A stretch of 64,000 bases of DNA from a virus: the IMG/VR virus record IMGVR_UViG_3300006175_000009, positions 1-64,000 of that record. One strand, given 5' to 3'. Made by a program: the position numbers and the translations under genes. The notes beneath the pieces are model-generated. The model made no database searches and was not told the origin of the DNA. It saw only the letters and a program-made list of their open reading frames with translations. Every line of letters starts with the position of its first letter. Positions within the stretch are counted from its first letter, which is position 1. This document shows positions 1-64,000 of the stretch, one piece after another.

Positions 1-250
1 TGAGGATGTTGGTGAGGTAGTCGTCGGAATCGGTCCGAACGCGGCTGATGTTCGGGTTGATGCCGGTGTCGAAGGACTGGTAGCACAGGCGACCTGCGAA
101 CTCCACCAGGTCTTCACCATCGGGAGAGTGCTGGGTCTCAACACGGTACTGCCACTCCGCTCCGCCCTGATCGAGCAGGAAGTTCTCCATGGCATCCCAA
201 TCCAGGTCGGGACGGGAGATGACGTACAGCTCGGGCTTGACGCTCTTCAT
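1..250 (-). CDS. thyX: FAD-dependent thymidylate synthase ThyX (5' part; runs off window start)
   Basis: Manual translation from ATG at 250 (RBS AAGGA): MKSVKPELYVISRPDLDW...DLVEFAGRLCYQSF...NPNISRVRTDSDDYLTNIL, matching the actinobacterial ThyX N-terminus; not in the ORF track because truncated. Confidence 0.85.
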   Translation of the reverse strand, partial: MKSVKPELYVISRPDLDWDAMENFLLDQGGAEWQYRVETQHSPDGEDLVEFAGRLCYQSFDTGINPNISRVRTDSDDYLTNIL

Positions 251-260
251 GAGGTTCCTT

Positions 261-431
261 TCAGGAGAGGTCGATCAGAACGATCGAGCTGTTGCGACTG
301 TACACCATACTTGCGTCCAGGTCAAACAGCTCGTTGTGATCTCCTTCGTTGAGGAGGATCTTCACAGGTGCGTCCCCGCCGACGAGCATGCGCCCCATCA
401 TCAGGTGCTCGATGAGCTTGTCCAGCGTCAT
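261..431 (-). CDS. hypothetical protein (56 aa)
   Basis: ATG overlaps dUTPase stop (ATGA coupling); ends just before the thyX RBS. Confidence 0.6.
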   Translation of the reverse strand: MTLDKLIEHLMMGRMLVGGDAPVKILLNEGDHNELFDLDASMVYSRNSSIVLIDLS

Positions 432-1111
432 GATCCACTACTCCCGAATCCTCCAGTGCCACGACGGCTCGGGTTGAGTGACGAGTTGGTTGACCAGCCA
501 GGTGTACGCCCGAAACCGACGTTCGGCATCAGGATGAGCTGGGCGATCCGCTGACCCTTCGCCAGGGACACCGAGTGCTGAGAGAGGTTCTGAACTGACA
601 CCTTGAGTTCACCCTGGTACCCGGAGTCAACGACGCCTGGAGCGACCAGAACACCGAACTCTCGGAGAGTGGACGAACGCCCGTTGATCAGGGCCCACTC
701 GTCAGGGAACAGCTCCACAGCAACGCCAGTTCCGACCAGACCATAGGAACCGGGGTCAAGCATGACGTTGTCCTGAAGGTACAGATCGTAACCAGCGTCT
801 TCAGGGTCTGACTTGCTCGGGAGAAGGGCGTCCTGCTCAAGAGCCCGGAACATCAGGGGGTACTTGGCAGGAGGAGTGGTCCTGCCGATCGAATCCACCA
901 TGGCCTTGACGGTGGTGATGGTCTCAAGGGCTTCGGGCCCTACGACGTAGTCAGCTGCCTGACGGAGGATCTGATCAGAGCGCTTGTTGGAGTTCTCATA
1001 CTGGTTGTACACCTCGAACCCACGAGACTCCAGATCGCGGCAGGCGAAGTCCGCGTAGGGCTGGAGAGCGATGGTGTCCTTGCGGATGAGAACGATGAGC
1101 TTCTTGGTCAT
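428..1111 (-). CDS. dut: trimeric dUTPase with ~85-aa N-terminal extension
   Basis: Motifs AGYDL, GRSS, GVVDSGYQGEL, RIAQLI, RRGTGGFGSSG; likely start MTKKLIV at 1111. Confidence 0.92.
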   Translation of the reverse strand: MTKKLIVLIRKDTIALQPYADFACRDLESRGFEVYNQYENSNKRSDQILRQAADYVVGPEALETITTVKAMVDSIGRTTPPAKYPLMFRALEQDALLPSKSDPEDAGYDLYLQDNVMLDPGSYGLVGTGVAVELFPDEWALINGRSSTLREFGVLVAPGVVDSGYQGELKVSVQNLSQHSVSLAKGQRIAQLILMPNVGFGRTPGWSTNSSLNPSRRGTGGFGSSGS

Positions 1112-1112
1112 G

Positions 1113-1361
1113 TCAGTCCTCGAACAGGTCGCGGTAGGGGATGAAGGGCAGGCCACCAGCAAGGGAGGTGATGTAATCCTCCTGGCGGCCAAGACCCATG
1201 TCGTCGGTTGAGCAGGCATCGAACTTCGCCCCACACCCAGGGAGCTGGCTGTAGCCGTACTTGCTGCGCTTCGAGTGCGTCTTGTGGGAGAAGTTGGCGG
1301 AACCGCCACAGCTCGAACAACTGGACGAGGAGCGCCCGATGATCACCACATTGGCGCGCAT
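1113..1361 (-). CDS. hypothetical Cys-containing protein
   Basis: ORF with GAAAGGA RBS, CxxC motif, in operon. Confidence 0.6.
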   Translation of the reverse strand: MRANVVIIGRSSSSCSSCGGSANFSHKTHSKRSKYGYSQLPGCGAKFDACSTDDMGLGRQEDYITSLAGGLPFIPYRDLFED

Positions 1362-1438
1362 GGGATTCCTTTCGGGAAAGAGTGAAGCCCCACCAGGGGT
1401 CTGATGGGGCCTACTCTATCACGGTATTGCGGTCCTGG

Positions 1439-1924
1439 CTAGCTGAGACCGATCAGTGCTGCTGCGATCAGCTCCCAGCCGTGGTGCCAAGACTGGTCCA
1501 GAGCGTACGCACCGCCCAGACCGTCCTTGCCGAACTCGTAGAAGTTGCCCTTGCCAAGCTTGCCCGCCAGCCACTTGAGCGGCGAACGGCGGTCAGCCCA
1601 GTAGTGCGTGATCCCGGAGAGCAGCAGGCCCAGGATCAAGTTGCCAGGGTGCGCCAGGAGGTTGTCCCCCGAAGCAACCCACAGGAGAGCGACGATGGCC
1701 AGACCCTGCGTGAGGACGTAGCCAACGACGTGCTTGGTGCAAGCCCAGTGGCCGGTGAAGCCTGGAAGGCCCTTGTGCTTGGCCTGGCAGTCCGACTGGA
1801 CCCAGTGATCAGCAACTGCTGCTGCCGCACGAATACCAGCGTAGGCCAGAGCCATGTGAGCGGAGTGGTCCATGAGGAGCCCCTTTCGAGAGACCTTGGT
1901 GGCGGTCAGTCCTTGTTGGGCCAA
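1439..1924 (-). CDS. DUF3307-like membrane protein
   Basis: ADHWVQ...QA..KG, HV..Y, THYWADRR, LDQSWH motifs with hydrophobic helices. Confidence 0.7.
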   Translation of the reverse strand: MAQQGLTATKVSRKGLLMDHSAHMALAYAGIRAAAAVADHWVQSDCQAKHKGLPGFTGHWACTKHVVGYVLTQGLAIVALLWVASGDNLLAHPGNLILGLLLSGITHYWADRRSPLKWLAGKLGKGNFYEFGKDGLGGAYALDQSWHHGWELIAAALIGLS

Positions 1925-2496
1925 CCGTCCTTCTCGTGCACCCGCCTTGCCATCATAGCATAGCAGGTGAGGTCTTGCACGGTGTCCTCCGACACACGCT
2001 CGCCGTTGAGGATCGCGTTCTTCCAGCGGGACAGCTTGCCCTGCATGAAGAAGTAGATGCCCAGCTCCTGAGCTTCGGCCTTGGTGACGTTCTCACGGCC
2101 CATCAGGGTGGCGATCTCGCGCCCGGTGGTGACCAGGGCGTGGTTGCCGTACTCCTGGTACTTCTGGACTATCAGGATCGCGTCCTCGGCAGCCTTCTGG
2201 CCCCACCACTCCTTGAGGTCCGCGATCAGGTCACAGAGCGGGTCAGAAGCGACTGAGGTCGATCCCTGATAGACGGGGTGAGGCATCAGCTCGGGCCGCT
2301 CGCGGCTGGCGAACCAGTCGTCCTCCTCCGGAGTGACCTCGGGCAGGCTGATCTTGGCGGCTCGGGCGTGCAGTTCCGGATCGAACACGCGAGTCTGCCA
2401 CTCCGTGTTCTCGGGGCGTGTCATGCGGAATCCAATCGGAGAGTGCTTGGGCGGTGCTCCGGACGATGGCACGACGCCAGTTCCGGGGTAGTTCAA
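1906..2496 (-). CDS. nucleotide-modification-associated (Nmad1/DUF1599-like) helical protein
   Basis: K..EYG ... KLSR ... EDTVQDLTCYAMM pattern; next to dut/thyX. Confidence 0.5.
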   Translation of the reverse strand: MNYPGTGVVPSSGAPPKHSPIGFRMTRPENTEWQTRVFDPELHARAAKISLPEVTPEEDDWFASRERPELMPHPVYQGSTSVASDPLCDLIADLKEWWGQKAAEDAILIVQKYQEYGNHALVTTGREIATLMGRENVTKAEAQELGIYFFMQGKLSRWKNAILNGERVSEDTVQDLTCYAMMARRVHEKDGWPNKD

Positions 2497-2526
2497 GGTT
2501 GTGCATGAATCCAGTCTAACTGAGCC

Positions 2527-2673
2527 TTATTTCGAAGGCGTTTCGTCGGTCTCGGCTTGCTTCTTGAGGGCGTCACGGAGACCCTGCTCGTACCCGTAGG
2601 CATAGTTCAGGTAGAACGCAAAGCCCACGACGAGCACAGCGACTACCCACATCAACCAGTGTGGCACAGACAC
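2527..2673 (-). CDS. small membrane protein (48 aa)
   Basis: GTG start after AAAGGA; MSVPHWLMWVVAVLVVGFAFYL, single TM. Confidence 0.55.
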   Translation of the reverse strand: MSVPHWLMWVVAVLVVGFAFYLNYAYGYEQGLRDALKKQAETDETPSK

Positions 2674-2709
2674 TCCTTTGTACAACGTTGCGTATAGAGC
2701 AACGGCTTC

Positions 2710-3003
2710 TTACCGTTCGGGTCGCTGCGCGGCCTTTTGAGCCGGAACCGGAGAGAGATCCATAGCCCATTGCTCATCAGCAAAGGGCCCGTCCACCCAT
2801 TGGATCTTGGTGGCTCCGCCGTGGCCGTGGATGGCCTCGACGTCCTCCACCGAGTCATAGACGGCCGTCGAAGACTTGTCGGTGTTCCAGCGGATGACAG
2901 CGGTTCCGTCACGGAACTCGATGCCGTCAGCCACCCGGCCAACACCCGACGTGCCAGAGACGTCCTCGGAACGAACCAGAACGAACCTGCGGTGCATACT
3001 CAC
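2710..3003 (-). CDS. conserved actinophage hypothetical protein
   Basis: RRFVLVRSEDVSGTSGVGRVADG..F.DG...HGHGG pattern; coupled to upstream ORF. Confidence 0.7.
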   Translation of the reverse strand: MSMHRRFVLVRSEDVSGTSGVGRVADGIEFRDGTAVIRWNTDKSSTAVYDSVEDVEAIHGHGGATKIQWVDGPFADEQWAMDLSPVPAQKAAQRPER

Positions 3004-3338
3004 GAGTCCTCCTCGAACTGGCTGACCAGCTTGAGTCCGTAGTTCATGCCACGCTTGACGACTGTCCAGGTGCCGTCGATGACACCCTTGTCGATCACCG
3101 CAGCCTTGAGAGCGTCGCTCATGTCCGTAAGGAACATGGGGTAGCTGGAGTTGTCCTCGGTGTCAACCCAGAGGAAGAACGCAGCAGACCGGCCACGGTT
3201 GTAGCCGACCATCTTCATCTCGGCGTCCCACTCCTCGATTGGCTCCCAGACGAGGTTGTCCTGAGAGTACGGAGGGTAGTGCCAGAGTCCGCCATCCTTC
3301 TTGAATGGGGCCTGCCGCACCTCGCTGTTAGTAGTCAT
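3000..3338 (-). CDS. hypothetical protein
   Basis: ATG overlaps resolvase stop; phage-like codon usage. Confidence 0.65.
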   Translation of the reverse strand: MTTNSEVRQAPFKKDGGLWHYPPYSQDNLVWEPIEEWDAEMKMVGYNRGRSAAFFLWVDTEDNSSYPMFLTDMSDALKAAVIDKGVIDGTWTVVKRGMNYGLKLVSQFEEDS

Positions 3339-3829
3339 TAGTAACCGTAGCCCTTCAGATCGTTGCGACGAACGAAGTGCAGTCCCAAGCACTCGCTGTC
3401 CTTGCAGTGGCCTCCATGGCCGAAGCTGACCCAGTCTCGCAGGGCCTTGTTCGGCGGCATGTAGTCGAGATTCTTGTACAGGGACTTGTGGACGGACGCC
3501 TGTACACCGTAGAAGGGGATTCCCGCCCTACGGCACAGGTGCCTCATCACACCGATCAGCTCTGCGGTACCGAACGTCGATCCAGTTTGCTGAGTCGCCT
3601 TGTTGTGGTACAACATGAAGATCTCATAGACGATCAGTTCGACCTCGCCAGAACTCATCCGAGGGATGAGCCAGTCTACCCACTCTTCCGGAGTGAACTC
3701 CCGCGCCCACTGAGGCTCTCGGCCCAGCCAGTAGGTCACACCGACATGGCGGTCTCCGGGGTCAACAGAAACCCAGTGACCCTCTGGAATCGGTGGGGTC
3801 TCGATCTTGGGCTTCTTGTAGACGACCAT
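3338..3829 (-). CDS. RuvC-like Holliday junction resolvase
   Basis: SVDPG N-terminal acidic motif, IVYE, late H..D motif. Confidence 0.7.
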   Translation of the reverse strand: MVVYKKPKIETPPIPEGHWVSVDPGDRHVGVTYWLGREPQWAREFTPEEWVDWLIPRMSSGEVELIVYEIFMLYHNKATQQTGSTFGTAELIGVMRHLCRRAGIPFYGVQASVHKSLYKNLDYMPPNKALRDWVSFGHGGHCKDSECLGLHFVRRNDLKGYGY

Positions 3830-3866
3830 GACAACCTCGGTGGTAGAGAAGATCCTTTCAGACCGA

Positions 3867-3896
3867 ACCCTACCACCGAAGTTGCCTTAACGTCAA
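3867..3896 (-). promoter_or_regulatory. sigma70/HrdB-type promoter
   Basis: TTGACG-N18-TAGGGT. Confidence 0.65.
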
Positions 3897-4051
3897 TGCC
3901 AGCAGAGCCAGGCGATCAGAAGCAGGTTGATGGTGATACCAACCAGCGCGTCGCTTGTGGTCTTCGGCTTGCGCGGCTTGCCGATCATGTCCCACTCGAT
4001 GACGCTGGAGAAGACGAGAAAGATCACCAGCAGAATGTCATACCAGGCCAC
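3893..4051 (-). CDS. small two-TM membrane protein (52 aa)
   Basis: GTG start after GAAAGGA; two hydrophobic segments flanking KPRKPK. Confidence 0.55.
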   Translation of the reverse strand: MAWYDILLVIFLVFSSVIEWDMIGKPRKPKTTSDALVGITINLLLIAWLCWH

Positions 4052-4131
4052 GACTTTTCCTTTCGGGGAGTTGGGAGGTTGCCCTCCCTGTTGACTCCCA
4101 CCTTAGTACTACTTTGCTCCGAGCGCAAGTC

Positions 4132-6471
4132 CTACTTCGGAAGCCAGAGGTCCGGAGCGATACCGAAGTCCATGATCCGGTTCCCACGGGCAGGGTGCTT
4201 GTAGTAGTTCTCGAACACCCGGTTGCCAATGTCGGAGACGAGCTGCGCCTGAGCACGGCCCTCATCGCTGTCCCGGTGGCGGGTGACGAGAGAGTCATGG
4301 ATCTGCCACAGCAGGACTCCGGGGATCTCGCGCTCCACCTCCCGCATCCACTGGTTGCAGGCTCGGGCCAGGTTGCCCTGGATGGACTGGTTAACGGCAC
4401 TGTTGGAGCGCTCGTTCAGGCCGTACCAGCGACGCCACCCGTCCAGCATGGTCAGGTAGCCACAGCCGCCGTTGTGACGCTCGACCTTGGCCGCAGCCTG
4501 CTCCGCCATACGACGGAATTCAGGGTATGCTCGGAAGAACGACTCACGGGCCTGCTTCGCACGGGCCATCGAGACCGGCTGCTTCGTGCCTGCCTCAAGC
4601 TGGTCCTTCAGGGCCATGACACCACCGCCGTAGAGGATGCAGAACGTCGCACCCTTACCGGCCTGGCGGTACATCTTGAACTTCGGGTGATCCTCATCAA
4701 CCCCGAACAGGGCCTTGGCGTTCATGGCGTGAACGTCCAGACCCTCATCCAGGGCATCCCAGAGGCGGTCGATACCCGCGAGCATCACAGCTACTCGGAA
4801 CTCGCCAGTAGCCAGGTCGTGTTCGTACTTCAGGTAACCTGGCTCCTCCTCGAAGAGCATACGAACCGACAGCGCACCTTCCGGGCACATGGCGTCCTTT
4901 GGGATCTGCTGCGTGTTCACCCTGGTAGAGGCAAGCCTTCCGGACTTGGTTCCGCCTGCCTGCTGCCCCGGACGCTCAAGGGTGGTTGCACACTGGCGGT
5001 AGCTGGTGCGGATACGGCCGTCCTCACCTGCCCGAAGAGCCCAACCCGTATACCACTTGGAGTCCGAGTTGCGACGCTTCGTCCAGTCCAGGTACTGCTG
5101 AGCGTACGGGTAGCCCTTCTGGTTCAGGTGGTGAAGGGCCATGATATCGAGCTGGGGAAGGCCAGTGGCCGTCCTGGTCAGAGGCTCCAGGCCGATGCCG
5201 TTCTTGCCCGCGCACTCCTCACAGTCCTTGGTGCAGAAGAAGCCTCCCGGAAGATCCGGATTGACCTCAACGCCCTTGTTCGGGCAGATCGGACCGAAGT
5301 AGAAGCGCTTGGCCTGAGCGGGCTTGCCGGGATCGAACGGCAGCTTCAGCCGCTCAATCTCGTTGATGGCACGCAGGCGCTCACCCTCGGCAAGGCTCTT
5401 CGTGACGTTGTAACCGGCCCCGCGACGCTCCATCCGGTAGAGGACGGTACGCAGCTCCAGTTCGTCCTTCAGGAGGTCCCAGAAGGCCGGTAGAACGGCT
5501 CCCTCTTCAGCGCACTGCATCTGGTACTCGAACAGGCGCAGAGTCAGGTTGGTGTCCTTGGCGGCATACCGACCCATGGCCGCGTAGGCTTCGAGCAGTT
5601 CCGCCTGACCGGTGAACGGGTCAGCACCCCACATGAGCAGGTCATAGCGCTTTGTCATGCCCGTGCCCATCTTGGCCAGCTCACCCTTCAGGCGAGCCTG
5701 CTCGTCACCCTCGTCCTCACCCCACAGGCGCTTCGAAGTGGGCTTGAGACTGGCCACCTCGATCGGGTCGATGAGCTGCTTCTGAGTGATCATGGTGCAG
5801 TGGATCTCACGACGGCGACGCGCCTCAGTGAGCTTCCGCTTGGTGGGCTCCATCAGCTCAATGCGCTGCCTGACGCCCGAACGCCACTGCCCTGGCTCAG
5901 AGTCCACGTCCCATGCGTGGAGGCCCTCAGGACCCCCATAGCCGCCCGCGTCAGCCCTCAGGCCAACTCGGAAGTGGTGCATGTCGTGAACGCTGTTGTG
6001 CATGACCAGCTTGTCACGGCGGTCGAGCCAGCGGATCAGGTTCTCGTAGTGGTCGGCAGCCCAGTTCCAGATATCGGACGGCAGCAGAACCTTGTTGAGC
6101 ACCTTGCCCATGGCCTTCAGGATGCGGTCCTGCTCAGCCTCGTCCAGAGGGGTGAAGGTACAAGCGCCTGTGATCTCGTCCTTGACCGGGCCACCAGGCT
6201 TGCCGATGACTGCCCCCTGGTCGAATGGCCAGGCGTAGTCGTGGATCTCTCCGGGCTCGAACTCTCCGAGCTTTTCGTTCCAGACGGGCCACCGGAAGCT
6301 GACCGAGACGACGCTGATGCGCGACTTGGGCTGAGCTGGGCGACCGGCAGAAGCGAAGGGATCACCATCGGGGTAGAGCCCAGAAGACTCTGTGTCAACC
6401 GCCACCGGCCATCCGTGTGGCAGCTCAGGTAGTCGGTCGTGTCCGACCAGGGTGAATTCGTCCATGTCCAC
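4132..6471 (-). CDS. polA: family A DNA polymerase with 3'-5' exonuclease
   Basis: ExoI VDTESSG, ExoII HNSVHD, ExoIII YAAKD; SGRLAS..VNTQQIP; motif A variant HDLATGEFR; motif B RQAGKGATFCILYG; motif C QIHDS. Confidence 0.92.
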   Translation of the reverse strand: MDMDEFTLVGHDRLPELPHGWPVAVDTESSGLYPDGDPFASAGRPAQPKSRISVVSVSFRWPVWNEKLGEFEPGEIHDYAWPFDQGAVIGKPGGPVKDEITGACTFTPLDEAEQDRILKAMGKVLNKVLLPSDIWNWAADHYENLIRWLDRRDKLVMHNSVHDMHHFRVGLRADAGGYGGPEGLHAWDVDSEPGQWRSGVRQRIELMEPTKRKLTEARRRREIHCTMITQKQLIDPIEVASLKPTSKRLWGEDEGDEQARLKGELAKMGTGMTKRYDLLMWGADPFTGQAELLEAYAAMGRYAAKDTNLTLRLFEYQMQCAEEGAVLPAFWDLLKDELELRTVLYRMERRGAGYNVTKSLAEGERLRAINEIERLKLPFDPGKPAQAKRFYFGPICPNKGVEVNPDLPGGFFCTKDCEECAGKNGIGLEPLTRTATGLPQLDIMALHHLNQKGYPYAQQYLDWTKRRNSDSKWYTGWALRAGEDGRIRTSYRQCATTLERPGQQAGGTKSGRLASTRVNTQQIPKDAMCPEGALSVRMLFEEEPGYLKYEHDLATGEFRVAVMLAGIDRLWDALDEGLDVHAMNAKALFGVDEDHPKFKMYRQAGKGATFCILYGGGVMALKDQLEAGTKQPVSMARAKQARESFFRAYPEFRRMAEQAAAKVERHNGGCGYLTMLDGWRRWYGLNERSNSAVNQSIQGNLARACNQWMREVEREIPGVLLWQIHDSLVTRHRDSDEGRAQAQLVSDIGNRVFENYYKHPARGNRIMDFGIAPDLWLPK

Positions 6472-6689
6472 TTGACAGGTTCCTTTCAGGCAGAAAGGGG
6501 CCGCCTCCTGAGAGACGACCCCCTTCGGGTTGTACTAGCTGACGAGCCATCCGAGATCAGCATAGCCGCCGCCGATGACAGGCGTGTGCCCGTACATCCG
6601 GAGGTGCATGTCGGGGTCGCCGCCGTACTGCTTGCAGATGATGCACACTAGCTTGCACCTTTCGGTTGGTTGCGGTGTGTACTTACAGC

Positions 6690-7172
6690 TTAGCCGATCC
6701 TTGCTCCGTTGGCAACCAGGCTTACGGCCCGAGTGCGGGTGTCGAGCTTGCGGACCGGCATCGGGTGTCGCCCGACGAGATCGGTGATCATCTTGAGTGA
6801 AGGGCCGTTCTCCCACTCACCCTTCGTCGGAGTTAGGGCCCGACAGACCCGGATACGCATGCGAGTGACATGGTTGCTGGAGCGCTCCTCCTCCGGAACC
6901 TCCTCCCAGACGATCCGGTACCACCAGCGATCACCCTTGGCCGACTTGTTCTCACCGGCCAGGAGCATCCGGCCCAGTTCCAGGGTGAAGGTCTTGCCCT
7001 TGTCCTCCCCCCAGCTCGCCTGAGTGTGCCAGCCCATCGACTTGGCGAAGGAGGCGAGCCGCTCAGCAGGCTCAGGAGTGAACCAGCCCATGGGGGAAGG
7101 GGTAGTCACACCTCGGGTGGCAGCACCCCGAGAGACGGACCCTCGCGAGGTCACGTTGCCAGAGACAGCCAT
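6690..7172 (-). CDS. hypothetical protein
   Basis: ORF with GAAAGGA RBS. Confidence 0.6.
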   Translation of the reverse strand: MAVSGNVTSRGSVSRGAATRGVTTPSPMGWFTPEPAERLASFAKSMGWHTQASWGEDKGKTFTLELGRMLLAGENKSAKGDRWWYRIVWEEVPEEERSSNHVTRMRIRVCRALTPTKGEWENGPSLKMITDLVGRHPMPVRKLDTRTRAVSLVANGARIG

Positions 7173-7339
7173 CTTGATAAGTTCCTTTCAGCGGTCGGCC
7201 CCTGTATCAACTTTCGACACAGGGGCCAGTCGTTCAGAGTTCGCGAGCGTCGCGGTTGGATTGCTCGTTGTCGTAGTCGTAGGGCCCGACAGTGTCGTGG
7301 TCCTTCTCGGTCAGGTCGCCCAGCGTGGGGCCCTGTTGC

Positions 7340-7723
7340 TCACTCACCGTTCTGCTCCTTGGCCTGGAAGTTGCGCTGGAACCGGCGAAGGCGGGAGATC
7401 TCCTTGTTCAGGTCCGCAATGTCGCTCTTGCTGTACCCGCCGTAACGGGACTCGTTCTTCCGGAACTCCGCACGGTACCTCGCGGCGAACTCGTAGAGGT
7501 CGTGGATCGGCTGCGGGTCCTGGCCGATCAGCTCGTTGTTGTCACTGCTCCAGCCGGTCTCCAGCGGCGAGTTGCAGGAGCAGCCCGCCTCGTCCACGAA
7601 GAACATGTCGCCCGTGGTGTCGTCCACCAGGAAGCTGAGCTGCGACCAGTCGTAGCCACCGCCGTCGTTGACGTAGCCCGTAACCCGCAGCTCACGGCCC
7701 TGCCACTTGACGATCTCGGTCAT
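7340..7723 (-). CDS. hypothetical protein
   Basis: Start MTEIVKW after GAAAGGA; GCSCNSP motif common in actinophage proteins. Confidence 0.65.
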   Translation of the reverse strand: MTEIVKWQGRELRVTGYVNDGGGYDWSQLSFLVDDTTGDMFFVDEAGCSCNSPLETGWSSDNNELIGQDPQPIHDLYEFAARYRAEFRKNESRYGGYSKSDIADLNKEISRLRRFQRNFQAKEQNGE

Positions 7724-7778
7724 CGTGCATTCCTTTCGGGAAGAGGCGGGGCCTTGGTTGACCCCGCCGTTGTTCCCA

Positions 7779-7807
7779 ACCTTAGTACAGCGTTGCCCTA
7801 CTGTCAA
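7779..7807 (-). promoter_or_regulatory. sigma70/HrdB-type promoter
   Basis: TTGACA-N17-TAAGGT. Confidence 0.7.
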
Positions 7808-9567
7808 CGACCGAAGGGCGAGAACTCCGCGATGTGCTTGGACATGCCGTTCGACTTCCACCGGAGCTTCTTCGCCCGGCTGTCCGAGATGATGATCCGA
7901 CCGTTGTCCTGAACCTGGCGAACCAGGCGGCCGATGCCCTGAACCAGACGGGTCATCATGTCGTCCTCGTAGACCTTGTACCCGAACAGAGCCTGGGTGG
8001 CCTTGACCTCAAGGGTCGGAACCGCCCACGGCAGACGGTAGATGATGACCTGTCGCAGCGCCTCACCCGGAACGTCCACACCGGTCCACATGGACTGGAC
8101 GCCACCCATGACACCGTGGCCGTGCTTCTTGAACTCCGCCAGGTCCCGAGCGGTCTCCTGCGGATCGCCCTTGGTCTGCATGAAGACCGGAATGTCCCGA
8201 AGGCCAGCCTTGACCAGGGCCTTGTGAACGATCGGCATCACCAGCTCCATGTCCTTCCAGGACGTGAAGAGGATCAGCGTGCCACCACCACCCTGCTCGT
8301 GCGGACGACGCGCCATGTCCACGACAGCTCCGCAGACTTCCTGGATGCGCTTCCACTCGTCGTCCTGGTTCTTCGGGTCGAACGGGCTGATCGCGAGAAC
8401 CGAGTTCTGGTAGTTGAACGGGGTTCCGACGTCAACCGGGCGAACCGAACCGAGACCGAGCCGCGCGGGAAGCGAACCGGGGATGGTTCCGGAAACCAGA
8501 ACCGAGGGCTGCTGGGTCAGGATCTGACGAGTCCAGGACGAACCGTCCACACAGCGGCGGTTCAGAACCAGAACCTCGGAACCTTCCTTGTCCAGTTCCT
8601 TCGAAATGGTGGAGATGAACCGCTTGTCACCGGAGGTGCAGAAGTCGATGGCGCGCTGAAGGGCCTTCAGGTCCTTGCGGAGTTCCTTGATCTCGGCCTG
8701 GTTCTCCGGGGTGTGCTCCATTCCCGCCAGCAGGCTCTCAACACGGCCAGCCTCGCGAACCGCCTCCTCCATGATTCCGTGGAGTTCTTCGTCCTGGGAG
8801 GAGTCCACCAGAACCTCGTTCATCTTGACGAGCTTCTTCTCCTGGCTCAGAACCCAGTCCTTGAATCCATGAACCACGTCGTAGACCGTGGAGTTCTCGC
8901 CGATCGAGTCGGAGTTGCAGTTCTTCACAACCCCGTCGATCTCGTGGCACTCGTCAATGAACAGCGCCTGGTACGCCGGGAGCAGGTTCACCGCGCCGCC
9001 GGTCATCTGGTTCACCTTCAGGTCCCACAGGAGGACATGGCCATTGGTCACGATGACGTCCGACTTCTGGGCCTCCTTCTTGGCGTCCTGAAGGGCACAC
9101 AGGTCATCGAAGAGCGGGTTGCAATCTCCGGTGCAACCCCAGCCCTCCAGGCCCGCCTGAGACCACTCCATGAAGCCCTTCTGGCGGGCCTCCTGGTAGA
9201 TGCGGTTGGCGTCCGAGGGCTTCATCTTGCGAGCAGCGGCGGACTGGGTGCAGAGGTAGTTGTTGCGGCCCTTGATGTAGGAGAAGGTGCCACCGAGAAT
9301 CTTCCGAACCTCTGGAACGTCCTGGTTCACGTACTGGTCGATCAGGTTGTTCGTGGGGCAGACCACGACCGAGGGAGCCTTGTTGGCCTGTGCCGCCTCA
9401 AGGGCGATAGCCAGGATGAGCCAGGACTTACCGGTACCGGTGCCCGCCTGGACGAACGCGCCCGTCTCGCTGGCGATGGCCTCACGGGCGTACTTGGCGA
9501 GCAGGGTCTGCTGGGGACGAGCGGTGCGGCCGGAGCCCTCCATGAGGCGCTCGAACATTCCGGTCAT
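7804..9567 (-). CDS. DinG/YoaA-family SF2 helicase
   Basis: Q motif RPQQ, QAGTGTGKS, KGRNNYLC, DECH, LFTSW, WTGVDVPG, QGIGRLVR. Confidence 0.9.
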   Translation of the reverse strand: MTGMFERLMEGSGRTARPQQTLLAKYAREAIASETGAFVQAGTGTGKSWLILAIALEAAQANKAPSVVVCPTNNLIDQYVNQDVPEVRKILGGTFSYIKGRNNYLCTQSAAARKMKPSDANRIYQEARQKGFMEWSQAGLEGWGCTGDCNPLFDDLCALQDAKKEAQKSDVIVTNGHVLLWDLKVNQMTGGAVNLLPAYQALFIDECHEIDGVVKNCNSDSIGENSTVYDVVHGFKDWVLSQEKKLVKMNEVLVDSSQDEELHGIMEEAVREAGRVESLLAGMEHTPENQAEIKELRKDLKALQRAIDFCTSGDKRFISTISKELDKEGSEVLVLNRRCVDGSSWTRQILTQQPSVLVSGTIPGSLPARLGLGSVRPVDVGTPFNYQNSVLAISPFDPKNQDDEWKRIQEVCGAVVDMARRPHEQGGGGTLILFTSWKDMELVMPIVHKALVKAGLRDIPVFMQTKGDPQETARDLAEFKKHGHGVMGGVQSMWTGVDVPGEALRQVIIYRLPWAVPTLEVKATQALFGYKVYEDDMMTRLVQGIGRLVRQVQDNGRIIISDSRAKKLRWKSNGMSKHIAEFSPFGR

Positions 9568-9762
9568 CGTCTTCTCCTTCGGAGATCGTGGTGAGGGCCC
9601 GCGTCGCAGGCCCGGTGTCTTGATGAGTAGGACTCTAGCAGCACAACCAGTTGTGCACAAGTCCCATTGGAAAGCCCCTGCTCCTTCCAGGTGTCACAGG
9701 CTCAACCGTCGCGGGGGTTTAAGACTGTGAAGCCGGGAAGAGGCAGGGGCCTCCAGGTCTTA

Positions 9763-10257
9763 CTAGAACAGCGGCTTGCCCTCAGCAGCCGGAGCAGCGG
9801 CCGTAGCCTCCGCCTTGGCAGCCTCACGCTCGGCCTTGGCCTTCTCGTCCACGCCGGTCGGACCGTCCTTCGGCAGGAGGGCCTTGATCTCGTTGACCAG
9901 TTCACCCTCGCGCTTGCCGAACTTGGCGATCTTCTGAACGATGTTCAGGCGGATCTGCTGTCCGACCAGCTCCTCGGTGTCGGTCGCGGGGGACACGCCG
10001 AACGCCTCGAAGGTCTCCTTGAGCTTGAAGAAGGCGGCGTCAGACAGGGAGGTGTTGTGGTAGACCTTGCGGCCCGCACCCTCCTGGCCCTCAACGACCT
10101 CGAACAGCCAGCTCCAAACCGGAGCCTTCTGACCGTCCTTGACCGTGACGTCCTCGGTGAGACGAGCGAGGTAGATGCCGTCGTCCAGCAGCTTGAAGCC
10201 ACTGTTCGACTCGGCAGCCTCGACCTTCGCCGCAACCTCATCGTTCAGACGAGCCAT
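9763..10257 (-). CDS. DUF669-like ssDNA-binding protein
   Basis: F.LL.DG.Y.A ... GRKVY...L....F.LK...EA.G pattern; follows Sak4-like gene, a known pairing. Confidence 0.7.
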   Translation of the reverse strand: MARLNDEVAAKVEAAESNSGFKLLDDGIYLARLTEDVTVKDGQKAPVWSWLFEVVEGQEGAGRKVYHNTSLSDAAFFKLKETFEAFGVSPATDTEELVGQQIRLNIVQKIAKFGKREGELVNEIKALLPKDGPTGVDEKAKAEREAAKAEATAAAPAAEGKPLF

Positions 10258-10403
10258 GGTGGTACTCCTTCACTTCTCCCCAACAAGAGGAGCATTGGTG
10301 TGATCTGTCTGCCCTTGCAAAGCCGGGCTTGCTTTGAACCTCAACGGTTCGGTTGGCGGGGGGCGGGTTTCGTGTTCGTCACCGCTCCCCTACCAACACT
10401 TAC

Positions 10404-10433
10404 AGCTTAGTCTACAGCTTGCGCCGCTGTCAA
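10404..10433 (-). promoter_or_regulatory. promoter for DUF669 gene
   Basis: TTGACA-N18-TAAGCT. Confidence 0.65.
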
Positions 10434-11200
10434 GCAGCTACGTCGTCCGTGGTCAGCTCGCCACCGACAACCTGGGTGATCCGGTGGAAGGTGGGCTCCA
10501 CCATGATCGTCGGCAGGCAGCCCATGCGATCCTTGCCACGGTACTTGCCGATCGGGGAAGTGGTGCCCAGGCGGACCAGCTCGCCGGTTTCAGCGTCCTT
10601 CTCGACCGAGGTGTGGACCACAATGTCCACGAAGCTCATCAGGTCGTTGGCGAACTTCGGGCCCAGAGCCGGACGGTAGAAGATCGACATGTCCTTGTCC
10701 TTGTCCTGCTTCTCCAGCGCGGTGAAGACCGTGTGGCAGGGCAGGTCACGAAGGTTGCGGGCGACTCGACGGAGCTGCTCGGTGACCTTACCGTGCTCGC
10801 CAAGCTCGACCTCGAACTCGTCGTCCACCATGCCAGCCTTGGTGCGCTTGTTGAAGCGGGCCAGGACCAGGTTGTCAGTGAAGCGCTTGGTCAGCTCCGT
10901 CATGGAGTCGATGACCACACCAGTGATGGCAGCAGGGTCCTGGGCCAGCGTGGCGGCGATGTTGGCCGTCAGCTCGGACAGCTCCTGGTAGGTGCGGACC
11001 TTGGCCACCATGATGTTGTCCACCGGGATGCCGAGGTTCTGAAGGGGCCGACGACGAACGCCCGCCTCAACGTCAACCACGATGATCTTGCCGCCAGCCA
11101 GAGCCATGCTCGCAGCGTGGGAAGTCTTCGCAGTACCCGGTTCGCCGTAGTACAGGACGTTGATGAACTCCTCGGAGTCCATGAGCGATTCGAGAGCCAT
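10430..11200 (-). CDS. Sak4-like AAA_24 ATPase (single-strand annealing protein)
   Basis: YGEPGTAKTS Walker A, DVEAG, VVIDSMTE Walker B, C-terminal GKDR. Confidence 0.8.
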   Translation of the reverse strand: MALESLMDSEEFINVLYYGEPGTAKTSHAASMALAGGKIIVVDVEAGVRRRPLQNLGIPVDNIMVAKVRTYQELSELTANIAATLAQDPAAITGVVIDSMTELTKRFTDNLVLARFNKRTKAGMVDDEFEVELGEHGKVTEQLRRVARNLRDLPCHTVFTALEKQDKDKDMSIFYRPALGPKFANDLMSFVDIVVHTSVEKDAETGELVRLGTTSPIGKYRGKDRMGCLPTIMVEPTFHRITQVVGGELTTDDVAA

Positions 11201-11293
11201 AGGGCACCCCTTCGTTTCCCCACCGTTAAGCAGGGCATTTCGGACGATTCGACTGCGAATCCAGAGCCCTGCCTCAACGACAGGGTTGGCGCG

Positions 11294-11361
11294 TGGGACC
11301 GAGAGGAGTTGAACCTCTCTAACACCACCTGATCAGAGTGGCTTATCAACCGGGCGGTCCC
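11294..11361 (-). tRNA. tRNA-Ile(GAT)-like with no D-stem
   Basis: Acceptor GGGACCG/CGGTCCC-A, anticodon arm CCACT-CTGATCA-GGTGG, T-arm AGAGG-TTCAACT-CCTCT; only 13 nt in D region. Confidence 0.6.
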
Positions 11362-11364
11362 TCA

Positions 11365-11490
11365 AGGAAGTTGGTGTGGATTCGAACCACCGCCCGCCGT
11401 CGCGGAAGAGCCTGTCCTTATCAGTCGCTCTCAGCCTAGCCGTAGGTCAATCGGACTCGAACCGAACTACTGCGCCCTGCTCCAACTTCC
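11365..11490 (-). ncRNA. tRNA-like RNA with two T-loop hairpins
   Basis: 9-bp terminal stem GGAAGTTGG/CCAACTTCC; hairpins TCGG-TTCGAGT-CCGA and GTGG-TTCGAAT-CCAC. Confidence 0.6.
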
Positions 11491-11492
11491 AG

Positions 11493-11555
11493 TGAGGCAG
11501 AGGGAATCGAACCCTCAAGACGGGACGCGCGCGCCGTCTGCGAACCTGCTACCTC
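11493..11555 (-). ncRNA. truncated tRNA-like module
   Basis: Acceptor GAGGTAG/CTGCCTC-A, T-arm AGGG-TTCGATT-CCCT, one internal hairpin AGACGG/CCGTCT. Confidence 0.55.
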
Positions 11556-11574
11556 GGGGGCCTAGGAACCCCAG

Positions 11575-11686
11575 TGGACACCGCTGGAGTCGAACCAGCG
11601 CATTCTCAACCCTAGGACCGACTCGGCCGACGTCGGTTTGGTAACTAACCATCCTAGAGCGTGGGTTGAAAATCATCCCCGTGCCC
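11575..11686 (-). ncRNA. tRNA-like (Ala-identity) RNA with long branched core
   Basis: GGGCAC/GTGTCC-A (G3.U70, A73), T-arm GCTGG-TTCGACT-CCAGC, long stem TTTTCAACCC/GGGTTGAGAA enclosing a three-way junction. Confidence 0.6.
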
Positions 11687-11689
11687 AAG

Positions 11690-11746
11690 TGGGTTCCTCA
11701 GGAGTCGAACCTGAGCGCTTACCTTAGTTGCCCAGTCTCGGAACCC
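11690..11746 (-). ncRNA. tRNA minihelix-like module
   Basis: Perfect GGGTTCC/GGAACCC-A acceptor and TCAGG-TTCGACT-CCTGA T-arm joined by only 25 nt. Confidence 0.6.
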
Positions 11747-11748
11747 AA

Positions 11749-11970
11749 CTCCGCGTCAACGCTCGGCAAAGCGGAGCGGAGAAGACCAAGCGGTTCCTTG
11801 ACTGGGAGGAGGTCACCCCCATGCCCAGGGGCAGGTAAGCCTTCCTCGAACCCATGGTCGGGCAACCCCGTGGAGAACCCGACACCAACAGCTTAGAACC
11901 TAGGTCGGACAAGTCCTTCCCTGGGATGGGCCTTAGCCCCCTGCGACGGACTCCCGGTCCCTTGCTGCTG
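11749..11970 (-). ncRNA. Ms1-like structured RNA (~220 nt)
   Basis: No credible ORF; directly downstream of a strong promoter; ordered blocks GGCTAAGGCCC, GAAGG, CCGACC, CCACGGGG, CGCTTGGT resemble recalled Ms1/MTS2823 blocks; 3' hairpin CTCCGC..GCGGAG. Confidence 0.5.
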
Positions 11971-11975
11971 AAGCA

Positions 11976-12005
11976 AGTCTATCAAGACCGTGGGGTCTGG
12001 GTCAA
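11976..12005 (-). promoter_or_regulatory. promoter of RNA operon 1
   Basis: TTGACC-N18-TAGACT. Confidence 0.75.
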
Positions 12006-12017
12006 GTCGCTAGGGCT

Positions 12018-12140
12018 GCTACGGCTACTGCGGCTGCAACGGTTGAATCCTTATTGTTCCTTCTACTTCTTACTACTTTTCTCTTGGGACTTTCTTCAAA
12101 AGAACCGTAGTAACCATAGAAAAGGGCCTCTGACCTGGGG
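12018..12140. repeat. origin-like element, copy A (inverted copy at 61457-61577)
   Basis: Exact shared 16-mer TGCAACGGTTGAATCC and 20-mer ACCGTAGTAACCATAGAAAA flanking a pyrimidine/AT-rich core; many CTAC/GTAG repeats. Confidence 0.8.
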
Positions 12141-12247
12141 TTTTGTGCTCCTGGAGCTGATGCATCTGCTATGGCACCTACTGTAGCTGTCTCTCCCGGA
12201 TACCCTTCTGTTGTAGGAGTAGTTACAGGGTGTAGTCGTCCGGATAC

Positions 12248-12291
12248 AAAAAAGAGCCCCCACTACGGCTGAACCGTAGCAGGGGTCTTTC
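12248..12291 (-). terminator. intrinsic terminator after P4-type primase
   Basis: Hairpin ACCCCTGCTACGG..CCGTAGTGGGGG followed by CTCTTTTTT on minus strand. Confidence 0.65.
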
Positions 12292-12292
12292 G

Positions 12293-14890
12293 TCAGGCAG
12301 CGATGCCAACGCCTCCGTAGAAGGTGGTGCGTACACCGTCGGTCATCTTCTGGGTCTTCTTCAGGCCCGGAACGGCGGCCATCAGCTTGACACCGAACTT
12401 GTTCTGTGCGCCAGGGTGGTGACCCTCAATCGCGCACCAGTCCTGCCAGTGCTTGAAGAGGCGGGCGCACGGGGTGTAGACCTCGGGCCTGATGACGCAC
12501 TTGTCCTTGAGGAACTTGGAGATCGGGCTGGCCACGTCGGCAGCCATCTCAACCAGGGTCTTGGAGGACTCGGGCTCGGTGAAGCGGTTGCGGGCCACCA
12601 GGCGGTCGAGACCGTCCAGAGCCCAGTTCAGGATGGCGGGAAGCTCCTTCAGCAGCCGCTGCTCAAGGGTGTGGTCCTCCTTGCCCAGGAAGCTCTGGGT
12701 CATGGTCAGGAGCAGCATGCGGTTGTTGATGGCCCCGGAGGAGTCCAGGAGCGAGGGGATCTCGTTGGACAGGAGCATCATGCGGGAGGTCAGCTTGCCG
12801 GTCCAGATGGACTGGTACTTGCGGTTGACGTCAAGGTAGTCCTCACCCGTGATCGAGAGAAGACGCTCGACAACCGTCTCACCGCCCTGCTTGGGCATGC
12901 GGGCGTCTGGGATGATCGCCATGGACTTGCCGATCAGGGGGCCCAGTCCGAAGTCGCTGACCAGGCTGCTCATGGTCGGGGAGGCGATGTTGGCCGAACC
13001 GATCAGAGCGGACAGAACTCGGGCGATGGTGCCCTTGCCGGAACGAGGCGGACCGATCAGGACGAACATCTTCTGAAGGTCGGTGCGACCCGAGATGATG
13101 TACCCGAACCACTCCTGGAGCAGAGCCCTCGCAGCGTCGTCGTTGCCCCAGACGTTGTTCAGGAACTCGATCCAGTTCGGGCACTCGGTGGCGTTCTCGT
13201 CGTACGCGAACGGAAGGCTGTTGGTGTTGAAGTAGCGCGGGTTGTGCGGGTGAAGCTTGCGCTCGACAGCGTCCAGCAGGCCGTTCGTGAAGGCAACGAG
13301 ACGGTCAGGGTGCTCTCCCTGCTCACCGGTCCAGGAACCATCCGTCAGGCTGTCAGCGATGGTCGTGAGGCTCTTGAGGGAGTTCGCAACGTCGTTGACC
13401 CGCGCGGTGTTCGGGTTCCAGTCCTTCCGCTTGACCGTGTCCTCGCCCCGCTCCTCGTACTTGGCGTCCTCCAGGCGACGGTAGATCAGGCCCTGGACGT
13501 GGTCCTTGGACAGGACGTCCCAGTGGGTCTGGGTCCAGCCGTACCAGGTGTCGTTCCAGCGGCGCAGGATCGGGGTGTTCTCCACCAGCCAGCCGTTCTC
13601 CAGCAGGTGTCGTGCGACCTTCTGGGGCTTCGACGGGTGGGGCACCATGGTCTCGCTCATGGCATCCTCCAGGGTGAAGGACAGAACCTCATCATTCGTG
13701 CTCCCTTCCGGAGTGGGGTTGGCAGTTCCATCGAAGCTGAACAGGGGGGTGAAGTCTTCCACGGTGTTCTCGGTCGCCTTTCGGGCGTTGTTGGGGGCCT
13801 CGGTGGAGGCTCGCTTGTAGTCCTCGTCGCGCTTGGGGGCCTGCATCGGGCTGTTCAGACCGGCTTCGTACCCGCGCAGTGCCACTGTAGCAGCATTGCC
13901 CTTTGAGTTGCCAAGCTGTTCGGCCGCGCGGATCAGCTCCTCACGGGCGAAACCGTCCGACAGCTCACCGCCAGCGACGTAGTTGCCGACCGCAGCACCC
14001 GCCTTGTAGATCTCCTGGTTCCTCTGACCAGCGCCCGCAGGCACGGCCACCAGACGCCCCAGGATGCCATTCAGAGCCCCGATGCCGTACTGGGTGCCCT
14101 TGGGGTCCAGGGAAGCCTTGAAGACGCCGGAGGAGGGCTTCTGAGCCTTCTTCTCGTCAATCCCCAGCGCCTTGATCATGTACTCAGCGCTGACACGCTC
14201 GAAGTCGGGGGCCGGAGCAGCGATCGGAGTGGCCTGGGAGGGTTCTTCCCGCTTGTTGTTGAAGCTGCCGGGCAGACGAAGAACCGCAGCCGCGTGGGTG
14301 ACGGCCTTGTCTCCGCCCAGGTGGGCGAACTTCTCGGCCAGCGCCCGGTTGATCATCTGAAGCTTGACCCCGTCGATCGGGGCAGCCAGTGGGATGACGT
14401 ACTGGAAGTTCCGGCCAGAGCCCGAGTTCCAGATGAACGCGCCCAGGTCGTATAGCCACTGGAGAGCCTCGTTCATGGCGTCCTCGCCAGGGAACTCGAC
14501 GTGGTTGACGTCGTTGTCGCCCCAGACCGCCCAGATCTTCTCCGAGGCGTTCGCCTTCTGGCGCTTCGAACGGAGCTGCGGACGGGCCTCAGCGTCGATC
14601 GGCTTGAAGGAGCCCGGAGAGAAGTACATCTCGCGAGTGGTCGCACCAGCCATCCAGTGGCCCCCGACCTGGGTCAGAGCGTCAGCCAGATTGGCCGGGA
14701 AGTAGTAGGTCTGGTACCAGCGACGCTGGAGCTTGCCGTCGATCAGGGTAACCTCGTGCTGGGGAAGGTCTTCGACAGCGACCCGGAGCTGAGGCAGGGA
14801 GGCGAGGGTGACCATACCCTCGGAGTTCGCGTGGATGGCGTCCAGCATGGTCAGCGCGATCGACGTGTCGATCATCGGCTTCTCGGTCAT
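12293..14890 (-). CDS. primase-helicase: RepB-like AEP domain + D5_N + P4-family SF3 helicase
   Basis: WGDND, SGSGRNFQY, GDKAV...VLRLPGSFN; AFTNGLLD, LLQEWFGY, GPPRSGKGT, ITGEDYLDVNRKY; start MTEKPM at 14890. Confidence 0.88.
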   Translation of the reverse strand: MTEKPMIDTSIALTMLDAIHANSEGMVTLASLPQLRVAVEDLPQHEVTLIDGKLQRRWYQTYYFPANLADALTQVGGHWMAGATTREMYFSPGSFKPIDAEARPQLRSKRQKANASEKIWAVWGDNDVNHVEFPGEDAMNEALQWLYDLGAFIWNSGSGRNFQYVIPLAAPIDGVKLQMINRALAEKFAHLGGDKAVTHAAAVLRLPGSFNNKREEPSQATPIAAPAPDFERVSAEYMIKALGIDEKKAQKPSSGVFKASLDPKGTQYGIGALNGILGRLVAVPAGAGQRNQEIYKAGAAVGNYVAGGELSDGFAREELIRAAEQLGNSKGNAATVALRGYEAGLNSPMQAPKRDEDYKRASTEAPNNARKATENTVEDFTPLFSFDGTANPTPEGSTNDEVLSFTLEDAMSETMVPHPSKPQKVARHLLENGWLVENTPILRRWNDTWYGWTQTHWDVLSKDHVQGLIYRRLEDAKYEERGEDTVKRKDWNPNTARVNDVANSLKSLTTIADSLTDGSWTGEQGEHPDRLVAFTNGLLDAVERKLHPHNPRYFNTNSLPFAYDENATECPNWIEFLNNVWGNDDAARALLQEWFGYIISGRTDLQKMFVLIGPPRSGKGTIARVLSALIGSANIASPTMSSLVSDFGLGPLIGKSMAIIPDARMPKQGGETVVERLLSITGEDYLDVNRKYQSIWTGKLTSRMMLLSNEIPSLLDSSGAINNRMLLLTMTQSFLGKEDHTLEQRLLKELPAILNWALDGLDRLVARNRFTEPESSKTLVEMAADVASPISKFLKDKCVIRPEVYTPCARLFKHWQDWCAIEGHHPGAQNKFGVKLMAAVPGLKKTQKMTDGVRTTFYGGVGIAA

Positions 14891-15005
14891 GGTTTCCCTC
14901 CCAGTTGGTGTCTTTCGGACTTGCTGACGAGGAAGACTTAACCACAATCAGTTGTGCTCTGTCAATCAAGAGAACCCCCTCCGGTTGGACCGGAAGGGGC
15001 CTCTT

Positions 15006-17738
15006 CTAGCTGCCCGTAGCCTTTGACAGGATCAGGTCAGTGTAGCGACTCGGGATGGCGCGGTACTTCACGCTCAGGTCCCTGGTGACCGTGTTGCCCT
15101 GGCCGTCGTCCATCTCGACAGACTTGGCCTTGACGGGCGCTCGCTGCTCTGCGTTGACCCCACGTAGCTCGGTGTCGATACCAGCGGCGTCAGTGAGTGA
15201 TCGAGTGCGGTAGTCCTGGCGTCCCACCTGTGACCAAATGTCGGCCAGCTTGGGGACGTTGACCCTGAACTCTCCGTCGCGCTCGTTCCTGTAGACCGCC
15301 ATGACCAGACCGTGCTCACCGGGGCGAGTCGGGAACCCAAGGTGACGCCAGACGGTCGGGATGACCTCCAGGATGACGCTGGAAGCGTTCCCCAGATCCT
15401 CCTGAGAGCTGATCCACTCGTCTACCAGGCCGACCCACTTGGAGTCGCCTGTGAGGCTCTCCAGAACCCGCGCACCGGCCTTCAGGTAGCCGTAGGACTG
15501 ACCGACACGAGACGACCCGTCAACATCTCCGATGGCCTTGCTGTGGCACAGGATCGAAGCCACGAGGCTTCCGGCGATCTTGGTGAAGTCGTTGTTGAAG
15601 CGGGCCTTGAGGGGCTTGACGTCAACCTCGTACTGGTTCTTGCCAGGGTGGCGGAGCGACATGCGGTCCACGATCGTTGGCATGTCCAGCTTGATCAGTC
15701 GGTCACGGTTGGCCTTCTGGGAGTTGAAGTTGGTTGTCATGCCCTCGGACGAGATGATCGTAGCAGCGCGGAACTTGCCACCAGCGCGCTTGCTCGCGTT
15801 GGCCACGCTCATCTTGTTCTTGGCACCCTTGGTGATCGCCAGGCGGATCAACTGCTGTAGCTCTTCGTTGATGTGTACATCGTCAAACCAGACCACGCCG
15901 TTGTTGTTGGCCGTGTAGGCGTTCTCCGCAGACGCACGAGTCCAGGCACCACCTGAAGTGTCTACCCCGATCATCTGGAGTCCGGACTTGGTGTAGCTGG
16001 TCTTGCCCGACTCCGCAAGGCCCTCGATCTGGAGAGCGGGGAACATCTCTCCCTCGGTGAACTGGCCACGCAGGACGACCATGACGAGCCAGGAGCCCAG
16101 AACGGCAGCCACCTTCTCGTCGTGCCAGGTCAACCACTCCTTGAAGATGCTTACGGCCTCTTCGCACGACACTTCGAACCCGTAGGCGGACTTCGAGTTC
16201 TCCGTAGCGTACTCGGATGGCAGGCAGTCAGCGAAAGGTGCCAGTGCTGCTCGGCCAGGCTTGATCACACCTTCGTTGGTGATGAAGGCGTTGAAGATCT
16301 GGTTCCAGCCGGTGAAGCCGATCTCGGAGAGTTCAGGCAGGTCGAAGCTGTCCAGGAACATGGTGACCTGGTCCGCTGTCACGAACTGACCGTTCGCCTG
16401 GTTCGGAGGGTAGGTTGCCCCACCGAAGGCGCGCATCCACTTCTTGAACTCCCTCTCACCGATCAGCTCTTCGGAAGAGATCATCCGCTCGCCGATCAGC
16501 TCGCCAGAGCCCTTGAAGACGTTGACACGCCAGGCGCGACGGTCGGTGCTCATGATCACACGGGTAGGCACCAGGCTGAAGTTGGCCACAGGCGCGTACG
16601 CCACGGTCTTCTTCCCAGACTTGTCCTCCTGCATGAACCGAACGGTGAACTCGTCGTCCTGGATGCCCAGGAAGCCAGTGCGCTTGGTGAACTGCTCCGC
16701 GTTCGCAGGGATGGCCGGGTTCTCGGGCTTGTTGAAGATCGGGTTGCCTTCACGTTCACGCTTCTTGGCAACCTCCTTCGCCCAGAACCGCTGAAGCTGG
16801 CCCGTAACTATCTCGTCTGTCTGCGGCCTGCGGGAAGCACGCTCATAGTTCAGGACAAAGGCGAGAGCAGCCTCATAAGGAAGTCCGGCCTTGACGAACA
16901 TCTGGGCAACGCCACCAGCAACGGCAGTGCTGTTGTCGTTTCCTCGACCGGAAGCACCAGGAGAGGCGAGAGCCTTGACGTACCAGGGAGTTGAGGGATC
17001 GACTTCGTCCGGAATGTGGACCGAACCAGGCATGTCCTCGGGGAGAATCTCAAGATCGTCATTCTCCTTGACCTTGGGCAGGTTCTGAAGGTGGTCAACC
17101 CATGCCTGAGGAAGTTCCGGCAGTTCATCGACTCGCGGAACGCCTTCACTGACCTGACCGACTGGACCGTACCAGCGGTACTGGCGAACCTCTCCCGTGG
17201 TTTCGTTGACTACCTCGGAAGGCCAGGCGACCGCGTACCGATAGTTGTGCTGTACGAAGTCGATGAAACCCGTCTTGGAAGGCCACAGAAGCCCGCTGGG
17301 AACACGAAAGAACCGAATCCCTGACGGGTTGGCGAACCCGCGTGAGGTAGAGCGCCAGGTGGCGGGAAGGGCTCCGAGCTGCTCTTCGAGTTCCGCAAGC
17401 TGGTCTGCTCCATCCTTCTCGACACCCTTCTTCTCGTAGTGATCCACGTCGATGCCGATGACGTTCTCAGGCATGCGCAGAGCTACGTTGTTGTTGCTGT
17501 TGTGCGCCCACACGTGGATCTGGTGATCGGTCGGGTAGATCCCGGTGTTGACCATGCCAGTGAACCCCGAAGGAGGGGTCATCTTCTTCATGTGAGGCAG
17601 AGGAAGAACGCCACGCCACCCGAACTCGGTGTAGAGGTTGACGCTGCTGGCGTACGGACCCTTGCCCATGTCTGCGGAGAGCTGGCACCCGTCCTTAGTG
17701 CACGGAGCCTTAGTGGCTGTGTCGATCATCCTTGTCAA
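15006..17738 (-). CDS. bifunctional primase-polymerase (Prim-Pol) fused to a P-loop helicase-like domain
   Basis: GWRGVLPL..KK.PP.GF, NVALR, IGIDVD, STSRG; C-terminal EGLAESGKTS Walker A and WFDD Walker B. Confidence 0.8.
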   Translation of the reverse strand: MTRMIDTATKAPCTKDGCQLSADMGKGPYASSVNLYTEFGWRGVLPLPHMKKMTPPSGFTGMVNTGIYPTDHQIHVWAHNSNNNVALRMPENVIGIDVDHYEKKGVEKDGADQLAELEEQLGALPATWRSTSRGFANPSGIRFFRVPSGLLWPSKTGFIDFVQHNYRYAVAWPSEVVNETTGEVRQYRWYGPVGQVSEGVPRVDELPELPQAWVDHLQNLPKVKENDDLEILPEDMPGSVHIPDEVDPSTPWYVKALASPGASGRGNDNSTAVAGGVAQMFVKAGLPYEAALAFVLNYERASRRPQTDEIVTGQLQRFWAKEVAKKREREGNPIFNKPENPAIPANAEQFTKRTGFLGIQDDEFTVRFMQEDKSGKKTVAYAPVANFSLVPTRVIMSTDRRAWRVNVFKGSGELIGERMISSEELIGEREFKKWMRAFGGATYPPNQANGQFVTADQVTMFLDSFDLPELSEIGFTGWNQIFNAFITNEGVIKPGRAALAPFADCLPSEYATENSKSAYGFEVSCEEAVSIFKEWLTWHDEKVAAVLGSWLVMVVLRGQFTEGEMFPALQIEGLAESGKTSYTKSGLQMIGVDTSGGAWTRASAENAYTANNNGVVWFDDVHINEELQQLIRLAITKGAKNKMSVANASKRAGGKFRAATIISSEGMTTNFNSQKANRDRLIKLDMPTIVDRMSLRHPGKNQYEVDVKPLKARFNNDFTKIAGSLVASILCHSKAIGDVDGSSRVGQSYGYLKAGARVLESLTGDSKWVGLVDEWISSQEDLGNASSVILEVIPTVWRHLGFPTRPGEHGLVMAVYRNERDGEFRVNVPKLADIWSQVGRQDYRTRSLTDAAGIDTELRGVNAEQRAPVKAKSVEMDDGQGNTVTRDLSVKYRAIPSRYTDLILSKATGS

Positions 17739-17782
17739 CCATTCTGCTTTGAGACCTTGATTCTAACGGTTGGCAATGACTC

Positions 17783-18007
17783 TCAGGCAGCCTCTTCCAC
17801 GTCCACAACAGTGAGAAGGTCGATGGGGTTGCAGCCAAGCATGTCGGCGATCTTGTTGATCGTAGGCAGTGTGGGGATTCGCTCGCCACGCTCGAAGTAG
17901 GTGGCCGTTCCGTTGGAACCAAGGATGCCTGACACGTTGGCCCGTGTCATTCCACGGCGCTCCCGAATGGCCTTCATGGCCTCACCGTTAAACTTCAGTT
18001 CCTGCAT
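17783..18007 (-). CDS. XRE-family HTH regulator
   Basis: IRERRGMTR..V...L......ERGERIP......IADMLGC. Confidence 0.85.
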   Translation of the reverse strand: MQELKFNGEAMKAIRERRGMTRANVSGILGSNGTATYFERGERIPTLPTINKIADMLGCNPIDLLTVVDVEEAA

Positions 18008-18128
18008 CTCGTATGTCCTTTCGCGTGTCCTTGCGAGACACAGTTAAGCACATACGTAGGAGTCCAGTCAAGTGTGCTCTTTGGGCAAAAAGAAGGCCCT
18101 CCCAGGACGAGGATACCAGGAGGGCCGG

Positions 18129-18203
18129 TCGCTCAGGTTGGTCTCGAACCAACGCATCTCCCCGTTATGAGCGGGGTGCCTTAACCAGCTTGGCCACTGA
18201 GCG
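18129..18203 (-). tRNA. tRNA-Met(CAT) (elongator-type; Ile2 not excluded)
   Basis: Canonical cloverleaf CGCTCAG/CTGAGCG, anticodon loop CT-CAT-AA. Confidence 0.85.
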
Positions 18204-18208
18204 AAGAG

Positions 18209-18287
18209 AGCGAACAGACGGAGTCGAACCGTGATCCACCTGGGTTGCAGCCAGGCCCCAGTTGCCCACTGAGTTAGGACTATCCGC
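18209..18287 (-). tRNA. tRNA-Cys(GCA), 8/4 acceptor/T-stem fold
   Basis: GCGGATAG/CTGTTCGC-U73, anticodon arm CCTGG-CTGCAAC-CCAGG, T-stem ACGG/CCGT. Confidence 0.65.
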
Positions 18288-18333
18288 AGAGCTGGGGAAG
18301 GCGGCTCGCCAGCCGTGCGTCCCTTACCCCAAC

Positions 18334-18413
18334 GTGGAGAATCTGGGAGTCGAACCCAGCTCCTGGAGCTTCCCTCGTGGGGCTTTGACTCCAGTCGAAA
18401 CCAACTATTCCCC
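18334..18413 (-). ncRNA. mini-tmRNA: tRNA-like domain only, no tag ORF
   Basis: GGGGAAT-AGTTGG-TTTCGAC start, G3.U70/A73 acceptor, short P2 CTGGAG/CTCCAG, GA-G-CTGGG-TTCGACT-CCCAG. Confidence 0.75.
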
Positions 18414-18472
18414 ATACCAGACACCTCTCGGGAAATCTCAAGGAGGTGGGCTTTTACTGTCTGATTGCCGCG

Positions 18473-18545
18473 AGCCCCCGACAGGATTCGAACCTGCGTC
18501 ACCGACTTACAAGGACGGTGCTAAACCAGCCTCAGCTACAGGGGC
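18473..18545 (-). tRNA. tRNA-Thr(TGT)
   Basis: Canonical cloverleaf, loop CT-TGT-AA. Confidence 0.85.
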
Positions 18546-18678
18546 AGCATGCCAGTTTGTTTTGTCAAGCGAAGCTGACACTCTCCGCCTTGGAAGACAC
18601 GACCTGACCTACACCCGCGTTAGCGGTTAACAGGTAGTAATTGTAGCCGCAGATCATTACGACTTCATAGCGTGCCCG

Positions 18679-18746
18679 TGGACCCACGGAGAATCGAACT
18701 CCGCTGGAGTGCCTTGCAAAGGCTCCCTGTCACCTTGACCAGGCCC
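18679..18746 (-). tRNA. tRNA-Ala(TGC) with shortened D-arm
   Basis: G3.U70, A73, loop TT-TGC-AA, D hairpin GTCA-AGG-TGAC. Confidence 0.65.
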
Positions 18747-18818
18747 AAAAAGCATCATAACCGGAACAGCTTGTCCACCGGTAGTGCCTCCCCATGAATC
18801 GAGGTCTTTGATGCTACG

Positions 18819-18901
18819 TACCGAAGGTGGGACTCGAACCCACAATCCCGAAGGCACTAGTTCCTAAGACTAGCGTGTATATCCAGTTCCACCACTCCGG
18901 C
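18819..18901 (-). tRNA. tRNA-Leu(TAG)
   Basis: Canonical class II cloverleaf, CTAGT-CTTAGGA-ACTAG, variable arm. Confidence 0.9.
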
Positions 18902-18917
18902 ATGTTCAGTTGTTGCG

Positions 18918-19012
18918 TGATCCGAGCAGGAATCGAACCTGCGTTACCCAGCCATCCTAAGCCTCAAGCCTAGGCATCAATCCGGGCGGCTTTCCATTTA
19001 GCCTATCAGACC
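18918..19012 (-). tRNA. tRNA-like RNA with extended anticodon arm
   Basis: Normal acceptor, D and T arms; anticodon stem CCCGG/CTGGG encloses an extra hairpin CCTAGGC-TTGAG-GCTTAGG. Confidence 0.6.
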
Positions 19013-19015
19013 AAG

Positions 19016-19084
19016 GGAGACGCAGACGCGGGGGGAGGATCTACGTCTCCACTAGAACCAGGTGGGGGGGCCCTGTGTTCGTGG
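19016..19084 (-). ncRNA. 6C RNA-like
   Basis: Two adjacent hairpins with loops GCCCCCCCA and TCCTCCCCCCGCG, starting at the predicted TSS. Confidence 0.75.
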
Positions 19085-19088
19085 TACT

Positions 19089-19119
19089 AGCTTAGCACAG
19101 TCCATAGCCCCCTCGTCAA
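19089..19119 (-). promoter_or_regulatory. promoter of RNA operon 2
   Basis: TTGACG-N19-TAAGCT. Confidence 0.65.
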
Positions 19120-19126
19120 GCCAGAA

Positions 19127-20074
19127 TCAGTGTCGAGTGAAGTTTTGTGCGAAGCCCAGCTCAGCGAGGTTGCTCAGCTCCTCCTGGTCCCCGTACTTCC
19201 GGCCTCGAAGGCAAGCCTCGGTGAAGGAGCACATGTACTTGCAGGTGTCTTCCTTCGGAGTGCGCTCGTGCCGGTTGTCGAGTCCGTAAGCCTTCAGGAC
19301 GGTCGCTGTGGCCTCGCGTGCGATGGTGTCCAGCTCGGAGGGCATCCGGTCCATGTAAGTGCGGGAGAAGCGCTCTTCGGGGGACTGCATCTTTGGCCGG
19401 ACGCCAGCTCGTTCGCCAGCTTCCTTTCGAACTTCCCAGCGCTCGATCTCGCCAGGAATGTCGCCCTTGTTCATCTTGGTCTTGACGGCATTATGAACAG
19501 CCATGAAAGACGGGTTGCCCAGTTCCCGTAGGGCCCACAGGTAAAGGCTGAACTGGTCGCTCAGGGCGTAGTCCTGCTCCTTCGGAAGAGTGGAACAGGT
19601 CTTATGGTCAAGTACGAGAAGGCGGTTCTTCTCATCGCGGACGATCAGGTCGATGGAGCCCTTGAGGATGATCTCCCGCTGTCCTTCGAAAAGGGTCGGG
19701 AGGGGGACTCGGAACTTGTGTTCGACGGCTCGGATGTTCCAGAGGGAATCTCCGTAGTAGCGCTCGTGATAGCCTTCGAACATCCAACGGACAATAGCCA
19801 CAGCCTCCTCATCCGAGTCCGACTGTACTGGTACTGAGTCGAGTACATGATGAGCTGCCTTCACGCATTCCGCGAGAGGCTTTCCCTCCATTCGACCCAG
19901 ATAGTACTGCTCGACAACGGCATGGAAAAGGGTGCCCTTGCCCAGAGCTGTGTTCAGGTTGTTCTTCTTGGACCACCGCATCTTGTACTCAAGCATGTGC
20001 TTGTGAGGGCACGTGCGGTAGCTGTTGATCTCGGACCACGAGACAACTAGGGGCTCTGGGTTAGGGCTGGACAT
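19127..20074 (-). CDS. Cas4-like / RecB-family PD-(D/E)XK exonuclease
   Basis: SWSEI..Y..CP, GTLFH, GSIDL, DHKT, Q...Y; C-terminal CKYMC....AC (Fe-S-type Cys arrangement). Confidence 0.85.
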   Translation of the reverse strand: MSSPNPEPLVVSWSEINSYRTCPHKHMLEYKMRWSKKNNLNTALGKGTLFHAVVEQYYLGRMEGKPLAECVKAAHHVLDSVPVQSDSDEEAVAIVRWMFEGYHERYYGDSLWNIRAVEHKFRVPLPTLFEGQREIILKGSIDLIVRDEKNRLLVLDHKTCSTLPKEQDYALSDQFSLYLWALRELGNPSFMAVHNAVKTKMNKGDIPGEIERWEVRKEAGERAGVRPKMQSPEERFSRTYMDRMPSELDTIAREATATVLKAYGLDNRHERTPKEDTCKYMCSFTEACLRGRKYGDQEELSNLAELGFAQNFTRH

Positions 20075-20116
20075 GATCCCAGTTTACCATGAGACCATGC
20101 CCAGCGCGCAACATCC

Positions 20117-20553
20117 CTACTGCTCCGGGTCGAACACCTGGATCTCGAAACCGTAGCCGTAGTAGAACGGGTTCCCGCAGGACCAGTTCACGGTCAGTTC
20201 CAGCACGTCACCCATGTCGGCGTAGATGTGCCAGGTGGTGTATCCGTCCGTGGTTCCCACGCCCATGATGATGTGGTCCACCATCTCCGGGTGCAGCAGG
20301 AAGGCTTCCAGGTCCGTGTAGGCGCAGCAGTCCCCCTGTCCTACTAGGAAGACCTGCTTCCCGTTGTCCAGGGTGATCTTCGGAGCGCGTGCCGATCGCC
20401 ACCACTCGTCCTCGTTGTACCCCGGAAGCAGGGCGTTCTTCTCAACGCTGACGATCTTGTGGCCGACGATCGCCTCTTCCAGCTTGGTCTTGCTCTCGAC
20501 CATCGTGCCGTCGTCGTCGTCACCGTCGAGGATCTCAGTCTTGTAGTGCATGA
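20117..20553 (-). CDS. conserved actinophage hypothetical protein
   Basis: ATG after GGAGGG; DCCAY and GNPFYYGYGF motifs. Confidence 0.65.
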
Positions 20554-20595
20554 TGTTCCCTCCGTGTCGTTGTACCAACACCCTATCAGATGTTG

Positions 20596-21277
20596 TCAGG
20601 ATTGCCAACCCATCTTGCGCTCGCACTCAGGACCGATGTAGCGCTCCGAGCCGTCCTTGGCCTTGATGGTCGGGTTGAGCTGAGTGCCACACCGGACACA
20701 TGAGTGGGTCTCCTGGCCGAACTTCTTGGCCTGCTCGCGGGTGAGCTTGTGGTGCTTGCGGATCTTGTTGATACTGCCAGGGGCAGGCATGAACTTGTGG
20801 GTACGGACACCGTTGGAGATGTGCTCCGGGTGGGTCAGGGCCGTGAGAAGCATGGCGTAGAGGTAACCCCGCTCCGACCGGCGAACCTTGTAGATCGCGT
20901 CACTGATCATGTACAGACCTTCTTCGATCCCGATGGGGCTCTGGACGAGCGTCCGCAGTCGGTCGATCTCAGTGCTGGCGGACTTGCGGTTGAGCTTGGT
21001 CAGATCCAGAATCTCGCCAGTGGTGTCGATCAGTTCTTCCAGAAGGCGGATCTGGGCTTCGGTGGGCTCCAGAGCCTTCGCCTCGCGGGCACGCTCGATA
21101 CCCGTCTTGTTGCCGAGCGCCTTGGTGAGGAGGCCCGACGCCTGTCCCTTGGTCATGCTCTGAATGTCACTCTCGGAGGCCAGGCCCATCTTGCGGATGG
21201 TCTTGATCTGGGCGACCGTGGCAGCGTCATCCTGCCAATTACGGGAAGATGCGCCCAGGATGCTCTGGTTCGACATG
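20596..21277 (-). CDS. hypothetical protein with C-terminal DUF6011-like Zn finger
   Basis: AT.AQ repeats; CVRCG..L ... IGPEC. Confidence 0.65.
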
Positions 21278-21287
21278 GGGGTTCCTT

Positions 21288-21490
21288 TCAGGAGAGGTCC
21301 GCGTAGCAAGCGGTACCACTGTAGTAGGTCTGGCTCACCGGTTCAAGCCATGGCTCGGGGTCGAACTTCCTGCGAGGAGAGTAGAGCACCTGCTCGTCGG
21401 TCTCCCACAGCTTGACCACCTCACCACGTCTGCGAGCCTCCTTGAGCTGCTGGCTCGCCTTGTTCTTGTCGGTGGGCTTCTTGCTGTTCA
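21288..21490 (-). CDS. hypothetical protein
   Basis: ATG just downstream of TTGACA-N17-TACAGT promoter (probably leaderless). Confidence 0.55.
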
Positions 21491-21634
21491 TGGTCGTAAC
21501 TGTAGAGCCTCCTGGGTTGCCTGTCAAGCAAAGAACCTCTCGCCGGGGGAGTTGGCAAGAGGTTCTAAGGGAGGTGCTGATGGAGGGGTTGGTCCATCGG
21601 AAGACTCCAAGTATTCAGTTGGGGAAGGGTGGAA

Positions 21635-21913
21635 CTAGGCGGTACGGCGCTCCCTGTTGACCTCCTGGTCGCGAGCCAGATCCTCATCCGAGATGTGGAA
21701 GACGTTGTCGCGGAGGTACTTGCCGAACTCCTTGGGGGTCTTGGAGAAGGCATCGAGAGCTTCGATGGGGTTAAGGCTGTAGACCTTAACGATCCGGTTG
21801 AACAGTTCACGACCAGGCATCCGGGTTCCGGAGCGGAGTCGCGAGGCGGTGGTGAAGTGGCACTCGACAGCGGCGGCGAAGCTGTAGAGCGTGACACGTG
21901 GATGATTCGTCAT
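21635..21913 (-). CDS. HTH-like DNA-binding protein
   Basis: FAAAVECHFTTASRLRSGTRMP resembles an XRE recognition helix. Confidence 0.6.
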   Translation of the reverse strand: MTNHPRVTLYSFAAAVECHFTTASRLRSGTRMPGRELFNRIVKVYSLNPIEALDAFSKTPKEFGKYLRDNVFHISDEDLARDQEVNRERRTA

Positions 21914-22127
21914 GGTAGTAGGCTATCAGTTGGGTTGACTGTGTGTCTAGTTTAGGTGTAGAGGATCGTAGTTCGTAGACAATTCAACGAGGTTCTGGGT
22001 GTGAAAAAGGGGTTCACCAGACAGGTTCAGATGGTTCAGGTTGCCCCGAACTCTCCGTTCCGATCTTGGTGAACCCCCAGGTCACCGCCGGTTCATGCCC
22101 GGCTAGAACCCCCGAACTAGCCCTGAA

Positions 22128-22427
22128 CTACTTAGCCCCGACTGCCTGCCAGATGAGAGCCGCAGTACCTGCCACACCTGCCAGGATGGTCAAGACAGAA
22201 TGTGGCATACGGCGCTCTTCCAGCGAGCGGATTCGAGCCTCGAAATCTGGGAGACGCTCGGCAAGCCGGTGACGCTCTAGATCGCGTAGGCGCGGCTCCA
22301 GGTCGGACATGCCCGACAGGCGGGCCTCGATCCTCTGAAGCGCGTCATGAATAGTGCGAACCTCCGCATATACCTGGCTCAGGTCGATCTGAACGACCGG
22401 CTGCTGAGCGCTTTGCTGGTTAGTCAC
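22128..22427 (-). CDS. lysis-module membrane protein (coiled coil + C-terminal TM)
   Basis: R.R.LE repeats, C-terminal hydrophobic helix; follows endolysin. Confidence 0.6.
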   Translation of the reverse strand: MTNQQSAQQPVVQIDLSQVYAEVRTIHDALQRIEARLSGMSDLEPRLRDLERHRLAERLPDFEARIRSLEERRMPHSVLTILAGVAGTAALIWQAVGAK

Positions 22428-22463
22428 GGGTGGCTCTCCTTTAGGTAGTTCGGGGAGTCCCTA

Positions 22464-23468
22464 CTAGGGAGCCATCCATGTCATGAGCCAGGTGATCGGA
22501 CCAACGATCCCATCGACCTGGAGTCCGTGACGCTGCTGGAACTCACGGGTCAGTTCCTGGCAGTGAGGGCCGAAGTAGCCATCGACACCGTTCACAGCCC
22601 ACGTACGGTCAGTCATCTTCTGCTGCCAGGTGACAGCCGCAGAATCCTTTCCGTGGTAGGTTCCAGTCCACTGGAGGGTGTGCTGGAAGGCAGGAACGTT
22701 GCCGGTCCAGAGCAGCTTGCGCATGCTGGTCGGGCCAGGGACACCGTCAGCGTCTCCGCCCGAGTAGCCGAGCTTCTGCTGCCACGCCTGGTAGGCTGCG
22801 GTGGTGTGGTCGCCCCACTGGCCGTCAACGCCCTGAGGGTCACAGCCCTGGTTGGCCAGAAGCTGCTGGGCCTGGGAGACCTGCGCGCCAGAAGCCCCGT
22901 AGCCGTAGTCCTGACCGTCGATGGTCACTCGCTGCCGTGGGAGGGACGGCGCAGGTGTCGGGTCTGGAGTGGGCTGTGGCTGACCGCCCGATGGACGTGG
23001 CATGCCAGCCTGAACCCAGGCGTACAGCTTCTCGCCGGGGCAGTCGGTGTTGAAGCCGTCTCGGTGGCCGTGCTTGGAGAGCGTGCGACCAGTCCGTGAA
23101 CAGGCGAGGTCGTACAGGTCATCGCAGGCCGACAGCGCGGCATCCGATGGGTCCTGGTCTCCACCGATGGCGATCTGCACACCGAAGGCGGAACGGTTGT
23201 GGTTCGGGCAGTGGGCACCCTGGAGGTCCCAGCCGCGACCCTCGAAGACGTTTCCGTCCTGATCGACTACGAAGTGGTAGCCGATTCCAGCCCAGCCGTT
23301 CCCCTTGTGCTCAGCGTCGATGCGCTGAGGAACCTGGTTGCCGGTGATGTTGATGTGGGAGCCTCCGTCGTAGTGGACGTAGAACTCCGTGCGCTCACTC
23401 AGGTCAACGTGGTTCGGAGAGCCATCCCACCCTGTGAAGCCCCAATCGGAGCGGGAGATGATGTTCAT
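22464..23468 (-). CDS. endolysin: N-acetylmuramoyl-L-alanine amidase + two peptidoglycan-binding domains
   Basis: ISRSDWG, VHY, GWAGIGYHFVV, EGRGW..GAHC, GHRD..TDCPG; DGQWG..T, FQ..HGL.VDGIVGP.TW. Confidence 0.92.
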   Translation of the reverse strand: MNIISRSDWGFTGWDGSPNHVDLSERTEFYVHYDGGSHINITGNQVPQRIDAEHKGNGWAGIGYHFVVDQDGNVFEGRGWDLQGAHCPNHNRSAFGVQIAIGGDQDPSDAALSACDDLYDLACSRTGRTLSKHGHRDGFNTDCPGEKLYAWVQAGMPRPSGGQPQPTPDPTPAPSLPRQRVTIDGQDYGYGASGAQVSQAQQLLANQGCDPQGVDGQWGDHTTAAYQAWQQKLGYSGGDADGVPGPTSMRKLLWTGNVPAFQHTLQWTGTYHGKDSAAVTWQQKMTDRTWAVNGVDGYFGPHCQELTREFQQRHGLQVDGIVGPITWLMTWMAP

Positions 23469-23573
23469 TGAAACCTCTTTCTCTACGGGTCAAGATTAGA
23501 CCGTTTTGATAACTGACGGTAGTCGGTGGGGGGTGTCAGTTTTCTGCCAGGCAGGCATATGTCGCACTCTTGA

Positions 23574-23942
23574 CTAGATGAGCTTCGCTGGCACGAGGGC
23601 GTTGGTGTCGTGGTGGTAGACAGCGCAGAGGCGGTGGAACCCGTCAGCGATGACCAGCTTGTCGGCACGGATCAGCAGGACGGGGCTCAGGGCCTCGCCC
23701 TTCTTGATCTTCTCCAGATCCTTGGCCACGTGAGGGTCGGTGGCTGGCAGGACGCGAAGCTCGGAAGCCCGAAGAATGTCCTTCGCCTTCTTCTTGACCG
23801 GGTCCACGTTCTCCAGGGCCTCGATCACCTGGTCAACGGCCTCGTCTGGAATGGCCAGAAGGCCCAGGTAGTCCTTGGCCGCCGGGTAGTCGTGGGCCTC
23901 GGGAGCGTCGAGCCACTTGATCTCGGAGGGGGAGTGTGTCAT
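23574..23942 (-). CDS. small ParB/Srx-like domain protein
   Basis: LSPVLL...VIADGFHRL motif. Confidence 0.55.
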   Translation of the reverse strand: MTHSPSEIKWLDAPEAHDYPAAKDYLGLLAIPDEAVDQVIEALENVDPVKKKAKDILRASELRVLPATDPHVAKDLEKIKKGEALSPVLLIRADKLVIADGFHRLCAVYHHDTNALVPAKLI

Positions 23943-23945
23943 GTC

Positions 23946-24143
23946 CTACTTCCAGTGAGTGAGAGTGAGATAGAGGTTGACCAGCATGGTCAGTGCGCTG
24001 ACTGCGGAAAGGGTGAACTGAAAGGACGTGTGCTTCCGAACCAGTTCCGCTTCCTTGGCGGCCTTGATGGCTTCCTGGGCTTCCCGCCAGGATTCCAGCT
24101 TATCCAGCCTGTGTTCCAGGCTCGTGAGGTCGTCCGCAGCCAT
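23946..24143 (-). CDS. small coiled-coil/TM protein
   Basis: Coupled ORF with C-terminal hydrophobic helix. Confidence 0.55.
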   Translation of the reverse strand: MAADDLTSLEHRLDKLESWREAQEAIKAAKEAELVRKHTSFQFTLSAVSALTMLVNLYLTLTHWK

Positions 24144-24595
24144 TAGTCGATCAGGTGCTTCACGAAGTGCTGACCCTCGAAGTCGGAAGCCGATGCTACG
24201 TGAGCGCCTCCGTGCCCCCGATGGTGGAACTGGCAGAGGAACACAAGGTTTTCGTCAGACTCGATCCAGTGACCCAGTTCGTTTGCGTCTGTGATCTCCG
24301 GGTACTGGTGGCGAACCATTTCGAGATCGACTTCGTTTTGGAGAGCCCACTCGATGTGCGCGTGGTGCAGCTCCAGCGGCTTGTCCAGGGTGCAGTCGGA
24401 CATGTCGCCACGGCGCTTTCCGACAGCGCAGACGTACAGTGAGGGGTCCTTCTTCGCGCGCTTGCGGAAGTGCTCGAACTCCTTGTAGTACGGGTCTTCC
24501 TCTCGGGTTCCGTGCTCAGGGAAGTGCACGTTGTAGTGAGAGGAGTGAGGCTGCTCGTGAGCGGCTGTGACGTGGCCTGGCGTGCTGTTAGTCAT
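24143..24595 (-). CDS. HNH-like His/Cys-rich protein
   Basis: CAVG...C..LELHH ... NLVFLCQFHHRG. Confidence 0.55.
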   Translation of the reverse strand: MTNSTPGHVTAAHEQPHSSHYNVHFPEHGTREEDPYYKEFEHFRKRAKKDPSLYVCAVGKRRGDMSDCTLDKPLELHHAHIEWALQNEVDLEMVRHQYPEITDANELGHWIESDENLVFLCQFHHRGHGGAHVASASDFEGQHFVKHLID

Positions 24596-24962
24596 TGGAC
24601 CCCTTCGAGTATGACGGGTGGAGCATGATGGACTCGATCCGGTCGAGCTTGTTAGCGATGTACGTCAGAGCCTCATGGTCGGCATCTGCCTTGGCCGTGG
24701 ACTTGACGTCAAGCTCGTTCTGGCGTCGCTGGAGAGCGGGGAGTGCCCACCACTGAATCCAGTTGCCGGACAGAACCATCAGGCCAGCCCTGGCCCAAGC
24801 TGGCATTGGGAGGATGACCAGAGGGGCGATCATGGCTGTGTAGAACATGACTGGAGAGGCCAGAACCTTGTCGGCAACCCAGGACATGAAGCGGTCAGAC
24901 TTCTCTTCCAGCGAGTGGAATGGATGCTTGACCGCGTCGTGCGTGCGAAGGAGGTTTGACAT
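24588..24962 (-). CDS. DUF1003-like membrane protein
   Basis: Two TM helices, IQWWALPAL..Q, A.ADH pattern. Confidence 0.5.
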   Translation of the reverse strand: MSNLLRTHDAVKHPFHSLEEKSDRFMSWVADKVLASPVMFYTAMIAPLVILPMPAWARAGLMVLSGNWIQWWALPALQRRQNELDVKSTAKADADHEALTYIANKLDRIESIMLHPSYSKGSND

Positions 24963-24982
24963 ATGACTCCAAGTCTAGCGTA

Positions 24983-27529
24983 TTAAGCGATCTGCACCAG
25001 CCCGGACGGGAAAGATCCACCGCCAGCCAGTGTGTTGTACGTCATCTGTGTGATAGGTGCGAAGGTCGGAACGCACTCGGGCGAAAAGAGCATCATGATC
25101 GAGTTGATGTAGAGGCTCTGCCCGCTTGCCAGGCTCTGCACCAGAGGAACGATTCGAGCGAACCTCGCTCCGGCCACAGGGTTGTAGAAAGCGACCTGGT
25201 CCTTCCACGTGTTCGCTGGAATGTTGAAGGTGGTGTAGTTCGAGGTGCTGATGTAGTTGCCGTTGGAATCGTACCAGTCAACGGACAGGTCGATCTGCTG
25301 ATTTGCCACGGTGCAGTAGAACTTGCACGCAACCATGTAGAAGAAGGAGTTGAACGATGAGTTCGCATCTCCCACTTCGGAAGCCCAACTTGTGACCACT
25401 GGCAGGAATTCGGACTGAACCTTGCTCTGGGCGGTTCCGGTCGAAAGGATTCGGCCTGATAGACCACTGACTCCGGTTGCCGGAGATGGTGAGGACACCA
25501 CTGAGAACGTAGCTCCACCAATTGGGGTGTAGTACGTGGTTCCGGCCAGGAAGAGCGGGTCGCGGTTCAGTGGCGTCAGGTTGCTCATGGTCCCTTCTGC
25601 AACCCCGGTGACCAGGTTCTTGTAGTTCTTGGTCCAGGTGGTGGCCTTGCTTGCCAGGTGCTGTAGATTTGAGTAGCGATTGAAGTCGTTACCCGGAGAG
25701 AGGAGGTAGTCCTCCCATGTGTGAACCAGCTTGGAAGGGACTCCCGCTGCGGTGTAGGTCTGGGCACCCTGGCTGAATAGTCCGATGGGGATAGCCACAG
25801 GAGTGTTCAACGGGTTGCCGTTTTGCCCGATGACAGTTACCGAACTCCAGGCTCCGTCCACGTCGTTGTTGTTGAAGTGACGGGTTCGCTGAAGAGCATT
25901 GGAAAGGTTCTGAACTCCATTGGCGAACCCCACCTGAACGTATGAACTTGAGTCCACTCCAGGGCCTACCTGAACCACGATATGGTAGGTAGTACCTGAA
26001 ACCAGCGAGTAGTTGTAGTCAGGCAGGGGGACGGAAATACGTGGAACTGGACTGAGGGTTGCCGAGATGATGGTTCCGGAGTTCGGGGCCATTCGAAACA
26101 ACTGCCACTGGCCGGAGTTTCCGGTCTGGAATGCAGCCCAAGGCGCGACAATTGCCTCAGTCCAGCGGAACATTTCCCACTGCGGGGCGAAGTCTCCATT
26201 GGCGGCAGTAAGAACCTGACAGAAGCTGGTGTTTCCAGAGCCACCTGAGCTGACTAGGCCCCCCATAAGGGCAATGCAGGAGTCGGTGACGACAAAGCTC
26301 GACTGACCGCCGCCCTGGGCAACTACACCGATTGGGAGGGTAGGGCCCTTCTGCCAGGTTCCGATGATGTTTCCGGTCACCGGGTCTAGGTTGGCGATCC
26401 AGACGTTGGTGACACCAGCTCCACCACCGCCACCAGTGATGCTTGTAGCGCCTCCGGCGTAGATCAGGAAGTTGCCCAGAACGGCCATGTAGCCACCCCA
26501 GGTAGCAACCGGCACAGTCGGACCGCTGTTCCAGGAACTGATCTGCCCGTTGGACGGAGTGGTGTAGTAGACGTTCGAGTTGACGTTACCCGCCGTGTCC
26601 ACGCCACCCGCGATATAGACCGTGTTCGTAACGGGGTTGACCGCCGACACGGAGTAGTTCATCACGGAGGGAAGGGACGCCTGAGCCGACCAGGACCCGA
26701 TGACACCCGTCAGGTTGGACCAGGAGGCCGTGTAGACGGTGTTCAGGGCGCTGGAGTTGGTCCGTCCACCCATGTAGACCACCGTGTTGCTAGTGGCCGC
26801 CAGAGCGCCTCCGTAGGACGCTGAAGGGATGGCTGGCATGGCGATGGCTCCACCCATGGTGGTTCCACCGAGGTACTGAGCTACAGCGGTTGTGGTGGTC
26901 GGGTTACCGCCTGAGTCCTGTCCGCCAGCCATGAGGAAGAAGTTGCCGCTGTAGGTGGATGAGCTGAAGCCTGATGAAGACGAACCGGAGGTCGATGAAG
27001 GGCCAACCCAGTTCGAAGAAGTGGCTCCACCAGCCAGTGCCATGGTGTTGAACATCGGGTGCGCCAGGGGTCCGCCCTGAGAAAGGCCGTACTGCGCACC
27101 GAGGTTGGCCAGCCAGTTGGCAGGAATGAGAGTCTGGGCAAGTGGGGCCGCGACGTTAGGTGATGTTCCTCCGCCGTTGTCTGTGCACAGGCTGACCTTG
27201 ACTGGCGCACCGTTGTTGATGGCCAGCAAGGGAAGCGTTACCCGAAAGACAGTTCCCGTGAAGCCACTGGGGAGAACGAACGGCTGGGTGTAGTCCAGGG
27301 TCGCCTTGTTGGTTACCCAGGTGAAGTTGGTTCCGCCGGTCACAGGGGTTGTCGGAGCCACGGGATCGCCGATGTAGCACGGCACGTTCGTGTGAGTGCC
27401 GAGGAACTGGTTGATGTGGTCAGACTTGTTCGTCCCGGTCACGTCGGTGGTTCCGGTCGGGCGAACTAGGCCATTGTGGGCTGCCTGCCAGTACGGAGGG
27501 TTGTTGGGCGATCCCGAGATGTAAGTCAT
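24983..27529 (-). CDS. tail-tip / receptor-binding protein with Kelch-like beta-propeller and C-terminal carbohydrate-binding-like domain
   Basis: Repeated Y/FxxGG...W units; Thr/Ser/Gly-rich; end of tail module. Confidence 0.7.
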   Translation of the reverse strand: MTYISGSPNNPPYWQAAHNGLVRPTGTTDVTGTNKSDHINQFLGTHTNVPCYIGDPVAPTTPVTGGTNFTWVTNKATLDYTQPFVLPSGFTGTVFRVTLPLLAINNGAPVKVSLCTDNGGGTSPNVAAPLAQTLIPANWLANLGAQYGLSQGGPLAHPMFNTMALAGGATSSNWVGPSSTSGSSSSGFSSSTYSGNFFLMAGGQDSGGNPTTTTAVAQYLGGTTMGGAIAMPAIPSASYGGALAATSNTVVYMGGRTNSSALNTVYTASWSNLTGVIGSWSAQASLPSVMNYSVSAVNPVTNTVYIAGGVDTAGNVNSNVYYTTPSNGQISSWNSGPTVPVATWGGYMAVLGNFLIYAGGATSITGGGGGAGVTNVWIANLDPVTGNIIGTWQKGPTLPIGVVAQGGGQSSFVVTDSCIALMGGLVSSGGSGNTSFCQVLTAANGDFAPQWEMFRWTEAIVAPWAAFQTGNSGQWQLFRMAPNSGTIISATLSPVPRISVPLPDYNYSLVSGTTYHIVVQVGPGVDSSSYVQVGFANGVQNLSNALQRTRHFNNNDVDGAWSSVTVIGQNGNPLNTPVAIPIGLFSQGAQTYTAAGVPSKLVHTWEDYLLSPGNDFNRYSNLQHLASKATTWTKNYKNLVTGVAEGTMSNLTPLNRDPLFLAGTTYYTPIGGATFSVVSSPSPATGVSGLSGRILSTGTAQSKVQSEFLPVVTSWASEVGDANSSFNSFFYMVACKFYCTVANQQIDLSVDWYDSNGNYISTSNYTTFNIPANTWKDQVAFYNPVAGARFARIVPLVQSLASGQSLYINSIMMLFSPECVPTFAPITQMTYNTLAGGGSFPSGLVQIA

Positions 27530-28017
27530 TAGTTGTGAATCCTGATGGCTGTGATCTTGGTGGAGGTGTTGTTGATCGTTAGGTTTGCACCTGTGACCTG
27601 GTACGGATACATCTCGAAGTAGTCGGAGGTCCCATTGAAGAAGGACACTCCAGAGCAGTTCATGACGCTGTGGTAGTACGAATCCGTGATGGTAGGCAAT
27701 GCCTGAGCAGCAAAGGCACCTGCGGCTCCCAGGTTACCATTCTTCTTCAGGTCAACGTCACGTCCGGAGTTGTTGCTTGTCTGAAAGTCTAGCTGCCCGA
27801 TTACCAGGTAGTAACCAGCGAGACGGGGAGTGATCCTGGTCGGAGTTCCAGCAGACCACATGCCATAGGGATCGACGTTTGGTGCAGGCCAAGTCAGAGG
27901 CGTGTTGACATAACCCGATGGCCAGCTAACGGCGGAGCCCAGGACGATCTGGATGAAGGGCTGAGATGCCAGCGTGTCGATCTGGGTCGAGTGGATCAGC
28001 TCAAGCGGAGAAGGCAT
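27529..28017 (-). CDS. C1q/TNF-like tail-tip protein, paralog 3
   Basis: Start MPSPLEL at 28017; DPYGMWS...TRITP..AGYYLV, FFNGTSDYFE. Confidence 0.65.
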   Translation of the reverse strand: MPSPLELIHSTQIDTLASQPFIQIVLGSAVSWPSGYVNTPLTWPAPNVDPYGMWSAGTPTRITPRLAGYYLVIGQLDFQTSNNSGRDVDLKKNGNLGAAGAFAAQALPTITDSYYHSVMNCSGVSFFNGTSDYFEMYPYQVTGANLTINNTSTKITAIRIHN

Positions 28018-28532
28018 TAGACGTGCACCTTTACGAGGTTCAGAGAAGTTCGTCCCGCGTCGATGGTGGTGTTGGCTCCAGAGAACTGCCAGCCATAGAC
28101 CTCCATGTAGTCGTTGACTCCGTCGAAGAAGCCAATTCCACTCATGGTCATGGTGAAGATGAAGGCGTTGTCGGTGAACGGCGAGATGGTGTTCTGGACG
28201 AAAGTGCTCACGCCGCCGTTGCCTGCTCCGGTTCCACCACCATTCTTGTTCAGGTTGATGATCCGGGAGCCTGATGCAGCTCCGGTGTCGGCCCAGTCGA
28301 TAACGCAAGTCGCCAGGTAGTAACCAGCCACTGGGGGCTTGATTCGAGTCGGTGAGCCCGAGGACCACATTCCATAGGGGTCGAAAGGTGCGGAGTCCCA
28401 GGGGAGAGGCTGATTCGGGCTGACGAACCCTGTGGTGAAGGTGTGGCTGGCCGTCGTGATGACGCGGCACATCGGAGGTGCGGACAGCACGTCGATCTGG
28501 GTCTGGTGGAAGAGTTCCATCGTGGAAGCCAT
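28017..28532 (-). CDS. C1q/TNF-like tail-tip protein, paralog 2
   Basis: Start MASTMEL at 28532; same motifs. Confidence 0.65.
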   Translation of the reverse strand: MASTMELFHQTQIDVLSAPPMCRVITTASHTFTTGFVSPNQPLPWDSAPFDPYGMWSSGSPTRIKPPVAGYYLATCVIDWADTGAASGSRIINLNKNGGGTGAGNGGVSTFVQNTISPFTDNAFIFTMTMSGIGFFDGVNDYMEVYGWQFSGANTTIDAGRTSLNLVKVHV

Positions 28533-29035
28533 TAGACGTGAATCCTCAGGATAGAAATCTTGGTCTGGGGGGCATTCAGGTTCAGGTTGCTGCCTGTGCC
28601 CTGATAGACGGCTAGCTGGACGAAGTCTGTTGTGCCGTTGAAGAAATCCACTCCAGAGCAATTTACGACGTTGTCATAGTTGTTGTCGCTTGCAGGCGCT
28701 CCGACCACCTGTCCGATGGTCTGAGTTCCCGCACCGCCGTTCTTGGAGATGTTCAGGATTCGAGATCCTGTGGCGTTCTGAGCGAAGGCGACCTGGCCGA
28801 TGACCAGATAGTAACCGGAAATCTGTGGCGTGTACTTGGTCGGGTCCAGTGAGGACCAACCGTTATAGGAGTCGAGATCTGGTGTCGGCCAGGAGACCTT
28901 CGGAACGGATGAAATCGGGGTCGAGGAAGTCACGCTCGCCACGGACTGGGTTGATGCCAGCTTGGCCAAGAACATGGGCTCGGAGATCAGGAGGTCAATC
29001 TGAGCGTGATTGATGAATTCCAGGGTGGCTACCAA
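28532..29035 (-). CDS. C1q/TNF-like tail-tip protein, paralog 1
   Basis: DSYNGWS..PTKYTPQISGYYLV, FFNGTTDFVQL. Confidence 0.65.
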   Translation of the reverse strand: MVATLEFINHAQIDLLISEPMFLAKLASTQSVASVTSSTPISSVPKVSWPTPDLDSYNGWSSLDPTKYTPQISGYYLVIGQVAFAQNATGSRILNISKNGGAGTQTIGQVVGAPASDNNYDNVVNCSGVDFFNGTTDFVQLAVYQGTGSNLNLNAPQTKISILRIHV

Positions 29036-29044
29036 CTCAACTCC

Positions 29045-29872
29045 TTAGGTGACGATGGTGAGAACTCCAGCAGAAGTGCTGACGTTGTTTCGGTAGGACT
29101 GGACATAGCTCATGATTCCAGCCTGCCCGGCCGTATATTCGTAGACAGACGTGATGAAGTTGTTGACGGGGGCAGTTCCGGAAGTCTTACGGAACTGAAC
29201 CGTCCAACGCTGACCTCCGTCTTCCCAGGTTCCCACGATGGATGACCCAAGGTTCTGGACGGAAAGAGGAACCTGATCGTAGATGGCATACGCCAGACCG
29301 AATGCCTGAGCAGTCCACGTGGTTCCGTTGGAAGAGGTCGAGCAAACTCCTCCAGAAGTGGTGGTCGCCTGGACGATTCGGTAGTTGACTCCATCGTTGG
29401 GTCCTGGAGTCGTCACAACCCAGTACTTGGTAGAAGGTGTCAGTCCGGTAACGGGGATCGGAATCAGAAGCGGATAAGGGGCCTGAAAGACAAACTCTCG
29501 GGTCAGGGTGGTGAGAACCAGTGGAGAAGTGATGACCGGGGAGTTCGACCCCGAATCCGGATACAGGCCAACGGTGATCGGTAGCGAGGTTGTTGGGCTT
29601 CCAGGGTTCGAGCAGATCATGTTCAGCGAGATGTAGCCAACCGTGGTCTGAGTCGAAGTGGTGGTGAACGGAATGCCGACATACAGGTTCGTGCACGTCT
29701 GGTTAGTCGTGGTAACAGTGGCTGCGGACGACTGGGCTCGGATGTTCGCCTGGTAGAGAATGGACGCCTGGTGCCCACCCATGAACTGGTTCACCTGGCC
29801 AGCGAAGAGGGCTGAACCCGCGTTGGCTCCAACCCAATCGGGCGTCTGCGGAACGATGAAATTTCCGGGCAT
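29045..29872 (-). CDS. minor tail protein
   Basis: Beta-rich; shares NQF..H and YWVV motifs with neighbours. Confidence 0.6.
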   Translation of the reverse strand: MPGNFIVPQTPDWVGANAGSALFAGQVNQFMGGHQASILYQANIRAQSSAATVTTTNQTCTNLYVGIPFTTTSTQTTVGYISLNMICSNPGSPTTSLPITVGLYPDSGSNSPVITSPLVLTTLTREFVFQAPYPLLIPIPVTGLTPSTKYWVVTTPGPNDGVNYRIVQATTTSGGVCSTSSNGTTWTAQAFGLAYAIYDQVPLSVQNLGSSIVGTWEDGGQRWTVQFRKTSGTAPVNNFITSVYEYTAGQAGIMSYVQSYRNNVSTSAGVLTIVT

Positions 29873-30733
29873 CTAGAGCACCTGAGTCTGGAAGGAGTTC
29901 TGGGAAAGACTGATCGACCTGATGGTCTGGACGTACGTCCTGTTGTTGGAAATCTGTCCAGGCCAGTACTCGTAGTAGCTCGATGCGATGGAACCAATGG
30001 CTCCGTTGCGATAGAAGAGCATGTAGGGGGAATTGTCCCCACCGCCATCGAGAGCAACCCAGGCCAGAAGACCTGTGACGTCGCTGGTGAAGAACTGGAC
30101 GTACATTCCACCGGTCTGGTTCGTCCAGGTGGAACCGGAGTTGGTCGAGGTGGAGTAGTACTGGTTGACGTCGGCTGTGGTCTGGTACTGCCAGAAGTAG
30201 TTCTCGGTTCCGGAACTTGTCCTGGTTCCGCTGATGACTACCCAGTAGAACTGCCCGGACACAACGGAAGTCGAAGGGATGCTGACTGGAACCATGAGGG
30301 TCAGTGGAGTCGCGTACAGGTACTCCTGGGTCATGGTCATCTTGGGAGACTGGGGCGTGATCGGTGCTCCAGGCTTCCCGGCGACGTCGGTCCAAATCTG
30401 CACGCTTACCGGGTCTAGCGAGCCATCAGGGTAAGTACCGAGACCAAAGTTGGTCAGGATGTACCCGATGGACGACCCGTTGGACTGAAAGCGCTGAGCA
30501 ACCCATAGGCCAGTGGTACCGCCAGTGAATGACAAGGTGTTGGTGGGGTTGGCGTTGATCGTGGTCGGACCGATCCCCTGGTAGTACGGGATCATTCCAT
30601 GGGTGAGCAGGAGCTGGTTGGCGTGAGCAGCCAGAGCAGGCTGGGCAGTTCCACCACTTGTCAGCAGTGGTGTGTTGACGTTCCAGCCGTTTCCGGTGGC
30701 CGACTGGTAGTTCGCGTTGTTGACATTTGGCAT
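29873..30733 (-). CDS. minor tail protein
   Basis: Paralog of 29045-29872. Confidence 0.6.
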   Translation of the reverse strand: MPNVNNANYQSATGNGWNVNTPLLTSGGTAQPALAAHANQLLLTHGMIPYYQGIGPTTINANPTNTLSFTGGTTGLWVAQRFQSNGSSIGYILTNFGLGTYPDGSLDPVSVQIWTDVAGKPGAPITPQSPKMTMTQEYLYATPLTLMVPVSIPSTSVVSGQFYWVVISGTRTSSGTENYFWQYQTTADVNQYYSTSTNSGSTWTNQTGGMYVQFFTSDVTGLLAWVALDGGGDNSPYMLFYRNGAIGSIASSYYEYWPGQISNNRTYVQTIRSISLSQNSFQTQVL

Positions 30734-31299
30734 TACTGCCCCAGGAGGTTGAACGTGGCCTGAAGGATCAGGGTGTTCGGGTTGGTGACGGTCACGGTCG
30801 GGGTGAAGACCCAGTGGTCCAGGAGGATGCCAGCGGTCTGCACGTTGGCGTTGCTGGAAGTGCCATTGGCGAAGACTCCCGCCTCACCTACCGTGTAGCT
30901 TGTGGCTGGAGTTGGGAAGTAGAACGTCCAAGTGGCCTGAGAAGCGATCGTAGGGGTGGCTGGAGCGCTTGAACCGGCCCCTACGGTCACTCGTGCCAGT
31001 TCGGCCCCCAGAAGGACGTCAGCGGCCGTTGCAGCCGTTGTGGACGACCCGATAGCCCCCCAGAGCGGGGTCAGGTAGTACGAGGTGGTGACGCCCAGGT
31101 TCGCGGCCTGGTCCTGGATGCCGGAGTACACCAGCGCGTTGGCAATGGCTGTCATGCCTGCCGTACACATGGTGTTCTTGCCATGTCGCTCGTCCACGAC
31201 ATTTCCGTCAGGATCAACGACGTAGACGGACAGGCGTCCCTCGAAACCGATGAAGGCGTCTAGCCCCACGTCACCATTCCCCACTGTCCCATGTCCCAC
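30733..31299 (-). CDS. minor tail / fibre-attachment protein
   Basis: N..C.AG, AIG....A..AD..L..E..R, EAGVF motifs. Confidence 0.6.
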   Translation of the reverse strand: MGHGTVGNGDVGLDAFIGFEGRLSVYVVDPDGNVVDERHGKNTMCTAGMTAIANALVYSGIQDQAANLGVTTSYYLTPLWGAIGSSTTAATAADVLLGAELARVTVGAGSSAPATPTIASQATWTFYFPTPATSYTVGEAGVFANGTSSNANVQTAGILLDHWVFTPTVTVTNPNTLILQATFNLLGQ

Positions 31300-31469
31300 T
31301 TCGGATTCGCCCTTACGTTGGTGGTCATCGTGTCCGAGACCGTTGAGTTCTCATTCGGCTGGGCGAAGTAGCCCTGGAGCGGAACGATAGAGCCCTGGAA
31401 CGACTGACTCTGCTCATTCAGCTGATTGATGATATCAGGAAGGGTATACGGGCGGACAAGTCCCGGCAT
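31260..31469 (-). CDS. small tail protein
   Basis: GGAG RBS; ends in WD.GQWG..TWG. Confidence 0.55.
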   Translation of the reverse strand: MPGLVRPYTLPDIINQLNEQSQSFQGSIVPLQGYFAQPNENSTVSDTMTTNVRANPKWDMGQWGMVTWG

Positions 31470-31478
31470 GTTGTACTC

Positions 31479-32906
31479 CTAGATTCGTACAGCCTTGATG
31501 GAGCAAATCTTGTAGCCCCCCTGGATGAACTGAATGCTGTTCCCGATCACGATGAAAGTCTGATTCGTCAGACCCCAACTGTAGTTGGTTCGGTCGTCCG
31601 GGATGAAGCTGGAGGTGAGCTGGAAGGTCTGTCCTGCCTGAATCCAGCCGAGCCATTCCGGTGAGGTCGAGAAGTTGATGCGCTCCGCCACGAAGGCATA
31701 TTCCTGACGCTGCCGCATGGCACGAGCCTGAGCCATCGGAACCGTGGTCAGAGAGCTGTCGGAGATGTACTCCATGAACACGCCCCCGTTCGGCCCGGTG
31801 TACGTGGTCTGCGAGTTCACGTCGTTCGCCTGAGCGATGATCGGAACCTGGTAGTCGTACCAGAGCTTGATCGTCTGACCACCGGCAGGAGCGCCTGTAG
31901 GTGAGTTCAGGAACCATGAACCGATGACGTTCTGGGCAATGGACCAGCCGGTTCCGGTGAATGAACCACCAGCCGAAACCAGGGTGACAGGGGTGACCGT
32001 GTTGTTCACGGTGAGAACCGGAGAGCCCGTTACGGTGTACCGCAGGGGCCAGGACCGCTGGATTCCATCTGTCAGCCAGGTGTCAGTCGGGTTGTTCTGA
32101 CGGTAGTTCCCGTACTTGATGATCTGGGTCGCACCCTGAACCAGAATGCGGTTACGAACCGATGCTCCGTCCCATTCGTATCCATAGCTGTTTTCGAAGG
32201 AGATGTGTCCTTCGGTCAGGTTCGGAGTGGATGAACCGACGTACGTTGGGTTTGTCGTGAACGTGACACCAGAAGGCTGGGCAGTGGTCTGGTCATAGAA
32301 GTGAAGCTGACGATTCTGGTCTACATACCATCCGTAAGGAGTGGTCTGAGTGGCGAACTTGGCCAGCTTCACCCACGCGGAAGACAGGGTGGAGTAGTTC
32401 AGAACGAAGGACTGAATCAGGGGTGCTGGAGTGACGAATCCGGGAGCACCTGGCGTTGACTGGGAAGTCTGAATGGCCGTGATGCCACAGTTGGCCTGCT
32501 GAGTGAGAGCAACGATGATCTGATCAATCGTCATGCCGATGAAGGTGCCCTGCACGATTGCGTTATCCGCATAGAAGGCGTAGTCTGTGCAGCTCAGGTT
32601 CCAGTAGTTGATGCCATTGAGCGAGTCCAGTGTGACGTGGGTGATCACGCCCGCGAACATGGAGACGTTGGCGGTGTTATCGAAGAACGAAACCTGAGAG
32701 AGAGGCTTGATCACGAACGCCGGGGTACCTGTTGTCGAGTAGTCGTCAACGAGCGTGAAGGTGGCGGTCGAGCCCTGTCGTCCGAAGTTCTGGTTGATGG
32801 TCGGAGAAGCAGCACCCGACCATGCCAGATTGTTCGTGTAGGCCGTGGCCGATCCGCCAGGTGGTGTGACTGTGAACGTCAGTGACGGTGTGGGGATCAG
32901 ACTCAT
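31479..32906 (-). CDS. baseplate hub / distal tail protein
   Basis: Directly after tape measure; FAGVI, C.DY, WYVD...LHF motifs. Confidence 0.7.
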   Translation of the reverse strand: MSLIPTPSLTFTVTPPGGSATAYTNNLAWSGAASPTINQNFGRQGSTATFTLVDDYSTTGTPAFVIKPLSQVSFFDNTANVSMFAGVITHVTLDSLNGINYWNLSCTDYAFYADNAIVQGTFIGMTIDQIIVALTQQANCGITAIQTSQSTPGAPGFVTPAPLIQSFVLNYSTLSSAWVKLAKFATQTTPYGWYVDQNRQLHFYDQTTAQPSGVTFTTNPTYVGSSTPNLTEGHISFENSYGYEWDGASVRNRILVQGATQIIKYGNYRQNNPTDTWLTDGIQRSWPLRYTVTGSPVLTVNNTVTPVTLVSAGGSFTGTGWSIAQNVIGSWFLNSPTGAPAGGQTIKLWYDYQVPIIAQANDVNSQTTYTGPNGGVFMEYISDSSLTTVPMAQARAMRQRQEYAFVAERINFSTSPEWLGWIQAGQTFQLTSSFIPDDRTNYSWGLTNQTFIVIGNSIQFIQGGYKICSIKAVRI

Positions 32907-32924
32907 AAGCCTATGGTATCTCTC

Positions 32925-35900
32925 TTAGTAGTGGATTCGTACTCCCGCCTGAGGCAGAGTCTTGACAGCAACCTGCTCACCGATGCGGCGAACGAGATCC
33001 TGCATGCCCTGCTGTCCGGCGATCACAGCGTTACCGAGGTCAACGTGAACGTGAACGTCTCCGCCGCCAGCAGCTCCCGCTGTCATTCCGCCAGAGGTCA
33101 GCCCCAGGCCAGTTGCCATGACTGTGCCAGCAGCGTTCAGACCATTGACACCGATGTTAACTGCACCCTTGACACCGATGGCCTGTGGTAGCTTACCAGC
33201 CATGTCCGCTACAGCGTTGACTGCCTCACTGGTGTGGGCCACAACGCCCTGAGCGACACCGTGAGGAATCCACTTACCAACTTCCGACGCGAAGAGCCTT
33301 GACGGAGAGCTGATGCCTAGGAAAGACTTAGCCGCGTCGAGAGCGGAGTGAGCCAGATCCTTCAGCTTGCTGAGCAGCGCCCCGCCCGCGTTCTCGACAC
33401 CGGAAATGATACCGTGGACGATGTTCGAGCCCACGCTCATGAACCAAGATCCGATTCCCGAAAGGAAGCTCAGGATGCTGTTGAACCCACCGGAAATCGC
33501 GTTGCCAATGCTGCCCATGAGGCTGGCCAGCTCGTTGTAGGCTTCGCGGAATGGGTTGATGATGTAGCCCTTGACCGAGTTCCAGGCTGAGCTGGCTGCG
33601 GACGCCACGTAGTTCCAGGCAGATGACAGTGTGCTGCCAATGGCGTTACCGATCGAAACCAGGACATTCCAGGCAGACTTGATCGGATTTACGATGTATT
33701 CCTTGATCAAGTTCCAGGCAGCCTGCGCTCCTTCCTTCAGGCCATCCCAGATCATGACAAAGAAGTCCTTGATCGCATTCCAGACGGTCTTGGCCACAGA
33801 AGTGATCGTCTCGTGGAAGTGATTCCAGATCGAGACCAGAACCGCGATCGGGAAGGCGAAGATCACCAGAAGCAGCGGCCACCACTTCTCGAAAAAGCCC
33901 TTGATCGCATCGAACACGGATACGATTCCGCTCCAGATCGCCTGAGCTGCGCCCATCACGGCGGAGACCACTGCGTTCCAGGCAGTTTCGAGTGCATGCC
34001 AAACTGCCAGCGTGGCGGACTTAACTGCTTCGTACGCAGTTTCGATTCCGTGCCACATTGGTAGGATGCCGTTGTCGTAAACCCAGACGGCCGCAGCGGC
34101 GATGGCGTGGAAGGCTGCCTCCAGACCGTGCCAGGTGGCCATCGCTCCTTCCTTGAGCCCGTTCCAGACCGTGTTGACGAAATCGTGGAACCACTTGAAG
34201 TGGTTGTAGGCGTAGACGACACCGACACCGAGAGCCACAAGGGCGGCGATGACAAGCTCGATGGCCAGAACGATGGCACCCAGAGGGTTGGCATCTGCGG
34301 CAGCGTCGAAGGCTACCATGCCAGCCGTACCAGCCTCTTCGGCGGTGGTGAAGAGACCCATGGCAGCACTCAGCACACCGAAGGCGGCACTCAGGGCCTT
34401 GACGGTCTCCGCGACCACCATGAGGGCCTTGAAGCCTGCGACCATGGTGACGACAGCCGCAGCAGCTCCGACAAGAAGCTTGACCAGAGTCTGGTGATGC
34501 TGGATCAGAGTGGCCAGCTTCTCGACCCAAGGCAGGATTGCCTGAACGATCTTGGTGACGATCGGAAGCAGCGTTGTGCCTAGGACGATGCCCGCTGCCG
34601 CGAACGCCTCCTTGGCCTGCTTCATCTTGAAGTTGAGAGTCTCCTGAGTCTGGTTCCAGCCCTGGATCTTACCGTTGGCAGTCCCGGCCGCCCCGGAGAT
34701 CTCGTCCGTCTTGCTCTTAAAGTCCGCCAGGTGGCTACCGGTCAGCATAAGAGCTGCCTGCATGGTGTTCTGGTCACCTGTGGTAGCCTTCAGCGCGGCA
34801 TCGAAGTCCGCGAATCCTGGCTTACCAGACTTCAGCGCGTCGTTGAAGCCGTTGGCCTTCTCGGCTAGAGAGAGGAACTGTGCACCCTGGCCAGCGCCCT
34901 GAGCACCCATCTCCTTGACGGCCTTGGTGTACTCCTTCGCCCCAAGGTTACCGTCCAGGAACTTCTGGGACAGGGCCTGAAGGTTCGGGCTCATGCTCTG
35001 AAGCATGCTGTTCAGCGCGGAACCCGCGTCGGCGGACTGCTTGAACGCCTTCGCCGCGTCCTCTCCACCGGGAGCGATCTTCAGGGCAGCCTGAGTCGCC
35101 AGGTCGAGTGCAGCCGCAAGACCACCAGGACCGTGAAGAGTGTCGGTCATCTGCTGAGCTGTGATGCCAGCCTGGTTCCACGCATTACGCATGGTGTCAG
35201 TGGGTGCCTGGAGCTTCTGAATGGTGTGCGCAAGCTCCTGGGAAGCCTGCTGAGCGCTCATACCCTGCTTGGTCATGACACCAAGCGCTGCGGCGACTTC
35301 TGACAGGCTGACGCCAGCGGAAGACGCGAAAGGCAGAACGGACGAGAGGCTGTTGCCAAGATCCTGCATGGACATACCACCGACCTCGACGGCCTGACCC
35401 AGGATGTTGGACACCTGAGCAGCCGATCCAGCCTTCTCGCCATAGCTGTTCATGGCGTCAGCCACGGACTTCACTGTGGTGGCAAGGTCTGCATGGTGAA
35501 CCTGGGCCATCTCGGAGGCCGAGGTCATGATCTCCATGGACTTGGTGACGTCGCCGGTACGCGAGTTCACCTGGAAGAAGCCGTCAGACAGCTCCTTCGT
35601 AGACACACCAGCCTGTACGGACAGGTCCAGGAGGTACTTTCGCACTTCGTCAATGCGGTCAGCAGAGACACCGGCACCGGTTACAAGGGTGGTGGTGCTC
35701 GCCTGGAAGTCTCCGGCCAGCTTGACGGAAGCCCCGGCAGCGACAAGAATGCCTGCTGAAGCGAGAGTAGCCGCCTTACCGGCAGCCATGATGCCATCCT
35801 TGACCACGGTGCCAGCGTTGGCCACGACGAGGTTCGCGTCGGCAAGGTTTCGCTGAGCACCCTCAAGCTCCCGCGCGGACACAGCAGCAGCGGTCTCAGC

Positions 35901-36245
35901 GTTTCGGACGCCCACCATGGCAGCCTCTAGCTGGGAGGCGTCACCAGCCATGAGGGCAGCATTAAGACGCGCCTGAGCATCTGCCAGAGCACTGGTGGTC
36001 AGTGCCGCATTCTCCTGGGCACGAGTCAGGTTTTCTTCAACGGCTGACATCTTGACAGCGTCGATCTCCCCGCGAGCGTAGGCCGCGTTGAGGCGGTCCA
36101 TGGCTGCTGTTGAGGAGTCCGACGCTGCGTTGATGGTCGAACCGAGGTTACGGAAGACGTCAGCAACACTCTTGAGGACGTTGGTTGCCTGGTCCTGAGC
36201 TTCAACGACGGCAAGAAGTGTCATCACTTCGGCTGTGGAAGGCAT
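32925..36245 (-). CDS. tape measure protein
   Basis: 1106 aa Ala-rich helical, TP901-like core, W-spaced repeats, LGISSPSR. Confidence 0.93.
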   Translation of the reverse strand: MPSTAEVMTLLAVVEAQDQATNVLKSVADVFRNLGSTINAASDSSTAAMDRLNAAYARGEIDAVKMSAVEENLTRAQENAALTTSALADAQARLNAALMAGDASQLEAAMVGVRNAETAAAVSARELEGAQRNLADANLVVANAGTVVKDGIMAAGKAATLASAGILVAAGASVKLAGDFQASTTTLVTGAGVSADRIDEVRKYLLDLSVQAGVSTKELSDGFFQVNSRTGDVTKSMEIMTSASEMAQVHHADLATTVKSVADAMNSYGEKAGSAAQVSNILGQAVEVGGMSMQDLGNSLSSVLPFASSAGVSLSEVAAALGVMTKQGMSAQQASQELAHTIQKLQAPTDTMRNAWNQAGITAQQMTDTLHGPGGLAAALDLATQAALKIAPGGEDAAKAFKQSADAGSALNSMLQSMSPNLQALSQKFLDGNLGAKEYTKAVKEMGAQGAGQGAQFLSLAEKANGFNDALKSGKPGFADFDAALKATTGDQNTMQAALMLTGSHLADFKSKTDEISGAAGTANGKIQGWNQTQETLNFKMKQAKEAFAAAGIVLGTTLLPIVTKIVQAILPWVEKLATLIQHHQTLVKLLVGAAAAVVTMVAGFKALMVVAETVKALSAAFGVLSAAMGLFTTAEEAGTAGMVAFDAAADANPLGAIVLAIELVIAALVALGVGVVYAYNHFKWFHDFVNTVWNGLKEGAMATWHGLEAAFHAIAAAAVWVYDNGILPMWHGIETAYEAVKSATLAVWHALETAWNAVVSAVMGAAQAIWSGIVSVFDAIKGFFEKWWPLLLVIFAFPIAVLVSIWNHFHETITSVAKTVWNAIKDFFVMIWDGLKEGAQAAWNLIKEYIVNPIKSAWNVLVSIGNAIGSTLSSAWNYVASAASSAWNSVKGYIINPFREAYNELASLMGSIGNAISGGFNSILSFLSGIGSWFMSVGSNIVHGIISGVENAGGALLSKLKDLAHSALDAAKSFLGISSPSRLFASEVGKWIPHGVAQGVVAHTSEAVNAVADMAGKLPQAIGVKGAVNIGVNGLNAAGTVMATGLGLTSGGMTAGAAGGGDVHVHVDLGNAVIAGQQGMQDLVRRIGEQVAVKTLPQAGVRIHY

Positions 36246-36266
36246 TGCTATCCTCGCAAAGAGTTG

Positions 36267-36867
36267 CTAGACTCGGTGTTGTCCCTGAGGGGCGGGACGG
36301 GACTGGCGTTCGCGCTGAGCCTGCTCTTCCCTCTGGATGAGTTCGATGAAGAACATGTAGTCCTTGATCTCCTGCGCTGGTCGTTCCATCAGATCTTCGC
36401 GCCTGAGGCCAAGGCGCTTGAACATCTCAGCCTCAAGCAGGAAGGTTGCCAGAGAGGGAACGTTATGCCGAGTCCCCATCCGAATTGCCGCTGAGGCTTC
36501 CGACGCGAAAGGTGGCCTGCTCCTCCGGAGTGCGCTTGCCGTTGTCCTGGTTGATGGAGTTGAAGATCGTGTTGAACACCGAGATCGGAAGGCGAGCAAC
36601 CGACTGAGCATTGATGGGCCAGATGTGACCGTTCTCGTCGTCCAGGTTCCAGTCGTCAATGGCAGCGAGGACCAGTTCCTTGCGGTACTTCGCAATGTCT
36701 GGCTCGGAGACCAGCTCACCACTCACACTCTTGGTCTTCAGAAGGCAGGCTTCGGCCTTCTCCTGGGCACCCTGAGTCAGGTACTTCTTGATATCAACCC
36801 AGTACTTGCCTTCCGGGTCGCCGACCTGAACGCGAGTAGTGCCTGTGTAGGCGGAGAGAAATCCCAT
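36267..36867 (-). CDS. tail assembly chaperone pair (G: 36463-36867; GT by +1 frameshift to stop at 36267)
   Basis: Two overlapping ORFs between major tail and tape measure; ACC-TTT-CGC at 36505-36513. Confidence 0.75.
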
Positions 36868-36933
36868 GATCGCACCTTAGGGTAGAGAGATTGAGCGGTG
36901 GCGGGCCAATCCGAAGATCAGCCCGCCTCCATG

Positions 36934-38592
36934 TTACAGCGAGAGGTACTGCGAGTTCGAGATGATCGCCGTGATGGTGTTCAGGTAGTTGCCTGCCACC
37001 GGCTTGGTTGCCTCGAACGAGAGGGAAGACAGGACCACGTCTTCCATCTTAATGTCGTTGCCGTACTTGGACAGAACGACCTGCGGAAGGAAGATCGTCA
37101 CGGTTCCGCCATTGGACGGGTGAGTGAACGACAGGGTGAGCTGGCCCAGGGTGCCGTTCTGCATGTTGACGAAGTCGCCGTAGACCGGGTCGTTCAGGCT
37201 CGACCACACGACCTCGAAGGTACCGGACACATGCAGAGTCACCGGAGTGATGAAGCTCGGGCCGTGGTTGTTCGAGTAGGTGTAGGTGGTCTTCAGTCCG
37301 TTGTCGATGGTGACGTTGACGTTGCGGACTTCAGTGCGAGCGTTGTTGAACAGGGTCAGGTTCGCCTCAGCGAAGACGAACGGGTTCTCGTTGGTAACGG
37401 AAACCGCTGTCGGGGTTGAGAGGATCTGGACCGAGCGACCAGTCATGTCGGCTGTAATGTCGATCGGGTTGTTACCGACCGGAGCCTTCAGGTCGAGCTT
37501 ACCGATCTTGCAACCGGCGAACTGGAGCGACTGGAACCCACCGATGTTCTTCTCAACCGTGAAAGACGACAGGGACTGTGCATCCTGAATGGTGTGAGTG
37601 AACGGGGTGGAGACGACCGTAACGACCGCTCCAGAGGCGTGAGCGTAGGTCAGAGGCTGGTCCAGGGTCACGGTGGTGGTGACCACGTTGGTGACCTTGC
37701 GAACCTCGCTGGTGAACCCTCCAGTGACGCTGTTGACGTCGATCTGGATGATGGTTCCCTGGGTGATGCCGGTTGCAGAGGTCACGGTGACCGTGGTTGC
37801 AGTGGCGATCGACGGGGCAGACAGGGTGGTGGTGTTCGCTGTGACTGCCGGGACCAGAGTGTTGTGAGCCAGGAAGAAGCCCTGGTCAACGGTGATCACA
37901 TTGACAGCCACGTTGGTGATGCGGCGAGTTTCGGCGAGAGCGCCCACGTCAACCGTGATGAACTGGCCAACGGCGAAACCGGTGGCGGAGGTCAGGGTGA
38001 CGGTGGTTGCGCCAGCAGTGGTGGAACCGTTGACAGTGGTCGAGGTCAGACCGTTGGTGGTGACGGCCACGCCTGAGATGTGGTTCTGGCTGAAGGCCGA
38101 GTCCACGGTGATGTTCAGACCGGAGATGGACGCGATGCGCTTGGTCTCCGCGTTGATGCCAGAGTCCACAGTGATGGTCTGGCCGACTGCGAACCCGGTG
38201 GCGGAGGTGACAGCCACGACGGTAGCAGGGGTGACGATCGCTGCTGTGGTGGTGGTGCTGACGGCCGCTGTGACGAACGGCGTGCCGGTGACACCCAGAC
38301 CAATCTGAGCGTCGAACCCGATGGCTCCAGTGAGGAACTGGATACCGTTGGTTGGGAAGAGTGGACCGTTGATCGCACCGACGAACTTGGCCTCACCGTA
38401 CAGGTTGTAGATCTGTAGGGCGCGGTTGTTCTGCATGACGTGCGGCGAGAACCAACCTGGATCGAAGTCCATGGAGTTGGACAGCATCGGCAGGAAGGAC
38501 GTTGCGGTCACCGGAGTGCCAGGAGTGGTCTCCTTGGCTAGACCGGTAGCAGAGAGCGAACCATAGCGCTCTGTGACCGTTGGGAATGCCAT
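36934..38592 (-). CDS. major tail (tube) protein with three internal ~70-aa repeats
   Basis: GLAKETTPGTPV N-terminus, SFTVEK..G, GCKI..L; repeats VTSATG..VGQ.I.VD. Confidence 0.8.
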   Translation of the reverse strand: MAFPTVTERYGSLSATGLAKETTPGTPVTATSFLPMLSNSMDFDPGWFSPHVMQNNRALQIYNLYGEAKFVGAINGPLFPTNGIQFLTGAIGFDAQIGLGVTGTPFVTAAVSTTTTAAIVTPATVVAVTSATGFAVGQTITVDSGINAETKRIASISGLNITVDSAFSQNHISGVAVTTNGLTSTTVNGSTTAGATTVTLTSATGFAVGQFITVDVGALAETRRITNVAVNVITVDQGFFLAHNTLVPAVTANTTTLSAPSIATATTVTVTSATGITQGTIIQIDVNSVTGGFTSEVRKVTNVVTTTVTLDQPLTYAHASGAVVTVVSTPFTHTIQDAQSLSSFTVEKNIGGFQSLQFAGCKIGKLDLKAPVGNNPIDITADMTGRSVQILSTPTAVSVTNENPFVFAEANLTLFNNARTEVRNVNVTIDNGLKTTYTYSNNHGPSFITPVTLHVSGTFEVVWSSLNDPVYGDFVNMQNGTLGQLTLSFTHPSNGGTVTIFLPQVVLSKYGNDIKMEDVVLSSLSFEATKPVAGNYLNTITAIISNSQYLSL

Positions 38593-38602
38593 TCAAGGCT
38601 CC

Positions 38603-38845
38603 TTAGCTTACTGGTGTGGCCTGGTCAGAAGTGGTGTCCTTCTTGGCCTTGGATGGCGTAGAAGGCGGAGCAACAACAGGCTCCGGCTCCGGGGCGGGAT
38701 CTGGTGCTAGGGAAATGTCGCCGCGAGAGAGATAAGCCTCTGCCTGGTCGTCAGGAACCGAGAATGCGTCTCCCGGATGAACCTCTAGATTGAGACTCAT
38801 GAAGGCGATCGAGGTGTTGCCGTCGTAGACGAGTCGTGTCGTCAC
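38603..38845 (-). CDS. small virion-associated protein
   Basis: V.PGD.F.VPD..A pattern, Pro-rich tail. Confidence 0.55.
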   Translation of the reverse strand: MTTRLVYDGNTSIAFMSLNLEVHPGDAFSVPDDQAEAYLSRGDISLAPDPAPEPEPVVAPPSTPSKAKKDTTSDQATPVS

Positions 38846-39291
38846 TACTCTTCTACCTCCTTAGAGATGTTCGCTGCCAGCCTCTCCATGATCCACGGCC
38901 TGAGAGTCTGAAGGGCCTTGCGTGGAAATGGATTCGGACGAGTGCCCGGATGGTTTACCGAGCGTGCGAATACATCTCGTCCACCTTCCATCCAGTGTAG
39001 TGCGCGTGCGTTCCTAGGTTCAATACGGTGCGCCCTCGAACCATCGGTTACCACACGAGCATAGGGAGCATCTGAGAGGTATCGGAGCTGAAGTCCTGCT
39101 CCCTGCCCACGCTGCTCATATCGAATGGAAGAGCGCAGGCGTCCTCCGCCTTCCTTGGGAGAAAGGGGCGCTCGCCTGCGGATTTCCGTGGCAATGACGG
39201 GGCCGATCTCGGCAGCCCAGGTGTTCAGGGCGACTTCGAGTTCTCCGCCTGTGAGCTTGTTCTTCGTCTTGACGGTCATCGTGAACGTCAT
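38845..39291 (-). CDS. HK97 gp10-like tail completion protein
   Basis: AP...G.LRSSI, APYA..V..G, V.HPGT.PNPF. Confidence 0.75.
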   Translation of the reverse strand: MTFTMTVKTKNKLTGGELEVALNTWAAEIGPVIATEIRRRAPLSPKEGGGRLRSSIRYEQRGQGAGLQLRYLSDAPYARVVTDGSRAHRIEPRNARALHWMEGGRDVFARSVNHPGTRPNPFPRKALQTLRPWIMERLAANISKEVEE

Positions 39292-39797
39292 TACGCCTGC
39301 ACCACCTCGTAGACGTTCATGCCGATTCGAGCTGAGTAGTACAGCATTCGAAGGGTATTCGGAGTGCGCTCCGGAAGCATTTCCAGATCCCACTCTTCAC
39401 CGACAGCCTGAATCTGAGAGACGACTCCGGTGAGCGGATCGGTGATGAACGTCGGCATGGGAACGGTCCACAGCTTCGCCAGAACGGCATCCACAATAGC
39501 CGGGAACTCCTGATCGGCCGTAACCGAATCGGGCGTAGTTTCGTACGCCAGGTAGATATCCACAGTCCAGTCGAGGTGCTTGAAGCCTGACTTTCCAGTT
39601 CCGATTCCCGCTGTTGTTCGAGGAGCCGTCTGACGACGACCGCGACAACGCCCGCCCCAGACGTAAGCCTTTGGTCGATCAAGATCTTCGACGGTTGGAG
39701 GGGTGATGTATGCCTCCAGTGGTCGAGTCCCGCCAATGGGGACTTCGAGTCCGTCAATCTGGTTGGCGATGAACTGCTGAACGCTGTTCAGTGGCAT
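39291..39797 (-). CDS. putative tail terminator / head-tail protein
   Basis: Position and size. Confidence 0.55.
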   Translation of the reverse strand: MPLNSVQQFIANQIDGLEVPIGGTRPLEAYITPPTVEDLDRPKAYVWGGRCRGRRQTAPRTTAGIGTGKSGFKHLDWTVDIYLAYETTPDSVTADQEFPAIVDAVLAKLWTVPMPTFITDPLTGVVSQIQAVGEEWDLEMLPERTPNTLRMLYYSARIGMNVYEVVQA

Positions 39798-39869
39798 AGA
39801 GCAACCCTCCTCTCACATACTGTCGTGCCAATAGTACACGAGGGGAGGGTTGTCAAGGAAGAACAACTC

Positions 39870-40172
39870 CTACCACTGGTGGTGAGGTGCGTTGACCGCG
39901 TGAACGGACGAGCCTCCCATAGTGCTACGGCGCTGACCTGGGGCGTTTACGCTGCGTAGACCGGAGATGTGCGCTCCGGCATCCTCGCGACGCTTCTTGC
40001 CTGTCGCGGAAGGGGCGTTGACAGTCTTCAGGCGGGTGGCATGAGTTCCTAGACGCTTGGTGGTCACAAGAGTTCCAGCAGCTCGACGTGAGGCCGCTAC
40101 CGCTCTCCGGGGACCGCCGTTGTGCTTAGCTGTCGCCACAGCTCGACGGTTTGTTGCCTTGGTCATGTACAT
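39870..40172 (-). CDS. small highly basic protein
   Basis: K/R/A/T-rich with three VNAP repeats; GGAG RBS. Confidence 0.55.
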   Translation of the reverse strand: MYMTKATNRRAVATAKHNGGPRRAVAASRRAAGTLVTTKRLGTHATRLKTVNAPSATGKKRREDAGAHISGLRSVNAPGQRRSTMGGSSVHAVNAPHHQW

Positions 40173-40177
40173 GACTC

Positions 40178-41119
40178 CTAGATGACGCGCTTGTACGGAG
40201 CGAGAAGAAGATCCGCTTCGAGCAGGAGATCGTGAATGCCCTTACCTCCAGAGGTCATGGAACCCGGGATGTTCTGGATCGAGACGGACGTGATGCCCGC
40301 TTCGAGAGCCTGAGCAGTGGCGTACAGCATGGTGGCCCAGATGATGGAACCCGGAAGCGTTGAGGCCACAGTACCACTCACGTGGTTGAACGCAAGGGGT
40401 GCAGAGAGAGTGAGTGTGCCGGGACCTGACGGGACGGTTCCGATGTTGTTCGGCAGGGCCAAAGGGGTGGTCGCAGTGACGGAGGTGACCGTGAATGATT
40501 CGCGGTTGTCTGAGTCGTAGAGAGTGCCGACAGCTCCAAGCCAACCCGTAACGTCGTCCACGTGGAGCACACTGTCCCCAATGGATGCAGCCTGAGTCAG
40601 CGAGGTGTGGGGCCATCCGTTCTCGTACGAGATCAGGTACCGGAAGCCATCACGGCCCTGATACCAGCCACCATAACCGGGGGCCACCATGATTGTCTGG
40701 CCACCATCGGCGGAACCTGTCGGGGCAGAGGACTGATAGAGGCCAAGCACTGGGTGGTCAATATCGTACATCCCGGCTGGAATGGTCTTCCACTGTCGGG
40801 GAAAGACGGCATTCGCTGAAACCTGAATGGCCAGAATGCTCGTGACGGGCCAGCGGTTCAGAATGATGCGGGTGTTGCCCGTTCCGTTTTCCATCTGAAC
40901 TCGGTAGCTGCCTGGGCCGGAAAGCTGCTCATTGTCCACGGTGCAGCGTGCAACCTGGTTCAGATACCCATCGACAATCGCTGTCGCACGAGTACAGATG
41001 TTGGTCTGCTCGGAAAGCTGCTGAGCAGTGGTCGCCTTGGGGAAAGGAATGATCGACCACGAAACGCCAGTGGGCGCGTTGATCAGCATGTTTGGCGTCA
41101 CGTATGGAGTGAGGGCCAA
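40178..41119 (-). CDS. head-tail adaptor
   Basis: PYVTP N-terminus, AT..VD.Y, Y..GW, LLAPYKR C-terminus. Confidence 0.7.
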   Translation of the reverse strand: MALTPYVTPNMLINAPTGVSWSIIPFPKATTAQQLSEQTNICTRATAIVDGYLNQVARCTVDNEQLSGPGSYRVQMENGTGNTRIILNRWPVTSILAIQVSANAVFPRQWKTIPAGMYDIDHPVLGLYQSSAPTGSADGGQTIMVAPGYGGWYQGRDGFRYLISYENGWPHTSLTQAASIGDSVLHVDDVTGWLGAVGTLYDSDNRESFTVTSVTATTPLALPNNIGTVPSGPGTLTLSAPLAFNHVSGTVASTLPGSIIWATMLYATAQALEAGITSVSIQNIPGSMTSGGKGIHDLLLEADLLLAPYKRVI

Positions 41120-41204
41120 GGCTAGCGCTCCTTCTGGCTAAATGAAAGTAGACCTCCCACCGATCATCTCACAGAGAAAGGCAGGAGGTCTACTGACGAT
41201 GGTC

Positions 41205-41801
41205 TTACTCGCCCTGTAGGCGGCTGATCAGAGTGGCCTTGGAGATGTTGCCCTTGGCGGGTACTCCACGCTCCTCTGCGAGGGCCTTGAGCTGCTGGAG
41301 AGTCATGTCCTCAAGGGGAAGATGCCCGAAGCCTCCAGCCTCTTCCGGAATGACAACGTCAGCTCGCAGGCCACATTCACCGCAGAACTTGGCGTCGTCC
41401 TTCATGGCCTCACCACAGCCCGTGCAAGTACGGGTGCTGGCCTTCTTCTGAGTGTGCTCAGGATTGGCGAACATCTGGGCTAGCTGAGCGATAGCCGCAG
41501 GAAGGTCACCGAGCGAACCAAGCTTGGCCAGGGCTTCGGCGGTCTGGTTCTGCTGATCCTGACGGCCCTTCACTTCCTGGTCCTCGCGGTACGCCTTCTC
41601 GTCGGGGGTCTCCGGAATTCCAGAGATCGTGCGAGACCAGTGGGGGTCCTCAATGAGGTGTGTCTCGCAGTTGTCGCACTCCAGAGTCCAGAGCTTGACA
41701 GGTGCTCCCTTGTCTACGGGTCGGCTGTGAGTGTTTCCACAACCTCCGTGCGCAGGGGAAATGGACACGGCCGAAACGTCGGACCGCGCGTGCATTGCCA
41801 T
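41205..41801 (-). CDS. zinc-ribbon protein with C-terminal Rho-N/HeH-like motif
   Basis: CTGCG....AKFCGECG; MTLQQLKALAEERGV...KATLI. Confidence 0.6.
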   Translation of the reverse strand: MAMHARSDVSAVSISPAHGGCGNTHSRPVDKGAPVKLWTLECDNCETHLIEDPHWSRTISGIPETPDEKAYREDQEVKGRQDQQNQTAEALAKLGSLGDLPAAIAQLAQMFANPEHTQKKASTRTCTGCGEAMKDDAKFCGECGLRADVVIPEEAGGFGHLPLEDMTLQQLKALAEERGVPAKGNISKATLISRLQGE

Positions 41802-41813
41802 GGAGGAACTTCC

Positions 41814-42131
41814 TTAGTTGGGAGCTGAAGTGGTAGCCGAGATGATTGCGGTACCACCGATTCCTGTTCCGTACAGAGTCTGAGCCACTGCACCGAGGGG
41901 AACGTTGATGGTGATGCTCTGACCAGCGTTGACGATGGCTCCATTTCCCGTCGCCAGGGAAGCCTGGTTGGGGCCGTAGGACACCGCAGCGCCAGACGTG
42001 TAGGCGTTCAGAATGACCTGTACGGGGCCCGCTGGAACGTCAATGATCTTGGTGGCATTCACGCCAGCGGGGGTAAGCGAACTTGCCGCTCCACCACTGT
42101 TCAGGAATACCTGTTCTACTCGGATCGTCAT
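41814..42131 (-). CDS. small beta-rich virion protein
   Basis: Similar to 43649 and 43939 proteins. Confidence 0.55.
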   Translation of the reverse strand: MTIRVEQVFLNSGGAASSLTPAGVNATKIIDVPAGPVQVILNAYTSGAAVSYGPNQASLATGNGAIVNAGQSITINVPLGAVAQTLYGTGIGGTAIISATTSAPN

Positions 42132-42454
42132 TAGGGAACGTACTCCTCTAGGGTCGCTTCACGAACAGCTTCACGATCCTCCGGAACCGTTTCCCCACCG
42201 CACTTGCTGCATGTCTTGTTCCATGCGTTCCAGAGACGGTTGCAGGGTGGACACCAGCGACCATTCGACGTGCCGAAGCTTGTTGACTGCTTGGCGGAAA
42301 TGAAGCCCTGCTTCGCGTACTCACCCTTGTTGATGTGAGCGGCGTGCTTGTCGGAGACCTCTACCGATCCACCGGACTTCTTGGCGGTATACTTCGTTCC
42401 GTCTCGGGCTTCGAAGCCATAGCAGCCAGGAGGTAGGTTCACCTTCACACCCAT
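42131..42454 (-). CDS. zinc-ribbon protein
   Basis: CPPC...CSKCG. Confidence 0.55.
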   Translation of the reverse strand: MGVKVNLPPGCYGFEARDGTKYTAKKSGGSVEVSDKHAAHINKGEYAKQGFISAKQSTSFGTSNGRWCPPCNRLWNAWNKTCSKCGGETVPEDREAVREATLEEYVP

Positions 42455-42502
42455 AGCGCACCTCTATTCGTAGACTTACCTCCTGGCAGTATAGCGCAAG
42501 GG

Positions 42503-43123
42503 CTAGAACTCAAGCCAGGTGAGACTGATGTTCCATCGCTGGGCAATGTCGCCAGCCAGGGTACGCATGACAAAGCCCTCACCCGGCAGAATTTCGGCCA
42601 GGGCGGCTGAAGAAGCAGGAGTGAAGGCTGCGGACGCGGAGCCACCGCCACCAGTAGCGAAAGGTGGGGTTGACGGAGCGACGGGAATCCCGGTTCCCAG
42701 AAGCGTGACGGTCGGGTTGTTGATCCGAACCTCTGCCACGGTGTCCGGTTCAAGGGTGATGTACTTGGTGACCGAACTGAAGGGAATCAGCGTTCCACCG
42801 GAAGCTGCCGTTGTTCGGTAGCCCGCCATCGAGTTCGGTGAACCCGTGTTGGTGGTCGCGTAGGACTCAATGGCCAGAGACAGCAGGGACATTTGCCGAA
42901 TGCTGCCAACAGGGTTGAAGACGCTGATGAAGTTGTTGGTTGCGACTACACCAGGGACGTCGATGATGGTGAAGTTGTAGACCGAACCTGCTGGGAAGTA
43001 GTTCGGAACGTCACCATGCGTGTCTGTTAATGCAAAGACGCTGGTATGCGAACCGGGCTGGAGCTGTAGCGATACATTTCCAGACCCGTTCGCTGTGACC
43101 AGGCTCGGGTTACGAGCCATCAA
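42503..43123 (-). CDS. virion structural protein (hypothetical)
   Basis: Beta-rich ORF in head module. Confidence 0.55.
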   Translation of the reverse strand: MMARNPSLVTANGSGNVSLQLQPGSHTSVFALTDTHGDVPNYFPAGSVYNFTIIDVPGVVATNNFISVFNPVGSIRQMSLLSLAIESYATTNTGSPNSMAGYRTTAASGGTLIPFSSVTKYITLEPDTVAEVRINNPTVTLLGTGIPVAPSTPPFATGGGGSASAAFTPASSAALAEILPGEGFVMRTLAGDIAQRWNISLTWLEF

Positions 43124-43132
43124 GGACCACCC

Positions 43133-43639
43133 TTAGGAGGCGACTACCACATAACTGATGAGGTAGGTGTGAGCAGCAGTCAGAGCTGGCGCAGCAATAC
43201 TGAAGCCAGTGGTCGAGAAGGTGCCCGCACCGCACGCTGTGGTCAGGATGGGTGAACCTGTGGTGTCGGTCAGGGTGGCCACGACAGCAACCGGAGCGGC
43301 AGCCAGAGCGGTTCCGAACGTGATGGTGGCAACCACACCGGCAGCAGGAGTACCCGCAGTGGTCAGGACGAAGGAGCCTCCGAGATCGTGACCCTTGAAG
43401 CTACCGACAGAGGAACCGACACCGGCACCAGCGGTGACAGCAGCAGGAGTGGGAGCGGGGCCAGTTCCATTGAGGGTCTGACCCGTCAGAGCACCAGTTG
43501 TGGCAACGGCACCTGTCGAGGTGAACGTTCCCTGAACGGTGACAGGAGCTGAACTGGTGAAAGTAACCGGTCCGTCGAAGGTGGTGGCACTCTCAACAAG
43601 AGCGGTGCCGGGTGGCTGAAGAGTTCCCGCCAGAGACAA
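43133..43639 (-). CDS. virion structural protein (T/A/G-rich)
   Basis: Composition and position. Confidence 0.55.
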   Translation of the reverse strand: MSLAGTLQPPGTALVESATTFDGPVTFTSSAPVTVQGTFTSTGAVATTGALTGQTLNGTGPAPTPAAVTAGAGVGSSVGSFKGHDLGGSFVLTTAGTPAAGVVATITFGTALAAAPVAVVATLTDTTGSPILTTACGAGTFSTTGFSIAAPALTAAHTYLISYVVVAS

Positions 43640-43648
43640 GGGATTCTC

Positions 43649-43918
43649 CTAGAAGACAGATGGAACGACGCTGAGGAATGGGGCACCAGTTCCGACAGCC
43701 CCGACCCCATAAATGGCAAATGGCACGCGGTTGAGAGTTACCTTGTCCCCCGGAAGAATGGGCAGCCCAACGGATGAGGTGACTCCGGTCTGTCCGATGT
43801 AGGCAATGTCCTTGCCCTCATTGAAAATCGTCACAGAGTCTCGTACGCCGATGGGCTGGTAAACCAGAGTGGCAGAGGTGCCCAGCTGAGTGGGCTTCTT
43901 TTCCCCGACTGCTGACAC
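43649..43918 (-). CDS. putative capsid decoration protein
   Basis: GTG start; VTIFNEG...YIG...VT...GLPI.PG. Confidence 0.55.
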   Translation of the reverse strand: MSAVGEKKPTQLGTSATLVYQPIGVRDSVTIFNEGKDIAYIGQTGVTSSVGLPILPGDKVTLNRVPFAIYGVGAVGTGAPFLSVVPSVF

Positions 43919-43938
43919 GCGGCTGGGCACCTTTCCTG

Positions 43939-44262
43939 CTAGTCTACGATGTTGACGGTCGCTAGACCGGACACGACGGTGGCAGTACCGGACGCTGTGA
44001 TGGCGTAGATGGCGGTACCACCCGAACCGGCTGGGGTTGAAGATCCCTCGAAGGTGACCTGAACACCAGAAGCCAGCGGGAGACCAGTCGCGGTGGTCAC
44101 GGTCGAACCACCCAGGTAGACGGTCACCGAACCAGCGTTCTCGATGGTGACGTCCTTGAGCGGACCGGCGAGAGTTGAGAAGGGAGCAGCGTTCGGGTTG
44201 AAGACTGCGGTAGCAGAGTTGCCGACCGAAGTGGTCTGCACATTGTTGCCAAAGATGGCCAC
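43939..44262 (-). CDS. putative capsid decoration protein
   Basis: GTG start after GGAG; VTIENAG..VYLGG..VT..GLPL. Confidence 0.55.
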   Translation of the reverse strand: MAIFGNNVQTTSVGNSATAVFNPNAAPFSTLAGPLKDVTIENAGSVTVYLGGSTVTTATGLPLASGVQVTFEGSSTPAGSGGTAIYAITASGTATVVSGLATVNIVD

Positions 44263-44366
44263 CAGGGTTCTCCTGTTCGTGGAAAGAGCCGGGGTGATTG
44301 GGTGCGACAACCACCCCGGCAGCTTGTGTTAGGCTCAGCCAGAAAGGGCCCGAAGGCCCTCGCTGG

Positions 44367-46211
44367 TTAGCTGAACGGTGTTACGTCCGAGACCTGGAGA
44401 CCCTGGAGGATGCCCGAGTACTGCGGAGCGTGAGCGACCATCGCGCCGTACATGAAGATGCTGTAGCGGAAGGTCGCGTCCACGACAGGCCACGCGATGG
44501 ACATGTAGTCCTGGACCACGGTCATCTCCCAGGCGTTGGCCACGTTCGACCAGGTCTGTGGGAGCTGGTAGCTCATCAGCATGGCGGTACCCTGGGTGAG
44601 CCACGGGTGGACAACCAGCTTCAGAACCGAGCGGGTGATCGGGTTCTGGAACTCGGAGACCGCAGCGCCAACGCGGACGCCACCAACGTCAGGCTGGTCC
44701 AGGAAGAGACGGTAGTTGGTCGCCGCGCCCTGAGAGATCACGTCGTTCGAGAGGCGCATGATATCGCCACCCTCACCCACGATCTCCGCCGGGTCGGCAC
44801 GGAACGCGCCTGGGTTGTTACCGGCACCCTGAGCGCCATCCCACAGACCCTGGAGGGCGGTGTAGAGAGCGTTGAAGCTCAGGTGGGTACCCACGTTGGT
44901 GTTGACGTAGCCGCCCTGCCAGTTCGACGGGTAGACGCCGGAAGCGGCGCTCTTACCAGTCAGGGTCGGGATCAGACCCTCCATGCGGTTGTTGTTACCG
45001 GTACCGGTGTCCGCAGCCGGAGGGTTCGCACCAGAGCCCGGAGGAGTTCCCTGGATGGTGTACTTGGAGCCACCGACACCAGCCTTGACCAGGAAGGCGT
45101 TCGCACGGGTTGGCGAAGCGTTGGTCGAGACGTAGATGTTGAACTGCTGTCCACCGGCTGGTAGGGTTGCGTTCAGGTCAACAACCTGACCCGAAGTGGT
45201 GGAGATGGTGCTGGACTGCGCAGCCACGGTCTCACCGTAGTAGTTCGTCGCGGTGACGAACACGGTGAAGTTGGTGTTGGCACCAACGGTGGTCTCACCG
45301 GAACCGGCGGTACGGGCAGTCAGGGAGACGATGGTCGGAGCGCTCAGCGTGGTGCTGGAGCCCGCGATCATCTGGTACTCCTCGCCCAGCATGAACTCCT
45401 GAAGGAGGATCAGGTTGGCGAGAGCAGAAATGTCCTCGAAGCCCTGACCGGCGAACTGAGCCAGCCACGAGAGCGACTCGGTCATACCGAAGAACTTGTA
45501 CGGAACGTTGAGGGTGACCTCAGTCTGCGCACCCGCAGGCGGCAGGTTCAGTGGCCACTGAGAAGAGCTGAGACCAGCACCGGACTGCACAAGCTCCGGG
45601 ATCGAGATGTCAACAACACCCTGACCACCGGTCTGAGAGCCGGAGATACCGGTGAAGACCTTCTCGATGCGGCTGGTGCCCTGACCCTGAGGGCGAGGCA
45701 GCTTGTTGCGGAAGACCGTGTACATCGGGTAGATGAGACGGCTTGGCGCGAGCAGGTCGAACGGAACCAGGCCGTAGATCGAGCCGATGCCCAGGTTGCC
45801 TGCGGTGAAGGACTTGACGGCGTCCGCACCACCCGGCATACCACCGACGAGCTGCATGACCTGGTCACCGATGGACGGTGCGGTCAGCGCGCTCTTCAGG
45901 TAGCCGAACTGGTTCAGGAAGCCCTGGTTCATGCCCTTGACGACCTGCTGCTTGTCCGAGTAGCCCTGGTAGGTGCTCGTACGAAGGTCCAGTGTCGCCT
46001 GGTGCGCCTTGGTGACGATCTGAGACTCGTCAACCAGCGGTGTGTTACCGCCAGGCTTGGCGAATCCAGCGCCCTTGACTAGGCCGGACATGCGGTTCTT
46101 CAGCATGTCGCCAGCGTAGGTGAAGCGTCCAGCGTCCCGAGCGGCGTCGTTCATGACACCGTTGGCTCCCGCTGGCGCAATGTTCTCTGCGGAGAGAAGC
46201 TCCATTGCCAT
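44367..46211 (-). CDS. major capsid protein with internal Ig/FN3-like insertion
   Basis: Follows protease/scaffold; strongly biased codons; FDL.AP...YP..T..RN.LPR motif. Confidence 0.75.
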   Translation of the reverse strand: MAMELLSAENIAPAGANGVMNDAARDAGRFTYAGDMLKNRMSGLVKGAGFAKPGGNTPLVDESQIVTKAHQATLDLRTSTYQGYSDKQQVVKGMNQGFLNQFGYLKSALTAPSIGDQVMQLVGGMPGGADAVKSFTAGNLGIGSIYGLVPFDLLAPSRLIYPMYTVFRNKLPRPQGQGTSRIEKVFTGISGSQTGGQGVVDISIPELVQSGAGLSSSQWPLNLPPAGAQTEVTLNVPYKFFGMTESLSWLAQFAGQGFEDISALANLILLQEFMLGEEYQMIAGSSTTLSAPTIVSLTARTAGSGETTVGANTNFTVFVTATNYYGETVAAQSSTISTTSGQVVDLNATLPAGGQQFNIYVSTNASPTRANAFLVKAGVGGSKYTIQGTPPGSGANPPAADTGTGNNNRMEGLIPTLTGKSAASGVYPSNWQGGYVNTNVGTHLSFNALYTALQGLWDGAQGAGNNPGAFRADPAEIVGEGGDIMRLSNDVISQGAATNYRLFLDQPDVGGVRVGAAVSEFQNPITRSVLKLVVHPWLTQGTAMLMSYQLPQTWSNVANAWEMTVVQDYMSIAWPVVDATFRYSIFMYGAMVAHAPQYSGILQGLQVSDVTPFS

Positions 46212-46276
46212 TGATGAAACCCTTTGCTATGCTTGCAAGTGAGAGGAGTTGGTTGGGGCTATGACCCCTGAAAGGA

Positions 46277-48979
46277 CTAGGCCATGCCCCGCATCTTCAT
46301 GAGTGACGACCATGCAGCCTCCCGCTGCGCTGGGTCGGGGCTGGTGCGGAACTGAGACTCCAGCTCGCGCATCATCATCATCTGAGTCTGCTCCGCAGTC
46401 TCCGCGATGGTGCGAACAGGTGTGGCGCTCTTGTTGACTGGGTGAGAAAGAGCAACACCCTTGAACGCTGCTACAGACGGATCTGGCATGCTGGCCATTG
46501 AATCCAGAGTGGACTGTAGCTTGTCATTACGCTTGCGCTCTGCCTTCAGCGACTTGGTGACGGTGCGCAGCTCCGCTGCAAACTCGTCCTTCATCTGCTG
46601 GAACAGGGCAGTCAGGTCGGTCACCTGTGGGGTAGCCGCCTTTACAACATCAACTGTATCCGACTTGCTGGCCGGAGAGCCAACAGGCTGCGGAATCTCA
46701 GTCTCGCCCATTGGCACGTGGCCAAGGTCCTTCACGCCGCCCGGTGAGCCCATTGGGCACAGGTCTGGGAAGGTGTGGCTGATGTGGTCGTGGATCGCGT
46801 TCATCGCAGCCTTGGCGGCCTGACGAGAAGCGTCACTGTAGTCAACCGGCTTGACGACGCCAGTCTGGGATGGGTACTTGATCGGACGTGGGTCCATGCT
46901 CTTGTTCGACGGAGACTCGTCCGAGTGACCCGAAGACAGATATCCACCAGTGAAGTCAGACGCGGCGATCGAGCCAGACGGAACATCGTGAGTGTTCGGT
47001 CCCTCGGCACCAGGCGAACGACGAGCGTGCCCCTCCTGGATGAATGGGCGCTTGAACTGGCCTGCACGTGGCTGAGTCGGGACCGGAGCAGTGCCCGGAC
47101 CCATCTGAGCATCTGAGAACGCCTTGTGAAGTTCCATGCGGGCTTCGGTCAGCTCGGAGACGTGGTTCGTCGCCATGTTCTTCAGAGTCTCAGCAGCCTG
47201 CCAACGCTCGGTCGCACGGGCAGCCTCATCGAGAGGGGCTACGGAAGCAGCGTGAAGGGCCTCGTTCTGCCAGTAGCTCACGTCGATCGACTTGAGGGAG
47301 TGCGCTGGGTGGCACTTCTCGGCGTCGGCCGGGTGGAAGCCATCGCAGGTGAGGTCGTGGAGAGCACCGAGGTCAGAAGGCACGTTCAGGCTCTTCAGCA
47401 GCATGGCTGTGACCATCACGTGATCGTCGCTCTTGGTGGCTGGCAGACCATCTGGAGTAGGCGTCTTTCCGGGAACCGGAACCTTGCCGTTCTTCTTGGG
47501 CTTCTTCTCGTAGTACTCGGTGTCCGAGTCCAGAGACTTCGGCTTGCCCTGCTTCTTCGGCTTCTTCTTGGCGTCCTTGACAGGGGTGACCGCAGTGGTC
47601 TCCTGTGGCTCGCCAACAGTCTTGGAGCCAGGGACGTCAGCCTTCATGGCACCTGGCTGAGGAGCACCCTCGATGGGCATCTGGACTGTCATGTGGCCGT
47701 TCGCGTCGGTCGGGTCGGCTGGTGCCCCCTGGTCTGGAGTGGCACCCTTATCTGAGCTGTCAACTGGAGCACCGCACATAGGGCAGAAGTTCATGCCCGG
47801 ACCAACATCATGTCCGGTCTGGTCCATGTGATCCTTGGCGAGAATTGCACCAGAAGGAGCGTTCGGGTCCGCCGGAGCTGCCGCAGGATCGTGTGCAGGA
47901 GGAGCTGTGTGGCCTGTAGGGGCCGCCTGAGCCTGCGGAGTCGGGTGCTGAGGGGTTACCTGCCCTGGGGCCCCGTGAGGCGCTGGACGAGGTGCCTGAG
48001 CCTGTGCGTGGGCCGGTGGCGTAGGAGCTGCACCCGGAGTCGGTGGTGTGTGAGGTGGCATGCCACCCTGTGGAGCTGGAGTACTCATGGCACCCTTCTC
48101 GGCGCTGTCGTTTGACCAGGAATCAGGAAGGGCCGACTCGAAGCCCTTGCGACGCGCGATTGAGGTCAGGCGACGCTGGAACTTCTCCATGGGAATCTGG
48201 GGCTTGGCCCGCCCATATGAGCTTACCGCGTCGGAAACATCTGCCGCAGTAACGACCGGGAATCGACGGCCCTTGGGGTCAACGAAGTCCTCGGAAGGGA
48301 TCTTGTCCCGATCGACTCCACCGCCAACATCCGGGTCCATGTCCCGCTTCTCGGCAACACGACGGTGCTCCAGGAGCTTGGCCAGATCGGACGGCGAGAA
48401 TGTACCCGCAGCCTTCTGGACAGTCTCCTCTTCGGGGCCCTCGTGCAGGATGCCGGTGATGGCAGCGTTCGCCCCAGCAGCCTTGGCCAGCTCTAGGTAG
48501 CTCGAAGGGTTGGCCGGACGGTCCACGATGGACAGCTCGGAAAGCTCGCCACCACAGATGATACCACCACGTGCACGGCCAGTTGGGTCGCGCTTGATGA
48601 CTGGGTGCGAGATGCCAACGGAGTAGGCGCGAAGAACACCCTTCTCAACGAGGCGCTGTGCAGTCGGGTCCACAATGACGGACTTGACCCAGTGCTTGCC
48701 ATCGCCGTCTCGGTCGATCTCAACCGAAAGGCCCTTGCCGACCGGGCGCTGAGCGTCATGGCTCATGCGGACATTTCCACCGGTCTCAAGCCACTTGGCG
48801 AGCGCTCCGGCAGACCAATCGGGGTCTACGATCTGGTAGTCGCTGTCAACAGAACCGTCAGTGGCCACGCCCTTGACGATTAGGTCGCCATCCGCATCCT
48901 TCTCCATCTTGGAAATGGGGAAGCTGACCGTGATGGTTTCGACCTGTGTCGATTCGACTTCGGTTAGCGTGGTGGCCAC
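46277..48979 (-). CDS. prohead protease (HK97-type) + scaffold fusion
   Basis: V.G.AT...D.D.Q, NVRMSH, AYSVG, ELSIVDRPANP; long Pro-rich and coiled-coil C-terminus. Confidence 0.85.
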   Translation of the reverse strand: MATTLTEVESTQVETITVSFPISKMEKDADGDLIVKGVATDGSVDSDYQIVDPDWSAGALAKWLETGGNVRMSHDAQRPVGKGLSVEIDRDGDGKHWVKSVIVDPTAQRLVEKGVLRAYSVGISHPVIKRDPTGRARGGIICGGELSELSIVDRPANPSSYLELAKAAGANAAITGILHEGPEEETVQKAAGTFSPSDLAKLLEHRRVAEKRDMDPDVGGGVDRDKIPSEDFVDPKGRRFPVVTAADVSDAVSSYGRAKPQIPMEKFQRRLTSIARRKGFESALPDSWSNDSAEKGAMSTPAPQGGMPPHTPPTPGAAPTPPAHAQAQAPRPAPHGAPGQVTPQHPTPQAQAAPTGHTAPPAHDPAAAPADPNAPSGAILAKDHMDQTGHDVGPGMNFCPMCGAPVDSSDKGATPDQGAPADPTDANGHMTVQMPIEGAPQPGAMKADVPGSKTVGEPQETTAVTPVKDAKKKPKKQGKPKSLDSDTEYYEKKPKKNGKVPVPGKTPTPDGLPATKSDDHVMVTAMLLKSLNVPSDLGALHDLTCDGFHPADAEKCHPAHSLKSIDVSYWQNEALHAASVAPLDEAARATERWQAAETLKNMATNHVSELTEARMELHKAFSDAQMGPGTAPVPTQPRAGQFKRPFIQEGHARRSPGAEGPNTHDVPSGSIAASDFTGGYLSSGHSDESPSNKSMDPRPIKYPSQTGVVKPVDYSDASRQAAKAAMNAIHDHISHTFPDLCPMGSPGGVKDLGHVPMGETEIPQPVGSPASKSDTVDVVKAATPQVTDLTALFQQMKDEFAAELRTVTKSLKAERKRNDKLQSTLDSMASMPDPSVAAFKGVALSHPVNKSATPVRTIAETAEQTQMMMMRELESQFRTSPDPAQREAAWSSLMKMRGMA

Positions 48980-49123
48980 TGGACTCCTAGCGGGATTGGT
49001 CAGAGTACAAACCCTGACTGTGATGATGTTAAAGCCTAGAGTTAGGTCTTGACAACTCCGGCTGCCATTTGAATTTTACAAAGACGGGCGGGCTGACCCG
49101 AATGAGCCAGCCCGCCCCCTTTC

Positions 49124-52100
49124 CTAGTTTCCTCCGCCTGCACCGGAAGGAGCCTGGTGGACAAGCCCTGAGGCATCCTGACCGGTCATGTTTCCGTAGC
49201 GGACCTGGCAGAACGTACGCGAATTCTCCAGACCGAGCGTCTGTGTAGCCAGGGTTACACAACGGCCAATGTCGCCAGTGGTTCCCCACTTGATCTGGGC
49301 GGCACCAGCTCCGGTCTCGAAGAAGTCGATCAGAGTCGGGTCCTGCATCATGATCGACTCGTCAACAACGCCCTGCTGGGAGACGTGCTGCTCAGGAGCT
49401 GGGGCAACTGTCGGTGTGGCAGCAGGAGCCGACTGTCCTCCACCTAGCTGCTCGTGGATTGCCATGCCCATGCCCTTGTCGGCCTTGATGGCATCCCACT
49501 CATCGCACACGTCTTCAGCCTTGATCAGGCCCTCGACCAGAGTGCAGGAACCCGAAGGCAGGAACATGCTGCACGTTCCACAGCGCTTGTTCGGGTTGTC
49601 CGACTCACGGTAGTCAACGGACTCCTTGGAGACCTTCTGACCCTTCTCCGCGTCCGGTCGTGCAACCGTAGCAGAACCAGACTGCTTGCCATCCTTGGCG
49701 AACTGGTAACTGTGCGTCTGCTCCCAGCGATCGTCGTCTTCTGGAACGAATCCCAGGTAAGTGACGAACGGGCGACCAAGCTTCTTGTAGGCAAGCACGC
49801 GGTGGTGCCCGTCCACAATCTTGATTCGGCTGTCACCTTCGGTCTGACGGATGCTGATTCCAGGCTTGAGTTCCTTGCCCTTCTTCAGCTTCTTGGCCAT
49901 CTCCGCCACGGACTCAGGTTCGTTCGCAGCAGCCCAGTTGTCCGCGTCATCAAAGTCGATGCGCTCCAGTGGAACTTCCACCGGTCCGACCCAGCGAGCA
50001 TCCTTGACCCACTTGAGACCCTTGTCATCGAAGTCTCCGCGCATCATGTTCAGCACGTGAGTCTCAGCAACAGGGTTCGGGTCGTCAAGATCCTTGGCAC
50101 CCTTGCCAACTGCATCTCCGGAGACATGCATGTCGTTGACGTCATGAGGCTGAAGCTCGTAGCCTCCGTGCGTGTAGTCTCCAGGACGCCAGTCCCCGAT
50201 GAGATCCTTCCAGAACACCTGACCAGCAGAATCCACGAGGCGCTGCTGACGGACCATCTCCACAGCCTGGTCAACCTCTGCACCCTTGGCCATGTACTCG
50301 TTGATCCGAGCAAGCACATCACTGCTCAGGTGGCGTGGTTCCCAGTCGGAGACCTGACGCCCCTTCTTGACGTGGCGAGCCATCGACTCCAGCTCGGAGA
50401 GAATCGCTCGTGTCTTGCTGGCGAACACCCGAGCCACATCGGCATCGCTGACGTCCTGCGCCTTGACCGACTGCGGTGGAAGCTTTCCGGAAGCGCGTAC
50501 GCGGCCGTTGATCAGCTCCGCAACGCGGTCCTTCATGTCTCCACGGGACAGCTCGGTCATGCCACGGTCCTCGTGAGGCTTTGTGGCAGTGTCCTTCCGC
50601 TTTGCCTCCGAGTACTCAAGAGAGCAGTTGCAACGCGGCCCACCCTCACAGATATCCCCGAAAGCGCCGTCACCCGGGTATCCCGGTAGCTCGCTCAGGG
50701 AGAAGGTCTGACCATCGCGGTCGATGCACAGAGCGCAGTTCTCGCCAGAGCCCAGGTGCCAAGTGGCTTCCCACTCACCCCCGCTTGCCCTGACAGCATC
50801 ACCATACGCCTTGTTGTACGCGAACTGCAAGCTCTGCGCATAAATGCCGATGCGACCCTTGAGCTTCTTGTCAGGCTTGGCGATGGCCGTCTGGATCAGA
50901 CCGTCCAGCCACTGACGCTGACCCTCAGCCAGCTTCCACTCCTGCTCGTGACCTGCGCTGTTTCCAGTGTAGTCCAGCTCAAGATCGTCGGTGGCGTCGT
51001 CTACGGCCTTGGACATGACGTCCTTGTAGCCCGCCGTGAGGAACGTGACCCCAAGGTGCACAGCCTTGTTGCGGTCGATCTTGCCATCCCGAACAGACTC
51101 TACAAGCTGCTCAAGCTGGTCGCCGACCTTCTCTGTGAACTTGTCGATCCGCTTGGTGCGGCGGTCCTGGAACTTGTTCCCACCCTTGACGATCTCAGGC
51201 TCTTCGCCCTTGGCCATCGGAAGCGGAACCTCTGGGGTGTCAGCACCGGCAGTGGCAGCGTGATGACCTGGAGTCATCTCAGGCTCGCCAGCCGGAACCT
51301 CAACACCACCGGCAGGAGAAGCCAGATCGGGGGTCGAAGGCTCAGCGGGATCACCCGGAACAGGCTCGCCTGAGTCTGCCGAAGCACCGGCCCCAGAAGG
51401 ACCGCCAGGGCCTGTTGCAGGCATACCGTCCGGGCTGACGAAGACAGAGCCTTCCTGGGCACCTGTACGGGCCGCAGCGATGGCCTCTGTGAGCGGAGTC
51501 CAGCCAGTAGCGGTCGCCCAACCTGGGTCGCTGGTCTCAGGCAGGCCCCAAGGCTGAAGGTCAAGCTCCTCGCGAGCCTCGTCAATCGAGCGGAGAGCGG
51601 AGCCAACCTGGTCAATCAGGATCTGAGTCTTGATCTGCTCGTCTTCGCCCTCTTCCAGACCCTCGAACATGAAGCGCATGTCCGACTGGCCGCAGACCTC
51701 CTGAATGATCACATTCATAATGTCGGCGACGAAGGAGAGGAAAGGCTTGGTGGCCTTGCGCTCGTGAATGTTCTGGCTCGACTTGCTCATCTGGTTGGCT
51801 GCGCCAGGCGAAACGGTGGTCGAGACCTTCGGCATGATGCCCAGCTCCATTGGCTGAACGTCAAATGCCATGCAGACCTGGTTCATCACGATCTCATCGA
51901 ACTGGTCCGCAAGCTGGCCCTGCTTCTGCGGCATGACCTTCGAGTCGGCAGGCAGAACGATGATCTTGTGCTTCCATGCCGGGTCACCAGCAATCGCGTT
52001 CAGGGCGTCCTGAAGCTCGCGAATCTGGTTCGGGGTCATGTTCGCATTCGCACCACCAGGAGAGATGTAGACGGCCGGAACCGTTCCCTCACGGTAGTAG

Positions 52101-53107
52101 TCAAGCTGGAAGCCCTGCTTCTGGAGACCGGCCATGACCGGAATCAGAGCGCGCTCAACTGGCGGGAATCCATAAGGAGTCCAACGACGTGCCACCATCG
52201 GCAGGTACAGAAGCTGACCAGCGTGGAACTGGCTCACCTCGGAGCCATTCAGTCGGCCGTCGTCCAGATCCCTTTCGGTGATCAGGGACATGAGATCAAC
52301 GCGAGGAACTCCGTACAGATACTGCTGGTAAGCGGGCGCTGGTGGACGTGGGCGCTCACCGTGCATGCCGAATAGCGGCCTGATGGTCGGGCCGGAGATC
52401 AGCGAAAGAGAGTCAAGGTCGGACCCAAGAAGCCCATGCCCATGACCACGAGCCCACTTGGGCCGGATAAGCAGAGACAGCGCATCGAAGACGAAGACCT
52501 CTTCGGAAAGCGCGTCCAGGAAAGAGGCCCAGTTGAAGAAGTCCGGGTCGGGACGCTTGAAGAACTTGACGACCTCCGCCCTGCGAGAACCGAAGCTCTT
52601 GGCCAGGGACGGGCTTCCTCGCATGGCCTTGGAGGCGTCACGGGTCGGCAGAATGTCCCACTCGACACCACGGACCTCGTTCTTGCGGAGTTGAATGCAG
52701 GCACGTGCGACCGAATACAGATCGGCCAGAGTCTTGAGAGTGGAGAAGTCGGCGAGCTTTACGCCCTCAGAGCCAGGCTGGCCTACCGGAAGGTTCCAAC
52801 CTACCTGGTATTCCTGGAGACGTGGCTCGGAAAAGCCACTGTCCTGTGAGGGAACATCGACCGGAACCGGAAGAATCGGGTTCTGCGGACCGAATGAACC
52901 ATCGGAGAAGATGGACGGATCACGAGGAAGGACTAGGCTGCCACTTCCGTATGCGTGACCCCAGCTCATGGTGTCCATGCTGTTGGCCATGGCGGCTGCG
53001 CCATTACCCCAAGCGCCACCCGAAACAGGAGCCCCGCCCATGCCAGACATTCCACCTGGAGATGGAAATGCCTTGTTGGCTGCGAGGATTGACTTGCGAC
53101 TTGCCAC
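49124..53107 (-). CDS. portal protein fused to MuF-like, ParB-like and Cys-cluster domains
   Basis: Portal: YGFPPVE, YY.EG.VP, F.V.P.ELG, IDEAR; CALC...CNC (MuF-like); IVDGHHR; CGTC..F....C.LV.G.I....C..W. Confidence 0.85.
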   Translation of the reverse strand: MASRKSILAANKAFPSPGGMSGMGGAPVSGGAWGNGAAAMANSMDTMSWGHAYGSGSLVLPRDPSIFSDGSFGPQNPILPVPVDVPSQDSGFSEPRLQEYQVGWNLPVGQPGSEGVKLADFSTLKTLADLYSVARACIQLRKNEVRGVEWDILPTRDASKAMRGSPSLAKSFGSRRAEVVKFFKRPDPDFFNWASFLDALSEEVFVFDALSLLIRPKWARGHGHGLLGSDLDSLSLISGPTIRPLFGMHGERPRPPAPAYQQYLYGVPRVDLMSLITERDLDDGRLNGSEVSQFHAGQLLYLPMVARRWTPYGFPPVERALIPVMAGLQKQGFQLDYYREGTVPAVYISPGGANANMTPNQIRELQDALNAIAGDPAWKHKIIVLPADSKVMPQKQGQLADQFDEIVMNQVCMAFDVQPMELGIMPKVSTTVSPGAANQMSKSSQNIHERKATKPFLSFVADIMNVIIQEVCGQSDMRFMFEGLEEGEDEQIKTQILIDQVGSALRSIDEAREELDLQPWGLPETSDPGWATATGWTPLTEAIAAARTGAQEGSVFVSPDGMPATGPGGPSGAGASADSGEPVPGDPAEPSTPDLASPAGGVEVPAGEPEMTPGHHAATAGADTPEVPLPMAKGEEPEIVKGGNKFQDRRTKRIDKFTEKVGDQLEQLVESVRDGKIDRNKAVHLGVTFLTAGYKDVMSKAVDDATDDLELDYTGNSAGHEQEWKLAEGQRQWLDGLIQTAIAKPDKKLKGRIGIYAQSLQFAYNKAYGDAVRASGGEWEATWHLGSGENCALCIDRDGQTFSLSELPGYPGDGAFGDICEGGPRCNCSLEYSEAKRKDTATKPHEDRGMTELSRGDMKDRVAELINGRVRASGKLPPQSVKAQDVSDADVARVFASKTRAILSELESMARHVKKGRQVSDWEPRHLSSDVLARINEYMAKGAEVDQAVEMVRQQRLVDSAGQVFWKDLIGDWRPGDYTHGGYELQPHDVNDMHVSGDAVGKGAKDLDDPNPVAETHVLNMMRGDFDDKGLKWVKDARWVGPVEVPLERIDFDDADNWAAANEPESVAEMAKKLKKGKELKPGISIRQTEGDSRIKIVDGHHRVLAYKKLGRPFVTYLGFVPEDDDRWEQTHSYQFAKDGKQSGSATVARPDAEKGQKVSKESVDYRESDNPNKRCGTCSMFLPSGSCTLVEGLIKAEDVCDEWDAIKADKGMGMAIHEQLGGGQSAPAATPTVAPAPEQHVSQQGVVDESIMMQDPTLIDFFETGAGAAQIKWGTTGDIGRCVTLATQTLGLENSRTFCQVRYGNMTGQDASGLVHQAPSGAGGGN

Positions 53108-53316
53108 TCTATTGGCCTCCGGCCGTGTTGTGGACTCAACGTCTCCGACGCCAAGCCTCTTGACTAAAGACCTACTCTACAGCCGTTAGGTTCCAAGTGG
53201 AAGCTGGAGAGCTATGGTTGCTGGCTGGACTACCACGGGGTCAGTCGTTTGTGCGAGAACTGGAACGGTCGGTAGACGCAGAGTGATCCCACTCGCGGTA
53301 ATGGACACAACCGGCA

Positions 53317-54111
53317 TTAGATGGCCGTCCAAACGGTTCCATCAGAAATCAGGGTGACCTTGGCTCCGGCAGACGACAGAACCAGTGACGACAGACCGTC
53401 GATCAGCGCTCCGCCGACAGGAACCTGGACCGTAACCGTGTTGAGGGAGGTGTCTACCTTCTTGATGACGACCTGCATCGACGGAGGCGCGGAAGGGGGC
53501 AGCGTAACGACAATGGGCGCAGTGAGAGCGTTGGCCTTGACAACGTCCCAGAAGTTCGCAGTGACCGACACATTGACATTCCGAACGAAGTAGAGCGGAA
53601 CGCCACCGAGATTCGCCAGAGCAGTCGAAGGAGCTGTCAGGTCTGAAAGGTTGTTGGCCTTCTGAGTGGCATTCACGATTCGGGGATCATTGCCCGCTGC
53701 AATCGTTCCAGGCCCAGTTCCAACCTGAACGACCTGAACCCAGATAGCAGCACCTGGCGTGGCATTGGTGCAGATATACGCGGTCGAGGTCACCGTGTTC
53801 ATCCACAGCGAGGCCACTCCGTAGCCCTGGGTGGAGTCATTGGCGACAGTCGGATTGACCTTGCTCTGAAGGTTGCAGGCACCTGTTCCGGTTACGAACT
53901 GACGCAGGTTTCCCCAGTACCCCTGAACCTTCGGGCCGTAGAAACCTGCGTAGTTGTTGCTGTCGATGTAGAAGTCGCCGTCGTTGCCAACGGTTCCCGG
54001 ATCTGGAACTCCCTGTCCTACGAGCCAGCTAACACCGGTTGCCACTGGACTTGGCCCCACAATCACATTCGCGCCAGAAACACTGACGAGTCCACTCTGA
54101 ACGGCTGCCAT
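53317..54111 (-). CDS. fibre-like virion protein
   Basis: G.P....G.DGDFYID, NNLSDL, VTLP...KKVD...VTV motifs. Confidence 0.6.
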   Translation of the reverse strand: MAAVQSGLVSVSGANVIVGPSPVATGVSWLVGQGVPDPGTVGNDGDFYIDSNNYAGFYGPKVQGYWGNLRQFVTGTGACNLQSKVNPTVANDSTQGYGVASLWMNTVTSTAYICTNATPGAAIWVQVVQVGTGPGTIAAGNDPRIVNATQKANNLSDLTAPSTALANLGGVPLYFVRNVNVSVTANFWDVVKANALTAPIVVTLPPSAPPSMQVVIKKVDTSLNTVTVQVPVGGALIDGLSSLVLSSAGAKVTLISDGTVWTAI

Positions 54112-54491
54112 TACTGGGCCATCGCGATCTGCTGAGCGAAGGCAGTCCCTGATACCCAGGCCGTAGCGTCAGAGAGACCGGGGTCCATCCACAGCGAGTA
54201 GACGTAGCCCTTCTGGGTCAGTGCTCCGGTAGCAGTAGGGGACAGGATCACCTGCACGGTCATCTTGTTCGTGTCCACCACGATGGAACCAGCAGCACTG
54301 GAGGCAGAGGATAGAACCTTGATTGCAGGGGTCACCGAAGAAGCCTCGGAAGGGTCGTTTCGAACGACGAATTCCCAGGTCTTGCCCGTGATGTTGAACG
54401 GAGTGCCGTCAGAGTTCTGAATGGTGTAGGTCTGAGACCACTGGGAACCGATGCCCACATTGATACTCAGGGCGTTTGGTAGAGCCGCCAT
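54111..54491 (-). CDS. BppU-N-like / Ig-like virion protein
   Basis: G.PFNITG.....VR, L....T..L...YVY.L motif. Confidence 0.55.
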   Translation of the reverse strand: MAALPNALSINVGIGSQWSQTYTIQNSDGTPFNITGKTWEFVVRNDPSEASSVTPAIKVLSSASSAAGSIVVDTNKMTVQVILSPTATGALTQKGYVYSLWMDPGLSDATAWVSGTAFAQQIAMAQ

Positions 54492-54506
54492 CCTACCCCC
54501 TCCTTG

Positions 54507-54803
54507 TTATGGTGCTGCTGTTGGAGTTGCGGGCGGAGAAGTGATCCCGGCCTGCTGTTGCACTAGGGTGACCGCGTCAGAATCTGCCCAGTTTAGCGTC
54601 TTACAGCTTAGCAGTGACGGGTCCTGATTGGAATTGTACTGCTGCTGACAGTAAGCGTTGAACGTTGCCGTGAAAGCTACCAGGGCTGACGGGTCAAAAT
54701 ACGGAAACGGTGGGACCAGTGCTACCGGAGTCCCCGTAATCGGGTTGTCCATGTAGTAAACGTAAGTAGGTGAATTGTTGCCGGACACGAGCTTGTTAGC
54801 CAT
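54507..54803 (-). CDS. hypothetical protein
   Basis: ORF in operon. Confidence 0.5.
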   Translation of the reverse strand: MANKLVSGNNSPTYVYYMDNPITGTPVALVPPFPYFDPSALVAFTATFNAYCQQQYNSNQDPSLLSCKTLNWADSDAVTLVQQQAGITSPPATPTAAP

Positions 54804-55050
54804 GGCTGCGCGTACCAATCCAGTCGTTAACCCAACCGGTAGCCTTGATCTCGGTCACGTCGATGACGCCCATGCGCCAAGCCAGTTCGCAATACTGGCC
54901 CACCAGGCTTTCGAAATGCGTCAGCTCATCGCCCCGATCGAATCCGAAAGGAGGGCTCAGCGTGATGTCACTTCGAGTGACAGGGTTCTGGAGCTTTTCG
55001 ACCTTGAAGCGATAGGGCTCCCCCGTGCTCATATTGATCAGATCGGACAT
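54796..55050 (-). CDS. hypothetical protein
   Basis: ORF in operon. Confidence 0.5.
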   Translation of the reverse strand: MSDLINMSTGEPYRFKVEKLQNPVTRSDITLSPPFGFDRGDELTHFESLVGQYCELAWRMGVIDVTEIKATGWVNDWIGTRSHG

Positions 55051-55053
55051 GCC

Positions 55054-55356
55054 TTACTCGTCCTCCAGCAGGTCTGGCTGTGACAGAATGCCAAGCTCCC
55101 AAGCCTGTCGAGGTTCCCAGAATTCGACCCTGGTCACAGTCCCACCGGCCCCAAACTCCATACTCTTCAGTCGGGGGCAGGGCTGCCTGTCGAGAGGGAC
55201 GTTGGGTACGAGGGAATGGATGCCCGCACACCAGATACAGATCGTGTGGTCTTCCAGCTTCTTCGCTGGCTCGACCTCTGGTTCTTCGGGTACCGGCCAG
55301 GCTCCTACTGTGGTAGGATCTTCCCGCTCAGCCAGATCCGTGATCGTCGCCACCAT
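55054..55356 (-). CDS. hypothetical Cys/His protein
   Basis: CIWCAGIH...CPR. Confidence 0.55.
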   Translation of the reverse strand: MVATITDLAEREDPTTVGAWPVPEEPEVEPAKKLEDHTICIWCAGIHSLVPNVPLDRQPCPRLKSMEFGAGGTVTRVEFWEPRQAWELGILSQPDLLEDE

Positions 55357-55655
55357 GAGGCGTCCTTGGCTCCTTCAGACTTGTTCAGCAGGTATCGCAG
55401 GACGTGTACGCCACGAACACCTGAATCCTGCGTAGGCATCATGATCGTGGCCATGATGACATGGGCTCCCGTGAATGCCGCAAGAGCCTGAGTGTCATTG
55501 TCGAGATCGACACCCATCTCCCGGAAGGTCTCACGAACTCCCGCACACCACTGGTCGCGCTGCGCAACAGGGATCGAGGCCAGAGGAACTCCGCAGAACT
55601 CCTCCAGCTTCTCTACGCCAGTGCGAGCCTGGTCCCGTAGGGTCACTTCGCTCAC
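55305..55655 (-). CDS. hypothetical protein
   Basis: Coupled ORF. Confidence 0.5.
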   Translation of the reverse strand: MSEVTLRDQARTGVEKLEEFCGVPLASIPVAQRDQWCAGVRETFREMGVDLDNDTQALAAFTGAHVIMATIMMPTQDSGVRGVHVLRYLLNKSEGAKDASWWRRSRIWLSGKILPQ

Positions 55656-55944
55656 CTCTTAGCCACCAGCAATCCCGAGTGTTCCGCCTGGCCAAGCACG
55701 GAGATGATTCCTGCGCTTGCCTCACGGGCCGAACAGAAGACCTCGTGAGCCTGACGCTGCTTCACTGCCTCATCGTACTCCGGCCACGAGTTGGCAATCC
55801 AAAGCCTGCCGCAGAAGTTGATATCCGCCTGACAGAGAAGGACGGTCGGAATGGTGCGAGGAGTCCCGTAGACAACCTCACCCTGAGAGATCGGGGCAGT
55901 CTTTACCATGGGACTATGGTATGGGTTATTCGCCTCATGGTCAA

Positions 55945-57399
55945 TTACGCAGCGCTCTCGAACACGTGCGGGTCGCCACACTTCGGGCAGCGAAGCGGGT
56001 TGGTCTTGAGTACGAAGGGCCTGTCACAGCCCCCACAGCGCACTACCCCATAGGCGGACGACCAAGACCCTCCAGATAGACCTGTTAGGCCCGTGATGGC
56101 CCACACAAGGGCGTCCAGACGGTCAGGAGACTTGCCGCTGACTCCGGGAATCCAGTCGCACATCTCGTCTTCGAGCTGAGTGAGCATGCCAATGTGGTGG
56201 ATGCGCTTCTGCTCATACAGCGACGCCACTGGCTCAGCACGGATTTCCTTACCGCGCGAGGCTCGAACAGTCTTGAACGGAACATGTGGATCGACGTGTC
56301 GAAGCACGGACCCGATGTAGTCACCACCGTTGTTGACCTCAGCCACCACCGAGTCAGCATGGAACTCGTGGTAAGCCTTGACGGCTTCCCGCATTGCAGC
56401 TTCCGGAGAAGCCTTCACTGAGCGGTCTGCAAGCACATACCCATGACCACGATCATCGGAAGCAACAACGACAATGCCAGTGAGGTCAGAGCTTTCGTCA
56501 CTAGTGACAGCAGGGTCCACAGCAACCACCACCTGGACGAGATCCTCAGGAACCTCATCGCGGGTGATTCGTGCATCGTCAATATCGACACGCTTGAAAA
56601 GCGCGCCCTCAATGTCCTCAAGAAGGACACCGTACAACTCCTGCTGACCTAGTCGTGTTCCGTCGTATCGACGCTTTAGTTCGTCCAGCGCAACCGCTGA
56701 AAGGTGCTCGCGATTGTCGAATGAGGAACCGCGAGTCAGGTGGACCGTGCCGTCACGTCGGCTGTACAGATCCTTGACGAGTGGGGTTGGTCGTGGGGTG
56801 GTGGTCACCACGATCCGGGGGTGGTCGCCCTTACGTACGGCGGGGACGATTCCCTCATACCAGATCTCGGGGCGACGCCAGGAACCGATCTCGTCGGCCC
56901 AGACACCCCAGAGATTCAGACCACGCGCGCGCTCAGGTTCGTCAGCCGAGATGCCGTGAATCTTGGAGCCGTTGGTCAGCTTGATCTGAAGCTCATTGCG
57001 GAGATACTGCTGCATCTCCCCTTCGTTGAACCGCTTCAGAATTCCGGAGTCACCTTCGAAACAGGTTCGCTGGACGTCACGGAATGTCGGAGCAACTACG
57101 AGCCATTCCGAGTTTGGGATGGAGAGAGCCTGGTGAACAATCCACGACGCCCCAACAAACGTCTTTCCGAATCCACGCCCAGCAAGCAGTAGCCAGATGT
57201 TCCACGAATCGTCGGGAACTCCGTCGCAGGAGGGGCAGGCGTGTCGTTCGTCGTCTGGTGGGAACTGGGCAGCACGGGCTGTGGCTGAGTACTCACGGTC
57301 AGTGAACTCAGGAGCGCTAAGAGCATCCAGTTCATCCCGAAGGCGCTTCAGCTCTTCTAGCTGAGCTAGCTTGGCCTTCAGCAGGGGTGACTGTGACAT
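55945..57399 (-). CDS. terminase large subunit
   Basis: AGRGFGKT, WADE, VVTTTP, QELYG, VAVDPA, EVNNGG, SPDRLDALVWA. Confidence 0.95.
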   Translation of the reverse strand: MSQSPLLKAKLAQLEELKRLRDELDALSAPEFTDREYSATARAAQFPPDDERHACPSCDGVPDDSWNIWLLLAGRGFGKTFVGASWIVHQALSIPNSEWLVVAPTFRDVQRTCFEGDSGILKRFNEGEMQQYLRNELQIKLTNGSKIHGISADEPERARGLNLWGVWADEIGSWRRPEIWYEGIVPAVRKGDHPRIVVTTTPRPTPLVKDLYSRRDGTVHLTRGSSFDNREHLSAVALDELKRRYDGTRLGQQELYGVLLEDIEGALFKRVDIDDARITRDEVPEDLVQVVVAVDPAVTSDESSDLTGIVVVASDDRGHGYVLADRSVKASPEAAMREAVKAYHEFHADSVVAEVNNGGDYIGSVLRHVDPHVPFKTVRASRGKEIRAEPVASLYEQKRIHHIGMLTQLEDEMCDWIPGVSGKSPDRLDALVWAITGLTGLSGGSWSSAYGVVRCGGCDRPFVLKTNPLRCPKCGDPHVFESAA

Positions 57400-57421
57400 A
57401 CCCTTAGCGCTCCTGTGCTAC

Positions 57422-57745
57422 TTACTTCTTGGCCGGGTTGACGGTCTCAGCGCTGGCGAGATCGCTCTCCACCACAGCCTTGGCCGCAACAACATCCGCC
57501 TTGACCTCGTCCGCGACCTTCACGGCATCGGCCTTGACCTCAGCCACGATGGGCTTCTCCTCGGCAGCGACCTGAGCCGCGTCAGCCTTGACTTCAGCCA
57601 CAACGGCCTCCGAATCGTGCTTGAAGTGGTCACGCAGGTGGCCCAGGGCGTTCTCCAGCTTGGTGGTCTGGGTGTGGCCCTCGCTCTTCAGCCAGTCAAC
57701 GACTGCCTGGATATCGGCCTCAATGGCCTTGAAAGGGTTGCTCAT
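57422..57745 (-). CDS. Ala/Val/Glu-rich repeat protein
   Basis: EVKADA repeats; GAGGAG RBS. Confidence 0.6.
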   Translation of the reverse strand: MSNPFKAIEADIQAVVDWLKSEGHTQTTKLENALGHLRDHFKHDSEAVVAEVKADAAQVAAEEKPIVAEVKADAVKVADEVKADVVAAKAVVESDLASAETVNPAKK

Positions 57746-58025
57746 GTTTCTCCTCGGGGGTTAGGTACCTACCGCAGACAATTGTACTTGTACACCAAGC
57801 ACATCGCTACATCTGATTGTGGTTATCCCATGCTGCCTTGGCGACGGCTACCAGAATCGCAGACCCCAGCAGAAGATCACCTATGACGAGCATCGTCCAC
57901 TGGGTCATGGCCGCCGGTAGCTGTCCGACGAACGTCCCGATCAAACTTCCACTCCCGGTAGAACGAAACGGTGAGGCAGACGCCACACAGGACAAGCACG
58001 GACCAGGCGATCCAAAACCACATGG

Positions 58026-58532
58026 CTACTCGAACTTCAGGAAGTCCGCAGGAACCACGTAGCCTGGCCATTCGCCCTCGAACAGAGGCTTGCCGATCCG
58101 GCGGTAAACCTCCGCGATGAGCTGTGAGCAGATCTGGTGGCCAGAGCCGGTGACACGGTTCTTGACCCACGGAAGGTTGATCTTGAAGTGGTGCAAGATG
58201 ATGGCGATGTAGTCCAGGAAAGAGTACTTGACACCGAGCATCTTGCTGGCCTCGTTGCCAATCTGAGCCTGCTCCTCATCAGTCAGTTCCATCGGACGAA
58301 CCCAGAGGATCTTCTCGCCTTCGTAACGCGAGCTGACGCGACTGATCACAGCACCACCAGGCTGACCCTCAAGCGCCCAGTCGGTTCCCACGCAGAGCAT
58401 CGAGTGCTCCCACTTCGCGTCCTTCCAGCTCGATCCGTTGAGCCACTGGCCGACGCGGATGAACCACCCAGTCAGTCCACGAACCTTCACGAGACCGATA
58501 TCCCCCGTGCGGGGAATCTCAACAGCAGTCAT
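58026..58532 (-). CDS. permuted papain-like NlpC/P60 enzyme (YiiX/YebB-like)
   Basis: GDIGLV, WEHS, G.KYSF, ICSQLIAEVY, P.DF. Confidence 0.75.
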   Translation of the reverse strand: MTAVEIPRTGDIGLVKVRGLTGWFIRVGQWLNGSSWKDAKWEHSMLCVGTDWALEGQPGGAVISRVSSRYEGEKILWVRPMELTDEEQAQIGNEASKMLGVKYSFLDYIAIILHHFKINLPWVKNRVTGSGHQICSQLIAEVYRRIGKPLFEGEWPGYVVPADFLKFE

Positions 58533-58698
58533 TCTCCACCTGTTCCATTCGAAGCCAGTTGACCACGTTGTCCATCTCAGTGCCCTCAAGAGGCGGCAGG
58601 CCGAGACGAGCACGTGCTTCGTTGATTGTAAGGTCTCCGAAGTAGACTGCGTCAGTCATCTCTTCGAGGAGATCCTGATCCTGCTGGTAGTCCTTCAC
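58519..58698 (-). CDS. small protein with portal-crown-like motif (59 aa)
   Basis: Manual translation: ...GDLTINEARARLGLPPLEG... Confidence 0.45.
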   Translation of the reverse strand: MKDYQQDQDLLEEMTDAVYFGDLTINEARARLGLPPLEGTEMDNVVNWLRMEQVENDCC

Positions 58699-59069
58699 TT
58701 CTTCACCCTCAAGAGTCGAAGTTCAGCCACCGCCAGTTGATCGGCGAGCTGTCGGTTACGCGCCTGCTCTTCGTCCAGAGCATCGGTGAGAACAGCCATC
58801 TCTGCCGGATACTCCTTGACGTCCTCTCGAAGCTTTTCGATGGTGACGTAGAGCGTTCCGACCTTGGAATTTAGACCACCAAGGGTCCGCTTGAGCTGTT
58901 GGAGTTCAGTCTCCGCCTCTTCTGCTACAGCCGAAGCCAGTGCAGCCAGAGCGTGAAGGTCGCCCGCAGTCCAAGACGAGCCTTCTTCGTACGAGTAGAG
59001 CGCATCGGCAATACTCCTTATCTTGTCATGGAGCAGCGTCTTCTGTGGATTGGGCTTCCTTCTGCTCAT
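58695..59069 (-). CDS. coiled-coil hypothetical protein
   Basis: ATG 6 nt after -10 TACTGT. Confidence 0.55.
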   Translation of the reverse strand: MSRRKPNPQKTLLHDKIRSIADALYSYEEGSSWTAGDLHALAALASAVAEEAETELQQLKRTLGGLNSKVGTLYVTIEKLREDVKEYPAEMAVLTDALDEEQARNRQLADQLAVAELRLLRVKK

Positions 59070-59195
59070 GGGTACACAGTACCACAGTTGTTGCACCTGT
59101 GGCAAGACTAAAGCCCGCCTCCTCAGCTCACGGGAGACGGGCCCTAGTGGAAGGAAACCCAACCCCAGGCGTCCTTCGCTTCTTCCGCAATGATC

Positions 59196-59711
59196 CTAGC
59201 CGACGATCTCCGCATCCACAACCGGAGCTTCAAGGGCTGGCCTCCCGGAACGGGCAGCGATCTCTGCCTTCAGGCGTTCGATCTCGGCATTGACGGTCTG
59301 CATCTCGACCACTTCGACCTGGGTCTTGATCGCGGCCTCGACACCTGTAAGCTTGGCGATACGCTCCGACACCTTCACGGCAATGTCGATGGCCCTGGTG
59401 TTGCCACGCTCGATGCCCGTCTGGAGCGAGTTGTACAGCGTGTTGAGGCGCTTCAGCTCGATCATGCGAAGGACTTCCTGGGACGTGCGCTCGTTGTGGA
59501 GATACTCTTCCTCCAGCGCATCGTGTACGTCCTTTGCAGCAGCCTCGGCTGTGCCGTAGCCGAGCTGGTAGGAAATCTCCGCGTAGTCATAGCCCTGGAT
59601 TCGCATCTCCATGGCCTGGCGTGTCTTGCCCAGGCGCTTGGCTGCCGCCTCCTTGGCTAGAGCGCGGTCCTCGGAGTCGTCGTACTCTTCATCGAATTCA
59701 AGCTTTGCCAT
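59196..59711 (-). CDS. terminase small subunit (putative)
   Basis: A.EMRI.G.DY.EI...LGY HTH, EL.RL..L, ER.AKL.G; upstream of large subunit. Confidence 0.65.
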   Translation of the reverse strand: MAKLEFDEEYDDSEDRALAKEAAAKRLGKTRQAMEMRIQGYDYAEISYQLGYGTAEAAAKDVHDALEEEYLHNERTSQEVLRMIELKRLNTLYNSLQTGIERGNTRAIDIAVKVSERIAKLTGVEAAIKTQVEVVEMQTVNAEIERLKAEIAARSGRPALEAPVVDAEIVG

Positions 59712-59862
59712 GTCGCACCCTTCTAGTGGTGCTTATAGCATAGAACGAGGGGCCAGGCGGGAGCTATCCTCAACCAGTCCTGACCCCTCGTAGTGTTGGA
59801 GCCGGGCCTCCCCCAAAGTGGCTCACACAACACCGATTCGATGATAGACCATCAGATGGCCT

Positions 59863-60210
59863 TTAGGCAACATCCTTTGGACCATTGCAGAGGCACTCCC
59901 TGCACGACCCGGATGCACCATGGTTGTCCACGAAGTGCTTGCACACCGAACACCTTGCCCCCACGACTGCATCGTTGACCTGGAGGTCTCGGACCGGCTG
60001 GAGGATTCCACCAGGCTTGCTGAACCTGACGGCCTTGTCCGTCACAGGAAGTGAAGGCTCGCTGGCTTCAGCCGAGGCAATAGATGCCCACATCTGAGCC
60101 ATCTGGCAGTTGTACTCCCGCATACGCTCGTAGTTCAGACCCGAACGTTCCGCGTCCTTGGCATACCGATGAGCGTTGGTGAGAGCCTCGTTCCAGCCGT
60201 CCCAACTCAC
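59863..60210 (-). CDS. hypothetical protein with C-terminal Cys cluster
   Basis: Start overlaps upstream stop; CSVCKH...C.EC.C. Confidence 0.5.
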   Translation of the reverse strand: MSWDGWNEALTNAHRYAKDAERSGLNYERMREYNCQMAQMWASIASAEASEPSLPVTDKAVRFSKPGGILQPVRDLQVNDAVVGARCSVCKHFVDNHGASGSCRECLCNGPKDVA

Positions 60211-60854
60211 TGAGTGACCTCCTTGATACGGGCAGTCAGGGCATCGTGCTCCTTGTCGCCATCCTGAAGAGCCTTGAAGCTGTCGTCCTGCTTGCCGGAG
60301 ACACACAGGGTGCCAGCCAGCTTGTAGTCGTTCAGCATGGCAACGAAGTGCTTCTGGGTCTCCTCGTCTGGAGCAGGCTTGGACTGGTCCATCGCCTTCT
60401 GGACGTCGGTGACCATGCTCGGGCAGAAAATCTGCTGGCTCATCTCGTTGGTCCGATAGTCTCCAGACTTCATCGCACCCTGGTCCATGACCACGGCCAT
60501 GAGGGGGCCCAGCTCGTCCATCTGCCACTTGGACAGGTTGGCCTTCGTCTCAGCCTTGCTCGGAGCGGAAGCGACCACCGACACGGAAGCAGAGGGCTTC
60601 GCCGCCGGAGCAGGAGACTTCTTGTCCGAACCGCTGAGTGCCCAGAGTCCACCGACACAGAGGGCAGCTACTGCAACCAGGGTAGCTCCCCGGAGAACTG
60701 TGCTGCTGCGTCGAGGCTTGGGTGTTCCCTCGGACCACGGACCAGCACTGTAGGTGGTCTCTGCGGCCTTCTGGTAGACGTTGGCGACAGGGTGCTGGCG
60801 GTGATCCTTCATCAGACCGTCGCGTAGCTCGTCGTCGGAATGGTCGTTCACGTG
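60207..60854 (-). CDS. membrane-anchored exported protein
   Basis: GTG after GGAGA; TM helix, Ala/Pro/Ser linker, two Cys. Confidence 0.55.
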   Translation of the reverse strand, partial: HVNDHSDDELRDGLMKDHRQHPVANVYQKAAETTYSAGPWSEGTPKPRRSSTVLRGATLVAVAALCVGGLWALSGSDKKSPAPAAKPSASVSVVASAPSKAETKANLSKWQMDELGPLMAVVMDQGAMKSGDYRTNEMSQQIFCPSMVTDVQKAMDQSKPAPDEETQKHFVAMLNDYKLAGTLCVSGKQDDSFKALQDGDKEHDALTARIKEVTQ

Positions 60855-60967
60855 TCTCCTTGGGTTGTCGTTACGGGAGAAGCCTCCCACAACAGTTGTC
60901 CTACTGTCAAGTACAAGGGCATGAAGAAACCCCCAGCCATGGGAGTGACCAGGGGCTTCCTCGAAGT

Positions 60968-61363
60968 TCACCGGTTGCGCTGATCCACACGCACAGAAAC
61001 GTTTATCGGTGAGGCGTTGTGTCGGCCGCCCGATGAACCTCGCATATAGGCTAGCACCCCGATGATCCCGAGGATCAAGCCCAGAGCAGTTGTGGCCTTT
61101 GCAAGGGCCTCAAACATGAAGCTCAGACCCCATGCAGCAGCGCCAAGACCAGCAAGAGCAAAACCAGCTCCGGCAAGACGCTGAGCAAGAGGATCAATCC
61201 CAGGACGCCCAGATACTTCACGAACTTCATGGGTTTCGTAACGGGGTCGGACATGGCGAACTCCTCGGTCGGTTGCCCGGAAAGGCTCCAGCTCTCGCTG
61301 CGCAGCCTCTCGATAGTCCACGAGAAGAGCGTCTAGCTGCTCTCGGAGATCAACATCGTTCAT
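60968..61363 (-). CDS. two-TM membrane protein
   Basis: Leaderless start after TTGACA-N17-TAACGT. Confidence 0.55.
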   Translation of the reverse strand: MNDVDLREQLDALLVDYREAAQRELEPFRATDRGVRHVRPRYETHEVREVSGRPGIDPLAQRLAGAGFALAGLGAAAWGLSFMFEALAKATTALGLILGIIGVLAYMRGSSGGRHNASPINVSVRVDQRNR

Positions 61364-61456
61364 GCAACCACGTTACTACCTACTTGTTCCCGTGTCAAGG
61401 GTTTCCGGCAGCTATGGCAGTGCCATGGTTGGATCTAGGGTTTTCGGAGGGTGTTT

Positions 61457-61577
61457 CCGCAGGTCAGAGCCTGTTTTCTATGGTTACTACGGTACTAGGG
61501 AAGAAGTAGTAGACAAAGAAGTACACAACTAGAAGAAACAATAGGGATTCAACCGTTGCAACCGATGCAGCCGTAGC
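61457..61577. repeat. origin-like element, copy B (inverse of 12018-12140)
   Basis: Reverse complement shares exact 16- and 20-nt blocks at near-identical spacing (53 vs 51 nt). Confidence 0.8.
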
Positions 61578-61648
61578 AACTTGACTCCTACCGCAGTAGC
61601 ACCTACACTGGAACCTCACCCCTGAACTCCTCGAAAGGAACCTGAACC

Positions 61649-62347
61649 GTGTCGAACCACCGCTTCCTGATCCCACTGGACGAAGATGAACTGGATGAAC
61701 TCCAGTCGAACGACGACGTATGGAGGCCCTGCCCGAACTACCCTGGCTACGACGCCTCATGGAATGGCTGGGTTCGTTCATGGACCGTTCCGAACCACAC
61801 GGTTCACGGCTACTACTACGAGGTTCATCGCGTGAACCCCAAGGTGAACGGCCAGGTTCTGAACCGGCACCGTGGTCAGCTCGTGGCCGACGCCTTCCTG
61901 GTTCAGCCCGAACCGCAGTGGAACCTGACCTGGGAGGACGGAAACAAGCTGAACCATGCAGCCAAGAACCTCTCATGGGAGGACAGGCTGACCAGGGTTC
62001 AGCGGGCGAACCAGGCTGCTAAGCTGAACGGCAACCGTCCGCACAAGAGTCACTGCATCTGGGGACATGAACTGTCAGGGGACCTGGTTAGGATCACGGG
62101 TGACGGTTCCAACATGTGCATCGTCTGTTCACGTGCGCACGCCTCCCGGTACCAGGAGATCAGGACCCTGAAGAAGAAGGGCCTTCCGTATGACCATGTC
62201 ACCCATGAGTACGTCCTGAAGCGTAAGGGCGTGTGGGTACCGGAAGACCAGCGACCTGAGGGTGCCCGGAAGAGGCCCCGATCCAACAAGCGAAACCAGA
62301 AGCTCAGGGAAGGACGTATCACTCATGGCTCGGATGCTGCTTCGTGA
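61649..62347 (+). CDS. NUMOD4/HNH_3-like protein, catalytic His apparently lost
   Basis: WRP.P.YPGY..S..G.VRS, LVA.AFL, TWEDGNKLNH...NL.W, HC..GH. Confidence 0.7.
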   Translation: MSNHRFLIPLDEDELDELQSNDDVWRPCPNYPGYDASWNGWVRSWTVPNHTVHGYYYEVHRVNPKVNGQVLNRHRGQLVADAFLVQPEPQWNLTWEDGNKLNHAAKNLSWEDRLTRVQRANQAAKLNGNRPHKSHCIWGHELSGDLVRITGDGSNMCIVCSRAHASRYQEIRTLKKKGLPYDHVTHEYVLKRKGVWVPEDQRPEGARKRPRSNKRNQKLREGRITHGSDAAS

Positions 62348-62513
62348 GGCGAAGCGCCACCACCACTACTGCTGTCCCGGTCACACTGCTAAGGGCTTCG
62401 ATGCCCAGAACGCGAGGTCTCGTGAGCGCAATGTATGGCGCAAGGATGCTCGGTACCTTCTCGGCTCCAACCTGCCCAAGCTGCCGGAGGTCTTCGGGGC
62501 TGGACTGCGCTGA
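62326..62513 (+). CDS. small basic Cys protein
   Basis: MARML...CCPGH...RSRERNVWRKD. Confidence 0.5.
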
Positions 62514-62598
62514 GATCGCACGGGCCAAGCAGGCTCAGCGACAGTACGAGAAGCGATCATGGCGGAAGGAGGTTGCACAACAGCGGGAAGAGGTGTAA
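62446..62598 (+). CDS. small basic Cys protein (paralog-like)
   Basis: MLG...CPSC...DC...QRQYEKRSWRKE. Confidence 0.45.
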   Translation: MLGTFSAPTCPSCRRSSGLDCAEIARAKQAQRQYEKRSWRKEVAQQREEV

Positions 62599-62629
62599 GC
62601 TTGTCATCAGGACAAGGCAAGGAGGACAA

Positions 62630-62803
62630 GTGCTCCACTTCATCTACAACACCCTGGCAGTCATCGGGGGCTTCTCGGTGGTGATCTTCCTCTGGCAGTT
62701 CATCGTGGCGATCGTCACCGTGATCGAGCTGGACCGGAAGGCCACTGCCGACAAGGCGGCCGAGGAGAACGAGATCCGCGAGAACCTGGAGAACGTGCGA
62801 TGA
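62630..62803 (+). CDS. small membrane protein
   Basis: GTG after AAGGAGG; one TM. Confidence 0.55.
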   Translation: MLHFIYNTLAVIGGFSVVIFLWQFIVAIVTVIELDRKATADKAAEENEIRENLENVR

Positions 62804-62960
62804 CCATCGACACCTTCATGACGGGCTCTCTCGCTGTCATCATGGGCATCCTCGTCCTCGCGTTCGTGTACTGGGGCTGGAAGTTCGCCTCTCTCGCGTA
62901 CTACGAGGAGAAGCTCAAGCTGGAGCAGAAGTACAAGGCCGAAGAGCCGAAGGACCAGAA

Positions 62961-63185
62961 GTGAACGGCCCGCTCATCGGTGTTATGGCCGTGATTGTGG
63001 CTGCCTTCGTGGTGGCCATGATCTGGGAGGGCATCAAGGAGTACCGCAAGATGAAGGCTTGGGAGCACGACTTCCAGGCCAGACTGGACGCGGTCCGTCG
63101 TGAGCACGTAGCAATGCGTGATCAGATGTACCTCGACCACTTCAACCGCAAGATGAGTGACAGGCTCTCCAAGGAGGAGAAGTGA
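62961..63185 (+). CDS. small membrane protein
   Basis: N-terminal TM, coupled ORF. Confidence 0.55.
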   Translation: MNGPLIGVMAVIVAAFVVAMIWEGIKEYRKMKAWEHDFQARLDAVRREHVAMRDQMYLDHFNRKMSDRLSKEEK

Positions 63186-63592
63186 AGGTCAAGTACGACG
63201 AGGTCGGCACCGTGACGGTCAGTGGCCGTGTCGTGCTGGGTCTGGCTGCTACGGTTGTGGCAGTCGGTGCGATCGGGTACGGTAGCTACGAACTGTTCTG
63301 GGACGTGAAGTCCAACACCACCGACCGGAACGCCCAGATCGGCCGCCAGAACCTTGCGTTCCAGCAGAGCCGCATGGACGAGATCAGCCGCAAGCTCAAC
63401 GAGAAGACCGCGCTGGAGAACGCTCTCGGCTCCGATGCCTCCCCGGAGGACGTGGCCAAGAACAAGGCGCAGGTCACCGCCATCCGCGACCAGATCTGCT
63501 CCGACTACGGGGATCTGACCACCTCGTACAAGAACACACTGAACCCGGAGCGCTACTCCACTCTGGTACAGCTCTGCGAGGTGCAGAAGTGA
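63182..63592 (+). CDS. membrane-anchored hypothetical protein
   Basis: AAGGAGG RBS, TM + coiled coil. Confidence 0.6.
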   Translation: MKVKYDEVGTVTVSGRVVLGLAATVVAVGAIGYGSYELFWDVKSNTTDRNAQIGRQNLAFQQSRMDEISRKLNEKTALENALGSDASPEDVAKNKAQVTAIRDQICSDYGDLTTSYKNTLNPERYSTLVQLCEVQK

Positions 63593-63816
63593 GCGCCATC
63601 AAGGAACTGAAGCCGTGCCACAACAAGAAGTGTGACCGGCACTACGAGGAGGCCAACACCCTCTTCTGCTGCAACAACTGCGCCAAGGCTGACGAATGGA
63701 TGCTGAACCTGGCAGACGTTCTGATCTCCGAGGACCCGCGCGTCGAGAACGTCCGCGAGTTCGAGAACGAGCTTCCCCACAAGCACTCGCCTGAGTGCCT
63801 GGCTCCCGCTTCCTGA
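63589..63816 (+). CDS. small Cys-rich protein
   Basis: CHNKKC...FCCNNC. Confidence 0.55.
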   Translation: MSAIKELKPCHNKKCDRHYEEANTLFCCNNCAKADEWMLNLADVLISEDPRVENVREFENELPHKHSPECLAPAS

Positions 63817-64000
63817 TGAGCCGCAAGGACTGGACTGCCCGGCAGCATATCGAGAGAGCTTTCCATGTCTCCTTCATGCTGCCGGAGCAGGCGGCCCAAC
63901 TGCTTGACGAGTATCGGGCCGAGGTTCGTGCCGAAGCCTTCCAAGAGGCCGTTGACTTCGTAAGGTCAGGGCCGGTTCCGAAAGAATCCGGGCGTCACTG

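Follow-up and report, generated by a model that had tools for sequence, protein, structure and literature searches.

Two minus-strand RNA arrays of a soil actinophage resemble tRNA operons that also encode tRNA-like non-coding RNAs

Two regions of a soil actinophage genome are probably tRNA-operon-type cassettes, in which decoding tRNAs are encoded together with tRNA-like non-coding RNAs and whose transcripts RNase P and RNase Z would process. The window analysed here comprises the first 64,000 nucleotides of a 78-kb, ~77% complete record (IMGVR_UViG_3300006175_000009), which probably derives from a lytic-module actinophage of Streptomyces or a related host. The original prediction had placed two RNA arrays on the minus strand, and the T-loop motif GGTTCRANYCC bears this out. 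All 11 exact copies lie on that strand, at 11305-11711 (region 1) and 18220-18939 (region 2), versus 0.79 expected by shuffling (0 of 100 shuffles reached 11), and the remainder of the 78-kb record holds none. When both regions were scanned, 8 of 10 minus-strand T-arms had a perfect 7-bp partner for the 3' strand that follows the T-arm, 32-70 nt upstream of it; chance 7/7 partners elsewhere occur at ~0.0016 per position. Every module possesses an acceptor stem, a T-arm and a discriminator, and none encodes CCA. The regions were described as ORF-free, in agreement with the lack of a PHROG match for all seven ORFs tested inside them (57-144 aa), including those in the region 1 leader, unlike the HTH regulator gene just downstream. 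Just four tRNA calls came from ARAGORN and from Rfam (gathering threshold), every one of them in region 2: the canonical tRNA-Met(CAU) (18127..18203), tRNA-Thr(UGU) (18473..18545) and tRNA-Leu(UAG) (18819..18901, 85-88% identical to tRNA-Leu of Streptomyces phages), which are indeed the only three canonical ones, and an insertion-bearing Ile-like module. All features of this phage given with coordinates are on the minus strand.

The arrays were also said to be tightly packed and promoter-driven, which fits region 1. Its gaps are 2-4 nt (M1 to M2, 3 nt; M3 to M4/5, 2 nt; M4/5 to M6, 3 nt), whereas the region 2 spacers measure ~0, 16, 71, 133, 59, 45 and 5 nt. The motif scan called a promoter-like site for region 1 (11976..12005; TTGACC, 18 nt, TAGACT, with TG upstream), the sole sigma-70-like site within 11000-19400, and none for region 2, where TTGACG and TAAGCT can be seen by eye 19 nt apart. 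An intrinsic-terminator-like hairpin with a U-run closes region 2 (18096..18120, hairpin 18113-18096), and the scan returned a second terminator-like hairpin at 12285-12257; no terminator was found between region 2 and the upstream PD-(D/E)XK gene, nor between region 1 and the downstream AAA_24 gene. In the one RNA-library run with a relative, coding genes were covered too, making the signal indistinguishable from DNA carry-over. We infer that each region would be transcribed as one precursor, from the promoter-like site in region 1 and up to the terminator in region 2. A minihelix of acceptor and T-arm suffices as a substrate for RNase P and for RNase Z, and RNase P also generates the mature 5' end of tmRNA. 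By these substrate rules, host RNase P would make the 5' cut of each module and RNase Z the 3' cut after the discriminator, followed by the CCA-adding enzyme. Since acceptor, T-arm and discriminator together constitute the enzyme substrate, such cleavage would release and stabilise each RNA and define the 3' ends of the leaders. Genes for SmpB, a CCA-adding enzyme and RtcB were not found in the ~77% complete phage record. Met, Thr and Leu are the predicted decoding tRNAs; a compact Ala(UGC) is very likely another, and forms resembling Cys(GCA) and Ile(GAU) may be as well. Non-decoding tRNA-like products would be a reduced tmRNA (h), M3 from the GCAGGUUCGC family, and M1, M2 and M4/5, which are minihelices or have large cores; the 5' ends would yield a 6C-like double hairpin (region 2) and an unclassified ~225-nt RNA (region 1). 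The tRNA gene cluster of phage T4, with two co-transcribed small stable RNAs, is likewise a phage tRNA operon giving non-tRNA stable RNAs via tRNA-processing enzymes, but it belongs to another host phylum and has no sequence relation to the present cassettes.

Module h (18335..18413) is a tmRNA cut down to its tRNA-like domain. It matched the Rfam tmRNA model with 50.5 bits (gathering score 47), in an alignment where 308 model positions are replaced by 16 nt and the coding part is missing, and it displays G3·U70, GGUUUCGAC, a P2 helix, a T-arm and A73. Relatives were detected as at least 62 distinct IMG/VR sequences, with GC contents of 29-66%. Across the family (62 sequences), both partners vary in 6/6 P2 pairs and G3·U70 occurs in 62/62 sequences; 89.6% of cells pair, compared with 46-60% in slid controls, for a covariation score of 0.637 (controls, 0.09-0.13). 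A tmRNA restricted to the tRNA-like domain has been described in mycobacteriophage DS6A (PMC4131195; PMC11915505). Like h, the DS6A form (Hudson, Lau and Williams 2014, PMC4131195; PMC11915505) is phage-encoded in an actinobacterial host setting, measures ~80 nt, and has a G3·U70 acceptor, the GGNUUCGAC segment, a short P2 helix and a T-arm, with neither tag reading frame nor pseudoknots; the present copy differs in sitting inside a tRNA cassette. The at least 62 distinct sequences indicate that the reduced tmRNA is far more widespread than this single published phage case. The 2014 paper (PMC4131195), citing Mao et al. 2009, states that a molecule of this kind inhibits endogenous tmRNA, and according to the 2025 tmRNA database paper (PMC11915505) the DS6A form itself was reported to do so. 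Most likely, h would bind host SmpB, perhaps also AlaRS, and interfere with ribosome rescue during infection. The idea of an SmpB decoy, already part of the original prediction, is thus backed by the DS6A precedent and by the covariation of the h family.

M3 (11493..11555; 66 bits against model R1) belongs to a second, anticodon-less tRNA-like family, apparently undescribed until now. It is composed of a 6-bp acceptor, GCAGGUUCGC with a 2-bp mini D-arm, a variable hairpin, a T-arm and discriminator A. Directly 5' of it lies a small GGGG...CCCC hairpin (11556..11574), which has an equivalent at the same place in Paedore and Omar. These two Streptomyces phages are members of the family, as is BillKnuckles, which represents 271 mycobacteriophage records. 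In the alignment of 17 sequences, GCAGGUUCGC is invariant, both-sided changes affect 6/6 acceptor pairs and 4/5 T-stem pairs, and pairing is seen in 91% of cells (slid controls, 34-48%), with a covariation score of 0.643 (controls, 0.07-0.19). The stems of the M3 and h families therefore covary above slid controls, those of the M3 family strongly. For M3 and the other anticodon-less modules, the likeliest partner would be a protein or enzyme reading the tRNA elbow and acceptor.

Could these modules instead be cis-acting RNase P/RNase Z sites and 3'-end stabilisers with no function of their own, separating leader RNAs and tRNAs from one another and from the downstream mRNA? M3-family members are intergenic within operons, in the same orientation as the flanking genes (the Omar copy lies 4 nt before tRNA-Phe), their 'anticodon' hairpins vary in length and sequence, and the missing terminator before the AAA_24 gene fits as well. 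A parallel comes from cluster A mycobacteriophages, where L5 makes large amounts of a stable, processed RNA from Pleft, ~90% of transcripts ending at 51,140-51,190 (PMC5712189). We located a tRNA-like module in L5 at 51,134-51,226, just before gene 89, so that the published 3'-end zone falls inside it; the D29 copy shows compensatory T-stem changes. As this module is without description in PMC5712189, its link to the 3' end of the L5 RNA is our present reading. The predicted order of promoter, non-coding RNA and tRNA-like module is thereby found in other phages too: in cluster A (L5, D29, StarStuff; Dedrick et al. 2017, PMC5712189), an early promoter precedes a stable non-coding RNA of several hundred nt and the tRNA-like module(s), and downstream genes follow without a classical terminator, as in region 1. 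By contrast, the Pleft RNA has no sequence similarity to the region 1 leader, and cluster A phages carry one or two modules, against five in region 1. Five consecutive modules exceed what punctuation needs, the invariant GCAGGUUCGC and the loops that sub-families keep (in the mycobacteriophage group, CGAYAWSACCGN) point to a specific partner, and h retains G3·U70 and its SmpB-side features in 62/62 sequences, needlessly if it only punctuated. We consider a purely cis-acting role unlikely, although it is the alternative that survives best.

The remaining region 1 modules bear on the possibility that the non-canonical modules are tRNA pseudogenes of a decaying array, their cores lost through deletions and insertions. 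M1 (11690..11746), identified by folding and the acceptor/T-arm scan, is a 57-nt minihelix with a perfect 7-bp acceptor (GGGUUCC/GGAACCC), a T-arm, discriminator A and a 24-nt core that contains a D-loop-like UGGGCAAC and lacks an anticodon arm. In M2 (11575..11686; 112 nt; z -2.2), a 6-bp acceptor and a T-arm accompany a large, branched core, and the acceptor closes beside the T-arm in the unconstrained minimum-energy fold. M4/5 (11365..11490; 126 nt) has 9 bp in its acceptor (GGAAGUUGG/CCAACUUCC) and 4 bp in its T-stem, together with an inner hairpin that resembles a T-arm; such dimensions recall the 8/4 or 9/3 acceptor/T-stem tRNAs (Mukai et al. 2017, PMC5389517), from which its non-cloverleaf core differs. 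M6 (11294..11361; 68 nt) has a perfect 7-bp acceptor but no D-stem, and its 7-nt loop, CUGAUCA, carries an Ile-like GAU followed by C37. Decay would account for the lack of detectable homologues of M1, M2, M4/5 and M6 in sequence searches, for the rejection of most modules by ARAGORN and Rfam, and for single-sequence folds of M1, M2, M4/5, M6, b and j that are mostly no better than shuffles; for these six, homologue searches yielded no sequences usable for covariation. The acceptor/T-arm pairing would then be apparent only because the modules were picked by it.

Comparison with close relatives cuts both ways. In a ~95% relative, M4/5 carries a 63-nt indel (11420-11482 skipped), and in an 89% relative the stretch of spacer hairpin i (18289..18333, seen by folding) is exactly replaced by TG and 18748-18916, around tRNA-Leu, is replaced as well, indicating that parts of the cassettes turn over quickly. 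The M4/5 indel and the absence of hairpin i further show that not every element is constrained. However, that indel spares both acceptor strands and the T-arm, the M1 and M6 acceptors are perfect helices, and nowhere in the 8-kb stretch does the 95% relative diverge less than in region 2, where it has 26 substitutions over 1067 nt (2.4%), the neighbouring coding contigs showing 3.5-9.0%. The families of M3 and h are widespread and combine compensatory changes with invariant unpaired motifs, and d has annotated homologues, which for these three supports the original view that they are not pseudogenes. We regard wholesale decay as distinctly unlikely, and the cassette reading, decoding tRNAs accompanied by tRNA-like RNAs, as the better account of both regions.

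Some modules labelled degenerate may simply be unusual tRNAs: d, j and M6 keep proper 7-nt anticodon loops that contain U33 and a plausible anticodon (UGC, GCA and GAU, respectively). Module d (18679..18746), recognised by homology to annotated tRNA-Ala, was called by neither ARAGORN nor Rfam in the present phage. It has G3·U70, A73, the D-arm GUCA-AGG-UGAC, the loop UUUGCAA and an anticodon stem with one A·A mismatch. Its homologue is the annotated 69-nt tRNA-Ala(tgc) of the Flowerpower-type Streptomyces phages Dennebes and FlowerPower, whose arrays include compact 69-nt tRNA-Ala(UGC) and tRNA-Cys(GCA). Shared with the Flowerpowervirus tRNA-Ala(UGC) are the 4-bp D-stem, the 3-nt loop AGG, UUUGCAA, the conserved G3·U70, the T-arm and A73, and the D-stem shows a compensatory change from U·G to C-G; d differs by its mismatch, three acceptor G·U pairs and the missing ARAGORN call. 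Module j (18209..18287), tRNA-Cys(GCA)-like, scored 24.9 bits against Rfam tRNA-Sec, below 47. Its fold has 8 bp in the acceptor, 4 bp in the T-stem and 6 bp in the D-stem, which 6 unpaired nt precede, and its 7-nt loop is CUGCAAC; the T-arm matches that of Dennebes tRNA-Ile. The acceptor, T-stem and D-stem lengths are those of 8/4 tRNAs (PMC5389517) and bacterial tRNA-Sec, unlike its 5-nt variable region, the absence of a long arm and the unpaired nt before the D-stem. Module b (18918..19012) keeps intact acceptor, D- and T-arms (ARAGORN Ile(gat); Rfam tRNA, 43.7 bits), but a 27-nt hairpin is inserted into its anticodon loop. Two longer spacers flank d: a structured one ending in U5 (18747..18817; z -0.32 when folded together with d), with a weak Actinomyces-1 match (29.9 bits, below 39.1), and the 133-nt spacer e (18546..18678; z -1.29), which found no match in sequence comparison.

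On these grounds, b, d, j and M6 could mostly be working tRNAs with unusual cloverleaves, supplementing host tRNAs or escaping anticodon nucleases. ARAGORN does accept compact 69-nt tRNAs in the Dennebes array, and d has the alanine identity pair G3·U70. We know of no splicing route in bacteria for an insertion such as that of b, M6 lacks a D-stem and has C37, j has its unpaired nt ahead of the D-stem, and M1, M2, M3, M4/5 and h are entirely devoid of an anticodon loop. An expanded decoding set is therefore an improbable explanation of the cassettes as a whole; d, taken singly, is very likely a decoding tRNA.

The region 1 leader (11747..11970, ~225 nt) had been predicted to be Ms1-like. Rfam yielded no match for it at E<=10, even in a search of just 271 nt, and shuffled sequences fold about as well (z -0.54), so the proposed mimicry acting on RNA polymerase finds no support. 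The known tRNA-targeting defence nucleases mostly cut anticodon loops, which counts against a defence-decoy role for modules that have none, and no defence-related context was found. The complete decoy toolkit, in which mimics of Ms1, 6C and tmRNA would target RNA polymerase, mRNAs and SmpB, respectively, and degenerate tRNAs would absorb anti-tRNA defence nucleases, is thus very improbable as a whole, despite the family-level support and literature precedent for its tmRNA part, the presence of a 6C-like shape and the evidence that non-canonical modules are not all decay products.

The 6C-like leader of region 2 (19013..19083) abuts module b and forms two hairpins, each with a run of at least 6 C in its loop. 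In M. tuberculosis, the C-rich loops of 6C bind mRNAs (PMC6486639). As in the 6C RNA of Actinobacteria (RF01066), the hairpins are adjacent and align over the full length of the Rfam model, with a sub-threshold 27.7 bits (gathering score 47) and E 0.028 in a 121-nt search; the match surfaced in that search only and was missed by three others. It differs too in its longer second stem, in being encoded by a phage and in its fusion to a tRNA-like module, whereas 6C is free-standing. The case for 6C mimicry is accordingly weak, while the double hairpin itself folds well (z -4.46), and C6 runs are rare in the phage genome.

The IMG/VR virus record is linear, 78,117 bp long, about 77% complete and about 60% GC. 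The phage's replication proteins share 24-28% identity with counterparts from Streptomyces, Arthrobacter, Microbacterium and Micrococcus phages, and DNA near-identical to the window was found mainly in rhizosphere metagenomes, runs with a small share of sampled words being excluded from this habitat inference. Both non-coding regions sit among minus-strand replication genes. In transcription order, a PD-(D/E)XK nuclease gene (19127-20074, minus strand) comes first, before region 2 (18125-19090), which is followed by minus-strand genes for an HTH regulator (17783-18007), a PrimPol protein (15006-17738) and a D5_N/DUF5906 primase-helicase (12293-14947); region 1 (11290-11975) lies after the latter and before the gene of an AAA_24 protein (10430-11200, minus strand). 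None of seven ORFs tested inside the regions matched a PHROG and the flanking HTH regulator did, which upholds the view that the regions are ORF-free. As for the proposed promoters, region 1 has a promoter-like site, TTGACC-18-TAGACT (12005-11976), the only one called in the 8.4 kb scanned, and for region 2 the scan called none. No terminator was detected by scan between region 1 and the next gene, and region 2 ends with a terminator-like hairpin. The roughly 230 non-coding nucleotides that run from the primase-helicase terminator to the region 1 promoter (12020-12250, minus strand) abound in short repeats such as GCAGCCGCAGTAGCCGTAGCAGCC.

The window contains 11 copies of the T-loop consensus GGTTCRANYCC, all on the minus strand and inside one of the two regions, against 0.79 copies expected from shuffled sequences (0 of 100 shuffles reached 11), and no copy was found in the remaining 14 kb of the record. 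In addition, 8 of the 10 minus-strand T-arms found by scan in the regions have a 3' strand with a perfect 7-bp partner 32-70 nt upstream, the stray rate of such 7/7 partners being about 0.0016 per position. Sequence reading and folding resolved region 1 into a leader of about 225 nt and five modules (M1, M2, M3, M4/5 and M6), and region 2 into a 71-nt leader and eight modules (among them b, Leu, d, Thr, h, j and Met) with spacers. The core of the original prediction, arrays of packed tRNA-shaped modules, is thus largely correct and statistically solid; the packing at 2-4 nt is confined to region 1, spacing in region 2 being longer and ranging from 0 to 133 nt. Non-tRNA inserts in actinophage tRNA arrays are not unique to the window, since the 20-gene array of the Streptomyces phage Dennebes is interrupted by two unannotated stretches, about 80 and about 240 nt long (L105:237-319 and L105:1258-1500).

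Module M3 (11493-11555) proved to belong to a conserved family. A blastn search of region 1 against cultured phages returned a single match, of M3 to an unannotated intergenic stretch of the Streptomyces phages Paedore and Loofah, and phage Omar carries a GCAGGUUCGC element 4 nt upstream of a tRNA-Phe. In the M3, Paedore and Omar copies, GCAGGUUCGC is invariant and a GGGG...CCCC hairpin precedes the element; their acceptor, hairpin and T-stem differ by compensatory changes. With a looser pattern, elements of this architecture were also recovered from further IMG/VR phages and from a large mycobacteriophage group (97 matches, many of them coding-sequence noise, filtered by requiring an acceptor partner); a match of the strict M3 pattern in a pentapeptide-repeat gene was dismissed as chance. 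By megablast, the element was found in 271 mycobacteriophage records, all from phages of M. smegmatis; in BillKnuckles, it lies in a gap of roughly 300 nt between a DNA methylase gene and gp76. The family, as defined in our covariance model R1, comprises a 6-bp acceptor, the invariant GCAGGUUCGC, one variable hairpin, a 5-bp T-arm with a UUCGAU(U) loop, and a discriminator. In thermodynamic folds, GCAGGUUCGC forms a 2-bp mini D-arm with the loop AGGUUC, and the third arm differs in length and loop among sub-families, with no conserved anticodon. Among 17 sequences, six of six acceptor pairs and four of five T-stem pairs change on both sides, 91% of cells are paired, compared with 34-48% when the partners are slid, and covariation scores 0.643 (controls 0.07-0.19); because the sequences were chosen for their acceptor partner, the acceptor statistics are biased upward, but those of the T-stem are not. 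Model R1 scores M3 at 66 bits (E 3e-13), a value that is partly circular because M3 is among the training sequences, the M3-Paedore similarity having been found independently by blastn, and every other module of the window at 15 bits or less.

Among about 185,000 species-representative bacterial genomes, only 5 contain a stricter form of the GCAGGUUCGC motif, indicating that the family is mainly phage-borne. Bacterial copies lie in Peribacteria and Peregrinibacteria genomes (L208:175-244 and L210:6354-6422), in an Acidimicrobiia genome (L209:6476-6545) and in a Parcubacteria genome (L207:5951-6021). The candidate-phyla-radiation copies in L208 and L210 begin with GGGGAUG, the former ending with CAUCUCC and the latter having the 3' strand CUGUCUCC; their acceptors contain G3·U70, so that both share traits with the M3 family and with the tmRNA tRNA-like domain. 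The GCAGGUUCGC family is absent from Rfam, our literature searches found no description of it, and it is apparently a new, widespread component. As its mini D-arm and T-loop are fixed, its partner may be a reader of the tRNA elbow.

Module h corresponds to a tmRNA reduced to its tRNA-like domain. In a region-limited search, the Rfam tmRNA model (RF00023) matched 18332-18413 with 50.5 bits, for a gathering score of 47, a match that did not appear in the whole-window threshold run. The alignment covers both ends of the model, with 308 of its 374 positions replaced by 16 nt. Module h keeps the G3·U70 acceptor, read directly in the sequence, the GGNUUCGAC segment (also read as GGUUUCGAC), a P2 helix of 5-6 bp, a canonical T-arm and A73, which together make up the tRNA-like domain. 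It lacks the resume codon, tag reading frame and pseudoknots of the mRNA-like domain, ARAGORN detecting no tag peptide, and is therefore a stripped-down form like that of phage DS6A and not a working tmRNA. A search of IMG/VR with a strict pattern built on the features of h retrieved 100 stretches representing 71 distinct sequences of 29-66% GC, 61 of which were aligned with the window copy. In these 62 rows, each of the six P2 pairs changes on both sides and every row has G3·U70, although the search pattern had left the 3' strand unspecified; pairing holds in 89.6% of cells against 46-60% with slid partners, and covariation scores 0.637 (controls 0.09-0.13). Not counting the 3' acceptor strand, the metagenomic phage copies measure about 65-70 nt; 23 of the 71 distinct sequences encode CCA, and many stand alone beside structural or lysis genes, outside tRNA arrays. 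Free T-loop motifs around them in other contigs are mostly chance matches in coding sequence, so the stripped-down tmRNA is not generally accompanied by arrays of aberrant modules.

This form has been published for mycobacteriophage DS6A (PMC4131195, PMC11915505). According to a 2014 paper, tmRNA is strongly inhibited by a molecule of this sort, which may act through titration of SmpB (PMC4131195), and a 2025 database paper reports that the DS6A form expressed in E. coli inhibits the endogenous tmRNA (PMC11915505). As read from its sequence, h is a further member of this known, little-documented RNA type, whose breadth in metagenomic phages is apparently unreported in the literature searched. 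The proposed tmRNA mimicry has the support of Rfam and covariation for h, of which SmpB is a plausible, putative target.

Other modules are tRNAs or probably unusual tRNAs. ARAGORN and Rfam at its gathering threshold agreed on four, all in region 2: Met(CAU), Thr(UGU) and Leu(UAG), which form cloverleaves with a 7-nt anticodon loop and score 59, 57.6 and 51 bits with RF00005, and Ile(GAU), module b, at 43.7 bits. Module b (18917-19012, minus strand) is an ordinary cloverleaf except for a hairpin inserted in its anticodon loop, a 27-nt insertion that makes decoding doubtful and leaves Met, Thr and Leu as the only canonical tRNAs, as originally predicted. By eye, the internal loop flanking this inserted hairpin (about 18945-18982), with GA on both strands (UUGAUG / GGAUGG), resembles a kink-turn or a loop-E-type protein-binding motif. 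M1, M2, M3, M4/5, M6, d and j were not called at threshold by RF00005 or ARAGORN, such modules giving weak tRNA-Sec or mascRNA-type matches of 16-25 bits only. Module d (18679-18746) nevertheless matches the annotated tRNA-Ala(tgc) of Flowerpower-type Streptomyces phages: it shares with the Dennebes tRNA-Ala a 4-bp D-stem, the 3-nt loop AGG, the loop UUUGCAA, G3·U70 and A73, one D-stem pair being U·G in Dennebes and C-G in d. The Dennebes copy is accepted by ARAGORN and d is rejected, presumably owing to an A·A mismatch in its anticodon stem; that d is a tRNA-Ala accounts for the weak Actinomyces-1 and mascRNA matches over it. In the fold of module j, the acceptor has 8 bp, the T-stem 4 bp and the D-stem 6 bp, the loop is CUGCAAC (Cys), and six extra bases are unpaired. 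The 8/4 tRNAs of Mukai et al. and tRNA-Sec are marked by an acceptor branch of 12 or 13 bp, split 8/4 or 9/3, and a long variable arm; j folds as 8/4, but its variable region is 5 nt and its Rfam tRNA-Sec score is 24.9 bits (gathering score 47). In M6, the acceptor is perfect, the D-stem is missing and the loop is CUGAUCA. Modules d, j, M6 and b are probably unusual tRNAs, of which j, M6 and b may or may not decode. The original prediction, which took the degenerate tRNAs for functional elements and not pseudogenes, was right in spirit for some modules, which are selected mimics, but overlooked that others are probably unusual tRNAs.

The three remaining modules are M1, a 57-nt minihelix with the D-loop-like UGGGCAAC and no anticodon arm, M2 (112 nt) and M4/5 (126 nt, with a 9-bp acceptor). 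The covariation expected of the modules is present in the M3 and h families, but M1, M2 and M4/5 have no detectable homologues: blastn of M1+M2 and of M4/5+M6 against cultured phages gave T-arm-length matches only (E 2-8). A TGGGCAACT...GGTTCGANTCC pattern for relatives of M1 and j matched ordinary tRNAs sharing D-loop or variable-arm sequence, which ARAGORN called as Ser, Ala and Met tRNAs, and a derivation of M4/5 and j from 9/3 tRNAs was dropped with these matches. Neither region matched the curated model of YrlA, a bacterial Y-RNA-like molecule with a tRNA-like domain and a Ro-binding stem, at E<=10. An origin of the modules as attP sites or tRNA fragments was rejected, as the acceptor has both of its strands and these show covariation.

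The two leaders had been likened to Ms1 (region 1) and 6C (region 2). The first likeness is not supported: searches with 271 and 1171 nt returned no Ms1 or other Rfam match to the region 1 leader at E<=10, and its minimum-energy fold is a series of separate hairpins no better than shuffles (z -0.54), not the long rod with a central bubble of 6S-type RNAs. The region 2 leader folds into two hairpins (z -4.46 against shuffles) whose loops, GCCCCCCCA and CCUCCCCCCGCG, each carry a run of at least six C, as in 6C RNA. Runs of C6 are strongly under-represented in the phage (11 matches, where dinucleotide-preserving shuffles predict 64), and two of the about nine sites in the window, both strands together, are these loops, 34 nt apart. 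Searched alone, the leader has 6C (RF01066) as its best Rfam match, over the full model and with both C-rich loops in register, but at 27.7 bits for a gathering score of 47. This match was absent from wider Rfam searches and from a single-family genome search, which was also below threshold in Corynebacterium glutamicum, an actinobacterium in which we would expect a true 6C RNA. Given the fold, loops and C6 rarity on one side and the sub-threshold score and missed searches on the other, the leader is plausibly 6C-like in shape, its membership of the 6C family being no more than possible. The 6C match ends exactly at the start of b, and an RNase P cut at b would therefore make the leader's 3' end. 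Elsewhere in the window, C6/G6 runs occur on both strands, for example at 7007, 10358, 13744 and 23528.

All modules have an acceptor stem, a T-arm and a discriminator, which is A followed by C in 8 of 11, and none encodes CCA. By established enzymology, these are the features required by RNase P, RNase Z and the CCA-adding enzyme. The modules thus have the structural prerequisites of RNase P and RNase Z substrates and may be cleaved as such. In the simplest model, a polycistronic precursor would be cut at every module, yielding decoding tRNAs, non-decoding tRNA mimics and leader RNAs with 3' ends set by the first module; the stripped-down tmRNA h would compete for SmpB and possibly for AlaRS. 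The phage record encodes no SmpB, CCA-adding enzyme or RtcB. As an interpretation, mimicry holds for some modules, which are selected tRNA mimics, but overreaches on Ms1, 6C and defence decoys.

The idea of tRNA-shaped punctuation has a plausible precedent in the Pleft RNA of cluster A mycobacteriophages, whose right end we reached through a weak T-arm match. In L5, D29 and StarStuff, the early promoter Pleft yields a non-coding RNA that is stable, processed, toxic to the host and present in extreme abundance (PMC5712189), and about 90% of L5 Pleft transcripts end at 51,140-51,190 (Dedrick et al., PMC5712189). Directly upstream of gene 89, we located unannotated tRNA-like modules: one in L5 (51,134-51,226; GGGTAG ... 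TCGGG-TTCGATT-CCCGA-CTACCC-A), one in D29 (47,980-48,084) with the acceptor of L5 and a compensated T-stem, CCAGG/CCTGG, and a 50-nt minihelix in Pukovnik (51,871-51,920) with a second module just upstream. The published L5 3'-end zone falls inside the module, a coincidence of coordinates that would link the two; the paper itself does not mention tRNA-likeness (PMC5712189). Cluster A Pleft and region 1 share the order of early promoter, non-coding RNA, tRNA-like module(s) and genes with no terminator. The Pleft RNA is, by this analogy, the best available experimental hint that tRNA-like modules may define RNA ends.

The system in the window is a variation on two known things, the phage tRNA operon in which stable RNAs are embedded and the stripped-down tmRNA of the DS6A type. 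By comparative analysis, at least two kinds of tRNA-like element form RNA families that are spread across actinophages, conserved and covarying; one of the two carries no annotation in the records of mycobacteriophages and Streptomyces phages inspected, and annotation pipelines now discard such elements. The degenerate tRNAs of phage arrays would be a mixture of unusual decoding tRNAs, non-decoding mimics and maybe fast-evolving filler. A broader reading, which we consider rather unlikely, is that tRNA mimics without an anticodon (the GCAGGUUCGC family, tRNA-like-domain tmRNAs and minihelix modules), made from early promoters along with small regulatory RNAs, form a general and so far unrecognised class in actinophages, in which the tRNA top half does two jobs. 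It would recruit RNase P, RNase Z and the CCA-adding enzyme, so that the RNA is excised and stabilised, and the mature RNAs would occupy readers of the elbow and acceptor such as SmpB, AlaRS, EF-Tu or defence sensors. If true, such occupation of host factors would account for the reported host toxicity of the cluster A Pleft RNA. M. smegmatis is a tractable host in which it is directly testable whether stripped-down tmRNAs shut down or redirect ribosome rescue, what binds the GCAGGUUCGC element, and whether tRNA-like modules form the ends of the abundant L5/D29 early RNA.

Finally, we compared the window with its relatives. The D5_N primase protein led to no close relative among viral or metagenome contigs, its protein search returning a 100%-identical cluster on 10 contigs. 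Assembly of public reads gave relatives about 95% and about 89% identical to the window (40 of 858 differences listed). The latter come from an RNA-seq library whose contigs include coding genes as well, so that it was not counted as evidence of expression; nor was its low depth over 11200-12000 read as silence. In the 95% relative, region 2 has diverged by 2.4% (26 of its 1067 positions) and the flanking coding contigs by 3.5-9.0%, and 11420-11482 is skipped within M4/5, with both acceptor strands and the T-arm kept. In the 89% relative, two bases stand in place of the spacer hairpin i (18289-18333) and 18748-18916 is replaced, with h and j kept. This pattern, coarse as it is, is consistent with some modules being under selection and with spacers and cores turning over freely.

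Follow-up and report, generated by a model that had tools for sequence, protein, structure and literature searches.

Bacteria rely mainly on trans-translation, a drug target, for ribosome rescue and protein tagging. The D-loop region of tmRNA, with its GG and UUCGA(C) motif, is where SmpB binds. In this pathway, alanyl-tRNA synthetase (AlaRS) charges the tRNA-like domain (TLD) of tmRNA via its G3:U70 pair, and SmpB, bound to the TLD, stands in for the anticodon arm that is missing. EF-Tu brings this complex to a non-stop ribosome with an empty A site, and the peptide moves to the alanine borne by the TLD (PMC8012679). The TLD-SmpB-EF-Tu complex on a non-stop ribosome is represented by PDB 4V8Q, described in PMC8012679. 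Engineered minimal TLD RNAs bind both SmpB and EF-Tu, gain entry to stalled ribosomes and act there as acceptors of the peptide (PMC3895274, PMC8012679). Shimizu and Ueda 2006, cited in PMC3895274, is the source for peptidyl transfer to a truncated, TLD-only tmRNA on stalled ribosomes in vitro.

Natural RNAs of this reduced form have been described in two settings. The mitochondrial tmRNA of jakobids (RF02544) and the CDS-less plastid tmRNAs of Mallomonadaceae have a tRNA-like domain but no mRNA-like domain (MLD); they are organellar, lost the MLD independently, and serve as the sole tmRNA together with an organelle-targeted SmpB (PMC11915505). In phages, a "TLD only" (CDS-less) tmRNA is known from Mycobacterium phage DS6A (tmRNA Website, tmID 11587). 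This kind of RNA was reported in 2009 and 2014 and restated in 2025, and the DS6A RNA, or one similar to it, is reported to have strongly inhibited tmRNA in E. coli, perhaps by titration of SmpB (PMC4131195, PMC11915505). In the literature searched, we found no description of how broadly TLD-only tmRNAs occur among phages.

We analyzed a 64,000-nt stretch of an IMG/VR virus record (IMGVR_UViG_3300006175_000009), referred to here as the window. The full record is 78,117 bp long with a GC content of about 60% and is estimated to be 77% complete. A first-pass annotation had claimed that the window encodes an 80-nt tag-less tmRNA consisting of the tRNA-like domain only, and all the features it listed were found on the minus strand (Table 1). 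The 79-80-base gene comprises just the tRNA-like end of tmRNA that accepts alanine. The RNA starts with GGGGAAUAGUUGGUUUCGAC and ends in CUGGGUUCGACUCCCAGAUUCUCCA, which is followed by CGU (minus strand, 5' to 3'). CCA is therefore not encoded (A-CGU), with the C at window base 18334 usable as its first letter; this fits the local rule because all four canonical tRNA genes of the surrounding cluster also lack CCA.

The predicted structure can be read directly from the sequence. The acceptor stem has 7 bp including the alanine identity pair G3:U70, and the discriminator A79 (window 18335) is the equivalent of tRNA A73. The D-loop, GGUUUCGAC, has no stem and carries the tmRNA-specific GG and UUCGA(C) motif. 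A short cap closes P2a, and its CCC/GGG hairpin (3 bp, p32-34 with p40-42) is the equivalent of P2b. The capped P2 helix and the T-arm joined through a linker beginning with GA are as the first-pass annotation had described. The cap stands in for the entire mRNA-like domain and for PK1-PK4. Since just 18 nt separate the two P2a strands, neither a tag frame nor pseudoknots are possible: the resume codon, tag reading frame and stop codon are absent, and no sequence is left from which PK1-PK4 could form. The minimum-energy fold has the same layout as that read from the sequence. Its energy was ordinary in comparison with shuffled sequences (z about -1.2) and is thus uninformative, so that support for the structure comes from covariation in the family rather than from thermodynamics.

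Table 1. Features of the mini-tmRNA gene and of the surrounding tRNA cluster. Window coordinate = 18414 - p, where p is the position in the RNA.
Feature	Position in window	Strand	Basis or remark
Mini-tmRNA (TLD-only ssrA) gene, G1 to discriminator A79	18335..18413	-	RF00023 50.5 bits; family model R1 83.4 bits (own sequence among the R1 training set)
Acceptor stem, 5' strand GGGGAAU (p1-7)	18407..18413	-	Pairs with 18336-18342; G3 = 18411
Acceptor stem, 3' strand AUUCUCC (p72-78)	18336..18342	-	U at 18338 (tRNA position 70) pairs with G3
D-loop analogue AGUUGGUUUCGA (p8-19), no D-stem	18395..18406	-	Alignment to RF00023 consensus
P2a, 5' strand CUGGAGU (p20-26)	18388..18394	-	Fold; 7 bp with p45-51
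P2a, 3' strand GCUCCAG (p45-51)	18363..18369	-	Fold and family covariation
P2 cap: internal CAAAG (p27-31), hairpin CCC-CACGA-GGG (p32-42), AA (p43-44)	18370..18387	-	Fold
GAG linker between P2a and T-arm (p52-54)	18360..18362	-	Family comparison
T-arm CUGGG-UUCGACU-CCCAG (p55-71)	18343..18359	-	RF00023 alignment and fold
Co-oriented tRNA cluster with the mini-tmRNA inside	18127..19012	-	ARAGORN, Rfam, Pfam
tRNA-Ile-like	18917-19012	-	ARAGORN "tRNA-Ile(GAU)", 96 nt
tRNA-Leu	18818-18901	-	ARAGORN/Rfam
Ala-like element	18680-18746	-	Read from sequence; missed by ARAGORN and the Rfam tRNA model
tRNA-Thr	18472-18545	-	ARAGORN/Rfam
Cys-like element	18209-18288	-	Weak tRNA-Sec match
tRNA-Met	18127-18203	-	ARAGORN/Rfam
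Terminator-like hairpin and T-run just downstream of tRNA-Met	18096..18113	-	Site scan

The identity of the element was examined by covariance model searches. The Rfam tmRNA model RF00023, run with permissive filters, matched 18332-18413 across model positions 1-374; the score was 50.5 bits, above the gathering score of 47 (E-value 2e-18 to 2e-20), and a search of the whole record agreed. In this alignment, 308 model positions corresponding to the mRNA-like domain and all pseudoknots are deleted, with 16 nt in their place, in keeping with the earlier claim that pseudoknots and tag frame are missing. What remains aligned are the features of the tRNA-like domain: the 7-bp acceptor with G3:U70 and A73, the stem-less GGnUUCGAC D-loop, P2a and the T-arm. 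Since ordinary 76-nt tRNAs score as high as about 40 bits when RF00023 is the only model run, the margin on this model is about 10 bits. Separation was wider with the family model R1, on which true members outside the training set scored 65-75 bits, compared with at most 33 bits for a 74-nt tRNA-sized control locus and the matched parts of full-length tmRNAs and at most 23 bits for the other tRNA-like elements of the window. The tRNA model RF00005 did not match the mini-tmRNA and matched only the four canonical tRNAs of the cluster. Neither the jakobid mitochondrial model RF02544 (E up to 1) nor the alpha two-piece model RF01849, the single two-piece model run, matched the element. The first-pass annotation had named an ARAGORN/Rfam search as a check, and its outcome was mixed: RF00023 was positive with permissive filters, while the default-filter Rfam run gave no match and ARAGORN called neither a tRNA nor a tmRNA at the site. 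Such genes therefore stay unannotated.

To see the element in its family, IMG/VR was searched with a pattern in which only GGGG, the GGnUUCGAC D-loop and the T-loop were specified; the stretch between D-loop and T-loop could be 20-50 nt long, and a single D-loop length was allowed. At least 119 viral contigs matched, nearly all with the same architecture, and at least 87 distinct variants from uncultured viral contigs aligned with the window element. The usual member has a P2a of 7-8 bp, an A-rich bulge of 3-5 nt, a hairpin of 3-5 bp and a GAC, GAA or GAG linker. This layout parallels P2a, bulge and P2b of the Rfam consensus, and a minority of members cap P2a directly. The linker is GAC in the majority of the family, and the GAG of the window element occurs in 8 of 66 variants. 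CCA is encoded in 34 of the 87 distinct variants listed. One subgroup (L005, L027, L033, L036, L038, L040, L046, L072, L075 and similar loci) has GGGGUGG at the 5' end against CACCUCC at the 3' end; pairing there needs one bulged 3' C (5/7 in the straight register), and all of these loci encode CCA.

Covariation supports the structure across the family. In 51 aligned members, 97.8% of pair cells were standard, compared with 67% in column shuffles and 40-54% in slid controls; 13 of 19 pairs change on both sides, and none of 500 shuffles reached the observed score. Because a member had to show at least 6 of 7 acceptor pairs to be included, the pairing of helix 1 is in part a result of this selection; pairs 5-7 of the helix covary. 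There was no such selection on P2a or on the outer pairs of the T-stem. Changes on both sides were found in 6 of the 7 P2a pairs (51 members), and the outer three pairs of the T-arm, which the search pattern did not demand, covary and are 100% paired. G12, G13 and U16-C20 of the D-loop are invariant in the family alignment but were demanded by the pattern. In contrast, U70 and A73 were not demanded, and both are invariant in all of the 87 distinct variants listed. That the G.U wobble was never swapped for G-C (87/87) argues for selection for alanylation.

The distribution of the family was also examined. The same pattern gave 13 matches in 185,579 species genomes, 8 of them true, mostly on short MAG contigs and in one Terracoccus isolate. 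All five matched bacterial genomes that were checked, three of them with a true member, keep a full-length tmRNA. The near-absence of the element from bacterial genomes, together with the hosts' own tmRNA, indicates that it is phage-specific and would act beside an intact host tmRNA. The isolate, Terracoccus sp. 273MFTsu3.1 (L141 / L149, about 929918-929998), has a TLD-only mini-tmRNA that scores 71.5 bits on R1 and lies between tRNA-Leu and tRNA-Asn/Lys genes on a 1.1-Mb scaffold; a normal 367-nt tmRNA is present as well. This locus is probably a prophage, and the cultured actinobacterium could offer a tractable system. ARAGORN made no tmRNA call at any of 60 family loci. In 40 of 60 fetched loci it found no tRNA gene besides the element itself, and in a few more the nearest was kilobases away; the mini-tmRNA is thus not a mere passenger of tRNA clusters. 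When 3,085 ORFs from within 3 kb of 133 loci were clustered all against all, no widely shared protein neighbour emerged; the largest clusters joined 7-10 closely related loci, none including the window. Searches for close relatives of the window variant itself were negative: a BLAST search of 50,697 phage records with the 96-nt region gave just T-arm-sized matches to tRNAs, the exact 20-mer of the 5' end occurred in no other IMG/VR contig, a 53-nt degenerate pattern had no match in JGI metagenomes, and no relatives of the locus were found via the neighbouring PD-(D/E)XK nuclease.

The closest described system is the RNA of phage DS6A, which we located at JN698994 28478-28560, where it is unannotated. 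Both RNAs are phage-encoded, contiguous and about 80 nt long, and they align column for column through G3:U70, A73, a stem-less D-loop, P2a, an A-rich bulge, the P2b hairpin and the T-arm; both lack a tag frame and pseudoknots. Both match the full RF00023 model with its middle deleted (43.2 bits for DS6A and 50.5 bits for the window RNA). They differ in that the DS6A D-loop, GGUGGUCGAC, is 1 nt longer and its primary sequence outside the conserved core is unlike that of the window RNA. The DS6A gene stands alone between protein genes, whereas that of the window lies within a tRNA cluster, and the phages belong to unrelated lineages (Hnatkovirus for DS6A, Hiyaavirus-like for the window phage). 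Inhibition data in E. coli exist for the DS6A RNA, while the window RNA is known from sequence alone. Full-length tmRNAs (RF00023; mycobacteriophage Bxz1 and Bacillus phage G) share with it the alanine-identity acceptor, the GGnUUCGAC D-loop, P2a, the GGAC-type junction and the T-arm. The resume codon, tag ORF, stop codon and PK1-PK4 of these tmRNAs are all missing from the window RNA, so it can neither change templates nor tag the peptide nor bring about termination. Unlike the CDS-less tmRNAs of organelles, it would act beside an intact host tmRNA, and unlike the engineered TLD fragments, which are laboratory constructs, it is a natural, evolutionarily conserved gene.

Taken together, the Rfam match, the DS6A alignment and the family covariation back the claim of a DS6A-like tRNA-like domain. 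The RNA is contiguous and unpermuted, its P2 is closed by a short cap (the type ranges from about 65 to 90 nt), it is encoded in an IMG/VR virus record whose window holds phage structural genes, and its structure is backed by covariation among members. On this evidence, the locus qualifies as a genuine phage gene of the DS6A type with acceptor stem, D-loop, T-arm and capped P2. It is a further, previously unannotated member from a new phage lineage, embedded in a tRNA cluster.

The phage itself was characterized from its genes. The window encodes a terminase, portal, tape measure and minor tail protein and an amidase/PG-binding endolysin, along with DNA polymerase I, Prim-Pol and a D5-type primase-helicase. 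The portal domain (residues about 94-685) is part of a 1,327-aa ORF (49124-53107, minus strand) with a long C-terminal extension that holds a ParB-like nuclease/partition domain (residues about 1044-1113). The DNA polymerase shares 52-53% identity with its counterparts in the Streptomyces phages Keanu, Galactica, Hiyaa and Spocter (Hiyaavirus). The full stretch is present in rhizosphere metagenomes and in one metagenome from a microbial fuel cell; soil metagenomes contain relatives. The habitat was taken from the rhizosphere and soil labels of the full holders, leaving aside soil runs with a small share; in runs X9 and X10, the uncovered parts of the stretch are uninformative. The source is an actinophage, an incomplete Hiyaavirus-like, Streptomyces-type siphovirus of rhizosphere soil. 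Its four nearest cultured relatives, Keanu, Galactica, Hiyaa and Spocter, contain no tmRNA-like gene, and the mini-tmRNA gene is therefore accessory.

The mini-tmRNA lies inside a cluster of co-oriented tRNA genes flanked by a PD-(D/E)XK nuclease gene on one side and an HTH gene on the other. Some of the neighbours are unusual. The 67-nt Ala-like element is non-canonical: it has G3.U70, a discriminator A and a normal T-arm, a D hairpin of 4 bp with a 3-nt loop, and a UUUGCAA loop with the anticodon UGC. It scores 23 bits on the mascRNA model and 23 bits on R1. As an AlaRS-type substrate, it would be the second one, next to the mini-tmRNA. The Cys-like element has a CUGCAAC anticodon loop (GCA, Cys) and an odd, oversized D-arm; its sole match is a weak one to tRNA-Sec (24.9 bits), with no ARAGORN call. 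The tRNA-Ile-like gene has 27 extra nt in the anticodon arm and a fold z-score of -3.3. They fold into an extended arm whose terminal hairpin can be given 6 pairs and a second loop of 7 nt, CUUGAGG, and the minimum-energy fold closes this hairpin further to a 3-nt loop; an intron and an elongated anticodon arm are both conceivable. A scan of 17700-19300 revealed no promoter-like site. The terminator-like site downstream of tRNA-Met is possibly, on weak grounds, the end of an RNA operon; two such sites were found versus 1.4 expected in shuffles, which is not significant. Elsewhere in the window, an ORF-free region (11290-11975, minus strand) holds at least six T-arm-like motifs (GGTTCGAnTCC with flanking stems), none recognized as a tRNA by ARAGORN or Rfam. 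This region was considered as the coding half of a tmRNA and rejected, as it gave no tmRNA signal and only weak tRNA-like matches, with R1 scores of just 18-21 bits at 11690-11746 and 11493-11555.

Conservation of the gene was examined in relatives. A 458-nt contig from a root metatranscriptome library, roughly 90% identical, spans the tRNA-Met, the Cys-like element, the mini-tmRNA and part of the tRNA-Thr. Within the 80-nt gene it has three listed changes (C27U, A30G and A44G), four at most, while the adjacent 58-nt spacer has at least 18 substitutions and 13 gapped letters. The three changes all fall in the internal loop, and U27.G44 would lengthen P2a. A DNA contig roughly 96% identical has no listed change within the gene. 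The difference between gene and spacer is fair evidence that purifying selection acts on the mini-tmRNA gene. Between the Cys-like element and the mini-tmRNA (window 18289-18333), the RNA-library relative has just TG where the window has a spacer of 45 nt, so the two genes can abut almost directly. This contig may be DNA carry-over, comes from a relative rather than the window phage, and shows neither ends nor strand. Since an RNA library can hold DNA, and contigs have no ends or strand, it is a weak hint of transcription.

We propose, with a probability of about 0.6, that the window RNA, charged with alanine, competes with the tmRNA of the host for SmpB and stalled ribosomes and would thereby prevent SsrA tagging. 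No gene for SmpB, Pth or RF-1/ArfB was found in the record (about 77% complete), and the RNA must therefore work with host factors. Past the identification of the gene, we infer every step. The RNA would be transcribed with the neighbouring tRNAs, excised by RNase P and 3' nucleases, and given its CCA by the host enzyme. Host AlaRS would charge it with alanine via G3:U70 and A73, and host SmpB and EF-Tu would bind it. It would then compete with full-length host tmRNA, both for SmpB and for the vacant A site on ribosomes that have stalled at broken mRNAs. Having no resume codon, tag frame or stop codon, it would leave nascent chains without the SsrA tag for proteolysis. The net effect would be an inhibition of host trans-translation and tagging during infection, and the captured ribosome would afterwards be either released by host Pth/ArfB or trapped. 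Of the two possible functions put forward in the first-pass annotation, SmpB titration and tag-free release, the former has published support that is heterologous, from the DS6A RNA in E. coli. Several points count against this proposal. The gene is accessory, no promoter-like site was seen, and the RNA-library contig is from a relative and may be DNA. The distance from G1 to GAC is 20 nt as opposed to 19 nt in five actinobacterial tmRNAs, so that the fit to a Streptomyces-type SmpB is putative.

That alanine identity is invariant points to a role for charging, and thus for action on the ribosome. Mao et al. reportedly saw in 2009 that inhibition occurred whether or not the RNA was chargeable, and inhibition irrespective of charging does not explain why the family conserves alanine identity so strictly. 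If charging matters, there is room for ribosome rescue without tagging. The charged RNA, with SmpB and EF-Tu, would take over the nascent chain from stalled ribosomes, and host ArfB/Pth would hydrolyse the peptidyl-RNA. Ribosomes would be recycled and truncated phage proteins would escape tagging for ClpXP or Lon, which would be an advantage where phage mRNAs are cleaved by host RNases or toxins. The strict U70 and A73 among the 87 variants listed and the conserved 7+5-bp acceptor/T stack fit an RNA that has to act charged on the ribosome rather than one that just soaks up SmpB. Nevertheless, we know of no mechanism that releases a peptidyl-TLD from a ribosome without mRNA, and the phage record has no Pth or ArfB gene. 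The peptidyl transfer to TLD-only RNA in vitro (cited in PMC3895274) and the persistence of CDS-less tmRNAs beside SmpB in jakobid mitochondria, where they are thought to be rescue aids (PMC11915505), favor such rescue. Against this, the sole experimental report on this RNA type is of inhibition rather than rescue (PMC4131195). We regard tag-free rescue as rather unlikely, if worth keeping in view.

A different target is conceivable. The RNA might occupy or mislead defence proteins that read tmRNA-like RNAs rather than act on trans-translation as such; the SmpB-like SPB domains of CoCoNuT type IV systems and RNase R/SmpB-linked nucleases are examples. CoCoNuT systems have SmpB-like OB folds that are predicted tmRNA binders (PMC11090510), and a phage anti-CRISPR uses tRNA and tmRNA fragments (PMC11662646). 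A patchy presence in related phages and the lack of conserved neighbours are typical of accessory counter-defence genes. These points are purely circumstantial, and nothing in the window ties the gene to anti-defence genes. We know of no defence system that is inhibited by a TLD RNA and consider the idea improbable. A further proposal is that the family is a widespread phage device beyond an SmpB sponge, alanine-charged and either acting on the ribosome in tag-free rescue or decoying tmRNA-reading defence proteins such as CoCoNuT SPB. As the absolute conservation of G3:U70 and A73 in the 87 variants listed is not required by the sponge model alone, we entertain this tentatively, at odds well short of even. 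Least credible of all is a functionless relic, be it a degenerate tRNA or tmRNA pseudogene, an attP remnant of integration into ssrA, or half of a two-piece tmRNA. The same phage does carry several non-canonical tRNA-like modules, and phages that integrate into ssrA carry its 3' end (PMC10865867). The window gene, however, is not an attP remnant of ssrA because its 5' and 3' halves are both present, and they are perfectly paired; no tyrosine integrase or serine recombinase was found in the record (about 77% complete). Covariation and invariant identity elements in the family, and conservation of the gene relative to its flanking spacer, also speak against decay. The two-piece case, which the first-pass annotation had named among the findings that would overturn its reading, was rejected. 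The order is 5' acceptor strand, hairpin-closed P2 and 3' acceptor strand, contiguous and unpermuted; no second tmRNA piece was found in the 78-kb record, from which 23% of the genome is missing, and RF01849 did not match.

The gain from the window alone is modest, namely one more member of the DS6A type of RNA, a phage family that has received little study. The family level is more interesting, with many dozens of variants in unrelated phages, an invariant alanine identity and near-absence from bacteria. For annotation, the lesson is that ARAGORN and default Rfam runs overlook such genes. If the proposed competition with host tmRNA holds true, a natural phage RNA that blocks or bypasses trans-translation would be a ready-made inhibitor of this pathway and may also serve as a probe of the events that follow peptidyl transfer when no template is available.

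Follow-up and report, generated by a model that had tools for sequence, protein, structure and literature searches.

The locus described here raises the question of whether a phage encodes its own version of 6C, and of what such an RNA might do. In Mycobacterium, the C-rich loops of 6C pair, unaided by any chaperone, with the G-rich ribosome-binding sites (RBSs) of dnaB and panD; the pairing with mRNAs has been proven both genetically and biochemically, no cofactor has been found, and overexpression of the RNA stops growth (PMC6486639). The 6C of Corynebacterium is an RNA of extreme stability with ties to the SOS response and to cell division (PMC5014011). Extra copies of 6C are found on mycobacterial chromosomes and plasmids (PMC9569102), and a search of the literature returned no report of a 6C-type RNA in a phage. 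The element that the initial annotation named a phage-encoded 6C RNA lies in a window of 64,000 nucleotides, the first 64 kb of a 78-kb IMG/VR record that is estimated to be 77% complete; the GC content of the window is ~60%.

Anatomy of a C-loop leader ahead of a phage tRNA array

The element stands on the minus strand, between the gene for a Cas4-like nuclease and an array of tRNAs and tRNA-like pieces (Table 1). The description of two adjacent stem-loops, one with a C7 loop and the other with a C6 loop and CCUCC, was borne out, on the minus strand, with CCUCC preceding the C6 run in the loop of the second hairpin. Its placement at the start of an RNA operon, directly before a tRNA-like module, was correct as well: an extended -10 element lies upstream, and the second hairpin is followed by CUUG and, 4 nt on, by the module. 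The tail of this hairpin reads CUUGGUCUG / CUUGGUCU and is free of a U tract. The promoter was identified by eye, as its 19-nt spacer caused a consensus scan to overlook it, and transcription is predicted to start near 19082, ~7 nt past the extended -10 element.

Table 1. Features of the leader locus in the window, with coordinates given on the 64,000-nt window
Feature	Position	Strand	Details
Cas4-like PD-(D/E)XK nuclease gene	20074-19127	-	Pfam PF12705, E = 9e-27
-35-like hexamer TTGACG	19119-19114	-	Read from sequence; 8 nt past the Cas4-like stop codon
Extended -10 element TGCTAAGCT (TGnTAnnnT)	19097-19089	-	Read from sequence
70-nt leader RNA (6C-like element), predicted start to base before tRNA-like module	19082-19013	-	
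Hairpin 1 (HP1)	19080-19055	-	8 bp, one bulge; GAAC(A)CAGG / GCCCCCCCA (loop) / CCUGGUUC; C7 at 19070-19064
Hairpin 2 (HP2)	19050-19016	-	12 bp; GGAGACGUAGAU / CCUCCCCCCGC (loop) / GUCUGCGUCUCC; C6 at 19035-19030
First tRNA-like module	19012-18917	-	Rfam tRNA 43.7 bits with 27-nt insertion; ARAGORN call
Rest of co-oriented array (tRNA-Leu, Thr, Met and tRNA-like pieces)	18127-18901	-	
U-tailed intrinsic terminator ending the RNA operon	18126-18087 or 18126-18095	-	11-bp stem, then UUCUUUUU

The leader folds into the two hairpins at -30 kcal/mol, and a stretch of 91 nt reaches -34 kcal/mol (z = -3.3), a stability that none of 200 shuffles attained. When the leader is folded together with the tRNA-like precursor, the probability of being unpaired is 0.98 for the C-run of HP1 and 0.99 for that of HP2. 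Such loops are rare in this genome. Runs of at least six C or six G are depleted about six-fold in the window, with 10 observed against the ~64 expected from base composition, and two of the six such runs on the minus strand sit 35 nt apart inside the leader (p ~0.02 by position alone). Among the 41 strong hairpins of the minus strand, only HP2 and a hairpin at 21566-21532 have a loop with a C-run, and the clear terminators of the phage combine ordinary loops with U tails. The hairpin at 21566-21532 (minus strand) has 13 bp and a C-rich loop, AACUCCCCC, that resembles the UAACCCCCCC loops of Hiyaa-type leaders described below; it directly follows a stop codon, and behind it come UU and then a TTGACA-N17-TACAGT promoter. 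Its appearance is that of a terminator that at the same time exposes a C-loop.

The leader is conserved over a short evolutionary distance. In a close relative, represented by a metagenome contig, 30 of 273 positions (~11%) differ in the adjacent nuclease coding sequence, and among the differences listed for this relative, which leave out up to six, none falls within 19013-19083, the nearest being at 18997, 19085 and 19088. A 3.8-kb contig from an RNA-library run (X17) also spans the region, although contigs cannot reveal transcription or transcript ends and stretches that they leave uncovered carry no information.

The first tRNA-like module of the array behind the leader consists of a tRNA body with an over-long anticodon arm, called tRNA-Ile (GAU) by ARAGORN, into which a hairpin of ~23-27 nt is inserted. 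A tmRNA-like element at 18332-18413 (minus strand) comprises the tRNA-like domain only: it scores 50.5 bits against the Rfam tmRNA model (gathering score 47) but has 16 nt where the model has 308, and it is devoid of a tag reading frame. Between the true tRNAs, further tRNA-shaped pieces at 18209-18288 and 18680-18785 (minus strand) stay below threshold, with 24.9 bits for tRNA-Sec, 23.2 for mascRNA and 29.9 for Actinomyces-1. In a ~92%-identical relative, represented by a contig of run X17, window positions 18748-18916, which hold tRNA-Leu, are swapped for an unlike stretch of 81 letters, and a further 45 nt, at 18289-18333, are passed over, which suggests that modules of the tRNA array are exchanged between close relatives. 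Two primase-helicases of the phage's own are encoded just downstream.

A leader family in Hiyaavirus-like actinophages

The nuclease of the window is 42% identical to the Cas4 exonucleases of Hiyaavirus, encoded by the Streptomyces phages Keanu, Spocter, Hiyaa and Galactica, and its gene served as the synteny anchor for the comparison of leaders. By Cas4, the closest relatives are P0002-P0010, at 60-64% identity, and the nearest relative compared at the leader is locus L070, at 60%. The window and the Hiyaavirus phages have in common the gene order nuclease, small ORF, tRNA and, later, primase-polymerase. Within it, the succession of Cas4-like gene, TGnTAnnnT, two hairpins and first tRNA recurs in the window, L001 (Hiyaa), L097 (Keanu), L002 (Galactica), L007, L008, L009, L011, L072, L003 and L004. 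In 10 related loci, the 260 nt ahead of the first tRNA contain exactly one TGnTAnnnT apiece, and all related loci have an equivalent of the window's -35 element, CTTGAC or CTTGCG. In these phages and their metagenomic relatives, the interval from TGnTAnnnT to the tRNA measures 53-89 nt and contains two neighbouring hairpins, the last of which stops 2-6 nt short of the tRNA, with the exception of L004, where an additional structure separates the first hairpin from the tRNA. Leaders are predicted to start 6-7 nt past TGnTAnnnT; in Hiyaa and Keanu, the predicted 5' end lies 6-7 nt past TGCTACGAT.

The window leader occupies the same position, after the Cas4-like gene, past TGnTAnnnT and just before the first tRNA, and has the same design of two adjacent hairpins, at least one of which carries a run of six or more C in its loop. 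By these traits it belongs to a family of leaders that Hiyaavirus-like actinophages, cultured Streptomyces phages among them, have in common, and we are confident that this family is real, conserved and structured. A hairpin loop with a run of six to ten C is found in 11 of 12 lineages, typically as UAACCCCCCC in the tRNA-adjacent hairpin. Both loops hold at least six C in the window, Hiyaa, Keanu and L011; L007 and L009 combine a C5 with a C7 loop, and several relatives have a C-loop in one hairpin only. An example of the twin form is found in Hiyaa (L001 5388-5474, corresponding to genome positions 31140-31226), to which Spocter is identical across the leader stretch, and in Keanu (L097 2602-2686), whose second loop contains ten C. 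In both phages, the leader sits between the small ORF that follows Cas4 and the tRNA (tRNA-Glu in Hiyaa, labelled tRNA-Leu(ctc) in the Keanu record), and it is unannotated in the GenBank records.

On the other hand, the leader is not universal among the relatives. L070 has the same promoter and, at 3649-3745, the same odd tRNA-like module, which is thus conserved, but its leader is only 19 nt long and forms a GAGA hairpin without C-loops. As the promoter and the tRNA-like module are kept there without them, the C-loop leader can evidently be lost or gained and is dispensable. In L072, an ordinary tRNA-Ile(GAU) is found at the position of the window's first tRNA-like module.

Covariance models gave a consistent picture of the family. 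A first model (R1), for which only Hiyaa, Keanu and Galactica were used, retrieved the leaders of L072, L007, L011, L009, L008 and L005 as the best matches in their loci, at 22-34 bits, and a search of the window with it did not match the leader. When the raw leaders were aligned with MAFFT and folded with RNAalifold, the arms fell out of register and no structure was returned, and a model-guided alignment was substituted. In the resulting alignment of eight sequences, 94% of the cells pair, and, in this alignment fitted to the model, 17 of 24 pairs have changed on both sides, including 12 of the 13 in the tRNA-proximal hairpin; none of 500 shuffles reached the observed covariation, and slid registers did not come close to it either. 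The full-length leader is found in one copy per genome and is absent from five unrelated actinophages (GiJojo, BillNye, Enygma, BRock and PermaG). IMG/VR scans with patterns for the element, the neighbouring tRNA-like module and the promoter returned only chance matches or already-known loci, and neither a single-protein locus search nor a search for the nuclease in bacterial genomes gave a match.

Resemblance to 6C and other small RNAs

The best Rfam family for the window leader is 6C (RF01066), which matches at 27.7 bits (E = 0.035) over model positions 1-75 in a scan of 151 nt with lax filters. The gathering score of this family is 47 bits; at gathering thresholds, the search returned four tRNAs and no 6C, and 6C was not reported in a 2-kb Rfam scan with E-values up to 10. 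The search with the Rfam 6C model that the initial annotation had proposed as a check thus yielded a sub-threshold match and none at the gathering score, and the name "6C RNA" stands for the architecture and the nearest family, not for membership (27.7 vs 47 bits). In five actinobacterial genomes, the real 6C genes score 90.6 bits (Mycobacterium), 76 bits (Rhodococcus) and ~48 bits (two Streptomyces and one Kitasatospora). These genomes, 37 Mb together, contain nine further 6C matches of 26-41 bits, a rate at which a match of at least 27 bits is expected ~0.015 times in 64 kb. By this measure, the window leader is similar to 6C beyond chance, yet scores below what defines a member of the family. 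Two more leaders, those of L011 (28.0 bits) and Keanu, likewise have 6C as their top family over the full length; the 28.3 bits of Keanu are the best score of any phage leader, against the gathering score of 47. In two Streptomyces genomes, a sub-threshold 6C-like match (33-37 bits) lies ~7 kb from dnaB, the best-studied target of 6C (G001, C2:552557 vs 560315; G002, C1:457965 vs 465801), which may be a coincidence.

The resemblance also holds in the opposite direction. A second covariance model (R2), built from phage leaders only and with the window left out, matched the window leader over its full length (model 1-85) at 20.9 bits (E = 0.11), as the second-best match in the window; the best, at 22.3 bits, is the hairpin at 21566-21532. 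Applied to the host 6C genes, R2 gave 37.8 bits for Kitasatospora, 34.6 for Rhodococcus, 33.5 for S. parvulus, 29.5 for S. tendae and 28.8 for Mycobacterium; each of these genes is the top match in its locus, and in the whole 9.4-Mb genome of Kitasatospora the 6C gene is the sole match. A weaker R2 match in Hiyaa, at 56675-56709, is a bidirectional terminator with its C-run in the stem and no C-loop. The likeness between leader and 6C appears reciprocal and consistent, and its basis is the loops together with the arrangement in two hairpins; as 6C is defined by little beyond two C-loop hairpins, similarity leaves descent and convergence inseparable. We conclude that the window leader is 6C-like rather than a demonstrated member of 6C.

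What the two RNAs have in common and what sets them apart can be listed in some detail. Like the window leader, 6C (named B11 in mycobacteria) consists of two hairpins side by side, each with at least six C in its loop; the second loop contains CCUCC-CCCC in both RNAs, and both are also 70-76 nt long and promoter-proximal. In contrast, the stems have no sequence similarity, and the window leader is phage-encoded, with a 3' end that abuts a tRNA-like module and no terminator, while host 6C is a free-standing chromosomal gene whose second hairpin ends the transcript. Mycobacterial 6C has, in addition, an extra 5' hairpin and U residues after the second hairpin, where the window leader has no U tract. 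No tRNA lies within 1.5 kb of the host 6C loci, in contrast to the tRNA-fused leader. A second RNA of this kind is Scr3202 (RF02833), a Streptomyces small RNA whose two hairpins likewise bear C-rich loops. Among Rfam families it matches the Hiyaa leader best, at 23.6 bits over the full length (gathering score 52), and gave no match to the window leader at E-values up to 10; unlike the phage leaders, it is chromosomal and has no tRNA nearby. The extra 6C copies of mycobacterial plasmids and chromosomes pass Rfam 6C annotation and are free-standing, with none reported as phage-borne or tRNA-fused, and they document the spread of 6C-type RNAs by mobile DNA (PMC9569102).

The suggestion that the same genome encodes an Ms1-like RNA as a neighbour of 6C found no support. 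Linkage of the 6C and Ms1 genes is known in mycobacteria only (PMC9569102), and the proposed Ms1-like region (11749-11970), which lies 7 kb from the leader, matched no relevant Rfam family in a 301-nt scan of 11700-12000 with E-values up to 10. A pairing of the leader with this candidate RNA was rejected: the G5 runs of 11700-12000 are, by prediction, already engaged in base pairs, and the duplexes do not stand out in energy.

Possible roles of the leader and their meaning

The leader is a genuine viral RNA element, probably with a regulatory role. That it is released by RNase P and acts in trans, like 6C, on G-rich mRNA sites has, in our estimate, a little less than an even chance. In such a scheme, transcription would begin ~7 nt past the extended -10 element, and RNase P would cut at 19012/19013, where the first tRNA-like module begins, to free a leader of ~70 nt. 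A hairpin 2 nt behind the 5' end and another 4 nt short of the 3' end would make the freed RNA stable, and its C-rich loops could pair through G-C stacks with exposed G-rich sites in host mRNAs, typically RBSs. The phage's own mRNAs would be less likely targets: its genes offer no complementary set of G-rich RBSs, a GGAGGGGG-type RBS being found at one start only (54500, minus strand). A role of the leader as a brake on phage RBSs was rejected, the sole exact complement of loop 2 lying within a coding sequence. Also discounted was a pairing of loop 2 of the window with the Streptomyces dnaB RBS GGGAGGAGG, which could comprise 7 bp but is a misfit for the pure C-runs of Hiyaa; this pairing was computed on Streptomyces.

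A more specific form of this scheme would make the leader a phage mimic of 6C that, made as the disposable 5' leader of the tRNA operon and cut free by host RNase P, occupies the G-rich RBSs normally under 6C control, among them those of dnaB and of division or secretion genes, and thereby halts host replication and division. This reading as a whole we consider rather unlikely. Speculatively, a shutdown of host replication may cost the phage nothing, since it replicates with its own two primase-helicases.

Production of a small RNA in this manner has parallels. Phage T4 encodes in its tRNA cluster two small stable RNAs, species 1 and 2 (rnaC and rnaD), that are processed out of the tRNA transcript. 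Like the proposed leader, they are non-tRNA small RNAs co-transcribed with a tRNA cluster, but they belong to an unrelated phage and host and do not have the C-loop design. Recruitment of RNase P or RNase Z by a tRNA shape is also known from MALAT1-mascRNA, from the tRNA-miRNA of gammaherpesvirus 68 and from small RNAs derived from bacterial tRNA spacers, where the tRNA-shaped element sets the end of the adjoining RNA; in the window phage, by comparison, it would be the 5' leader, cut off by RNase P, that has the function.

Alternatively, the leader may act in cis only, its hairpins protecting the 5' end of the tRNA precursor against 5'-dependent RNases or setting up its processing by RNase P, with the C-loops docking a processing or stabilising protein and the freed leader having no function of its own. 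The invariable fusion to the first tRNA, 2-6 nt away, and the very stable stems (-30 to -65 kcal/mol) would fit such a role, as would L070, which works without a C-loop leader as expected of an accessory stabiliser, and the failure to find a target for the loops. Generic protection, however, needs no kept loop, and it is the C-run that is retained while the stems vary between lineages at 40-50% Cas4 identity; moreover, the terminators and other strong hairpins of the window phage have ordinary loops. A purely cis-acting leader is, to us, a doubtful proposition. That the leader is instead a true homologue of 6C, descended from a host gene that an ancestral phage captured and that diverged past the Rfam threshold, we regard as quite improbable. 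It is consistent with 6C being the top Rfam match, at full length, of three divergent leaders, with the retrieval of host 6C by the reciprocal model R2, with the barely sufficient score (48 bits) of the real Streptomyces and Kitasatospora genes and with the horizontally acquired extra copies on mycobacterial plasmids (PMC9569102). The leader, on the other hand, falls 19 bits short of the gathering score, its stem sequences are unlike those of host 6C, the host genes lie far from tRNAs and end in their own hairpin, most relatives have a single C-rich loop, and the Hiyaa leader is slightly closer to Scr3202 (23.6 bits); the features in common are those expected from convergent selection for binding G.

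Rho prefers C-rich, unstructured RNA, and an abundant leader might, instead of pairing with mRNAs, be a decoy that titrates Rho or another poly(C)-binding protein, with the exposed C-runs as the sole feature in favour of this reading. We find it very unlikely, as the runs are 6-10 nt long and held in closed loops, far below the length of a rut site, and as 6C acts by base-pairing with mRNAs, with no cofactor found (PMC6486639). An intrinsic terminator or attenuator, which would end the nuclease transcript or stop transcription prematurely before the tRNAs, could be seen in the strong, GC-rich 12-bp stem of HP2, in the hairpin at 21566-21532, which has a similar C-loop and directly follows a stop codon, and in the U residues behind the second hairpin of mycobacterial 6C. 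It is nonetheless extremely unlikely: the promoter sits between the stop codon of the nuclease gene and the hairpins, HP2 is without the U tract that the clear terminators, including the operon's own, possess, and a constitutive stop at the leader would silence the entire tRNA array. As to a chance pair of hairpins without function, the E-values of the single searches (0.035 and 0.11) are modest, but the retention of the leader in close relatives despite 11% coding divergence, the homologous family with its covariation and the scarcity in the window of both C6 runs and hairpins with C-loops make this practically negligible.

In relation to what is known of 6C-type RNAs, the position as leader of a tRNA operon, with its implied maturation by RNase P, is new, as are the covariation at the level of a family, the reciprocal model match to real 6C and the presence of the leader family in cultured, tractable Streptomyces phages. 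6C is one of the few small RNAs widely conserved in Actinobacteria, and its overexpression stops growth via dnaB; a phage-borne look-alike would amount to a natural gain-of-function experiment on the 6C regulon. As the leader is found in cultured phages of Streptomyces lividans (Hiyaa, Spocter, Keanu and Galactica), the idea is open to immediate laboratory testing. Its being fused to a tRNA further suggests, for the leader, a way of producing small RNAs via RNase P that requires neither a chaperone nor a terminator and that could be general in tRNA-carrying phages. If true, the mimic would represent the viral takeover of a bacterial small-RNA regulon, coupled to tRNA processing.
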